64,000 nucleotides of DNA. It comes from Laetmonice hystrix. Lineage: Eukaryota. Shown piece after piece: positions 1 to 64,000 of the stretch. The position numbers and the translations under genes are program-made. The stretch is taken from contig OZ249436.1 of the NCBI GenBank assembly GCA_965235115.1, positions 21,516,001-21,580,000 on the forward strand, read 5' to 3'. The number at the start of each line of letters is the position of its first letter. Within the stretch, counting starts at the first letter, position 1. Below the pieces are notes generated by a model. The model ran no database searches. It was not told the origin of the DNA and was given only the letters and a program-made list of their open reading frames with translations.

Positions 1-422
1 TCTCCAGATTTTAACATTAGATGCTCCTCGCCAGTACCTTTCATTTCCACTACCTCACTGTAGTGTTTGCATGACTACTAGGACAGTCGGTAAGATGTAC
101 GGACTTCTCACTCTACTGGTTGGCCCCCACACTGCTTGGCCTCACAGTGTACTGTTTGGCCTCACTGTACTCTTTGGCCTCACTGTAGTGTTCGCTGGGG
201 TGCTAGGCCAGCCAGTACCTTGTAGCGATTCCTCACTGTACCGTTTGTCCTCCCTGTACCGTTTGCTTGTATACAACAGTAGCCAGTAATATAGGGACGC
301 CTCATCTTTCATCTTTCCATGCCTTTATTGTCCAGGAGGCAGGCCATACGTTTCGTCTATCATCTACTCCCATCTAATCTATGTCCCTTACAGACCATCT
401 GGAAGCGTGCGACAACGTTGTC

Positions 423-487
423 AGGTCGTCCCAATGACTGTTTGCCGTAAAGGTTTAGTTAACAATGGCAAATGACGTTGTACGCCT
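423..487 (+). ncRNA. Candidate pre-miRNA-like hairpin H1 (one per unit; first copy given)
   Basis: Hand-fold: AGG[T]CGT[CC]CAATG[A]C[T]GTTTGCCGT / 16-nt loop / ATGGCAAAT G[A]CGTTG[T]ACG CCT, ~21 bp including G:U pairs, which favours the + strand. Observed variants lie in the loop, at the A.A mismatch, or convert U-A to U-G. No match to a miRNA I recognise. Confidence 0.35.
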
Positions 488-607
488 TTTCTATATCAGA
501 TATCCCATCCCCAAGTAAGAAACAAAAAGAAAGAGTACAGAGGTGTTGCAGGCAAGGAACACCAGGGTGCAGCGCAGCTCTACTGAAGCGGCGGCGGGGG
601 CGGCGAC

Positions 608-669
608 TGCACTGCCATCTTCCGGCTACCGGTGGAATCACCACGTATACCTGGCCGGGCTGGCGGGCA
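608..669 (+). ncRNA. Candidate hairpin H2 (GC-rich; one per unit)
   Basis: TGC[A]CTGCCA[TCT]TCCGGCTA pairs with TGGCCGGG[C]TGGCGGGCA (~17 bp), extendable at both ends. The 3' arm appears invariant across the array, but some unit classes carry stem-disrupting SNPs in the 5' arm. Confidence 0.22.
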
Positions 670-764
670 CCTGTGGCTCTTAGGTTACAGTAATGAGAAG
701 CGAAAAATGGCTACTATTTTGATACGTCAAATTGAAACTACGCCCCCCAAAGTTATGATTCTTA

Positions 765-823
765 GGCCAGATGTATCACTGTCAAACGTATAGGTCTCGT
801 ACGTTCGCTACAGATATATGGTT
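765..823 (+). ncRNA. Candidate pre-miRNA-like hairpin H3 (one per unit)
   Basis: GGCC[AG]ATGTAT[CA]CTGT[CA]AACGTAT / 7-nt loop / GTACGTT[CGCT]ACAG ATATAT GGTT, ~21 bp. The loop is the most variable part (AGGTCTC, AGTTCTC, CGGTATC, CGGTATT, +7-nt insertion) while the inner arms are conserved even in the diverged edge copies. Confidence 0.33.
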
Positions 824-911
824 GTGATGTGTAGGCCTATGCTTCCCATTTGAGTATCTTCTCCAGATTTTAACATTAGATGCTCCTCGCCAGTACCTTT
901 CATTTCCACTA

Positions 912-1134
912 CCTCACTGTAGTGTTTGCATGACTACTAGGACAGTCGGTAAGATGTACGGACTTCTCACTCTACTGGTTGGCCCCCCACACTGCTTGGC
1001 CTCACAGTGTACTGTTTGGCCTCACTGTACTCTTTGGCCTCACTGTAGTGTTCGCTGGGGTGCTAGGCCAGCCAGTACCTTGTAGCGATTCCTCACTGTA
1101 CCGTTTGTCCTCCCTGTACCGTTTGCTTGTATAC
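912..1134. repeat. Degenerate ~18-bp sub-repeat inside each unit (consensus TGTTTGGCCTCACTGTAC)
   Basis: Multiple degenerate copies, e.g. TGCTTGGCCTCACAGTGTAC-TGTTTGGCCTCACTGTAC-TCTTTGGCCTCACTGTAG and CCTCACTGTACCGTTTGT-CCTCCCTGTACCGTTTGC. The diverged copy at 60,955-61,148 has a different copy number. Confidence 0.9.
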
Positions 1135-3604
1135 AACAGTAGCCAGTAATATAGGGACGCCTCATGTTTCATGTTTCCATGCCTTTATTGTCCAGGAGGC
1201 AGGCCATACGTTTCGTCTATCATCTACTCCCATCTAATCTATGTCCCTTACAGACCATCTGTAAGCGTGCGACAACGTTGTCAGGTCGTCCCAATGACTG
1301 TTTGCCGTAAAGGTTTAGTTAACAATGGCAAATGACGTTGTACGCCTTTTCTATATCAGATATCCCATCCCCAAGTAAGAAACATAAAGAAAGAGTACAG
1401 AGGTGTTGCAGGCAAGGAACACCAGGGTGCAGCGCAGCTCTACTGAAGCGGCGGCGGGGGCGGCGACTGCACTGCCATCTTCCGGCTACCGGTGGAATCA
1501 CCACGTATACCTGGCCGGGCTGGCGGGCACCTGTGGCTCTTAGGTTAAAGTAATGAGAAGCGAAAAATGGCTACTATTCTGATACGTCAAATTGAAACTA
1601 CGCCCCCCAAAGTTATGATTCTTAGGCCAGATGTATCACTGTCAAACGTATAGTTCTCTTACGTTCGCTACAGATATATGGTTGTGATGTGTATGCTTCC
1701 CATTTGAGTATCTTTTCCAGATTTTAACATTAGATGCTCCTCGCCAGTACCTTTCATTTCCACTACCTCACTGTAGTGTTTGCATGACTACTAGGACAGT
1801 CGGTAAGATGTACGGACTTCTTACTCTACTGGTTGGCCCCCCACACTGCTTGGCCTCACAGTGTACTGTTTGGCCTCACTGTACTCTTTGGCCTCACTGT
1901 AGTGTTCGCTGGGGTGCTAGGCCAGCCAGTACCTTGTAGCGATTCCTCACTGTACCGTTTGTCCTCCCTGTACCGTTTGCTTGTATACAACAGTAGCCAG
2001 TAATATAGGGACGCCTCATGTTTCATGTTTCCATGCCTTTATTGTCCAGGAGGCAGGCCATACGTTTCGTCTATGATCTACTCCCATCTAATCTGTGTCC
2101 CCTACAGACTATCTTTAAGCGTGCGACAACGTTGTCAGGTCGTCCCAATGACTGTTTGCCGTAAAGGTTTAGTTAACAATGGCAAATGACGTTGTACGCC
2201 TTTTCTATATCAGATATCCCATCCCCAAGTAAGAAACAAAAAGAAAGAGTACAGAGGTGTTGCAGGCAAGAAAAACCAGGTTGCAGCGCAGCTCTACTAA
2301 AGCGGCGGCGGGGGCGGCGACTGCACTGCCATCTTCCGGCTACCGGTGGAATCACCACGTATACCTGGCCGGGCTGGCGGGCACCTGTGGCTCTTAGGTT
2401 AAAGTAATGAGAAGCGAAAAATGGCTACTATTTTGATACGTCAAATTGAAACTACGCCCCCCAAAGTTATGATTCTTAGGCCAGATGTATCACTGTCAAA
2501 CGTATAGGTCTCGTAGGGCCTACGTTCGCTACAGATATATGGTTGTGATGTGTAGGCCTATGCTTCCCATTTGAGTATCTTCTCCAGATTTTAACATTAG
2601 ATGCTCCTCGCCAGTACCTTTCATTTCCACTACCTCACTGTAGTGTTTGCATGACTACTAGGACAGTCGGTAAGATGTACGGACTTCTCACTCTACTGGT
2701 TGGCCCCCCACACTGCTTGGCCTCACAGTGTACTGTTTGGCCTCACTGTACTCTTTGGCCTCACTGTAGTGTTCGCTGGGGTGCTAGGCCAGCCAGTACC
2801 TTGTAGCGATTCCTCACTGTACCGTTTGTCCTCCCTGTACCGTTTGCTTGTATACAACAGTAGCCAGTAATATAGGGACGCCTCATGTTTCATGTTTCCA
2901 TGCCTTTATTGTCCAGGAGGCAGGCCATACGTTTCGTCTATCATCTACTCCCATCTAATCTATGTCCCTTACAGACCATCTGTAAGCGTGCGACAACGTT
3001 GTCAGGTCGTCCCAATGACTGTTTGCCGTAAAGGTTTAGTTAACAATGGCAAATGACGTTGTACGCCTTTTCTATATCAGATATCCCATCCCCAAGTAAG
3101 AAACATAAAGAAAGAGTACAGAGGTGTTGCAGGCAAGGAACACCAGGGTGCAGCGCAGCTCTACTGAAGCGGCGGCGGGGGCGGCGACTGCACTGCCATC
3201 TTCCGGCTACCAGTGGAATCACCACGTATACCTGGCCGGGCTGGCGGGCACCTGTGGCTCTTAGGTTAAAGTAATGAGAAGCGAAAAATGGCTACTATTC
3301 TGATACGTCAAATTGAAACTACGCCCCCCAAAGTTATGATTCTTAGGCCAGATGTATCACTGTCAAACGTATAGTTCTCTTACGTTCGCTACAGATATAT
3401 GGTTGTGATGTGTATGCTTCCCATTTGAGTATCTTTTCCAGATTTTAACATTAGATGCTCCTCGCCAGTACCTTTCATTTCCACTACCTCACTGTAGTGT
3501 TTGCATGACTACTAGGACAGTCGGTAAGATGTACGGACTTCTTACTCTACTGGTTGGCCCCCCACACTGCTTGGCCTCACAGTGTACTGTTTGGCCTCAC
3601 TGTA

Positions 3605-3615
3605 CTCTAAGTCTT
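3605..3615. mobile_element. Probable excision footprint of the 166-bp MITE (CTCT-AAG-TCTT replacing CTCTT); also at 15003, 18443 (AGG variant), 25513, 34305, 37752, 39483, 47610, 49341
   Basis: A +6-bp variant at exactly the MITE target site. It consists of both TSD copies, each missing the element-proximal base, joined by complementary (palindromic) bases. Confidence 0.75.
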
Positions 3616-6600
3616 TGGCCTCACTGTAGTGTTCGCTGGGGTGCTAGGCCAGCCAGTACCTTGTAGCGATTCCTCACTGTACCGTTTGTCCTCCCTGTAC
3701 CGTTTGCTTGTATACAACAGTAGCCAATAATATAGGGACGCCTCATGTTTCATGTTTCCATGCCTTTATTGTCCAGGAGGCAGGCCATACGTTTCGTCTA
3801 TCATCTACTCCCATCTAATCTATGTCCCTTACAGACCATCTGTAAGCGTGCGACAACGTTGTCAGGTCGTCCCAATGACTGTTTGCCGTAAAGGTTTAGT
3901 TAACAATGGCAAATGACGTTGTACGCCTTTTCTATATCAGATATCCCATCCCCAAGTAAGAAACAAAAAGAAAGAGTACAGAGGTGTTGCAGGCAAGAAA
4001 AACCAGGTTGCAGCGCAGCTCTACTAAAGCGGCGGCGGGGGCGGCGACTGCACTGCCATCTTCCGGCTACCGGTGGAATCACCACGTATACCTGGCCGGG
4101 CTGGCGGGCACCTGTGGCTCTTAGGTTAAAGTAATGAGAAGCGAAAAATGGCTACTATTCTGATACGTCAAATTGAAACTACGCCCCCCCCCAAAAAGAA
4201 AGTTATGATTCTTAGGCCAGATGTATCACTGTCAAACGTATAGTTCTCGTACGTTCGCTACAGATATATGGTTGTGATGTGTATATGCTTCCCATTTGAG
4301 TATCTTCTCCAGATTTTAACATTAGATGCTCCTCGCCAGTAGCCTACCTTTCATTTCCACTACCTCACTGTAGTGTTTGCATGACTACTAGGACAGTCTG
4401 TAAGATGTAGGGACTTCCCACTCTACTCGTTGCCCCCCGCCCCCCACACTGCTTGGCCTCACAGTGTACTGTTTGGCCTCACTGTACTCTTTGGCCTCAC
4501 TGTAGTGTTCGCTGGGGTGCTAGGCCAGCCAGTACCTTGTAGCGATTCCTCACTGTACCGTTTGTCCTCCCTGTACCGTTTGCTTGTATACAACAGTAGC
4601 CAGTAATATAGGGACGCCTCATGTTTCATGTTTCCATGCCTTTATTGTCCAGGAGGCAGGCCATACGTTTCGTCTATCATCTACTCCCATCTAATCTGTG
4701 TCCCTACAGACTATCTTTAAGCGTGCGACAACGTTGTCAGGTCGTCCCAATGACTGTTTGCCGTAAAGGTTTAGTTAACAATGGCAAATGACGTTGTACG
4801 CCTTTTCTATATCAGATATCCCATCCCCAAGTAAGAAACAAAAAGAAAGAGTACAGAGGTGTTGCAGGCAAGAAACACCAGGGTGCAGCGCAGCTCTACT
4901 GAAGAGGCGGCGGGGGCGGCGACTGCACTGCCATCTTCCGGCTACCGGTGGAATCACCACGTATACCTGGCCGGGCTGGCGGGCACCTGTGGCTCTTAGG
5001 TTAAAGTAATGAGAAGCGAAAAATAGCTACTATTCTGATACGTCAAATTGAAACTACGCCCCCCCAAAGTTATGATTCTTAGGCCAGATGTATCACTGTC
5101 AAACGTATAGGTCTCGTACGTTCGCTACAGATATATGGTTTGATGTGTATGCTTCCCATTTGAGTATCGTCTCCAGATTTTAACATTAGATGCTCCTCGC
5201 CAGTACCTTTCATTTCCACTACCTCACTGTAGTGTTTGCATGACTACTAGGACAGTCGGTAAGATGTAGGGACTTCTCACTCTACTGGTTGGCCCCCCCC
5301 ACACTGCTTGGCCTCACAGTGTACTGTTTGGCCTCACTGTACTCTTTGGCCTCACTGTAGTGTTCGCTGGGGTGCTAGGCCAGCCAGTACCTTGTAGCGA
5401 TTCCTCACTGTACCGTTCGCCCTCCCTGTACCGTTTGCTTGTATACAACAGTAGCCAGTAATATAGGGACGCCTCATGTTTCATGTTTCCATGCCTTTGT
5501 CGTCCAGGAGACAGGCCATACCTTTCGTCTATCATCTACTCTCATCTAATCTATGTCCCTAACAGACCATCTGTAAGCGTGCGACAACGTTGTCAGGTCG
5601 TCCCAATGACTGTTTGCCGTAAATGTTTAGTTAACAATGGCAAATGACGTTGTACGCCTTTTCTATATCAGATATCCCATCCCCAAGTAAGAAACAAAAA
5701 GAAAGAGTACAGAGGTGTTGCAGGCAAGAAACACCAGGGTGCAGCGCAGCTCTACTGAAGAGGCGGCGGGGGCGGCGACTGCACTGCCATCTTCCGGCTA
5801 CCGGTGGAATCACCACGTATACCTGGCCGGGCTGGCGGGCACCTGTGGCTCTTAGGTTAAAGTAATGAGAAGCGAAAAATGGCTACTATTTTGATACGTC
5901 AAATTGAAACTACGCCCCCAAAGTTATGATTCTTAGGCCAGATGTATCACTGTCAAACGTATAGGTCTCGTACGTTCGCTAAAGATATATGGTTGTGATG
6001 TGTAGGCCTATGCTTCCCATTTGAGTATCTTCTCCAGATTTTAACATTAGATGCTCCTCGCCAGTACCTTTCATTTCCACTACCTCACTGTAGTGTTTGC
6101 ATGACTACTAGGACAGTCGGTAAGATGTACGGACTTCTCACTCTACTGGTTGGCCCCCCACACTGCTTGGCCTCACAGTGTACTGTTTGGCCTCACTGTA
6201 CTCTTTGGCCTCACTGTAGTGTTCGCTGGGGTGCTAGGCCAGCCAGTACCTTGTAGCGATTCCTCACTGTACCGTTTGTCCTCCCTGTACCGTTTGCTTG
6301 TATACAACAGTAGCCAGTAATATAGGGACGCCTCATCTTTCATCTTTCCATGCCTTTATTGTCCAGGAGGCAGGCCATACGTTTCGTCTATCATCTACTC
6401 CCATCTAATCTATGTCCCTTACAGACCATCTGTAAGCGTGCGACAACGTTGTCAGGTCGTCCCAATGACTGTTTGCCGTAAAGGTTTAGTTAACAATGGC
6501 AAATGACGTTGTACGCCTTTTCTATATCAGATATCCCATCCCCAAGTAAGAAACAAAAAGAAAGAGTACAGAGGTGTTGCAGGCAAGAAACACCAGGGTG

Positions 6601-9600
6601 CAGCGCAGCTCTACTGAAGAGGCGGCGGGGGCGGCGACTGCACTGCCATCTTCCGGCTACCGGTGGAATCACCACGTATACCTGGCCGGGCTGGCGGGCA
6701 CCTGTGGCTCTTAGGTTAAAGTAATGAGAAGCGAAAAATGGCTACTATTCTGATACGTCAAATTGAAACTACGCCCCCCCCCCCCAAAGTTATGATTCTT
6801 AGGCCAGATGTATCACTGTCAAACGTATAGGTCTCGTACGTTCGCTACAGATATACGGTTGTGATCTGTAGGCCTATGCTTCCCATTTGAGTATCTTCTC
6901 CAGATTTTAACATTAGATGCTCCTCGCCAGTACCTTTCATTTCCACTACCTCACTGTAGTGTTTGCATGACTACTAGGACAGTCGGTAAGATGTAGGGAC
7001 TTCCCACTCTACTCGTTGCCCCCCGCCCCCCACACTGCTTGGCCTCACAGTGTACTGTTTGGCCTCACTGTACTCTTTGGCCTCACTGTAGTGTTCGCTG
7101 GGGTGCTAGGCCAGCCAGTACCTTGTAGCGATTCCTCACTGTACCGTTTGTCCTCCCTGTACCGTTTGCTTGTATACAACAGTAGCCAGTAATATAGGGA
7201 CGCCTCATGTTTCATGTTTCCATGCCTTTATTGTCCAGGAGGCAGGCCATACGTTTCGTCTATGATCTACTCCCATCTAATCTATGTCCCTTACAGACCA
7301 TCTGTAAGCGTGCGACAACGTTGTCAGGTCGTCCCAATGACTGTTTGCCGTAAAGGTTTAGTTAACAATGGCAAATGACGTTGTACGCCTTTTCTATATC
7401 AGATATCCCATCCCCAAGTAAGAAACAAAAAGAAAGAGTACAGAGGTGTTGCAGGCAAGGAACACCAGGGTGCAGCGCAGCTCGACTGAAGCGGCGGCGG
7501 GGGCGGCGACTGCACTGCCATCTTCCGGCTACCGGTGGAATCACCACGTATACCTGGCCGGGCTGGCGGGCACCTGTGGCTCTTAGGTTAAAGTAATGAG
7601 AAGCAAAAAATGGCTACTATTTTGATACGTCAAATTGAAACTACGCCCCCCAAAGTTATGATTCTTAGGCCAGATGTATCACTGTCAAACGTATAGGTCT
7701 CGTACGTTCGCTACAGATATATGGTTGTGATGTGTAGGCCTATGCTTCCCATTTGAGTATCTTCTCCAGATTTTAACATTAGATGCTCCTCGCCAGTACC
7801 TTTCATTTCCACTACCTCACTGTAGTGTTTGCATGACTACTAGGACAGTCGGTAAGATGTACGGACTTCTCACTCTACTGGTTGGCCCCCCACACTGCTT
7901 GGCCTCACAGTGTACTGTTTGGCCTCACTGTACTCTTTGGCCTCACTGTAGTGTTCGCTGGGGTGCTAGGCCAGCCAGTACCTTGTAGCGATTCCTCACT
8001 GTACCGTTTGCCCTCCCTGTACCGTTTGCTTGTATACAACAGTAGCCAGTAATATAGGGACGCCTTATGTTTCATGTTTCCATGCCTTTATTGTCCAGGA
8101 GGCAGGCCATACGTTTCGTCTCTCATCTACTCCCATCTAATCTATGTCCCTTACAGACCATCTGTAAGCGTGCGACAACGTTGTCAGGTCGTCCCAATGA
8201 CTGTTTGCCGTAAAGGTTTAGTTAACAATGGCAAATGACGTTGTACGCCTTTTCTATATCAGATATCCCATCCCCAAGTAAGAAACAAAAAGAAAGAGTA
8301 CAGAGGTGTTGCAGGCAAGGAACACCAGGGTGCAGCGCAGCTCTACTGAAGCGGCGGCGGGGGCGGCGACTGCACTGCCATCTTCCGGCTACCGGTGGAA
8401 TCACCACGTATACCTGGCCGGGCTGGCGGGCACCTGTGGCTCTTAGGTTAAAGTAATGAGAAGCGAAAAATGGCTACTATTCTGATACGTCAAATTGAAA
8501 CTACGCCCCCCAAAGTTATGATTCTTAGGCCAGATGTATCACTGTCAAACGTATAGGTCTCGTACGTTCGCTACAGATATATGGTTGTGATGTGTAGGCC
8601 TATGCTTCCCATTTGAGTATCTTCTCCAGATTTTAACATTAGATGCTCCTCGCCAGTAGCCTACCTTTCATTTCCACTACCTCACTGTAGTGTTTGCATG
8701 ACTACTAGGACAGTCTGTAAGATGTAGGGACTTCCCACTCTACTCGTTGCCCCCCGCCCCCCACACTGCTTGGCCTCACAGTGTACTGTTTGGCCTCACT
8801 GTACTCTTTGGCCTCACTGTAGTGTTCGCTGGGGTGCTAGGCCAGCCAGTACCTTGTAGCGATTCCTCACTGTACCGTTTGCCCTCCTTGTACCGTTTGC
8901 TTGTATACAACAGTAGCCAGTAATATAGGGACGCCTCATGTTTCATGTTTCCATGCCTTTATTGTCCAGGAGGCAGGCCATACGTTTCGTCTATCATCTA
9001 CTCCCATCTAATCTATGTCCCTTACAGACCATCTGTAAGCGTGCGACAACGTTGTCAGGTCGTCCCAATGACTGTTTGCCGTAAAGGTTTAGTTAACAAT
9101 GGCAAATGACGTTGTACGCCTTTTCTATATAAGATATCCCATCCCCAAGTAAGAAACAAAAAGAAAGAGTACAGAGGTGTTGCAGGCAAGGAACACCAGG
9201 GTGCAGCGCAGCTCTACTGAAGCGGCGGCGGGGGCGGCGACTGCACTGCCATCTTCCGGCTACCGGTGGAATCACCACGTATACCTGGCCGGGCTGGCGG
9301 GCACCTGTGGCTCTTAGGTTAAAGTAATGAGAAGCGAAAAATGGCTACTATTCTGATACGTCAAATTGAAACTACGCCCCCCAAAGTTATGATTCTTAGG
9401 CCAGATGTATCACTGTCAAACGTATAGGTCTCGTACGTTCGCTACAGATATATGGTTGTGATGTGTATGCTTCCCATTTGAGTATCTTCTCCAGATTTTA
9501 ACATTAGATGCTCCTCGCCAGTACCTTTCATTTCCACTACCTCACTGTAGTGTTTGCATGACTACTAGGACAGTCGGTAAGATGTACGGACCTCTTACTC

Positions 9601-9662
9601 TACTCGTTGGCCCCCCACACTGCTTGGCCTCACAGTGTACTGTTTGGCCTCACTGTACTCTT

Positions 9663-9828
9663 CAGGGCTGTCCATCCGTCGCATTGTCGCAAATAATGTG
9701 CGACAGGGACCATAAAAATTGCGACATCGGCTTTATCAACGAATGTTTTAACTGTCTGTCGTAATCCAGACACTTTGCTCCACCCAGTTAGAATTCTGCT
9801 CTGGGATTTTCAACTGTGGCCAGCCTTG
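9663..9828. mobile_element. 166-bp non-autonomous TIR transposon (MITE), hAT-like, 5-bp TSD, copy 1
   Basis: Absent from other units. Flanked by CTCTT (9658-9662 and 9829-9833), which occurs once at the empty site. Imperfect TIR CAGGGCTGTCCA ... TGGCCAGCCTTG (10/12 match). Repeated subterminal TGTCGC/GCGACA motifs. Confidence 0.9.
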
Positions 9829-12399
9829 CTCTTTGGCCTCACTGTAGTGTTCGCTGGGGTGCTAGGCCAGCCAGTACCTTGTAGCGATTCCTCACTGTAC
9901 CGTTTGTCCTCCCTGTACCGTTTGCTTGTATACAACAGTAGCCAGTAATATAGGGACGCCTCATGTTTCATGTTTCCATGCCTTTATTGTCCAGGAGGCA
10001 GGCCATACGTTTCGTCTATCATCTACTCCCATCTAATCTATGTCCCTTACAGACCATCTGTAAGCGTGCGACAACGTTGTCAGGTCGTCCCAATGACTGT
10101 TTGCCGTAAAGGTTTAGTTAACAATGGCAAATGACGTTGTACGCCTTTTCTATATCAGATATCCCATCCCCAAGTAAGAAACAAAAAGAAAGAGTACAGA
10201 GGTGTTGCAGGCAAGAAAAACCAGGTTGCAGCGCAGCTCTACTAAAGCGGCGGCGGGGGCGGCGACTGCACTGCCATCTTCCGGCTACCGGTGGAATCAC
10301 CACGTATACCTGGCCGGGCTGGCGGGCACCTGTGGCTATTAGGTTAAAGTAATGAGAAGCGAAAAATGGCTACTATTCTGATACGTCAAATTAAAACTAC
10401 GCCCCCCCCCCCCAAAGTTATGATTCTTAGGCCAGATGTATCACTGTCAAACGTATAGTTCTCGTACGTTCGCTACAGATATATGGTTGTGATGTGTATA
10501 TGCTTCCCATTTGAGTATCTTCTCCAGATTTTAACATTAGATGCTCCTCGCCAGTAGCCTACCTTTCATTTCCACTACCTCACTGTAGTGTTTGCATGAC
10601 TACTAGGACAGTCTGTAAGATGTAGGGACTTCCCACTCTACTCGTTGCCCCCCGCCCCCCACACTGCTTGGCCTCACAGTGTACTGTTTGGCCTCACTGT
10701 ACTCTTTGGCCTCACTGTAGTGTTCGCTGGGGTGCTAGGCCAGCCAGTACCTTGTAGCGATTCCTCACTGTACCGTTTGTCCTCCCTGTACCGTTTGCTT
10801 GTATACAACAGTAGCCAGTAATATAGGGACGCCTCATGTTTCATGTTTCCATGCCTTTATTGTCCAGGAGGCAGGCCATACGTTTCGTCTATGATCTACT
10901 CCCATCTAATCTGTGTCCCCTACAGACTATCTTTAAGCGTGCGACAACGTTGTCAGGTCGTCCCAATGACTGTTTGCCGTAAAGGTTTAGTTAACAATGG
11001 CAAATGACGTTGTACGCCTTTTCTATATCAGATATCCCATCCCCAAGTAAGAAACAAAAAGAAAGAGTACAGAGGTGTTGCAGGCAAGAAAAACCAGGTT
11101 GCAGCGCAGCTCTACTAAAGCGGCGGCGGGGGCGGCGACTGCACTGCCATCTTCCGGCTACCGGTGGAATCACCACGTATACCTGGCCGGGCTGGCGGGC
11201 ACCTGTGGCTCTTAGGTTAAAGTAATGAGAAGCGAAAAATGGCTACTATTTTGATACGTCAAATTGAAACTACGCCCCCCAAAGTTATGATTCTTAGGCC
11301 AGATGTATCACTGTCAAACGTATAGGTCTCGTAGGGCCTACGTTCGCTACAGATATATGGTTGTGATGTGTAGGCCTATGCTTCCCATTTGAGTATCTTC
11401 TCCAGATTTTAACATTAGATGCTCCTCGCCAGTACCTTTCATTTCCACTACCTCACTGTAGTGTTTGCATGACTACTAGGACAGTCAGTAAGATGTACGG
11501 ACTTCTCACTCTACTGGTTGGCCCCCACACTGCTTGGCCTCACAGTGTACTGTTTGGCCTCACTGTACTCTTTGGCCTCACTGTAGTGTTCGCTGGGGTG
11601 CTAGGCCAGCCAGTACCTTGTAGCGATTCCTCACTGTACCGTTTGTCCTCCCTGTACCGTTTGCTTGTATACAACAGTAGCCAGTAATATAGGGACGCCT
11701 CATCTTTCATCTTTCCATGCCTTTATTGTCCAGGAGGCAGGCCATACGTTTCGTCTATCATCTACTCCCATCTAATCTATGTCCCTTACAGACCATCTGG
11801 AAGCGTGCGACAACGTTGTCAGGTCGTCCCAATGACTGTTTGCCGTAAAGGTTTAGTTAACAATGGCAAATGACGTTGTACGCCTTTTCTATATCAGATA
11901 TCCCATCCCCAAGTAAGAAACAAAAAGAAAGAGTACAGAGGTGTTGCAGGCAAGGAACACCAGGGTGCAGCGCAGCTCTACTGAAGCGGCGGCGGGGGCG
12001 GCGACTGCACTGCCATCTTCCGGCTACCGGTGGAATCACCACGTATACCTGGCCGGGCTGGCGGGCACCTGTGGCTCTTAGGTTACAGTAATGAGAAGCG
12101 AAAAATGGCTACTATTTTGATACGTCAAATTGAAACTACGCCCCCCAAAGTTATGATTCTTAGGCCAGATGTATCACTGTCAAACGTATAGGTCTCGTAC
12201 GTTCGCTACAGATATATGGTTGTGATGTGTAGGCCTATGCTTCCCATTTGAGTATCTTCTCCAGATTTTAACATTAGATGCTCCTCGCCAGTACCTTTCA
12301 TTTCCACTACCTCACTGTAGTGTTTGCATAACTACTAGGACAGTCGGTAAGATGTACGGACTTCTCACTCTACTGGTTGGCCCCCCACACTGCTTGGCC

Positions 12400-15300
12400 T
12401 CACAGTGTACTGTTTGGCCTCACTGTACTCTTTGGCCTCACTGTAGTGTTCGCTGGGGTGCTAGGCCAGCCAGTACCTTGTAGCGATTCCTCACTGTACC
12501 GTTTGTCCTCCCTGTACCGTTTGCTTGTATACAACAGTAGCCAGTAATATAGGGACGCCTCATGTTTCATGTTTCCATGCCTTTATTGTCCAGGAGGCAG
12601 GCCATACGTTTCGTCTATCATCTACTCCCATCTAATCTATGTCCCTTACAGACCATCTGTAAGCGTGCGACAACGTTGTCAGGTCGTCCCAATGACTGTT
12701 TGCCGTAAAGGTTTAGTTAACAATGGCAAATGACGTTGTACGCCTTTTCTATATCAGATATCCCATCCCCAAGTAAGAAACATAAAGAAAGAGTACAGAG
12801 GTGTTGCAGGCAAGGAACACCAGGGTGCAGCGCAGCTCTACTGAAGCGGCGGCGGGGGCGGCGACTGCACTGCCATCTTCCGGCTACCGGTGGAATCACC
12901 ACGTATACCTGGCCGGGCTGGCGGGCACCTGTGGCTCTTAGGTTAAAGTAATGAGAAGCGAAAAATGGCTACTATTCTGATACGTCAAATTGAAACTACG
13001 CCCCCCAAAGTTATGATTCTTAGGCCAGATGTATCACTGTCAAACGTATAGTTCTCTTACGTTCGCTACAGATATATGGTTGTGATGTGTATGCTTCCCA
13101 TTTGAGTATCTTTTCCAGATTTTAACATTAGATGCTCCTCGCCAGTACCTTTCATTTCCACTACCTCACTGTAGTGTTTGCATGACTACTAGGACAGTCG
13201 GTAAGATGTACGGACTTCTTACTCTACTGGTTGGCCCCCCACACTGCTTGGCCTCACAGTGTACTGTTTGGCCTCACTGTACTCTTTGGCCTCACTGTAG
13301 TGTTCGCTGGGGTGCTAGGCCAGCCAGTACCTTGTAGCGATTCCTCACTGTACCGTTTGTCCTCCCTGTACCGTTTGCTTGTATACAACAGTAGCCAGTA
13401 ATATAGGGACGCCTCATGTTTCATGTTTCCATGCCTTTATTGTCCAGGAGGCAGGCCATACGTTTCGTCTATGATCTACTCCCATCTAATCTGTGTCCCC
13501 TACAGACTATCTTTAAGCGTGCGACAACGTTGTCAGGTCGTCCCAATGACTGTTTGCCGTAAAGGTTTAGTTAACAATGGCAAATGACGTTGTACGCCTT
13601 TTCTATATCAGATATCCCATCCCCAAGTAAGAAACAAAAAGAAAGAGTACAGAGGTGTTGCAGGCAAGAAAAACCAGGTTGCAGCGCAGCTCTACTAAAG
13701 CGGCGGCGGGGGCGGCGACTGCACTGCCATCTTCCGGCTACCGGTGGAATCACCACGTATACCTGGCCGGGCTGGCGGGCACCTGTGGCTCTTAGGTTAA
13801 AGTAATGAGAAGCGAAAAATGGCTACTATTTTGATACGTCAAATTGAAACTACGCCCCCCAAAGTTATGATTCCTAGGCCAGATGTATCACTGTCAAACG
13901 TATAGGTCTCGTAGGGCCTACGTTCGCTACAGATATATGGTTGTGATGTGTAGGCCTATGCTTCCCATTTGAGTATCTTCTCCAGATTTTAACATTAGAT
14001 GCTCCTCGCCAGTACCTTTCATTTCCACTACCTCACTGTAGTGTTTGCATGACTACTAGGACAGTCGGTAAGATGTACGGACTTCTCACTCTACTGGTTG
14101 GCCCCCCACACTGCTTGGCCTCACAGTGTACTGTTTGGCCTCACTGTACTCTTTGGCCTCACTGTAGTGTTCGCTGGGGTGCTAGGCCAGCCAGTACCTT
14201 GTAGCGATTCCTCACTGTACCGTTTGTCCTCCCTGTACCGTTTGCTTGTATACAACAGTAGCCAGTAATATAGGGACGCCTCATGTTTCATGTTTCCATG
14301 CCTTTATTGTCCAGGAGGCAGGCCATACGTTTCGTCTATCATCTACTCCCATCTAATCTATGTCCCTTACAGACCATCTGTAAGCGTGCGACAACGTTGT
14401 CAGGTCGTCCCAATGACTGTTTGCCGTAAAGGTTTAGTTAACAATGGCAAATGACGTTGTACGCCTTTTCTATATCAGATATCCCATCCCCAAGTAAGAA
14501 ACATAAAGAAAGAGTACAGAGGTGTTGCAGGCAAGGAACACCAGGGTGCAGCGCAGCTCTACTGAAGCGGCGGCGGGGGCGGCGACTGCACTGCCATCTT
14601 CCGGCTACCAGTGGAATCACCACGTATACCTGGCCGGGCTGGCGGGCACCTGTGGCTCTTAGGTTAAAGTAATGAGAAGCGAAAAATGGCTACTATTCTG
14701 ATACGTCAAATTGAAACTACGCCCCCCAAAGTTATGATTCTTAGGCCAGATGTATCACTGTCAAACGTATAGTTCTCTTACGTTCGCTACAGATATATGG
14801 TTGTGATGTGTATGCTTCCCATTTGAGTATCTTTTCCAGATTTTAACATTAGATGCTCCTCGCCAGTACCTTTCATTTCCACTACCTCACTGTAGTGTTT
14901 GCATGACTACTAGGACAGTCGGTAAGATGTACGGACTTCTTACTCTACTGGTTGGCCCCCCACACTGCTTGGCCTCACAGTGTACTGTTTGGCCTCACTG
15001 TACTCTAGGTCTTTGGCCTCACTGTAGTGTTCGCTGGGGTGCTAGGCCAGCCAGTACCTTGTAGCGATTCCTCACTGTACCGTTTGTCCTCCCTGTACCG
15101 TTTGCTTGTATACAACAGTAGCCAATAATATAGGGACGCCTCATGTTTCATGTTTCCATGCCTTTATTGTCCAGGAGGCAGGCCATACGTTTCGTCTATC
15201 ATCTACTCCCATCTAATCTATGTCCCTTACAGACCATCTGTAAGCGTGCGACAACGTTGTCAGGTCGTCCCAATGACTGTTTGCCGTAAAGGTTTAGTTA

Positions 15301-18300
15301 ACAATGGCAAATGACGTTGTACGCCTTTTCTATATCAGATATCCCATCCCCAAGTAAGAAACAAAAAGAAAGAGTACAGAGGTGTTGCAGGCAAGAAAAA
15401 CCAGGTTGCAGCGCAGCTCTACTAAAGCGGCGGCGGGGGCGGCGACTGCACTGCCATCTTCCGGCTACCGGTGGAATCACCACGTATACCTGGCCGGGCT
15501 GGCGGGCACCTGTGGCTCTTAGGTTAAAGTAATGAGAAGCGAAAAATGGCTACTATTCTGATACGTCAAATTGAAACTACGCCCCCCAAAGTTATGATTC
15601 TTAGGCCAGATGTATCACTGTCAAACGTATAGTTCTCGTACGTTCGCTACAGATATATGGTTGTGATGTGTATGCTTCCCTTTTGAGTATCTTCTCCAGA
15701 TTTTAAAATTAGATGCTCCTCGCCAGTAGGCTACCTTTCATTTCCACTACCTCACTGTAGTGTTTGCATGACTACTAGGACAGTCGGTAAGATGTACGGA
15801 CTTCTCACTCTACTGGTTGGCCCCCCACACTGCTTGGCCTCACAGTGTACTGTTTGGCCTCACTGTACTCTTTGGCCTCACTGTAGTGTTCGCTGGGGTG
15901 CTAGGCCAGCCAGTACCTTGTAGCGATTCCTCACTGTACCGTTTGTCCTCCCTGTACCGTTTGCTTGTATACAACAGTAGCCAGTAATATAGGGACGCCT
16001 CATGTTTCATGTTTCCATGCCTTTATTGTCCAGGAGGCAGGCCATACGTTTCGTCTATCATCTACTCCCATCTAATCTATGTCCCTTACAGACCATCTGT
16101 AAGCGTGCGACAACGTTGTCAGGTCGTCCCAATGACTGTTTGCCGTAAAGGTTTAGTTAACAATGGCAAATGACGTTGTACGCCTTTTCTATATCAGATA
16201 TCCCATCCCCAAGTAAGAAACATAAAGAAAGAGTACAGAGGTGTTGCAGGCAAGGAACACCAGGGTGCAGCGCAGCTCTACTGAAGCGGCGGCGGGGGCG
16301 GCGACTGCACTGCCATCTTCCGGCTACCGGTGGAATCACCACGTATACCTGGCCGGGCTGGCGGGCACCTGTGGCTCTTAGGTTAAAGTAATGAGAAGCG
16401 AAAAATGGCTACTATTCTGATACGTCAAATTGAAACTACGCCCCCCAAAGTTATGATTCTTAGGCCAGATGTATCACTGTCAAACGTATAGTTCTCTTAC
16501 GTTCGCTACAGATATATGGTTGTGATGTGTATGCTTCCCATTTGAGTATCTTTTCCAGATTTTAACATTAGATGCTCCTCGCCAGTACCTTTCATTTCCA
16601 CTACCTCACTGTAGTGTTTGCATGACTACTAGGACAGTCGGTAAGATGTACGGACTTCTTACTCTACTGGTTGGCCCCCCACACTGCTTGGCCTCACAGT
16701 GTACTGTTTGGCCTCACTGTACTCTTTGGCCTCACTGTAGTGTTCGCTGGGGTGCTAGGCCAGCCAGTACCTTGTAGCGATTCCTCACTGTACCGTTTGT
16801 CCTCCCTGTACCGTTTGCTTGTATACAACAGTAGCCAGTAATATAGGGACGCCTCATGTTTCATGTTTCCATGCCTTTATTGTCCAGGAGGCAGGCCATA
16901 CGTTTCGTCTATGATCTACTCCCATCTAATCTGTGTCCCCTACAGACTATCTTTAAGCGTGCGACAACGTTGTCAGGTCGTCCCAATGACTGTTTGCCGT
17001 AAAGGTTTAGTTAACAATGGCAAATGACGTTGTACGCCTTTTCTATATCAGATATCCCATCCCCAAGTAAGAAACAAAAAGAAAGAGTACAGAGGTGTTG
17101 CAGGCAAGAAAAACCAGGTTGCAGCGCAGCTCTACTAAAGCGGCGGCGGGGGCGGCGACTGCACTGCCATCTTCCGGCTACCGGTGGAATCACCACGTAT
17201 ACCTGGCCGGGCTGGCGGGCACCTGTGGCTCTTAGGTTAAAGTAATGAGAAGCGAAAAATGGCTACTATTTTGATACGTCAAATTGAAACTACGCCCCCC
17301 AAAGTTATGATTCCTAGGCCAGATGTATCACTGTCAAACGTATAGGTCTCGTAGGGCCTACGTTCGCTACAGATATATGGTTGTGATGTGTAGGCCTATG
17401 CTTCCCATTTGAGTATCTTCTCCAGATTTTAACATTAGATGCTCCTCGCCAGTACCTTTCATTTCCACTACCTCACTGTAGTGTTTGCATGACTACTAGG
17501 ACAGTCGGTAAGATGTACGGACTTCTCACTCTACTGGTTGGCCCCCCACACTGCTTGGCCTCACAGTGTACTGTTTGGCCTCACTGTACTCTTTGGCCTC
17601 ACTGTAGTGTTCGCTGGGGTGCTAGGCCAGCCAGTACCTTGTAGCGATTCCTCACTGTACCGTTTGTCCTCCCTGTACCGTTTGCTTGTATACAACAGTA
17701 GCCAGTAATATAGGGACGCCTCATGTTTCATGTTTCCATGCCTTTATTGTCCAGGAGGCAGGCCATACGTTTCGTCTATCATCTACTCCCATCTAATCTA
17801 TGTCCCTTACAGACCATCTGTAAGCGTGCGACAACGTTGTCAGGTCGTCCCAATGACTGTTTGCCGTAAAGGTTTAGTTAACAATGGCAAATGACGTTGT
17901 ACGCCTTTTCTATATCAGATATCCCATCCCCAAGTAAGAAACATAAAGAAAGAGTACAGAGGTGTTGCAGGCAAGGAACACCAGGGTGCAGCGCAGCTCT
18001 ACTGAAGCGGCGGCGGGGGCGGCGACTGCACTGCCATCTTCCGGCTACCAGTGGAATCACCACGTATACCTGGCCGGGCTGGCGGGCACCTGTGGCTCTT
18101 AGGTTAAAGTAATGAGAAGCGAAAAATGGCTACTATTCTGATACGTCAAATTGAAACTACGCCCCCCAAAGTTATGATTCTTAGGCCAGATGTATCACTG
18201 TCAAACGTATAGTTCTCTTACGTTCGCTACAGATATATGGTTGTGATGTGTATGCTTCCCATTTGAGTATCTTTTCCAGATTTTAACATTAGATGCTCCT

Positions 18301-19215
18301 CGCCAGTACCTTTCATTTCCACTACCTCACTGTAGTGTTTGCATGACTACTAGGACAGTCGGTAAGATGTACGGACTTCTTACTCTACTGGTTGGCCCCC
18401 CACACTGCTTGGCCTCACAGTGTACTGTTTGGCCTCACTGTACTCTAGGTCTTTGGCCTCACTGTAGTGTTCGCTGGGGTGCTAGGCCAGCCAGTACCTT
18501 GTAGCGATTCCTCACTGTACCGTTTGTCCTCCCTGTACCGTTTGCTTGTATACAACAGTAGCCAATAATATAGGGACGCCTCATGTTTCATGTTTCCATG
18601 CCTTTATTGTCCAGGAGGCAGGCCATACGTTTCGTCTATCATCTACTCCCATCTAATCTATGTCCCTTACAGACCATCTGTAAGCGTGCGACAACGTTGT
18701 CAGGTCGTCCCAATGACTGTTTGCCGTAAAGGTTTAGTTAACAATGGCAAATGACGTTGTACGCCTTTTCTATATCAGATATCCCATCCCCAAGTAAGAA
18801 ACAAAAAGAAAGAGTACAGAGGTGTTGCAGGCAAGAAAAACCAGGTTGCAGCGCAGCTCTACTAAAGCGGCGGCGGGGGCGGCGACTGCACTGCCATCTT
18901 CCGGCTACCGGTGGAATCACCACGTATACCTGGCCGGGCTGGCGGGCACCTGTGGCTCTTAGGTTAAAGTAATGAGAAGCGAAAAATGGCTACTATTCTG
19001 ATACGTCAAATTGAAACTACGCCCCCCAAAGTTATGATTCTTAGGCCAGATGTATCACTGTCAAACGTATAGTTCTCGTACGTTCGCTACAGATATATGG
19101 TTGTGATGTGTATGCTTCCCTTTTGAGTATCTTCTCCAGATTTTAAAATTAGATGCTCCTCGCCAGTAGGCTACCTTTCATTTCCACTACCTCACTGTAG
19201 TGTTTGCATGACTAC
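12400..19215. repeat. 3,440-bp (4-unit) tandem higher-order duplication; boundaries approximate
   Basis: Anchors 12717/16157, 13571/17011, 14438/17878 and 15298/18738 are all 3,440 apart. Private variants TTCCTAGGCC (~13874/17314) and CTCTAGGTCTT (15003/18443) occur only in this pair. Confidence 0.88.
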
Positions 19216-20173
19216 TAGGACAGTCGGTAAGATGTAGGGACATCCCACTCTACTCGTTGCCCCCCGCCCCCCCACACTGCTTGGCCTCACAGTGTACTGT
19301 TTGGCCTCACTGTACTCTTTGGCCTCACTGTAGTGTTCGCTGGGGTGCTAGGCCAGCCAGTACCTTGTAGCGATTCCTCACTGTACCGTTTGTCCTCCCT
19401 GTACCGTTTGCTTGTATACAACAGTAGCCAGTAATATAGGGACGCCTCATGTTTCATGTTTCCATGCCTTTATTGTCCAGGAGGCAGGCCATACGTTTCG
19501 TCTATGATCTACTCCCATCTAATCTGTGTCCCCTACAGACTATCTTTAAGCGTGCGACAACGTTGTCAGGTCGTCCCAATGACTGTTTGCCGTAAAGGTT
19601 TAGTTAACAATGGCAAATGACGTTGTACGCCTTTTCTATATAAGATATCCCATCCCCAAGTAAGAAACAAAAAGAAAGAGTACAGAGGTGTTGCAGGCAA
19701 GGAACACCAGGGTGCAGCGCAGCTCTACTGAAGCGGCGGCGGGGGCGGCGACTGCACTGCCATCTTCCGGCTACCGGTGGAATCACCACGTATACCTGGC
19801 CGGGCTGGCGGGCACCTGTGGCTCTTAGGTTAAAGTAATGAGAAGCGAAAAATGGCTACTATTCTGATACGTCAAATTGAAACTACGCCCCCCAAAGTTA
19901 TGATTCTTAGGCCAGATGTATCACTGTCAAACGTATAGGTCTCGTACGTTCGCTACAGATATATGGTTGTGATGTGTATGCTTCCCATTTGAGTATCTTC
20001 TCCAGATTTTAACATTAGATGCTCCTCGCCAGTACCTTTCATTTCCACTACCTCACTGTAGTGTTTGCATGACTACTAGGACAGTCGGTAAGATGTACGG
20101 ACCTCTTACTCTACTCGTTGGCCCCCCACACTGCTTGGCCTCACAGTGTACTGTTTGGCCTCACTGTACTCTT

Positions 20174-20339
20174 CAGGGCTGTCCATCCGTCGCATTGTCG
20201 CAAATAATGTGCGACAGGGACCATAAAAATTGCGACATCGGCTTTATCAACGAATGTTTTAACTGTCTGTCGCAATCCAGACACTTTGCTCCACCCAGTT
20301 AGAATTCTGCTCTGGGATTTTCAACTGTGGCCAGCCTTG
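20174..20339. mobile_element. 166-bp hAT-like MITE, copy 2 (propagated by array duplication)
   Basis: Same sequence, same site and same CTCTT TSD as copy 1; same linked SNPs (CTATATAAGAT, GGACCTCTTAC). Confidence 0.9.
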
Positions 20340-23300
20340 CTCTTTGGCCTCACTGTAGTGTTCGCTGGGGTGCTAGGCCAGCCAGTACCTTGTAGCGATT
20401 CCTCACTGTACCGTTTGTCCTCCCTGTACCGTTTGCTTGTATACAACAGTAGCCAGTAATATAGGGACGCCTCATGTTTCATGTTTCCATGCCTTTATTG
20501 TCCAGGAGGCAGGCCATACGTTTCGTCTATCATCTACTCCCATCTAATCTATGTCCCTTACAGACCATCTGTAAGCGTGCGACAACGTTGTCAGGTCGTC
20601 CCAATGACTGTTTGCCGTAAAGGTTTAGTTAACAATGGCAAATGACGTTGTACGCCTTTTCTATATCAGATATCCCATCCCCAAGTAAGAAACAAAAAGA
20701 AAGAGTACAGAGGTGTTGCAGGCAAGAAAAACCAGGTTGCAGCGCAGCTCTACTAAAGCGGCGGCGGGGGCGGCGACTGCACTGCCATCTTCCGGCTACC
20801 GGTGGAATCACCACGTATACCTGGCCGGGCTGGCGGGCACCTGTGGCTCTTAGGTTAAAGTAATGAGAAGCGAAAAATGGCTACTATTCTGATACGTCAA
20901 ATTAAAACTACGCCCCCCCCCCCAAAGTTATGATTCTTAGGCCAGATGTATCACTGTCAAACGTATAGTTCTCGTACGTTCGCTACAGATATATGGTTGT
21001 GATGTGTATATGCTTCCCATTTGAGTATCTTCTCCAGATTTTAACATTAGATGCTCCTCGCCAGTAGCCTACCTTTCATTTCCACTACCTCACTGTAGTG
21101 TTTGCATGACTACTAGGACAGTCTGTAAGATGTAGGGACTTCCCACTCTACTCGTTGCCCCCCGCCCCCCACACTGCTTGGCCTCACAGTGTACTGTTTG
21201 GCCTCACTGTACTCTTTGGCCTCACTGTAGTGTTCGCTGGGGTGCTAGGCCAGCCAGTACCTTGTAGCGATTCCTCACTGTACCGTTTGTCCTCCCTGTA
21301 CCGTTTGCTTGTATACAACAGTAGCCAGTAATATAGGGACGCCTCATGTTTCATGTTTCCATGCCTTTATTGTCCAGGAGGCAGGCCATACGTTTCGTCT
21401 ATGATCTACTCCCATCTAATCTGTGTCCCCTACAGACTATCTTTAAGCGTGCGACAACGTTGTCAGGTCGTCCCAATGACTGTTTGCCGTAAAGGTTTAG
21501 TTAACAATGGCAAATGACGTTGTACGCCTTTTCTATATCAGATATCCCATCCCCAAGTAAGAAACAAAAAGAAAGAGTACAGAGGTGTTGCAGGCAAGAA
21601 AAACCAGGTTGCAGCGCAGCTCTACTAAAGCGGCGGCGGGGGCGGCGACTGCACTGCCATCTTCCGGCTACCGGTGGAATCACCACGTATACCTGGCCGG
21701 GCTGGCGGGCACCTGTGGCTCTTAGGTTAAAGTAATGAGAAGCGAAAAATGGCTACTATTTTGATACGTCAAATTGAAACTACGCCCCCCAAAGTTATGA
21801 TTCTTAGGCCAGATGTATCACTGTCAAACGTATAGGTCTCGTAGGGCCTACGTTCGCTACAGATATATGGTTGTGATGTGTAGGCCTATGCTTCCCATTT
21901 GAGTATCTTCTCCAGATTTTAACATTAGATGCTCCTCGCCAGTACCTTTCATTTCCACTACCTCACTGTAGTGTTTGCATGACTACTAGGACAGTCGGTA
22001 AGATGTACGGACTTCTCACTCTACTGGTTGGCCCCCACACTGCTTGGCCTCACAGTGTACTGTTTGGCCTCACTGTACTCTTTGGCCTCACTGTAGTGTT
22101 CGCTGGGGTGCTAGGCCAGCCAGTACCTTGTAGCGATTCCTCACTGTACCGTTTGTCCTCCCTGTACCGTTTGCTTGTATACAACAGTAGCCAGTAATAT
22201 AGGGACGCCTCATCTTTCATCTTTCCATGCCTTTATTGTCCAGGAGGCAGGCCATACGTTTCGTCTATCATCTACTCCCATCTAATCTATGTCCCTTACA
22301 GACCATCTGTAAGCGTGCGACAACGTTGTCAGGTCGTCCCAATGACTGTTTGCCGTAAAGGTTTAGTTAACAATGGCAAATGACGTTGTACGCCTTTTCT
22401 ATATCAGATATCCCATCCCCAAGTAAGAAACAAAAAGAAAGAGTACAGAGGTGTTGCAGGCAAGGAACACCAGGGTGCAGCGCAGCTCTACTGAAGCGGC
22501 GGCGGGGGCGGCGACTGCACTGCCATCTTCCGGCTACCGGTGGAATCACCACGTATACCTGGCCGGGCTGGCGGGCACCTGTGGCTCTTAGGTTACAGTA
22601 ATGAGAAGCGAAAAATGGCTACTATTTTGATACGTCAAATTGAAACTACGCCCCCCAAAGTTATGATTCTTAGGCCAGATGTATCACTGTCAAACGTATA
22701 GGTCTCGTACGTTCGCTACAGATATATGGTTGTGATGTGTAGGCCTATGCTTCCCATTTGAGTATCTTCTCCAGATTTTAACATTAGATGCTCCTCGCCA
22801 GTACCTTTCATTTCCACTACCTCACTGTAGTGTTTGCATGACTACTAGGACAGTCGGTAAGATGTACGGACTTCTCACTCTACTGGTTGGCCCCCCACAC
22901 TGCTTGGCCTCACAGTGTACTGTTTGGCCTCACTGTACTCTTTGGCCTCACTGTAGTGTTCGCTGGGGTGCTAGGCCAGCCAGTACCTTGTAGCGATTCC
23001 TCACTGTACCGTTTGTCCTCCCTGTACCGTTTGCTTGTATACAACAGTAGCCAGTAATATAGGGACGCCTCATGTTTCATGTTTCCATGCCTTTATTGTC
23101 CAGGAGGCAGGCCATACGTTTCGTCTATCATCTACTCCCATCTAATCTATGTCCCTTACAGACCATCTGTAAGCGTGCGACAACGTTGTCAGGTCGTCCC
23201 AATGACTGTTTGCCGTAAAGGTTTAGTTAACAATGGCAAATGACGTTGTACGCCTTTTCTATATCAGATATCCCATCCCCAAGTAAGAAACATAAAGAAA

Positions 23301-26300
23301 GAGTACAGAGGTGTTGCAGGCAAGGAACACCAGGGTGCAGCGCAGCTCTACTGAAGCGGCGGCGGGGGCGGCGACTGCACTGCCATCTTCCGGCTACCGG
23401 TGGAATCACCACGTATACCTGGCCGGGCTGGCGGGCACCTGTGGCTCTTAGGTTAAAGTAATGAGAAGCGAAAAATGGCTACTATTCTGATACGTCAAAT
23501 TGAAACTACGCCCCCCAAAGTTATGATTCTTAGGCCAGATGTATCACTGTCAAACGTATAGTTCTCTTACGTTCGCTACAGATATATGGTTGTGATGTGT
23601 ATGCTTCCCATTTGAGTATCTTTTCCAGATTTTAACATTAAATGCTCCTCGCCAGTACCTTTCATTTCCACTACCTCACTGTAGTGTTTGCATGACTACT
23701 AGGACAGTCGGTAAGATGTACGGACTTCTTACTCTACTGGTTGGCCCCCCACACTGCTTGGCCTCACAGTGTACTGTTTGGCCTCACTGTACTCTTTGGC
23801 CTCACTGTAGTGTTCGCTGGGGTGCTAGGCCAGCCAGTACCTTGTAGCGATTCCTCACTGTACCGTTTGTCCTCCCTGTACCGTTTGCTTGTATACAACA
23901 GTAGCCAGTAATATAGGGACGCCTCATGTTTCATGTTTCCATGCCTTTATTGTCCAGGAGGCAGGCCATACGTTTCGTCTATGATCTACTCCCATCTAAT
24001 CTGTGTCCCCTACAGACTATCTTTAAGCGTGCGACAACGTTGTCAGGTCGTCCCAATGACTGTTTGCCGTAAAGGTTTAGTTAACAATGGCAAATGACGT
24101 TGTACGCCTTTTCTATATCAGATATCCCATCCCCAAGTAAGAAACAAAAAGAAAGAGTACAGAGGTGTTGCAGGCAAGAAAAACCAGGTTGCAGCGCAGC
24201 TCTACTAAAGCGGCGGCGGGGGCGGCGACTGCACTGCCATCTTCCGGCTACCGGTGGAATCACCACGTATACCTGGCCGGGCTGGCGGGCACCTGTGGCT
24301 CTTAGGTTAAAGTAATGAGAAGCGAAAAATGGCTACTATTTTGATACGTCAAATTGAAACTACGCCCCCCAAAGTTATGATTCTTAGGCCAGATGTATCA
24401 CTGTCAAACGTATAGGTCTCGTAGGGCCTACGTTCGCTACAGATATATGGTTGTGATGTGTAGGCCTATGCTTCCCATTTGAGTATCTTCTCCAGATTTT
24501 AACATTAGATGCTCCTCGCCAGTACCTTTCATTTCCACTACCTCACTGTAGTGTTTGCATGACTACTAGGACAGTCGGTAAGATGTACGGACTTCTCACT
24601 CTACTGGTTGGCCCCCCACACTGCTTGGCCTCACAGTGTACTGTTTGGCCTCACTGTACTCTTTGGCCTCACTGTAGTGTTCGCTGGGGTGCTAGGCCAG
24701 CCAGTACCTTGTAGCGATTCCTCACTGTACCGTTTGTCCTCCCTGTACCGTTTGCTTGTATACAACAGTAGCCAGTAATATAGGGACGCCTCATGTTTCA
24801 TGTTTCCATGCCTTTATTGTCCAGGAGGCAGGCCATACGTTTCGTCTATCATCTACTCCCATCTAATCTATGTCCCTTACAGACCATCTGTAAGCGTGCG
24901 ACAACGTTGTCAGGTCGTCCCAATGACTGTTTGCCGTAAAGGTTTAGTTAACAATGGCAAATGACGTTGTACGCCTTTTCTATATCAGATATCCCATCCC
25001 CAAGTAAGAAACATAAAGAAAGAGTACAGAGGTGTTGCAGGCAAGGAACACCAGGGTGCAGCGCAGCTCTACTGAAGCGGCGGCGGGGGCGGCGACTGCA
25101 CTGCCATCTTCCGGCTACCAGTGGAATCACCACGTATACCTGGCCGGGCTGGCGGGCACCTGTGGCTCTTAGGTTAAAGTAATGAGAAGCGAAAAATGGC
25201 TACTATTCTGATACGTCAAATTGAAACTACGCCCCCCAAAGTTATGATTCTTAGGCCAGATGTATCACTGTCAAACGTATAGTTCTCTTACGTTCGCTAC
25301 AGATATATGGTTGTGATGTGTATGCTTCCCATTTGAGTATCTTTTCCAGATTTTAACATTAGATGCTCCTCGCCAGTACCTTTCATTTCCACTACCTCAC
25401 TGTAGTGTTTGCATGACTACTAGGACAGTCGGTAAGATGTACGGACTTCTTACTCTACTGGTTGGCCCCCCACACTGCTTGGCCTCACAGTGTACTGTTT
25501 GGCCTCACTGTACTCTAAGTCTTTGGCCTCACTGTAGTGTTCGCTGGGGTGCTAGGCCAGCCAGTACCTTGTAGCGATTCCTCACTGTACCGTTTGTCCT
25601 CCCTGTACCGTTTGCTTGTATACAACAGTAGCCAATAATATAGGGACGCCTCATGTTTCATGTTTCCATGCCTTTATTGTCCAGGAGGCAGGCCATACGT
25701 TTCGTCTATCATCTACTCCCATCTAATCTATGTCCCTTACAGACCATCTGTAAGCGTGCGACAACGTTGTCAGGTCGTCCCAATGACTGTTTGCCGTAAA
25801 GGTTTAGTTAACAATGGCAAATGACGTTGTACGCCTTTTCTATATCAGATATCCCATCCCCAAGTAAGAAACAAAAAGAAAGAGTACAGAGGTGTTGCAG
25901 GCAAGAAAAACCAGGTTGCAGCGCAGCTCTACTAAAGCGGCGGCGGGGGCGGCGACTGCACTGCCATCTTCCGGCTACCGGTGGAATCACCACGTATACC
26001 TGGCCGGGCTGGCGGGCACCTGTGGCTCTTAGGTTAAAGTAATGAGAAGCGAAAAATGGCTACTATTCTGATACGTCAAATTGAAACTACGCCCCCCAAA
26101 GTTATGATTCTTAGGCCAGATGTATCACTGTCAAACGTATAGTTCTCGTACGTTCGCTACAGATATATGGTTGTGATGTGTATGCTTCCCTTTTGAGTAT
26201 CTTCTCCAGATTTTAAAATTAGATGCTCCTCGCCAGTAGGCTACCTTTCATTTCCACTACCTCACTGTAGTGTTTGCATGACTACTAGGACAGTCGGTAA

Positions 26301-28098
26301 GATGTAGGGACATCCCACTCTACTCGTTGCCCCCCGCCCCCCCCACACTGCTTGGCCTCACAGTGTACTGTTTGGCCTCACTGTACTCTTTGGCCTCACT
26401 GTAGTGTTCGCTGGGGTGCTAGGCCAGCCAGTACCTTGTAGCGATTCCTCACTGTACCGTTTGTCCTCCCTGTACCGTTTGCTTGTATACAACAGTAGCC
26501 AGTAATATAGGGACGCCTCATGTTTCATGTTTCCATGCCTTTATTGTCCAGGAGGCAGGCCATACGTTTCGTCTATCATCTACTCCCATCTAATCTATGT
26601 CCCTTACAGACCATCTGTAAGCGTGCGACAACGTTGTCAGGTCGTCCCAATGACTGTTTGCCGTAAAGGTTTAGTTAACAATGGCAAATGACGTTGTACG
26701 CCTTTTCTATATCAGATATCCCATCCCCAAGTAAGAAACATAAAGAAAGAGTACAGAGGTGTTGCAGGCAAGGAACACCAGGGTGCAGCGCAGCTCTACT
26801 GAAGCGGCGGCGGGGGCGGCGACTGCACTGCCATCTTCCGGCTACCGGTGGAATCACCACGTATACCTGGCCGGGCTGGCGGGCACCTGTGGCTCTTAGG
26901 TTAAAGTAATGAGAAGCGAAAAATGGCTACTATTCTGATACGTCAAATTGAAACTACGCCCCCCAAAGTTATGATTCTTAGGCCAGATGTATCACTGTCA
27001 AACGTATAGTTCTCTTACGTTCGCTACAGATATATGGTTGTGATGTGTATGCTTCCCATTTGAGTATCTTTTCCAGATTTTAACATTAGATGCTCCTCGC
27101 CAGTACCTTTCATTTCCACTACCTCACTGTAGTGTTTGCATGACTACTAGGACAGTCGGTAAGATGTACGGACTTCTTACTCTACTGGTTGGCCCCCCAC
27201 ACTGCTTGGCCTCACAGTGTACTGTTTGGCCTCACTGTACTCTTTGGCCTCACTGTAGTGTTCGCTGGGGTGCTAGGCCAGCCAGTACCTTGTAGCGATT
27301 CCTCACTGTACCGTTTGTCCTCCCTGTACCGTTTGCTTGTATACAACAGTAGCCAGTAATATAGGGACGCCTCATGTTTCATGTTTCCATGCCTTTATTG
27401 TCCAGGAGGCAGGCCATACGTTTCGTCTATGATCTACTCCCATCTAATCTGTGTCCCCTACAGACTATCTTTAAGCGTGCGACAACGTTGTCAGGTCGTC
27501 CCAATGACTGTTTGCCGTAAAGGTTTAGTTAACAATGGCAAATGACGTTGTACGCCTTTTCTATATAAGATATCCCATCCCCAAGTAAGAAACAAAAAGA
27601 AAGAGTACAGAGGTGTTGCAGGCAAGGAACACCAGGGTGCAGCGCAGCTCTACTGAAGCGGCGGCGGGGGCGGCGACTGCACTGCCATCTTCCGGCTACC
27701 GGTGGAATCACCACGTATACCTGGCCGGGCTGGCGGGCACCTGTGGCTCTTAGGTTAAAGTAATGAGAAGCGAAAAATGGCTACTATTCTGATACGTCAA
27801 ATTGAAACTACGCCCCCCAAAGTTATGATTCTTAGGCCAGATGTATCACTGTCAAACGTATAGGTCTCGTACGTTCGCTACAGATATATGGTTGTGATGT
27901 GTATGCTTCCCATTTGAGTATCTTCTCCAGATTTTAACATTAGATGCTCCTCGCCAGTACCTTTCATTTCCACTACCTCACTGTAGTGTTTGCATGACTA
28001 CTAGGACAGTCGGTAAGATGTACGGACCTCTTACTCTACTCGTTGGCCCCCCACACTGCTTGGCCTCACAGTGTACTGTTTGGCCTCACTGTACTCTT

Positions 28099-28264
28099 CA
28101 GGGCTGTCCATCCGTCGCATTGTCGCAAATAATGTGCGACAGGGACCATAAAAATTGCGACATCGGCTTTATCAACGAATGTTTTAACTGTCTGTCGCAA
28201 TCCAGACACTTTGCTCCACCCAGTTAGAATTCTGCTCTGGGATTTTCAACTGTGGCCAGCCTTG
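28099..28264. mobile_element. 166-bp hAT-like MITE, copy 3 (propagated by array duplication)
   Basis: Same sequence, site, TSD and linked SNPs as copies 1 and 2. Confidence 0.9.
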
Positions 28265-31200
28265 CTCTTTGGCCTCACTGTAGTGTTCGCTGGGGTGCTA
28301 GGCCAGCCAGTACCTTGTAGCGATTCCTCACTGTACCGTTTGTCCTCCCTGTACCGTTTGCTTGTATACAACAGTAGCCAGTAATATAGGGACGCCTCAT
28401 GTTTCATGTTTCCATGCCTTTATTGTCCAGGAGGCAGGCCATACGTTTCGTCTATCATCTACTCCCATCTAATCTATGTCCCTTACAGACCATCTGTAAG
28501 CGTGCGACAACGTTGTCAGGTCGTCCCAATGACTGTTTGCCGTAAAGGTTTAGTTAACAATGGCAAATGACGTTGTACGCCTTTTCTATATCAGATATCC
28601 CATCCCCAAGTAAGAAACAAAAAGAAAGAGTACAGAGGTGTTGCAGGCAAGAAAAACCAGGTTGCAGCGCAGCTCTACTAAAGCGGCGGCGGGGGCGGCG
28701 ACTGCACTGCCATCTTCCGGCTACCGGTGGAATCACCACGTATACCTGGCCGGGCTGGCGGGCACCTGTGGCTCTTAGGTTAAAGTAATGAGAAGCGAAA
28801 AATGGCTACTATTCTGATACGTCAAATTAAAACTACGCCCCCCCCCCCCAAAGTTATGATTCTTAGGCCAGATGTATCACTGTCAAACGTATAGTTCTCG
28901 TACGTTCGCTACAGATATATGGTTGTGATGTGTATATGCTTCCCATTTGAGTATCTTCTCCAGATTTTAACATTAGATGCTCCTCGCCAGTAGCCTACCT
29001 TTCATTTCCACTACCTCACTGTAGTGTTTGCATGACTACTAGGACAGTCTGTAAGATGTAGGGACTTCCCACTCTACTCGTTGCCCCCCGCCCCCCACAC
29101 TGCTTGGCCTCACAGTGTACTGTTTGGCCTCACTGTACTCTTTGGCCTCACTGTAGTGTTCGCTGGGGTGCTAGGCCAGCCAGTACCTTGTAGCGATTCC
29201 TCACTGTACCGTTTGTCCTCCCTGTACCGTTTGCTTGTATACAACAGTAGCCAGTAATATAGGGACGCCTCATGTTTCATGTTTCCATGCCTTTATTGTC
29301 CAGGAGGCAGGCCATACGTTTCGTCTATGATCTACTCCCATCTAATCTGTGTCCCCTACAGACTATCTTTAAGCGTGCGACAACGTTGTCAGGTCGTCCC
29401 AATGACTGTTTGCCGTAAAGGTTTAGTTAACAATGGCAAATGACGTTGTACGCCTTTTCTATATCAGATATCCCATCCCCAAGTAAGAAACAAAAAGAAA
29501 GAGTACAGAGGTGTTGCAGGCAAGAAAAACCAGGTTGCAGCGCAGCTCTACTAAAGCGGCGGCGGGGGCGGCGACTGCACTGCCATCTTCCGGCTACCGG
29601 TGGAATCACCACGTATACCTGGCCGGGCTGGCGGGCACCTGTGGCTCTTAGGTTAAAGTAATGAGAAGCGAAAAATGGCTACTATTTTGATACGTCAAAT
29701 TGAAACTACGCCCCCCAAAGTTATGATTCTTAGGCCAGATGTATCACTGTCAAACGTATAGGTCTCGTAGGGCCTACGTTCGCTACAGATATATGGTTGT
29801 GATGTGTAGGCCTATGCTTCCCATTTGAGTATCTTCTCCAGATTTTAACATTAGATGCTCCTCGCCAGTACCTTTCATTTCCACTACCTCACTGTAGTGT
29901 TTGCATGACTACTAGGACAGTCGGTAAGATGTACGGACTTCTCACTCTACTGGTTGGCCCCCACACTGCTTGGCCTCACAGTGTACTGTTTGGCCTCACT
30001 GTACTCTTTGGCCTCACTGTAGTGTTCGCTGGGGTGCTAGGCCAGCCAGTACCTTGTAGCGATTCCTCACTGTACCGTTTGTCCTCCCTGTACCGTTTGC
30101 TTGTATACAACAGTAGCCAGTAATATAGGGACGCCTCATCTTTCATCTTTCCATGCCTTTATTGTCCAGGAGGCAGGCCATACGTTTCGTCTATCATCTA
30201 CTCCCATCTAATCTATGTCCCTTACAGACCATCTGTAAGCGTGCGACAACGTTGTCAGGTCGTCCCAATGACTGTTTGCCGTAAAGGTTTAGTTAACAAT
30301 GGCAAATGACGTTGTACGCCTTTTCTATATCAGATATCCCATCCCCAAGTAAGAAACAAAAAGAAAGAGTACAGAGGTGTTGCAGGCAAGGAACACCAGG
30401 GTGCAGCGCAGCTCTACTGAAGCGGCGGCGGGGGCGGCGACTGCACTGCCATCTTCCGGCTACCGGTGGAATCACCACGTATACCTGGCCGGGCTGGCGG
30501 GCACCTGTGGCTCTTAGGTTACAGTAATGAGAAGCGAAAAATGGCTACTATTTTGATACGTCAAATTGAAACTACGCCCCCCAAAGTTATGATTCTTAGG
30601 CCAGATGTATCACTGTCAAACGTATAGGTCTCGTAGGGCCTACGTTCGCTACAGATATATGGTTGTGATGTGTAGGCCTATGCTTCCCATTTGAGTATCT
30701 TCTCCAGATTTTAACATTAGATGCTCCTCGCCAGTACCTTTCATTTCCACTACCTCACTGTAGTGTTTGCATGACTACTAGGACAGTCGGTAAGATGTAC
30801 GGACTTCTCACTCTACTGGTTGGCCCCCACACTGCTTGGCCTCACAGTGTACTGTTTGGCCTCACTGTACTCTTTGGCCTCACTGTAGTGTTCGCTGGGG
30901 TGCTAGGCCAGCCAGTACCTTGTAGCGATTCCTCACTGTACCGTTTGTCCTCCCTGTACCGTTTGCTTGTATACAACAGTAGCCAGTAATATAGGGACGC
31001 CTCATCTTTCATCTTTCCATGCCTTTATTGTCCAGGAGGCAGGCCATACGTTTCGTCTATCATCTACTCCCATCTAATCTATGTCCCTTACAGACCATCT
31101 GTAAGCGTGCGACAACGTTGTCAGGTCGTCCCAATGACTGTTTGCCGTAAAGGTTTAGTTAACAATGGCAAATGACGTTGTACGCCTTTTCTATATCAGA

Positions 31201-34200
31201 TATCCCATCCCCAAGTAAGAAACAAAAAGAAAGAGTACAGAGGTGTTGCAGGCAAGGAACACCAGGGTGCAGCGCAGCTCTACTGAAGCGGCGGCGGGGG
31301 CGGCGACTGCACTGCCATCTTCCGGCTACCGGTGGAATCACCACGTATACCTGGCCGGGCTGGCGGGCACCTGTGGCTCTTAGGTTACAGTAATGAGAAG
31401 CGAAAAATGGCTACTATTTTGATACGTCAAATTGAAACTACGCCCCCCAAAGTTATGATTCTTAGGCCAGATGTATCACTGTCAAACGTATAGGTCTCGT
31501 ACGTTCGCTACAGATATATGGTTGTGATGTGTAGGCCTATGCTTCCCATTTGAGTATCTTCTCCAGATTTTAACATTAGATGCTCCTCGCCAGTACCTTT
31601 CATTTCCACTACCTCACTGTAGTGTTTGCATGACTACTAGGACAGTCGGTAAGATGTACGGACTTCTCACTCTACTGGTTGGCCCCCCACACTGCTTGGC
31701 CTCACAGTGTACTGTTTGGCCTCACTGTACTCTTTGGCCTCACTGTAGTGTTCGCTGGGGTGCTAGGCCAGCCAGTACCTTGTAGCGATTCCTCACTGTA
31801 CCGTTTGTCCTCCCTGTACCGTTTGCTTGTATACAACAGTAGCCAGTAATATAGGGACGCCTCATGTTTCATGTTTCCATGCCTTTATTGTCCAGGAGGC
31901 AGGCCATACGTTTCGTCTATCATCTACTCCCATCTAATCTATGTCCCTTACAGACCATCTGTAAGCGTGCGACAACGTTGTCAGGTCGTCCCAATGACTG
32001 TTTGCCGTAAAGGTTTAGTTAACAATGGCAAATGACGTTGTACGCCTTTTCTATATCAGATATCCCATCCCCAAGTAAGAAACATAAAGAAAGAGTACAG
32101 AGGTGTTGCAGGCAAGGAACACCAGGGTGCAGCGCAGCTCTACTGAAGCGGCGGCGGGGGCGGCGACTGCACTGCCATCTTCCGGCTACCGGTGGAATCA
32201 CCACGTATACCTGGCCGGGCTGGCGGGCACCTGTGGCTCTTAGGTTAAAGTAATGAGAAGCGAAAAATGGCTACTATTCTGATACGTCAAATTGAAACTA
32301 CGCCCCCCAAAGTTATGATTCTTAGGCCAGATGTATCACTGTCAAACGTATAGTTCTCTTACGTTCGCTACAGATATATGGTTGTGATGTGTATGCTTCC
32401 CATTTGAGTATCTTTTCCAGATTTTAACATTAGATGCTCCTCGCCAGTACCTTTCATTTCCACTACCTCACTGTAGTGTTTGCATGACTACTAGGACAGT
32501 CGGTAAGATGTACGGACTTCTTACTCTACTGGTTGGCCCCCCACACTGCTTGGCCTCACAGTGTACTGTTTGGCCTCACTGTACTCTTTGGCCTCACTGT
32601 AGTGTTCGCTGGGGTGCTAGGCCAGCCAGTACCTTGTAGCGATTCCTCACTGTACCGTTTGTCCTCCCTGTACCGTTTGCTTGTATACAACAGTAGCCAG
32701 TAATATAGGGACGCCTCATGTTTCATGTTTCCATGCCTTTATTGTCCAGGAGGCAGGCCATACGTTTCGTCTATGATCTACTCCCATCTAATCTGTGTCC
32801 CCTACAGACTATCTTTAAGCGTGCGACAACGTTGTCAGGTCGTCCCAATGACTGTTTGCCGTAAAGGTTTAGTTAACAATGGCAAATGACGTTGTACGCC
32901 TTTTCTATATCAGATATCCCATCCCCAAGTAAGAAACAAAAAGAAAGAGTACAGAGGTGTTGCAGGCAAGAAAAACCAGGTTGCAGCGCAGCTCTACTAA
33001 AGCGGCGGCGGGGGCGGCGACTGCACTGCCATCTTCCGGCTACCGGTGGAATCACCACGTATACCTGGCCGGGCTGGCGGGCACCTGTGGCTCTTAGGTT
33101 AAAGTAATGAGAAGCGAAAAATGGCTACTATTTTGATACGTCAAATTGAAACTACGCCCCCCAAAGTTATGATTCTTAGGCCAGATGTATCACTGTCAAA
33201 CGTATAGGTCTCGTAGGGCCTACGTTCGCTACAGATATATGGTTGTGATGTGTAGGCCTATGCTTCCCATTTGAGTATCTTCTCCAGATTTTAACATTAG
33301 ATGCTCCTCGCCAGTACCTTTCATTTCCACTACCTCACTGTAGTGTTTGCATGACTACTAGGACAGTCGGTAAGATGTACGGACTTCTCACTCTACTGGT
33401 TGGCCCCCCACACTGCTTGGCCTCACAGTGTACTGTTTGGCCTCACTGTACTCTTTGGCCTCACTGTAGTGTTCGCTGGGGTGCTAGGCCAGCCAGTACC
33501 TTGTAGCGATTCCTCACTGTACCGTTTGTCCTCCCTGTACCGTTTGCTTGTATACAACAGTAGCCAGTAATATAGGGACGCCTCATGTTTCATGTTTCCA
33601 TGCCTTTATTGTCCAGGAGGCAGGCCATACGTTTCGTCTATCATCTACTCCCATCTAATCTATGTCCCTTACAGACCATCTGTAAGCGTGCGACAACGTT
33701 GTCAGGTCGTCCCAATGACTGTTTGCCGTAAAGGTTTAGTTAACAATGGCAAATGACGTTGTACGCCTTTTCTATATCAGATATCCCATCCCCAAGTAAG
33801 AAACATAAAGAAAGAGTACAGAGGTGTTGCAGGCAAGGAACACCAGGGTGCAGCGCAGCTCTACTGAAGCGGCGGCGGGGGCGGCGACTGCACTGCCATC
33901 TTCCGGCTACCGGTGGAATCACCACGTATACCTGGCCGGGCTGGCGGGCACCTGTGGCTCTTAGGTTAAAGTAATGAGAAGCGAAAAATGGCTACTATTC
34001 TGATACGTCAAATTGAAACTACGCCCCCCAAAGTTATGATTCTTAGGCCAGATGTATCACTGTCAAACGTATAGTTCTCTTACGTTCGCTACAGATATAT
34101 GGTTGTGATGTGTATGCTTCCCATTTGAGTATCTTTTCCAGATTTTAACATTAGATGCTCCTCGCCAGTACCTTTCATTTCCACTACCTCACTGTAGTGT

Positions 34201-35989
34201 TTGCATGACTACTAGGACAGTCGGTAAGATGTACGGACTTCTTACTCTACTGGTTGGCCCCCCACACTGCTTGGCCTCACAGTGTACTGTTTGGCCTCAC
34301 TGTACTCTAAGTCTTTGGCCTCACTGTAGTGTTCGCTGGGGTGCTAGGCCAGCCAGTACCTTGTAGCGATTCCTCACTGTACCGTTTGTCCTCCCTGTAC
34401 CGTTTGCTTGTATACAACAGTAGCCAATAATATAGGGACGCCTCATGTTTCATGTTTCCATGCCTTTATTGTCCAGGAGGCAGGCCATACGTTTCGTCTA
34501 TCATCTACTCCCATCTAATCTATGTCCCTTACAGACCATCTGTAAGCGTGCGACAACGTTGTCAGGTCGTCCCAATGACTGTTTGCCGTAAAGGTTTAGT
34601 TAACAATGGCAAATGACGTTGTACGCCTTTTCTATATCAGATATCCCATCCCCAAGTAAGAAACAAAAAGAAAGAGTACAGAGGTGTTGCAGGCAAGAAA
34701 AACCAGGTTGCAGCGCAGCTCTACTAAAGCGGCGGCGGGGGCGGCGACTGCACTGCCATCTTCCGGCTACCGGTGGAATCACCACGTATACCTGGCCGGG
34801 CTGGCGGGCACCTGTGGCTCTTAGGTTAAAGTAATGAGAAGCGAAAAATGGCTACTATTCTGATACGTCAAATTGAAACTACGCCCCCCAAAGTTATGAT
34901 TCTTAGGCCAGATGTATCACTGTCAAACGTATAGTTCTCGTACGTTCGCTACAGATATATGGTTGTGATGTGTATGCTTCCCTTTTGAGTATCTTCTCCA
35001 GATTTTAAAATTAGATGCTCCTCGCCAGTAGGCTACCTTTCATTTCCACTACCTCACTGTAGTGTTTGCATGACTACTAGGACAGTCGGTAAGATGTAGG
35101 GACATCCCACTCTACTCGTTGCCCCCCGCCCCCCCACACTGCTTGGCCTCACAGTGTACTGTTTGGCCTCACTGTACTCTTTGGCCTCACTGTAGTGTTC
35201 GCTGGGGTGCTAGGCCAGCCAGTACCTTGTAGCGATTCCTCACTGTACCGTTTGTCCTCCCTGTACCGTTTGCTTGTATACAACAGTAGCCAGTAATATA
35301 GGGACGCCTCATGTTTCATGTTTCCATGCCTTTATTGTCCAGGAGGCAGGCCATACGTTTCGTCTATCATCTACTCCCATCTAATCTATGTCCCTTACAG
35401 ACCATCTGTAAGCGTGCGACAACGTTGTCAGGTCGTCCCAATGACTGTTTGCCGTAAAGGTTTAGTTAACAATGGCAAATGACGTTGTACGCCTTTTCTA
35501 TATCAGATATCCCATCCCCAAGTAAGAAACATAAAGAAAGAGTACAGAGGTGTTGCAGGCAAGGAACACCAGGGTGCAGCGCAGCTCTACTGAAGCGGCG
35601 GCGGGGGCGGCGACTGCACTGCCATCTTCCGGCTACCGGTGGAATCACCACGTATACCTGGCCGGGCTGGCGGGCACCTGTGGCTCTTAGGTTAAAGTAA
35701 TGAGAAGCGAAAAATGGCTACTATTCTGATACGTCAAATTGAAACTACGCCCCCCAAAGTTATGATTCTTAGGCCAGATGTATCACTGTCAAACGTATAG
35801 TTCTCTTACGTTCGCTACAGATATATGGTTGTGATGTGTATGCTTCCCATTTGAGTATCTTTTCCAGATTTTAACATTAGATGCTCCTCGCCAGTACCTT
35901 TCATTTCCACTACCTCACTGTAGTGTTTGCATGACTACTAGGACAGTCGGTAAGATGTACGGACTTCTTACTCTACTGGTTGGCCCCCC

Positions 35990-38900
35990 ACACTGCTTGG
36001 CCTCACAGTGTACTGTTTGGCCTCACTGTACTCTTTGGCCTCACTGTAGTGTTCGCTGGGGTGCTAGGCCAGCCAGTACCTTGTAGCGATTCCTCACTGT
36101 ACCGTTTGTCCTCCCTGTACCGTTTGCTTGTATACAACAGTAGCCAGTAATATAGGGACGCCTCATGTTTCATGTTTCCATGCCTTTATTGTCCAGGAGG
36201 CAGGCCATACGTTTCGTCTATGATCTACTCCCATCTAATCTGTGTCCCCTACAGACTATCTTTAAGCGTGCGACAACGTTGTCAGGTCGTCCCAATGACT
36301 GTTTGCCGTAAAGGTTTAGTTAACAATGGCAAATGACGTTGTACGCCTTTTCTATATCAGATATCCCATCCCCAAGTAAGAAACAAAAAGAAAGAGTACA
36401 GAGGTGTTGCAGGCAAGAAAAACCAGGTTGCAGCGCAGCTCTACTAAAGCGGCGGCGGGGGCGGCGACTGCACTGCCATCTTCCGGCTACCGGTGGAATC
36501 ACCACGTATACCTGGCCGGGCTGGCGGGCACCTGTGGCTCTTAGGTTACAGTAATGAGAAGCGAAAAATGGCTACTATTTTGATACGTCAAATTGAAACT
36601 ACGCCCCCCAAAGTTATGATTCTTAGGCCAGATGTATCACTGTCAAACGTATAGGTCTCGTAGGGCCTACGTTCGCTACAGATATATGGTTGTGATGTGT
36701 AGGCCTATGCTTCCCATTTGAGTATCTTCTCCAGATTTTAACATTAGATGCTCCTCGCCAGTACCTTTCATTTCCACTACCTCACTGTAGTGTTTGCATG
36801 ACTACTAGGACAGTCGGTAAGATGTACGGACTTCTCACTCTACTGGTTGGCCCCCCACACTGCTTGGCCTCACAGTGTACTGTTTGGCCTCACTGTACTC
36901 TTTGGCCTCACTGTAGTGTTCGCTGGGGTGCTAGGCCAGCCAGTACCTTGTAGCGATTCCTCACTGTACCGTTTGTCCTCCCTGTACCGTTTGCTTGTAT
37001 ACAACAGTAGCCAGTAATATAGGGACGCCTCATGTTTCATGTTTCCATGCCTTTATTGTCCAGGAGGCAGGCCATACGTTTCGTCTATCATCTACTCCCA
37101 TCTAATCTATGTCCCTTACAGACCATCTGTAAGCGTGCGACAACGTTGTCAGGTCGTCCCAATGACTGTTTGCCGTAAAGGTTTAGTTAACAATGGCAAA
37201 TGACGTTGTACGCCTTTTCTATATCAGATATCCCATCCCCAAGTAAGAAACATAAAGAAAGAGTACAGAGGTGTTGCAGGCAAGGAACACCAGGGTGCAG
37301 CGCAGCTCTACTGAAGCGGCGGCGGGGGCGGCGACTGCACTGCCATCTTCCGGCTACCAGTGGAATCACCACGTATACCTGGCCGGGCTGGCGGGCACCT
37401 GTGGCTCTTAGGTTAAAGTAATGAGAAGCGAAAAATGGCTACTATTCTGATACGTCAAATTGAAACTACGCCCCCCAAAGTTATGATTCTTAGGCCAGAT
37501 GTATCACTGTCAAACGTATAGTTCTCTTACGTTCGCTACAGATATATGGTTGTGATGTGTATGCTTCCCATTTGAGTATCTTTTCCAGATTTTAACATTA
37601 GATGCTCCTCGCCAGTACCTTTCATTTCCACTACCTCACTGTAGTGTTTGCATGACTACTAGGACAGTCGGTAAGATGTACGGACTTCTTACTCTACTGG
37701 TTGGCCCCCCACACTGCTTGGCCTCACAGTGTACTGTTTGGCCTCACTGTACTCTAAGTCTTTGGCCTCACTGTAGTGTTCGCTGGGGTGCTAGGCCAGC
37801 CAGTACCTTGTAGCGATTCCTCACTGTACCGTTTGTCCTCCCTGTACCGTTTGCTTGTATACAACAGTAGCCAATAATATAGGGACGCCTCATGTTTCAT
37901 GTTTCCATGCCTTTATTGTCCAGGAGGCAGGCCATACGTTTCGTCTATCATCTACTCCCATCTAATCTATGTCCCTTACAGACCATCTGTAAGCGTGCGA
38001 CAACGTTGTCAGGTCGTCCCAATGACTGTTTGCCGTAAAGGTTTAGTTAACAATGGCAAATGACGTTGTACGCCTTTTCTATATCAGATATCCCATCCCC
38101 AAGTAAGAAACAAAAAGAAAGAGTACAGAGGTGTTGCAGGCAAGAAAAACCAGGTTGCAGCGCAGCTCTACTAAAGCGGCGGCGGGGGCGGCGACTGCAC
38201 TGCCATCTTCCGGCTACCGGTGGAATCACCACGTATACCTGGCCGGGCTGGCGGGCACCTGTGGCTCTTAGGTTAAAGTAATGAGAAGCGAAAAATGGCT
38301 ACTATTCTGATACGTCAAATTAAAACTACGCCCCCCCCCCCAAAGTTATGATTCTTAGGCCAGATGTATCACTGTCAAACGTATAGTTCTCGTACGTTCG
38401 CTACAGATATATGGTTGTGATGTGTATGCTTCCCTTTTGAGTATCTTCTCCAGATTTTAAAATTAGATGCTCCTCGCCAGTAGGCTACCTTTCATTTCCA
38501 CTACCTCACTGTAGTGTTTGCATGACTACTAGGACAGTCGGTAAGATGTAGGGACATCCCACTCTACTCGTTGCCCCCCGCCCCCCCACACTGCTTGGCC
38601 TCACAGTGTACTGTTTGGCCTCACTGTACTCTTTGGCCTCACTGTAGTGTTCGCTGGGGTGCTAGGCCAGCCAGTACCTTGTAGCGATTCCTCACTGTAC
38701 CGTTTGTCCTCCCTGTACCGTTTGCTTGTATACAACAGTAGCCAGTAATATAGGGACGCCTCATGTTTCATGTTTCCATGCCTTTATTGTCCAGGAGGCA
38801 GGCCATACGTTTCGTCTATCATCTACTCCCATCTAATCTATGTCCCTTACAGACCATCTGTAAGCGTGCGACAACGTTGTCAGGTCGTCCCAATGACTGT

Positions 38901-41900
38901 TTGCCGTAAAGGTTTAGTTAACAATGGCAAATGACGTTGTACGCCTTTTCTATATCAGATATCCCATCCCCAAGTAAGAAACATAAAGAAAGAGTACAGA
39001 GGTGTTGCAGGCAAGGAACACCAGGGTGCAGCGCAGCTCTACTGAAGCGGCGGCGGGGGCGGCGACTGCACTGCCATCTTCCGGCTACCGGTGGAATCAC
39101 CACGTATACCTGGCCGGGCTGGCGGGCACCTGTGGCTCTTAGGTTAAAGTAATGAGAAGCGAAAAATGGCTACTATTCTGATACGTCAAATTGAAACTAC
39201 GCCCCCCAAAGTTATGATTCTTAGGCCAGATGTATCACTGTCAAACGTATAGTTCTCTTACGTTCGCTACAGATATATGGTTGTGATGTGTATGCTTCCC
39301 ATTTGAGTATCTTTTCCAGATTTTAACATTAGATGCTCCTCGCCAGTACCTTTCATTTCCACTACCTCACTGTAGTGTTTGCATGACTACTAGGACAGTC
39401 GGTAAGATGTACGGACTTCTTACTCTACTGGTTGGCCCCCCACACTGCTTGGCCTCACAGTGTACTGTTTGGCCTCACTGTACTCTAAGTCTTTGGCCTC
39501 ACTGTAGTGTTCGCTGGGGTGCTAGGCCAGCCAGTACCTTGTAGCGATTCCTCACTGTACCGTTTGTCCTCCCTGTACCGTTTGCTTGTATACAACAGTA
39601 GCCAGTAATATAGGGACGCCTCATGTTTCATGTTTCCATGCCTTTATTGTCCAGGAGGCAGGCCATACGTTTCGTCTATCATCTACTCCCATCTAATCTA
39701 TGTCCCTTACAGACCATCTGTAAGCGTGCGACAACGTTGTCAGGTCGTCCCAATGACTGTTTGCCGTAAAGGTTTAGTTAACAATGGCAAATGACGTTGT
39801 ACGCCTTTTCTATATCAGATATCCCATCCCCAAGTAAGAAACAAAAAGAAAGAGTACAGAGGTGTTGCAGGCAAGAAAAACCAGGTTGCAGCGCAGCTCT
39901 ACTAAAGCGGCGGCGGGGGCGGCGACTGCACTGCCATCTTCCGGCTACCGGTGGAATCACCACGTATACCTGGCCGGGCTGGCGGGCACCTGTGGCTCTT
40001 AGGTTAAAGTAATGAGAAGCGAAAAATGGCTACTATTCTGATACGTCAAATTAAAACTACGCCCCCCCCCCAAAGTTATGATTCTTAGGCCAGATGTATC
40101 ACTGTCAAACGTATAGTTCTCGTACGTTCGCTACAGATATATGGTTGTGATGTGTATGCTTCCCTTTTGAGTATCTTCTCCAGATTTTAACATTAGATGC
40201 TCCTCGCCAGTAGCCTACCTTTCATTTCCACTACCTCACTGTAGTGTTTGCATGACTACTAGGACAGTCGGTAAGATGTAGGGACATCCCACTCTACTCG
40301 TTGCCCCCCGCCCCCCCACACTGCTTGGCCTCACAGTGTACTGTTTGGCCTCACTGTACTCTTTGGCCTCACTGTAGTGTTCGCTGGGGTGCTAGGCCAG
40401 CCAGTACCTTGTAGCGATTCCTCACTGTACCGTTTGTCCTCCCTGTACCGTTTGCTTGTATACAACAGTAGCCAGTAATATAGGGACGCCTCATGTTTCA
40501 TGTTTCCATGCCTTTATTGTCCAGGAGGCAGGCCATACATTTCGTCTATGATCTACTCCCATCTAATCTGTGTCCCCTACAGACTATCTTTAAGCGTGCG
40601 ACAATGTTGTCAGGTCGTCCCAATGACTGTTTGCCGTAAAGGTTTAGTTAACAATGGCAAATGACGTTGTACGCCTTTTCTATATCAGATATCCCATCCC
40701 CAAGTAAGAAACAAACAAAGAAAGAGTACAGAGATGTTGCAGGCAAGAAACACAAGGGTGCAGCGCAGCTCTACTGAAGCGGCGGCAGAGGCGGCGACTG
40801 CACTGCCATCTTCCGCCTACCGGTGGAATCACCACGTATACCTGGCCGGGCTGGCGGGCACCTGTGGCTCTTAGATTAAAGTAATGAGAAGAGAAAAATG
40901 GCTACTATTCTGATACGTCAAATTGAAACTACGCCCCGAAAGTTATGATTCTTAGGCCAGATGTATAACTGTCAAACGTATAGGTCTCGTACGTTCGCTA
41001 CAGATATATGGTTGTGATGTGTTTCCCATTTGAGTATCTTCTCCAGATTTTAACATTAGATGCTCCTCGCCAGTACCTTTCATTTCCACTACCTCACTGT
41101 TGGCATGACTACTAGGACAGTCGGTAAGATGTAGGCACTTCTCACTCTACTGGTTGGCCCCCCACACTGCTTGGCCTCACAGTGTACTGTTTGGCCTCAC
41201 TGTACTCTTTGGCCTCACTGTATATAGTGTTCGCTGGGGTGCTAGGCCAGCCAGTACCTTGTAGCGATTCCTCACTGTACCGTTTGTCCCCCCTGTACCG
41301 TTTGCTTGTATACAACAGTAGCCAGTAATATAGGGACGCCTCATGTTTCATGTTTCCATGCCTTTATTGTCCAGGAGGCAGGCCATACGTTTCGTCTATC
41401 ATCTACTCCCATCTAATCTATGTGCCTAACAGACCATCTGTAAGCGTGCGACAACGTTGTCAGGTCGTCCCAATGACTGTTTGCCGTAAAGGTTTAGTTA
41501 ACAATGGCAAATGACGTTGTACGCCTTTTCTATATCAGATATCCCATCCCCAAGTAAGAAACAAAAAGAAAGAGTACAGAGGTGTTCCAGGCAAGAAACA
41601 CCAGGGTGCAGCGCAGCTCTACTGAAGAGGCGGCGGGGGCGGCGACTGCACTGCCATCTTCCGGCTACCGGTGGAATCACCACGTATACCTGGCCGGGCT
41701 GGCGGGCACCTGTGGCTCTTAGGTTAAAGTAATGAGAAGCGAAAAATGGCTACTATTTTGATACGTCAAATTGAAACTACGCCCCCCAAAGTTATGATTC
41801 TTAGGCCAGATGTATCACTGTCAAACGTATAGGTCTCGTAGGGCCTACGTTCGCTACAGATATATGGTTGTGATGTGTAGGCCTATGCTTCCCATTTGAG

Positions 41901-44900
41901 TATCTTCTCCAGATTTTAACATTAGATGCTCCTCGCCAGTACCTTTCATTTCCACTACCTCACTGTAGTGTTTGCATGACTACTAGGACAGTCGGTAAGA
42001 TGTACGGACTTCTCACTCTACTGGTTGGCCCCCCACACTGCTTGGCCTCACAGTGTACTGTTTGGCCTCACTGTACTCTTTGGCCTCACTGTAGTGTTCG
42101 CTGGGGTGCTAGGCCAGCCAGTACCTTGTAGCGATTCCTCACTGTACCGTTTGTCCTCCCTGTACCGTTTGCTTGTATACAACAGTAGCCAGTAATATAG
42201 GGACGCCTCATCTTTCATGTTTCCATGCCTTTATTGTCCAGGAGGCAGGCCATACGTTTCGTCTATCATCTACTCCCATCTAATCTATGTCCCTTACAGA
42301 CCATCTGTAAGCGTGCGACAACGTTGTCAGGTCGTCCCAATGACTGTTTGCCGTAAAGGTTTAGTTAACAATGGCAAATGACGTTGTACGCCTTTTCTAT
42401 ATCAGATATCCCATCCCCAAGTAAGAAACAAAAAGAAAGAGTACAGAGGTGTTGCAGGCAAGGAACACCAGGGTGCAGCGCAGCTCTACTGAAGCGGCGG
42501 CGGGGGCGGCGACTGCACTGCCATCTTCCGGGTACCGATGGAATCACCACGTATACCTGGCCGGGCTGGCGGGCACCTGTGGCTCTTAGGTTAAAGTAAT
42601 GAGAAGCGAAAAATGGCTACTATTCTGATACGTCAAATTAAAACTACGCCCCCCCCCCAAAGTTATGATTCTTAGGCCAGATGTATCACTGTCAAACGTA
42701 TAGTTCTCGTACGTTCGCTACAGATAGGCCTATATGGGGTTGTGATGTGTATGCTTCCCATTTCAGTAGACTTCTATCTTCTCCAGATTTTAACATTAGA
42801 TGCTCCTCGCCAGTAGCCTACCTTTCATTTCCACTACCTCACTGTAGTGTTTGCATGACTACTAGGACAGTCGGTAAGATGTAGGGACTTCCCACTCTAC
42901 TCGTTGCCCCCCGCCCCCCACACTGCTTGGCCTCACAGTGTACTGTTTGGCCTCACTGTACTCTTTGGCCTCACTGTAGTGTTCGCTGGGGTGCTAGGCC
43001 AGCCAGTACCTTGTAGCGATTCCTCACTGTACCGTTTGTCCTCCCTGTACCGTTTGCTTGTATACAACAGTAGCCAGTAATGGTGCTTCCCTTTTGAGTA
43101 TCTTCTCCAGATTTTAACATTAGATGCTCCTCGCCAGTAGCCTACCTTTCATTTCCACTACCTCACTGTAGTGTTTGCATGACTACTAGGACAGTCGGTA
43201 AGATGTAGGGACATCCCACTCTACTCGTTGCCCCCCGCCCCCCCACACTGCTTGGCCTCACAGTGTACTGTTTGGCCTCACTGTACTCTTTGGCCTCACT
43301 GTAGTGTTCGCTGGGGTGCTAGGCCAGCCAGTACCTTGTAGCGATTCCTCACTGTACCGTTTGTCCTCCCTGTACCGTTTGCTTGTATACAACAGTAGCC
43401 AGTAATATAGGGACGCCTCATGTTTCATGTTTCCATGCCTTTATTGTCCAGGAGGCAGGCCATACATTTCGTCTATGATCTACTCCCATCTAATCTGTGT
43501 CCCCTACAGACTATCTTTAAGCGTGCGACAATGTTGTCAGGTCGTCCCAATGACTGTTTGCCGTAAAGGTTTAGTTAACAATGGCAAATGACGTTGTACG
43601 CCTTTTCTATATCAGATATCCCATCCCCAAGTAAGAAACAAACAAAGAAAGAGTACAGAGATGTTGCAGGCAAGAAACACCAGGGTGCAGCGCAGCTCTA
43701 CTGAAGCGGCGGCAGAGGCGGCGACTGCACTGCCATCTTCCGCCTACCGGTGGAATCACCACGTATACCTGGCCGGGCTGGCGGGCACCTGTGGCTCTTA
43801 GATTAAAGTAATGAGAAGAGAAAAATGGCTACTATTCTGATACGTCAAATTGAAACTACGCCCCGAAAGTTATGATTCTTAGGCCAGATGTATAACTGTC
43901 AAACGTATAGGTCTCGTACGTTCGCTACAGATATATGGTTGTGATGTGTTTCCCATTTGAGTATCTTCTCCAGATTTTAACATTAGATGCTCCTCGCCAG
44001 TACCTTTCATTTCCACTACCTCACTGTTGGCATGACTACTAGGACAGTCGGTAAGATGTAGGCACTTCTCACTCTACTGGTTGGCCCCCCACACTGCTTG
44101 GCCTCACAGTGTACTGTTTGGCCTCACTGTACTCTTTGGCCTCACTGTATATAGTGTTCGCTGGGGTGCTAGGCCAGCCAGTACCTTGTAGCGATTCCTC
44201 ACTGTACCGTTTGTCCCCCCTGTACCGTTTGCTTGTATACAACAGTAGCCAGTAATATAGGGACGCCTCATGTTTCATGTTTCCATGCCTTTATTGTCCA
44301 GGAGGCAGGCCATACGTTTCGTCTATCATCTACTCCCATCTAATCTATGTGCCTAACAGACCATCTGTAAGCGTGCGACAACGTTGTCAGGTCGTCCCAA
44401 TGACTGTTTGCCGTAAAGGTTTAGTTAACAATGGCAAATGACGTTGTACGCCTTTTCTATATCAGATATCCCATCCCCAAGTAAGAAACAAAAAGAAAGA
44501 GTACAGAGGTGTTCCAGGCAAGAAACACCAGGGTGCAGCGCAGCTCTACTGAAGAGGCGGCGGGGGCGGCGACTGCACTGCCATCTTCCGGCTACCGGTG
44601 GAATAACCACGTATACCTGGCCGGGCTGGCGGGCACCTGTGGCTCTTAGGTTAAAGTAATGAGAAGCGAAAAATGGCTACTATTTTGATACGTCAAATTG
44701 AAACTACGCCCCCCAAAGTTATGATTCTTAGGCCAGATGTATCACTGTCAAACGTATAGGTCTCGTAGGGCCTACGTTCGCTACAGATATATGGTTGTGA
44801 TGTGTAGGCCTATGCTTCCCATTTGAGTATCTTCTCCAGATTTTAACATTAGATGCTCCTCGCCAGTACCTTTCATTTCCACTACCTCACTGTAGTGTTT

Positions 44901-47900
44901 GCATGACTACTAGGACAGTCGGTAAGATGTACGGACTTCTCACTCTACTGGTTGGCCCCCCACACTGCTTGGCCTCACAGTGTACTGTTTGGCCTCACTG
45001 TACTCTTTGGCCTCACTGTAGTGTTCGCTGGGGTGCTAGGCCAGCCAGTACCTTGTAGCGATTCCTCACTGTACCGTTTGTCCTCCCTGTACCGTTTGCT
45101 TGTATACAACAGTAGCCAGTAATATAGGGACGCCTCATCTTTCATGTTTCCATGCCTTTATTGTCCAGGAGGCAGGCCATACGTTTCGTCTATCATCTAC
45201 TCCCATCTAATCTATGTCCCTTACAGACCATCTGTAAGCGTGCGACAACGTTGTCAGGTCGTCCCAATGACTGTTTGCCGTAAAGGTTTAGTTAACAATG
45301 GCAAATGACGTTGTACGCCTTTTCTATATCAGATATCCCATCCCCAAGTAAGAAACAAAAAGAAAGAGTACAGAGGTGTTGCAGGCAAGGAACACCAGGG
45401 TGCAGCGCAGCTCTACTGAAGCGGCGGCGGGGGCGGCGACTGCACTGCCATCTTCCGGGTACCGATGGAATCACCACGTATACCTGGCCGGGCTGGCGGG
45501 CACCTGTGGCTCTTAGGTTAAAGTAATGAGAAGCGAAAAATGGCTACTATTCTGATACGTCAAATTAAAACTACGCCCCCCCCCCCAAAGTTATGATTCT
45601 TAGGCCAGATGTATCACTGTCAAACGTATAGTTCTCGTACGTTCGCTACAGATAGGCCTATATGGGGTTGTGATGTGTATGCTTCCCATTTCAGTAGACT
45701 TCTATCTTCTCCAGATTTTAACATTAGATGCTCCTCGCCAGTAGCCTACCTTTCATTTCCACTACCTCACTGTAGTGTTTGCATGACTACTAGGACAGTC
45801 GGTAAGATGTAGGGACTTCCCACTCTACTCGTTGCCCCCCGCCCCCCACACTGCTTGGCCTCACAGTGTACTGTTTGGCCTCACTGTACTCTTTGGCCTC
45901 ACTGTAGTGTTCGCTGGGGTGCTAGGCCAGCCAGTACCTTGTAGCGATTCCTCACTGTACCGTTTGTCCTCCCTGTACCGTTTGCTTGTATACAACAGTA
46001 GCCAGTAATATAGGGACGCCTCATGTTTCATGTTTCCATGCCTTTATTGTCCAGGAGGCAGGCCATACGTTTCGTCTATGATCTACTCCCATCTAATCTG
46101 TGTCCCCTACAGACTATCTTTAAGCGTGCGACAACGTTGTCAGGTCGTCCCAATGACTGTTTGCCGTAAAGGTTTAGTTAACAATGGCAAATGACGTTGT
46201 ACGCCTTTTCTATATCAGATATCCCATCCCCAAGTAAGAAACAAAAAGAAAGAGTACAGAGGTGTTGCAGGCAAGAAAAACCAGGTTGCAGCGCAGCTCT
46301 ACTAAAGCGGCGGCGGGGGCGGCGACTGCACTGCCATCTTCCGGCTACCGGTGGAATCACCACGTATACCTGGCCGGGCTGGCGGGCACCTGTGGCTCTT
46401 AGGTTACAGTAATGAGAAGCGAAAAATGGCTACTATTTTGATACGTCAAATTGAAACTACGCCCCCCAAAGTTATGATTCTTAGGCCAGATGTATCACTG
46501 TCAAACGTATAGGTCTCGTAGGGCCTACGTTCGCTACAGATATATGGTTGTGATGTGTAGGCCTATGCTTCCCATTTGAGTATCTTCTCCAGATTTTAAC
46601 ATTAGATGCTCCTCGCCAGTACCTTTCATTTCCACTACCTCACTGTAGTGTTTGCATGACTACTAGGACAGTCGGTAAGATGTACGGACTTCTCACTCTA
46701 CTGGTTGGCCCCCCACACTGCTTGGCCTCACAGTGTACTGTTTGGCCTCACTGTACTCTTTGGCCTCACTGTAGTGTTCGCTGGGGTGCTAGGCCAGCCA
46801 GTACCTTGTAGCGATTCCTCACTGTACCGTTTGTCCTCCCTGTACCGTTTGCTTGTATACAACAGTAGCCAGTAATATAGGGACGCCTCATGTTTCATGT
46901 TTCCATGCCTTTATTGTCCAGGAGGCAGGCCATACGTTTCGTCTATCATCTACTCCCATCTAATCTATGTCCCTTACAGACCATCTGTAAGCGTGCGACA
47001 ACGTTGTCAGGTCGTCCCAATGACTGTTTGCCGTAAAGGTTTAGTTAACAATGGCAAATGACGTTGTACGCCTTTTCTATATCAGATATCCCATCCCCAA
47101 GTAAGAAACATAAAGAAAGAGTACAGAGGTGTTGCAGGCAAGGAACACCAGGGTGCAGCGCAGCTCTACTGAAGCGGCGGCGGGGGCGGCGACTGCACTG
47201 CCATCTTCCGGCTACCAGTGGAATCACCACGTATACCTGGCCGGGCTGGCGGGCACCTGTGGCTCTTAGGTTAAAGTAATGAGAAGCGAAAAATGGCTAC
47301 TATTCTGATACGTCAAATTGAAACTACGCCCCCCAAAGTTATGATTCTTAGGCCAGATGTATCACTGTCAAACGTATAGTTCTCTTACGTTCGCTACAGA
47401 TATATGGTTGTGATGTGTATGCTTCCCATTTGAGTATCTTTTCCAGATTTTAACATTAGATGCTCCTCGCCAGTACCTTTCATTTCCACTACCTCACTGT
47501 AGTGTTTGCATGACTACTAGGACAGTCGGTAAGATGTACGGACTTCTTACTCTACTGGTTGGCCCCCCACACTGCTTGGCCTCACAGTGTACTGTTTGGC
47601 CTCACTGTACTCTAAGTCTTTGGCCTCACTGTAGTGTTCGCTGGGGTGCTAGGCCAGCCAGTACCTTGTAGCGATTCCTCACTGTACCGTTTGTCCTCCC
47701 TGTACCGTTTGCTTGTATACAACAGTAGCCAATAATATAGGGACGCCTCATGTTTCATGTTTCCATGCCTTTATTGTCCAGGAGGCAGGCCATACGTTTC
47801 GTCTATCATCTACTCCCATCTAATCTATGTCCCTTACAGACCATCTGTAAGCGTGCGACAACGTTGTCAGGTCGTCCCAATGACTGTTTGCCGTAAAGGT

Positions 47901-50900
47901 TTAGTTAACAATGGCAAATGACGTTGTACGCCTTTTCTATATCAGATATCCCATCCCCAAGTAAGAAACAAAAAGAAAGAGTACAGAGGTGTTGCAGGCA
48001 AGAAAAACCAGGTTGCAGCGCAGCTCTACTAAAGCGGCGGCGGGGGCGGCGACTGCACTGCCATCTTCCGGCTACCGGTGGAATCACCACGTATACCTGG
48101 CCGGGCTGGCGGGCACCTGTGGCTCTTAGGTTAAAGTAATGAGAAGCGAAAAATGGCTACTATTCTGATACGTCAAATTAAAACTACGCCCCCCCCCCCA
48201 AAGTTATGATTCTTAGGCCAGATGTATCACTGTCAAACGTATAGTTCTCGTACGTTCGCTACAGATATATGGTTGTGATGTGTATGCTTCCCTTTTGAGT
48301 ATCTTCTCCAGATTTTAAAATTAGATGCTCCTCGCCAGTAGGCTACCTTTCATTTCCACTACCTCACTGTAGTGTTTGCATGACTACTAGGACAGTCGGT
48401 AAGATGTAGGGACATCCCACTCTACTCGTTGCCCCCCGCCCCCCCACACTGCTTGGCCTCACAGTGTACTGTTTGGCCTCACTGTACTCTTTGGCCTCAC
48501 TGTAGTGTTCGCTGGGGTGCTAGGCCAGCCAGTACCTTGTAGCGATTCCTCACTGTACCGTTTGTCCTCCCTGTACCGTTTGCTTGTATACAACAGTAGC
48601 CAGTAATATAGGGACGCCTCATGTTTCATGTTTCCATGCCTTTATTGTCCAGGAGGCAGGCCATACGTTTCGTCTATCATCTACTCCCATCTAATCTATG
48701 TCCCTTACAGACCATCTGTAAGCGTGCGACAACGTTGTCAGGTCGTCCCAATGACTGTTTGCCGTAAAGGTTTAGTTAACAATGGCAAATGACGTTGTAC
48801 GCCTTTTCTATATCAGATATCCCATCCCCAAGTAAGAAACATAAAGAAAGAGTACAGAGGTGTTGCAGGCAAGGAACACCAGGGTGCAGCGCAGCTCTAC
48901 TGAAGCGGCGGCGGGGGCGGCGACTGCACTGCCATCTTCCGGCTACCGGTGGAATCACCACGTATACCTGGCCGGGCTGGCGGGCACCTGTGGCTCTTAG
49001 GTTAAAGTAATGAGAAGCGAAAAATGGCTACTATTCTGATACGTCAAATTGAAACTACGCCCCCCAAAGTTATGATTCTTAGGCCAGATGTATCACTGTC
49101 AAACGTATAGTTCTCTTACGTTCGCTACAGATATATGGTTGTGATGTGTATGCTTCCCATTTGAGTATCTTTTCCAGATTTTAACATTAGATGCTCCTCG
49201 CCAGTACCTTTCATTTCCACTACCTCACTGTAGTGTTTGCATGACTACTAGGACAGTCGGTAAGATGTACGGACTTCTTACTCTACTGGTTGGCCCCCCA
49301 CACTGCTTGGCCTCACAGTGTACTGTTTGGCCTCACTGTACTCTAAGTCTTTGGCCTCACTGTAGTGTTCGCTGGGGTGCTAGGCCAGCCAGTACCTTGT
49401 AGCGATTCCTCACTGTACCGTTTGTCCTCCCTGTACCGTTTGCTTGTATACAACAGTAGCCAGTAATATAGGGACGCCTCATGTTTCATGTTTCCATGCC
49501 TTTATTGTCCAGGAGGCAGGCCATACGTTTCGTCTATCATCTACTCCCATCTAATCTATGTCCCTTACAGACCATCTGTAAGCGTGCGACAACGTTGTCA
49601 GGTCGTCCCAATGACTGTTTGCCGTAAAGGTTTAGTTAACAATGGCAAATGACGTTGTACGCCTTTTCTATATCAGATATCCCATCCCCAAGTAAGAAAC
49701 AAAAAGAAAGAGTACAGAGGTGTTGCAGGCAAGAAAAACCAGGTTGCAGCGCAGCTCTACTAAAGCGGCGGCGGGGGCGGCGACTGCACTGCCATCTTCC
49801 GGCTACCGGTGGAATCACCACGTATACCTGGCCGGGCTGGCGGGCACCTGTGGCTCTTAGGTTAAAGTAATGAGAAGCGAAAAATGGCTACTATTCTGAT
49901 ACGTCAAATTAAAACTACGCCCCCCCCCCAAAGTTATGATTCTTAGGCCAGATGTATCACTGTCAAACGTATAGTTCTCGTACGTTCGCTACAGATATAT
50001 GGTTGTGATGTGTATGCTTCCCTTTTGAGTATCTTCTCCAGATTTTAACATTAGATGCTCCTCGCCAGTAGCCTACCTTTCATTTCCACTACCTCACTGT
50101 AGTGTTTGCATGACTACTAGGACAGTCGGTAAGATGTAGGGACATCCCACTCTACTCGTTGCCCCCCGCCCCCCCACACTGCTTGGCCTCACAGTGTACT
50201 GTTTGGCCTCACTGTACTCTTTGGCCTCACTGTAGTGTTCGCTGGGGTGCTAGGCCAGCCAGTACCTTGTAGCGATTCCTCACTGTACCGTTTGTCCTCC
50301 CTGTACCGTTTGCTTGTATACAACAGTAGCCAGTAATATAGGGACGCCTCATGTTTCATGTTTCCATGCCTTTATTGTCCAGGAGGCAGGCCATACATTT
50401 CGTCTATGATCTACTCCCATCTAATCTGTGTCCCCTACAGACTATCTTTAAGCGTGCGACAATGTTGTCAGGTCGTCCCAATGACTGTTTGCCGTAAAGG
50501 TTTAGTTAACAATGGCAAATGACGTTGTACGCCTTTTCTATATCAGATATCCCATCCCCAAGTAAGAAACAAACAAAGAAAGAGTACAGAGATGTTGCAG
50601 GCAAGAAACACAAGGGTGCAGCGCAGCTCTACTGAAGCGGCGGCAGAGGCGGCGACTGCACTGCCATCTTCCGCCTACCGGTGGAATCACCACGTATACC
50701 TGGCCGGGCTGGCGGGCACCTGTGGCTCTTAGATTAAAGTAATGAGAAGAGAAAAATGGCTACTATTCTGATACGTCAAATTGAAACTACGCCCCGAAAG
50801 TTATGATTCTTAGGCCAGATGTATAACTGTCAAACGTATAGGTCTCGTACGTTCGCTACAGATATATGGTTGTGATGTGTTTCCCATTTGAGTATCTTCT

Positions 50901-53900
50901 CCAGATTTTAACATTAGATGCTCCTCGCCAGTACCTTTCATTTCCACTACCTCACTGTTGGCATGACTACTAGGACAGTCGGTAAGATGTAGGCACTTCT
51001 CACTCTACTGGTTGGCCCCCCACACTGCTTGGCCTCACAGTGTACTGTTTGGCCTCACTGTACTCTTTGGCCTCACTGTATATAGTGTTCGCTGGGGTGC
51101 TAGGCCAGCCAGTACCTTGTAGCGATTCCTCACTGTACCGTTTGTCCCCCCTGTACCGTTTGCTTGTATACAACAGTAGCCAGTAATATAGGGACGCCTC
51201 ATGTTTCATGTTTCCATGCCTTTATTGTCCAGGAGGCAGGCCATACGTTTCGTCTATCATCTACTCCCATCTAATCTATGTGCCTAACAGACCATCTGTA
51301 AGCGTGCGACAACGTTGTCAGGTCGTCCCAATGACTGTTTGCCGTAAAGGTTTAGTTAACAATGGCAAATGACGTTGTACGCCTTTTCTATATCAGATAT
51401 CCCATCCCCAAGTAAGAAACAAAAAGAAAGAGTACAGAGGTGTTCCAGGCAAGAAACACCAGGGTGCAGCGCAGCTCTACTGAAGAGGCGGCGGGGGCGG
51501 CGACTGCACTGCCATCTTCCGGCTACCGGTGGAATCACCACGTATACCTGGCCGGGCTGGCGGGCACCTGTGGCTCTTAGGTTAAAGTAATGAGAAGCGA
51601 AAAATGGCTACTATTTTGATACGTCAAATTGAAACTACGCCCCCCAAAGTTATGATTCTTAGGCCAGATGTATCACTGTCAAACGTATAGGTCTCGTAGG
51701 GCCTACGTTCGCTACAGATATATGGTTGTGATGTGTAGGCCTATGCTTCCCATTTGAGTATCTTCTCCAGATTTTAACATTAGATGCTCCTCGCCAGTAC
51801 CTTTCATTTCCACTACCTCACTGTAGTGTTTGCATGACTACTAGGACAGTCGGTAAGATGTACGGACTTCTCACTCTACTGGTTGGCCCCCCACACTGCT
51901 TGGCCTCACAGTGTACTGTTTGGCCTCACTGTACTCTTTGGCCTCACTGTAGTGTTCGCTGGGGTGCTAGGCCAGCCAGTACCTTGTAGCGATTCCTCAC
52001 TGTACCGTTTGTCCTCCCTGTACCGTTTGCTTGTATACAACAGTAGCCAGTAATATAGGGACGCCTCATCTTTCATGTTTCCATGCCTTTATTGTCCAGG
52101 AGGCAGGCCATACGTTTCGTCTATCATCTACTCCCATCTAATCTATGTCCCTTACAGACCATCTGTAAGCGTGCGACAACGTTGTCAGGTCGTCCCAATG
52201 ACTGTTTGCCGTAAAGGTTTAGTTAACAATGGCAAATGACGTTGTACGCCTTTTCTATATCAGATATCCCATCCCCAAGTAAGAAACAAAAAGAAAGAGT
52301 ACAGAGGTGTTGCAGGCAAGGAACACCAGGGTGCAGCGCAGCTCTACTGAAGCGGCGGCGGGGGCGGCGACTGCACTGCCATCTTCCGGGTACCGATGGA
52401 ATCACCACGTATACCTGGCCGGGCTGGCGGGCACCTGTGGCTCTTAGGTTAAAGTAATGAGAAGCGAAAAATGGCTACTATTCTGATACGTCAAATTAAA
52501 ACTACGCCCCCCCCCCAAAGTTATGATTCTTAGGCCAGATGTATCACTGTCAAACGTATAGTTCTCGTACGTTCGCTACAGATAGGCCTATATGGGGTTG
52601 TGATGTGTATGCTTCCCATTTCAGTAGACTTCTATCTTCTCCAGATTTTAACATTAGATGCTCCTCGCCAGTAGCCTACCTTTCATTTCCACTACCTCAC
52701 TGTAGTGTTTGCATGACTACTAGGACAGTCGGTAAGATGTAGGGACTTCCCACTCTACTCGTTGCCCCCCGCCCCCCACACTGCTTGGCCTCACAGTGTA
52801 CTGTTTGGCCTCACTGTACTCTTTGGCCTCACTGTAGTGTTCGCTGGGGTGCTAGGCCAGCCAGTACCTTGTAGCGATTCCTCACTGTACCGTTTGTCCT
52901 CCCTGTACCGTTTGCTTGTATACAACAGTAGCCAGTAATGGTGCTTCCCTTTTGAGTATCTTCTCCAGATTTTAACATTAGATGCTCCTCGCCAGTAGCC
53001 TACCTTTCATTTCCACTACCTCACTGTAGTGTTTGCATGACTACTAGGACAGTCGGTAAGATGTAGGGACATCCCACTCTACTCGTTGCCCCCCGCCCCC
53101 CCACACTGCTTGGCCTCACAGTGTACTGTTTGGCCTCACTGTACTCTTTGGCCTCACTGTAGTGTTCGCTGGGGTGCTAGGCCAGCCAGTACCTTGTAGC
53201 GATTCCTCACTGTACCGTTTGTCCTCCCTGTACCGTTTGCTTGTATACAACAGTAGCCAGTAATATAGGGACGCCTCATGTTTCATGTTTCCATGCCTTT
53301 ATTGTCCAGGAGGCAGGCCATACATTTCGTCTATGATCTACTCCCATCTAATCTGTGTCCCCTACAGACTATCTTTAAGCGTGCGACAATGTTGTCAGGT
53401 CGTCCCAATGACTGTTTGCCGTAAAGGTTTAGTTAACAATGGCAAATGACGTTGTACGCCTTTTCTATATCAGATATCCCATCCCCAAGTAAGAAACAAA
53501 CAAAGAAAGAGTACAGAGATGTTGCAGGCAAGAAACACCAGGGTGCAGCGCAGCTCTACTGAAGCGGCGGCAGAGGCGGCGACTGCACTGCCATCTTCCG
53601 CCTACCGGTGGAATCACCACGTATACCTGGCCGGGCTGGCGGGCACCTGTGGCTCTTAGATTAAAGTAATGAGAAGAGAAAAATGGCTACTATTCTGATA
53701 CGTCAAATTGAAACTACGCCCCGAAAGTTATGATTCTTAGGCCAGATGTATAACTGTCAAACGTATAGGTCTCGTACGTTCGCTACAGATATATGGTTGT
53801 GATGTGTTTCCCATTTGAGTATCTTCTCCAGATTTTAACATTAGATGCTCCTCGCCAGTACCTTTCATTTCCACTACCTCACTGTTGGCATGACTACTAG

Positions 53901-55990
53901 GACAGTCGGTAAGATGTAGGCACTTCTCACTCTACTGGTTGGCCCCCCACACTGCTTGGCCTCACAGTGTACTGTTTGGCCTCACTGTACTCTTTGGCCT
54001 CACTGTATATAGTGTTCGCTGGGGTGCTAGGCCAGCCAGTACCTTGTAGCGATTCCTCACTGTACCGTTTGTCCCCCCTGTACCGTTTGCTTGTATACAA
54101 CAGTAGCCAGTAATATAGGGACGCCTCATGTTTCATGTTTCCATGCCTTTATTGTCCAGGAGGCAGGCCATACGTTTCGTCTATCATCTACTCCCATCTA
54201 ATCTATGTGCCTAACAGACCATCTGTAAGCGTGCGACAACGTTGTCAGGTCGTCCCAATGACTGTTTGCCGTAAAGGTTTAGTTAACAATGGCAAATGAC
54301 GTTGTACGCCTTTTCTATATCAGATATCCCATCCCCAAGTAAGAAACAAAAAGAAAGAGTACAGAGGTGTTCCAGGCAAGAAACACCAGGGTGCAGCGCA
54401 GCTCTACTGAAGAGGCGGCGGGGGCGGCGACTGCACTGCCATCTTCCGGCTACCGGTGGAATAACCACGTATACCTGGCCGGGCTGGCGGGCACCTGTGG
54501 CTCTTAGGTTAAAGTAATGAGAAGCGAAAAATGGCTACTATTTTGATACGTCAAATTGAAACTACGCCCCCCAAAGTTATGATTCTTAGGCCAGATGTAT
54601 CACTGTCAAACGTATAGGTCTCGTAGGGCCTACGTTCGCTACAGATATATGGTTGTGATGTGTAGGCCTATGCTTCCCATTTGAGTATCTTCTCCAGATT
54701 TTAACATTAGATGCTCCTCGCCAGTACCTTTCATTTCCACTACCTCACTGTAGTGTTTGCATGACTACTAGGACAGTCGGTAAGATGTACGGACTTCTCA
54801 CTCTACTGGTTGGCCCCCCACACTGCTTGGCCTCACAGTGTACTGTTTGGCCTCACTGTACTCTTTGGCCTCACTGTAGTGTTCGCTGGGGTGCTAGGCC
54901 AGCCAGTACCTTGTAGCGATTCCTCACTGTACCGTTTGTCCTCCCTGTACCGTTTGCTTGTATACAACAGTAGCCAGTAATATAGGGACGCCTCATCTTT
55001 CATGTTTCCATGCCTTTATTGTCCAGGAGGCAGGCCATACGTTTCGTCTATCATCTACTCCCATCTAATCTATGTCCCTTACAGACCATCTGTAAGCGTG
55101 CGACAACGTTGTCAGGTCGTCCCAATGACTGTTTGCCGTAAAGGTTTAGTTAACAATGGCAAATGACGTTGTACGCCTTTTCTATATCAGATATCCCATC
55201 CCCAAGTAAGAAACAAAAAGAAAGAGTACAGAGGTGTTGCAGGCAAGGAACACCAGGGTGCAGCGCAGCTCTACTGAAGCGGCGGCGGGGGCGGCGACTG
55301 CACTGCCATCTTCCGGGTACCGATGGAATCACCACGTATACCTGGCCGGGCTGGCGGGCACCTGTGGCTCTTAGGTTAAAGTAATGAGAAGCGAAAAATG
55401 GCTACTATTCTGATACGTCAAATTAAAACTACGCCCCCCCCCCCCAAAGTTATGATTCTTAGGCCAGATGTATCACTGTCAAACGTATAGTTCTCGTACG
55501 TTCGCTACAGATAGGCCTATATGGGGTTGTGATGTGTATGCTTCCCATTTCAGTAGACTTCTATCTTCTCCAGATTTTAACATTAGATGCTCCTCGCCAG
55601 TAGCCTACCTTTCATTTCCACTACCTCACTGTAGTGTTTGCATGACTACTAGGACAGTCGGTAAGATGTAGGGACTTCCCACTCTACTCGTTGCCCCCCG
55701 CCCCCCACACTGCTTGGCCTCACAGTGTACTGTTTGGCCTCACTGTACTCTTTGGCCTCACTGTAGTGTTCGCTGGGGTGCTAGGCCAGCCAGTACCTTG
55801 TAGCGATTCCTCACTGTACCGTTTGTCCTCCCTGTACCGTTTGCTTGTATACAACAGTAGCCAGTAATATAGGGACGCCTCATGTTTCATGTTTCCATGC
55901 CTTTATTGTCCAGGAGGCAGGCCATACGTTTCGTCTATGATCTACTCCCATCTAATCTGTGTCCCCTACAGACTATCTTTAAGCGTGCGA
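35990..55990. repeat. 9,858-bp tandem higher-order duplication (11 units plus a partial unit); boundaries approximate
   Basis: Anchors 36320/46178, 37187/47045, 38918/48776, 41498/51356, 44425/54283 and 45292/55150 are all 9,858 apart. The aberrant junction at 43081 recurs at 52939. Confidence 0.92.
40157..46010. repeat. 2,927-bp out-of-register tandem duplication with a novel junction at 43081-43084 (repeated at 52939-52942)
   Basis: The junction AGCCAGTAAT-GG-TGCTTCCCTTTTGAG joins two non-adjacent unit positions. Anchors 41498/44425 and 42365/45292 differ by 2,927. Confidence 0.9.
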
Positions 55991-58860
55991 CAATGTTGTC
56001 AGGTCGTCCCAATGACTGTTTGCCGTAAAGGTTTAGTTAACAATGGCAAATGACGTTGTACGCCTTTTCTATATCAGATATCCCATCCCCAAGTAAGAAA
56101 CAAACAAAGAAAGAGTACAGAGATGTTGCAGGCAAGAAACACCAGGGTGCAGCGCAGCTCTACTGAAGCGGCGGCAGAGGCGGCGACTGCACTGCCATCT
56201 TCCGCCTACCGGTGGAATCACCACGTATACCTGGCCGGGCTGGCGGGCACCTGTGGCTCTTAGATTAAAGTAATGAGAAGAGAAAAATGGCTACTATTCT
56301 GATACGTCAAATTGAAACTACGCCCCGAAAGTTATGATTCTTAGGCCAGATGTATAACTGTCAAACGTATAGGTCTCGTACGTTCGCTACAGATATATGG
56401 TTGTGATGTGTTTCCCATTTGAGTATCTTCTCCAGATTTTAACATTAGATGCTCCTCGCCAGTACCTTTCATTTCCACTACCTCACTGTTGGCATGACTA
56501 CTAAGACAGTCGGTAAGATGTAGGCACTTCTCACTCTACTGGTTGGCCCCCCACACTGCTTGGCCTCACAGTGTACTGTTTGGCCTCACTGTACTCTTTG
56601 GCCTCACTGTATATAGTGTTCGCTGGGGTGCTAGGCCAGCCAGTACCTTGTAGCGATTCCTCACTGTACCGTTTGTCCCCCCTGTACCGTTTGCTTGTAT
56701 ACAACAGTAGCCAGTAATATAGGGACGCCTCATGTTTCATGTTTCCATGCCTTTATTGTCCAGGAGGCAGGCCATACGTTTCGTCTATCATCTACTCCCA
56801 TCTAATCTATGTGCCTAACAGACCATCTGTAAGCGTGCGACAACGTTGTCAGGTCGTCCCAATGACTGTTTGCCGTAAAGGTTTAGTTAACAATGGCAAA
56901 TGACGTTGTACGCCTTTTCTATATCAGATATCCCATCCCCAAGTAAGAAACAAAAAGAAAGAGTACAGAGGTGTTCCAGGCAAGAAACACCAGGGTGCAG
57001 CGCAGCTCTACTGAAGCGGCGGCGGGGGCGGCGACTGCACTGCCATCTTCCGGCTACCGGTGGAATCACCACGTATACCTGGCCGGGCTGGCGGGCACCT
57101 GTGGCTCTTAGGTTAAAGTAATGAGAAGCGAAAAATGGCTACTATTTTGATACGTCAAATTGAAACTACGCCCCCCAAAGTTATGATTCTTAGGCCAGAT
57201 GTATCACTGTCAAACGTATAGGTCTCGTAGGGCCTACGTTCGCTACAGATATATGGTTGTGATGTGTAGGCCTATGCTTCCCATTTGAGTATCTTCTCCA
57301 GATTTTAACATTAGATGCTCCTCGCCAGTACCTTTCATTTCCACTACCTCACTGTGTTTGCATGACTACTAGGACAGTCGGTAAGATGTACGGACTTCTC
57401 ACTCTACTGGTTGGCCCCCCACACTGCTTGGCCTCACAGTGTACTGTTTGGCCTCACTGTACTCTTTGGCCTCACTGTAGTGTTCGCTGGGGTGCTAGGC
57501 CAGCCAGTACCTTGTAGCGATTCCTCACTGTACTGTTTGTCCTCCCTGTACCGTTTGCTTGTATACAACAGTAGCCAGTAATATAGGGACGCCTCATGTT
57601 TCATGTTTCCATGCCTTTATTGTCCAGGAGGCAGGCCATACGTACGTTTCGTCTATCATCTACTCCCATCTAATCTATGTCCCTTACAGACCATCTGTAA
57701 GCGTGCGACAACGTTGTCAGGTCGTCCCAATGACTGTTTGCCGTAAAGGTTTAGTTAACAATGGCAAATGACGTTGTACGCCTTTTCTATATCAGATATC
57801 CCATCCCCAAGTAAGAAACAAAAAGAAAGAGTACAGAGGTGTTGCAGGCAAGGAACACCAGGGTGCAGCGCAGCTCTACTGAAGCGGCGGCGGGGGCGGC
57901 GACTGCACTGCCATCTTCCGGCTACCGATGGAATCACCACGTATACCTGGCCGGGCTGGCGGGCACCTGTGGCTTTTAGGTTAAAGTAATGAGAAGCGAA
58001 AAATGGCTACTATTCTGATACGTCAAATTAAAACTACGCCCCCCCCCCCCAAAGTTATGATTCTTAGGCCAGATGTATCACTGTCAAACGTATAGTTCTC
58101 GTACGTTCGCTACAGATAGGCCTATATGGTTGTGATGTGTATGCTTCCCATTTGAGTAGACTTCTATCTTCTCCAGATTTTAACATTAGATGCTCCTCGC
58201 CAGTAGCCTACCTTTCATTTCCACTACCTCACTGTAGTGTTTGCATGACTACTAGGACAGTCGGTAAGATGTAGGGACTTCCCACTCTACTCGTTGCCCC
58301 CCGCCCCCCACACTGCTTGGCCTCACAGTGTAGACTACTGTTTGGCCTCACTGTACTCTTTGGCCTCACTGTAGTGTTCGCTGGGGTGCTAGGCCAGCCA
58401 GTACCTTGTAGCGATTCCTCACTGTACCGTTTGTCCTCCCTGTACCGTTTGCTTGTATACAACAGTAGCCAGTAATATAGGGACGCCTCATCTTTCATCT
58501 TTCCATGCCTTTATTGTCCAGGAGGCAGGCCATACGTTTCGTCTATCATCTACTCCCATCTAATCTATGTCCCTACAGACCATCTCTAAGCGTGCGACAA
58601 CGTTGTCAGGTCGTCCCAATGACTGTTTGCCGTAAAGGTTTAATTAACAGTGGCAAATGACGTTGTACGCCTTTTCTTTATCAGAAATCCCATCCCCAAG
58701 TGAACTAGACCCCGTCGGAGTCACAGCCCCCAACTGAGTAGGAACAAATTTTCTGTGGGTCCAGGAACTATGTGTACTTTTGGGTCGCTTGTTACCCCTC
58801 ATGCTTTCTGTCAGCAAGAACGAAATCCAGAAAATGTCAGAGTTATTGCTTCGAATTTCT

Positions 58861-60312
58861 TTATATCCAAGATGGCCACGAAGCAGCCATTTTTAATGAT
58901 ATGTTGACCTGTGTCCTCCCTATAGACTGTCCCTGGTTATTATGTAATGTTTCACGCAAGATTAGATGCTGTTATCTTCAACTGGTTTGGAGGTACAGGC
59001 CATTAAAATATGCATGACCTTTCAAGGTCGCTCAAGGTCATGGAAAATGGCGCCAAATCAAACTTCATATATGACTTCCTATCTGTCAATAATAGTAACT
59101 ATTGCCTTATATTGCACCGTTTTCGAGATATGAGCCAAAACAGTGTTATTGGGGGGGGGGGGGAATATTAATATGGCCGCCATGTCGCCATATTTGCTCT
59201 GATCTGGCAATGTATTGGCACACACATTGCCCCTCATATGCACCTTCTTTCCACCAAATTTTAAAGACATCAGGATCGTTTTGTCTGAGGTATTGCTCCA
59301 AATGTGTTTATATCCAAGATGGCCACCACACGGCCATTTTGACTGATGTCAAAAATATCATTGACCTGCATCTTCAACTGTTTTGAAGATCCAAGCTATT
59401 GAAAAAATGCATGACCTTGATTGACCTTTCAAGGTCGCTCACGGTCATGGAAAATGGCGCCAAATGAAACTTCATAATTATATGACTTCCTAATCTATAA
59501 ATAACACCTGACCTCAAATGACCTTGAAATGTCAACCCAAGGTCAAATATAATGGTGTCAAAAGATTCCTCATACACTGTATATGACTTCCTATTCGCTC
59601 CCCATAGTAACTTTACCCACACCTCGCCCCATTGTCAAGTTATACGCCACTAAAGTCTAATGACATTGCCAACAACACAAACATGGCTGCCGATCGGCCA
59701 TATTGGATTCAGACTGAAAACAAAATGACGTGTATGTTTGCCCCATGAACCCCTATCGTTGTGCCAAGTTTGAATGAAAATGGTATTCTTTTAACAGAGA
59801 TATGCCTGTATATGTCTATTTTGCCAATATGGCTGTCGAGCGGCCATCTTGGATGCACTCTTCAAAATCTTGATCATGGTGAATTGTAATATAAGCCTCT
59901 CTTTGCATAATGCATCGTAGCACTAAAGGACTTGAAGAACACCATTTCTGACATAGTGATCCTTAATAAACACCTGACCTCAAATGACCTTGAAATGTCA
60001 ACCCAAGGTCAAATATAATGGTGTCAAAAGATTCCTCATATATGACTTCCTATTCGCTCCTCATAGTAACTTTACCCACACCTCGCCCCATTGTCAAGTT
60101 ATACGCCACTAAAGTCTAATGACATTGCCAACAACACAAACATGGCTGCCGATCGGCCATATTGGATCCGAACTGAAAACAAAATGACGTGTATGTTTGC
60201 CCCATGAACCCCTATCGTTGTGCCAAGTTTGAATGAAAATGGTATTCTTTTAACAGAAATATCGCTGTAAATGTGTATTTCACCAATATGGCTGCCAGGC
60301 GGCCATCTTGGA
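58861..60312. repeat. Internal duplicated blocks of the Helentron-like element
   Basis: A block beginning CACCTGACCTCAAATGACCTTG occurs at 59505 and 59971 (466 bp apart, near-identical over ~300 bp). A looser pair begins TTATATCCAAGATGGCCAC at 58861 and ~59308. An inverted motif CAAGATGGC...GCCAT(C/T)TT recurs. Confidence 0.9.
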
Positions 60313-60416
60313 TCATATCAAAAAATCCTTTGACGTGCATCATGCCAGGATGGTACCTGATCTTGTGTTCAAATATGAAAATGATTGTTCCGCACGTTTC
60401 TGAGATATCGCTGTTC

Positions 60417-60488
60417 ACGGACGGACGGACGTACGGACGTACGGACGTACGGACGGACGGCCGGACGGACGGACGGACGGACGGACAG
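60417..60488. repeat. (ACGG)n/(ACGT) tetranucleotide microsatellite within the Helentron-like element
   Basis: ACGGACGGACGGACGTACGGACGT... is directly visible. Confidence 0.97.
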
Positions 60489-60534
60489 AGGGTGAATCAT
60501 AAGCCCCCAAAACCCGATGGGTTTGGGGGCTAAA

Positions 60535-61793
60535 AAAAAGATCACAGAGATGTTCCAAGCAAACGCCAGGGTGCTGCTCTGAACCGGCGGCTCTGACTGC
60601 ACTGCCGCCTTCCGGCTATCGGGGGAATCACCACGTATACCTGGCCGAGCTGGCAGGTACCTGGCTCTTAGGCAAGAGACAGGTTAATGCAATGATAAGC
60701 GAAAAATGGCTACATTTTTGATACCTCAAATTGAAACAACCCCCCTAAAATTATGATTCTTAGGCCAGATGTAAAACTGTCAAACGTATCGGTATTGTAC
60801 GTTCGCTACAGATAAATGGTTGTGATATGTATATTTCCCATTCGAGTGTCTTCTCCAAATTTTAGCATTAGATGCTTCTGGCCTGTACCTTTCAATTCCA
60901 CTACCTCACTGTACTGTTTGCATGACTACTAGGACAGTCGGTAAGATGTACGGACTCCTCACTGTACTGGTTGGCCTCCCACACTGCTTAGCCTCACAGT
61001 ATACTGTTTGGCCTCACGTGCTGTACTGTTTGGCCTCACTGTAGTGTTTGCTTGGGTACTAGGCCAGTCAGTACCTTGTAGGGATTCCTTCCTGTACTGT
61101 TTGGCCTCCCTGCACTCTTTGGCCTCACTGTACTCTTTGCTTCTATACAACAGTAGCCAGTAAGGCACTCCTCATGTTTCATGTTTTCATGCCTTTAATG
61201 TCCAGGAAGCAGGCCATACATTTCGTCTATCATCTACTCCCATCTAATCTGAGTCCCCTACAGACCATCTGTAAGCGTCCGACAACGTTGCCAGGTCGTC
61301 CCAATGGCTGTTTGCCGTAAAGGTTTAATTAACAATGGCAAATGACGTTGTACGCCTTTTCTATATCAGATATCCCATCCCCAAGTGAAAAAAAGATCAC
61401 AGAGATGTTGCAAGCAAGCGCCAGGGTGCTGCTCTGAAGCGGCGGCTCTGACTGCACTGCCGCCTTCCGGCTATCGGTGGAATCACCACGTATACCTGGC
61501 CGGGCTTGCGGGCACCTGTGGCTCTTAGGTTAATGCAATGATAAGCGAAAAATGGCTACATTTTTGATACCTCAAATTGAAACTACCCCCCTAAAATTAT
61601 GATTCTTAGGCCAGATGTATAACTGTCAAACGTATCGGTATCGTACGTTCGCTACAGATAAATGGTTGTGATATGTATACTTTCCATATGAGCATCTTCT
61701 CCAAATTTTAACATTAGATGCTCCTGGCCTGTACCTTTCAATTCCACTACCTCACTTTACTGTTTGCTTGGCTACTGGGCCAGCGGCTAAGCT
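60535..61793. repeat. About 1.5 diverged terminal copies of the array unit
   Basis: Collinear with the unit but with many substitutions and indels (e.g. GGCGGCTCTGACTGC, AAAATTATGATTC, CGTATCGGTATCGTAC) that the two edge copies share with each other and not with the array. Homology fades at about 61,780-61,793. Confidence 0.93.
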
Positions 61794-62149
61794 GCTCGAT
61801 ACCTGTATTGAGGTTCTTTGGTCACTGAAAATAGAATGACCGGTTTCGATTGAGGATGGAATCGGGAGCTAGGCACTCATCATCCCAGCCGCTGTGGATT
61901 TGTGCGAGTGTACACGTACGGTGCTTATAACTGGGCACCAAAATACACCAATACGCCACAGCTGAGCTGTACTGCCCATGACAGCCATGTTGGAAAGCCT
62001 CAGCTGTTTTCCATGGAGGTACTGCCGAGTTTTTCTGTGAATCCAAAACTCTGGGACACCTTGTATACTAATAATAGTTGTGGTATACATGTACTCGGAA
62101 AGATCTTGGAGAATAATAGACAGAGACATACATTTTAACATAAAAATGT

Positions 62150-62155
62150 TTTATT
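62150..62155 (-). terminator. Candidate polyadenylation signal (AATAAA) of the annexin gene; a second candidate at 62628-62633
   Basis: AATAAA on the minus strand ~1.57 kb after the stop codon, followed by a GT/T-rich stretch (ATGTATGTCTCTGTCTATTATTCT). Confidence 0.5.
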
Positions 62156-63727
62156 TCATAAATATCCTGCTGAATATAAGCGAATCTTTAGGTAAAAAAA
62201 TCATTGAACTTTCGTTATTAATGATTTGCCTCAAGTAGTGAGAGGACTGGTACTAATAATAATTCTTGAAATGTCTTCTCTGGGTGAATACGGTCTCAGC
62301 ATTTCCGTTTTATCAACCAAACTATATTCATATATAGTACATGTAGTTGGCACTTCAGTCTCTCCATCACAGTTTTCGGCATTTCTATACATGATACCTT
62401 AAATTCCAGTACATGATATGTAAATACTGTGGCATGCATAAGTACCGTATAAGAAATGTCTGACACAAAACCTGTAAAATCATTCTACGTAAAAAGGCAC
62501 TCCATCTATATATTGTTGCGCTTTTTGGGCGCCAGAACCTGCCCTATCACCACCTTGTACAATGCTGGACTTGTAACTGAAACATCAGAAAACTGACATG
62601 AAGATTTGCAAACGACAAGTAACACTTTTTATTTTATGCCCATCATACCTTCCCTGCCACGATTGATTGATCTCCTGTTTTCAACAGATATTCCTGTTGC
62701 ACATGAATTGGAATTTCAAACACAGGAGAATTATAGTAGCCTACATGGATGCATAACATTTTGCACAGGGGTCAGAGAATAAAGCAAATATACAACAAAA
62801 TTAGAATTGATATTTCACTTCGCATTGCTTTGTTGTGCAGTATACATTTACAGTGCATAAACTTGTTTAATTAATGATACCCATGATTCCACGTGCAATA
62901 TATGCAAAATAGCCCTCATGAAAGACAGCTCAATTATTGTAAAGCCCTATCACATCCGCTAATTATTTGCATGCAACAAGATGCACAATGCACGAGCGAG
63001 TCATCATAACAGCCCAAGCCAAGAACGACAGAAGCTGTTTTAAGTTCTTTTCCTTCGTTGTCCTCTAACCACCTTGTACAATGATCGATCCGTCACTTTT
63101 GACATCACAGAAATGTTACATCTGGTAATTCTTCGTATTCAACAAATTGCACCAGCTATGCCGGTAATAAAAATGACCCCAGTGATATAGGCCAGAAGGT
63201 GTTTAACTTTCTTTCCTATTGTTGTACAGCAGTCTGTCCTGTTCTCAGCTAGGCATTGTTACATAGTGTATTACATGGCGATAGGGTCTCAAATAACAGC
63301 AGTGTAGAGATAGTCAGGAAATATAACAAGTATCACAAGTCTTCATACATAACAGGAAGCATACCAGTATAACAAGCTACATTCTCTTGTAAGAGGGTCC
63401 CAGCAGCCAAGAAAATGTAAATGTCACTATTAGTTTTTTAAAAGTTGAATATAATTCCTAAAAATACAAACAAATACCGGTACTGAGTTTCAGATGTAGA
63501 CAACCATACAATTTACCTGCTGACGTGTCAACAGTGTTCCCCTTGAAAGTGAGTTAAGGTGTTCAGTATTTTAACCATACTCATTTTTATGGGTAGGCTT
63601 AACTGGTATACAGAATATACATTGATAACATCTTTGGTTATTCTGGAGGATATCAGCCAAAGCAGATGGTACCATTTACCATAAATTATTACCGTTCCCC
63701 CCCAAGTAAGAGCACTTCTGGACAACT

Positions 63728-63853
63728 CTAGTCCTTGCCAACAATGGCCACCAGGAGTCGCTTGTAGTCGCCACTGGTGTCCTTCTCAATGGCCGTCCAC
63801 AAAGGTTTGCCATACTTCTGGTAGTAGATACCTTTAATGGTAGCTAAATCGAT
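63728..63853 (-). CDS. Annexin family gene, last coding exon (C-terminal part of annexin repeat IV); rest of gene lies beyond the window
   Basis: Translation IDLATIKGIYYQKYGKPLWTAIEKDTSGDYKRLLVAIVGKD* matches the annexin C-terminal pattern (IDL..IK..Y...YGK.L...I..DTSGDY..LL.I.G). It is preceded by a pyrimidine-rich acceptor TTTTCTGTTAATTTTCAG in phase 0. The subfamily cannot be assigned. Confidence 0.95.
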   Translation of the reverse strand: MDLATIKGIYYQKYGKPLWTAIEKDTSGDYKRLLVAIVGKD

Positions 63854-64000
63854 CTGAAAATTAACAGAAAATTTAAATTTTATTTGCTGAAATAACTGGA
63901 GGGGGGTGAACTGACACAGTAGACAGTGGAGGTAGTGGAGGCACAGTGGAGAACACACAAGATATCACTGAGCACTCTCCAAGGTCTCCATCTATCTATA

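Follow-up and report, generated by a model that had tools for sequence, protein, structure and literature searches.

The window analysed here is a stretch of 64,000 nucleotides from Laetmonice hystrix (contig OZ249436.1), and from its first position to about position 58704 it consists of a single head-to-tail array on the plus strand, made up of units 846-878 bp (about 860 bp) in length. Array units were 95-100% identical to the unit at 861-1720, and the copies at the array edge were 78-86% identical to it. A tandem unit of about 860 bp in some 67 copies had been described in the initial annotation, and this was borne out: the hairpin H1 provided 68 anchors in the window, 67 in the array and one in an edge copy, on plus-strand units of the lengths given above. 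The ends of a second hairpin, H2, occurred 66 times in the window, and the two ends of a third, H3, occurred 68 and 60 times. The main features are listed in Table 1.

Table 1. Features of the array, of its monomer and of the array edge (positions in the window; hairpins are given for the first unit)
Feature	Positions	Strand	Description
Main tandem array	1..58704	+	About 67 monomers of about 860 bp, 48% GC; extends past the left edge of the window
Left third of monomer (unit 1)	45..270	+	18-bp subrepeats; 77-bp internal duplication at 73% identity
Upstream competitor segment	405..423	+	Rival partner of the H1 3' arm when folding is unconstrained
H1	423..487	+	24-bp hairpin lacking a lower stem; all 68 copies have a T4 run at 487-490
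H1 3' flank	488..516	+	Pyrimidine run, CAG at 497-499, C-rich block, CNNC at 506-509, donor-like GTAAG at 515
H2	608..669	+	GC-rich hairpin; 30-bp extended stem confined to the main type; variation at background
H3	765..823	+	Weak hairpin, z -0.75; background variation, with insertions in loop and 3' arm
Last array unit	58173..58704	+	Mosaic of main type and then edge type, as seen from the loop allele at 458 and the 3' end; cut by the insertion
HINE/Helentron-like insertion, about 1.83 kb	58705..60531	-	Interrupts the A-run of an edge-type unit
Edge copies	60532..61790	+	One partial copy, one full 846-bp copy (85.6% identity) and one decayed start

Monomer classes, assigned to the 63 units that were cut, recur in a higher-order arrangement with a block of about 10.5 kb and a block of 9.86 kb, the latter of which contains a partial unit of about 325 bp. 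Two partial units of 324 bp (42783-43106 and 52641-52964) were each inherited within a higher-order block, as was an internal duplication of about 170 bp that was seen in three units (9491-10523, 20002-21033 and 27927-28959). The monomer is non-coding: its longest stop-to-stop frame is 85 amino acids, and frameshifting insertions are common. A candidate protein-coding exon at 8-89 was rejected, as edge copies lack its acceptor AG and 18 of 66 units carry a 5-nt insertion. The 18-bp subrepeats and the 77-bp duplication in the left third indicate that the monomer grew out of shorter repeats. A long head-to-tail array, non-coding monomers and higher-order repeats, by which satellite DNA is recognized, are all found in this window.

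The insertion that cuts the last array unit has a terminal palindrome, a 4-bp microsatellite (60417-60486) and a central duplication of about 350 bp at 94%, an anatomy that the accessible text of PMC4067079 ascribes to HINE/DINE-1 elements. It showed no similarity to the unit. The A-run into which it inserted has 7 A in the empty copy and 2 and 8 A on the two sides of the insertion. Unit sequence resumes at 60532, and the array decays near 61,790. The edge copies carry many alleles that are in the majority in the genome. About 2 kb beyond the array end is the last coding exon of an annexin gene (63728-63853, minus strand), the best relative of which is 63% identical.

The unit was also present in four public sequencing runs, here called X1 to X4. 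At a threshold of 80% likeness, 80,720 contigs from X1, 77,848 from X2 and 28,031 from X3 aligned to the unit at 525-1385, and most were 90-99% alike; these three runs represent one sample, and the number of contigs is not a copy number. Coverage in X1-X3 included 30 of 30 bins of the unit, with a summed depth near 1e7 in many bins. When depth is divided by 31 to account for word overlap, and then by an assumed single-copy depth of 30-100, the copy number of the family would be in the thousands, a rough depth-based estimate rather than a measurement. Sixteen of 40 listed variant rows (of 99) were the edge-copy alleles of the window, at 58-98% in X1, indicating that the family majority is close to the edge type and that the subfamily in the main array is young and local. 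High copy number and subfamilies beyond the array, which are also expected of a satellite, were thus seen with 28,031-80,720 contigs per run. The fourth run, from a different organism, was rejected as an outgroup because 38 of the 40 listed variant rows were common with X1 at appreciable depth; the exceptions were at 841, where the variant was absent from X4, and at 683, where it was near-absent from X1-X3. Only 76 contigs of X4 aligned to the unit, and its organism may be a close relative, or the run may contain trace DNA of the X1-X3 organism. GT..AG ends were found at none of the 15 alignment joints listed (of 171), which is no test of splicing, since the runs look genomic.

The initial annotation had interpreted H1, H2 and H3 as the hairpins of a three-microRNA cluster. 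When cut out at the boundaries given there, which were chosen after the fact, all three fold as drawn, and each was compared with 200 shuffles. H1 had a folding energy of -17.3 kcal/mol (z -1.96, 8 of 200 shuffles as good, MFEI 0.60), H2 -28.5 kcal/mol (z -2.45, 5 of 200 shuffles as good, MFEI 0.71) and H3 -13.0 kcal/mol (z -0.75, 45 of 200 shuffles as good, MFEI 0.50). It had also been proposed that the folds work on the plus strand alone; this was true of H1, for which the minus strand had a z-score of -0.21, and untrue of H3, for which the minus strand (-12.6 kcal/mol, z -1.47) was equal to the plus strand. The numbers of base pairs were 24 in H1, 21 in H2 and 20 in H3, all above the imperfect precursor stem of at least 16 base pairs that is one of the four criteria of MirGeneDB in the accessible text of PMC12539619. 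This comparison is uninformative for the unit, as 18 pairs are also reached in about 15 windows on each strand and in each shuffle. The remaining criteria concern reads, which should come from both arms with homogeneous 5' ends and 2-nt offsets.

Hairpins were no more frequent in the unit than expected by chance. A loose scan found 16 on the plus strand and 15 on the minus strand, and 12-18 in each of 8 shuffles, while at three stricter cut-offs, each tested with 150 shuffles, the main plus strand had 3, 1 and 1 hairpins where the shuffles averaged 3.27, 0.73 and 0.40. Mean pair probabilities in the context of the unit, for main and edge types, were 0.34 and 0.39 for H1, 0.13 and 0.12 for H2, and 0.34 and 0.21 for H3, and at these values (0.12-0.39) none of the three is the dominant fold in main or edge units. 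When unit 1 was folded with its flanks, the H1 and H3 folds were displaced. The main unit has its best short hairpin at 1009-1078 (26 bp, -29.5), which is none of the three. Another 26-bp hairpin, in the subrepeat region at 149-219 on the plus strand, was stronger than H1-H3 at -30.3 kcal/mol; 4 of its paired positions were variable (10.3 expected), 3 of them pair-breaking, which placed it third of 30 hairpins. A minus-strand hairpin at 351-415 (z -4.5 in unit 1) was rejected: it needs a rare allele at 402, has a z-score of -1.9 with the common allele, and contains 7 pair-breaking sites.

Variation among the copies was first counted in 49 of the approximately 67 main units, which is the sample for the joint test of the three hairpins and for a 186-nt block around H1 (340-525). 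As claimed, this block had 9 substitutions relative to the edge copy. Several points were in favor of a three-microRNA transcript: the hairpins jointly varied less than the rest of the unit (23/186 versus 133/673 positions, P 0.024), variable CpG positions in them numbered 2 of 26 versus 14 of 33, the inner arms of H3 were nearly invariant, and all three folds exist when cut out, including the 30-bp stem of H2 in the main type. However, the joint signal came mostly from H1, as H2 had 13 variable sites versus 13.5 expected and H3 had 11 versus 11.2 expected.

Further tests used the window data alone, comprising 66 whole units and 3 edge pieces with 141 variable sites, and the expected numbers of sites were matched by class (CpG, other C/G, A/T). 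In H2, 9 of 42 paired positions were variable (8.3 expected), and 6 of these 9 break pairs. Its lower stem was found in the main type only, the long stem being absent from the edge type. In H3, 5 of 40 paired positions were variable (6.4 expected) and all 5 were pair-breaking, including 777 C>A, which is the majority allele in X1 (63%). The H3 loop was as variable as had been reported, with six alleles, but the arms were not kept as reported, given these five positions and insertions of 6-8 nt in the 3' arm of 5 copies. The lower stem of H3 was weak (-15.9 kcal/mol over 89 nt). H2 and H3 are probably chance folds.

H1 was different. Only 1 of its 48 paired positions was variable in the window data, versus 8.4 expected (P 0.002), and when the 40 listed of the 99 variant rows from the runs were added, it was still 1 of 48 versus 9.7 expected (P 0.0007). 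The single variable paired position is a wobble change, and none is pair-breaking, whereas 3 unpaired positions were variable (2.2-2.5 expected). All four variants of H1 (452 G>T, 458 G>A, 437 A>G and 465 A>G) leave the structure unaffected, as had been described, with pairing in 192 of 192 cells. Among 30 loose hairpins from both strands, in which 156 of 216 variants were pair-breaking, H1 ranked first and was the only one without a pair-breaking variant, again with the 40 listed of 99 rows. All eight of its CpG positions were invariant, though CpG was the most variable class. The 83 nt upstream (340-422) had 15 variable sites versus 16.1 expected, and a 157-nt contig from X4 that spans 1189-1345 had 3 differences, all placed upstream of H1. 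The lowest-variation windows spanned 459-524 and extend beyond the end of the hairpin.

Corrected for the 30 hairpins, the H1 signal had a P of about 0.02-0.07; corrected for the choice of the best window it was 0.13, and in block shuffles 0.28-0.47. The variant sites are not independent, as they travel in haplotype blocks. Compensatory pairs were found in none of the 24 pairs of H1, the 30 of H2 or the 20 of H3. The evidence that the arm-restricted constraint on H1 is real is suggestive and falls short of proof.

No lower stem formed below H1 even when the fold was forced; about 11-13 bp would be expected below a Drosha cut. The free fold was better than H1 by 3.4-3.8 kcal/mol, with the upstream segment at 405-423 capturing the outer 3' arm, and only an inner 9-bp helix was common to H1 and its rival folds with 25-nt flanks. 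By eye, 405-423 and 426-448, the latter in the 5' arm of H1, are a diverged tandem duplication of about 21 nt. Both copies can pair with 465-485, which results in two competing folds. The long rival fold of 405-485 was rejected, 3 of its 28 pairs being broken by real variants.

The canonical distance for a CNNC motif is 16-18 nt, and in the 3' flank of H1 it lies 17 nt past 489. CNNC is among the motifs annotated in MirGeneDB (PMC6943042, accessible text). Variation across 488-524 was not significantly low, with 4 variable sites seen and 6.1 expected. Two microexon-like modules (branch, pyrimidine run, CAG, 7 or 15 nt, and GTAAG donor) are present on the plus strand at 394-400 and 500-514, and the GTAAG donors of both vary among copies. 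A 3'-tailed mirtron, which the available part of PMC4513878 describes as having a splice donor at the 5' end of the hairpin and a branch point at its 3' base, was rejected for H1, as the GT at 425 is a poor intronic consensus and the branch-like A at 475 lies within the 3' arm.

Searches for known RNA families, genes and motifs yielded little. The check for a known family in Rfam found no match to the unit at gathering score, and the two matches at E<=10 were chance matches. No tRNA was found in the unit, nor did pattern scans of it find an A or B box, a plus-strand TATA, a plus-strand poly(A) hexamer or a hammerhead core. The TATA result applies to unit 1 and the edge copy, and a non-consensus promoter is beyond a scan of this kind. 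An Sm-like site matched the pattern in the edge copy only, with position 719 being C in 28 of 49 main copies. Hammerhead, SL RNA, tRNA-like and Pol III internal-promoter readings were rejected on the Rfam, tRNA and pattern results. An 18-mer of the H1 3' arm was found at 13 metagenome loci, and since none is similar beyond 18-28 nt, these matches are attributed to chance. Six arm words had no occurrence in the main texts of open papers that were searched; supplementary miRNA tables may bear on the statement that no known miRNA is recognized here. Among the matches listed for annelid tandem miRNA arrays (7) and for polychaete satellites (20 of 910, none containing the word polychaete), none described this repeat. 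The unit may also loosely resemble the ends of Y RNAs and the primer site of a retrotransposon.

The explanation that we prefer, with modest confidence, is a complex satellite DNA family of high copy number, with the unit as its monomer and with hairpins that are chance folds. The tandem and higher-order structure, the abundance and diversity of the family, the chance-level folding and the background variation of H2 and H3 all count toward this, and the array is classified as satellite DNA rather than a microRNA cluster because H1 has no lower stem and no hairpin is the dominant fold. The monomer would have arisen from short internal repeats, with head-to-tail amplification following, presumably by unequal exchange. 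The window would represent a young, locally homogenized subfamily with higher-order repeats, with older, majority-like copies surviving at the array edge, where the mobile element has inserted. Any role of the array would be expected at the DNA level, possibly of heterochromatin or centromere type, rather than through a three-microRNA transcript. The low variation of H1 would then reflect either the luckiest outcome among some 30 possible hairpins or a conserved DNA box. What counts against the satellite explanation is that the constraint on H1 tracks the fold, with variable sites at 1 of 48 paired positions and at 3 unpaired positions and with normal variation in the 83 nt upstream.

A second explanation, tentative but a real possibility, is that each unit carries one functional hairpin RNA, with H1 as the candidate, in which case the array would be a dosage-amplified small-RNA locus and the rest of the unit a freely drifting spacer or promoter. 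An RNA hairpin would account for the arm-restricted constraint that ranks H1 first of 30, for four of four variants being structure-neutral and eight of eight CpG positions invariant, and for a fold that is much better on the plus strand than on the minus strand. H1 also has the size of a pre-miRNA and more than the minimum of 16 pairs (PMC12539619, accessible text), a T4 directly after the stem in all 68 copies, a CNNC at 17 nt, and an inner 9-bp helix that survives in the rival folds with 25-nt flanks. Without a lower stem, H1 would need a Drosha-independent release. The most likely route would be one in which the ends of the transcript match those of the hairpin (423 to about 489), so that it reaches Dicer directly, and canonical Drosha processing is less likely. 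The same missing stem counts against the hairpin RNA, as do the free fold that is 3.4-3.8 kcal/mol better, an MFEI of 0.60, the lack of compensatory change, and the lack of a Pol III A/B box or an upstream TATA by pattern. Likewise, the corrected P is only 0.02-0.07, on non-independent sites and with 40 of 99 run-variant rows listed, and the copy number estimated here is far above the approximately 300-450 promoters given for miR-430 in the accessible part of 10.1101/2021.08.09.455629. The full form of this proposal, a multi-thousand-copy array with one Drosha-independent H1 per monomer that is released by transcript ends at the stem base and the U run and diced to a lineage-specific RNA of about 22 nt, is unlikely.

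It is distinctly unlikely that the conserved stretch is instead an element acting at the DNA level, either a protein-binding box or, on the minus strand, the core of a short Pol II unit. Consistent with such an element are a pair of inverted half-sites (441-446/466-471), a near-palindrome at 495-503, lowest-variation windows that run past the end of the hairpin, and a minus-strand order of TATA-like (495-488), Inr-like (475-470) and poly(A) hexamer (329-324) motifs, the hexamer switching between its two common forms (AATAAA among main copies, ATTAAA in the edge copy). However, about one such hexamer is expected by chance per 1,720 positions, by simple arithmetic, the motif order alone is at chance level, and the hexamer is disrupted in single copies, at 327 and 329. 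The spacing from TATA to Inr is canonically about 30 nt, and that seen here, about 22 nt, is below it. Nor does a DNA element predict a variable H1 loop beside invariant arms. Conserved boxes are known from invertebrate satellites with higher-order repeats, according to the accessible text of PMC3694981.

The reading of the unit as a three-hairpin pri-miRNA, a cluster like miR-430 that serves zygotic mRNA clearance, is very improbable and is unsupported by these data, because H2 and H3 are at background variation (with 6 and 5 sites that break pairs) and hairpins are equally numerous in shuffles, and further because H3 has a z-score of -0.75 and an MFEI of 0.50, H2 pairs at 0.12-0.13 in context, the long H2 stem is missing from the edge type, and no plus-strand TATA matched. 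An array of housekeeping non-coding RNA genes (5S, tRNA, snRNA or SL RNA) was rejected, with no covariance-model match, A/B boxes or conserved Sm site.

The locus can be compared with several known systems. Complex satellite DNAs with higher-order repeats and conserved boxes, of which primate alpha satellite and the satellites of Meloidogyne (PMC3694981, accessible text) are examples, have in common with the array non-coding head-to-tail monomers, higher-order repeats, subfamilies, diverged edge copies and one extra-conserved stretch. The differences are the long monomer of about 860 bp at 48% GC and a conserved stretch that follows an RNA-type stem with G:U pairs. The zebrafish miR-430 locus, according to the available part of 10.1101/2021.08.09.455629, combines a TATA promoter of 650 bp with 2-3 triplets in each unit and comprises approximately 300-450 promoters. 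It resembles the array as a one-strand, tandem, multi-copy unit with hairpin-sized elements, but its miRNAs are homologous and sequenced, whereas the three putative hairpins of the unit are mutually unrelated and two of them are unconstrained. In addition, no plus-strand TATA corresponding to the miR-430 promoter was found in the unit.

The Tribolium clusters mir-3851 and mir-3836 are multicopy and blastoderm-specific in the accessible text of PMC4691753. Like the unit, they are lineage-specific multicopy hairpin loci of an invertebrate with no known homologue; they were validated by reads and by blastoderm expression, whereas the unit forms a homogeneous array of long monomers. In Aedes, the satellite-derived piRNA tapiR clears maternal mRNA and has been conserved for about 200 million years (10.1101/2020.01.15.907428, accessible part). 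The unit likewise holds a short conserved segment that is a potential source of small RNA, but its constraint covers a pair of arms complementary to each other, and no distant relative came to light. With the Tribolium clusters and the Aedes piRNA in print, the invertebrate analogue of miR-430 that was initially suggested would not be a new kind of locus.

The 860-bp repeat is probably ordinary overall, with one specific, testable prediction at 423-489. If it is a plain satellite, it is one more lineage-specific family, of use only in describing the genome of Laetmonice hystrix. If H1 is processed, it would show that a gene for a hairpin small RNA can exist, in thousands of copies, as a major satellite of a spiralian, and it would offer a direct test of whether such animals clear maternal mRNA by high-dose small RNA, as in fish, beetles and mosquitoes. 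Such an H1 array would be a dosage-amplified locus roughly ten times the size of miR-430 and would use a non-canonical route.

Two minor features of the monomer were also observed. Insertions of 5-8 bp recur at TA sites (unit positions 35, 150, 171, 800, 815, 832 and 855), several of which end in a duplicated TA and resemble transposon excision footprints, and none of which is within H1 or H2. The word ACGT occurs seven times in unit 1 (348, 415, 475, 643, 724, 786 and 801), and all seven are in its right-hand 520 bp.
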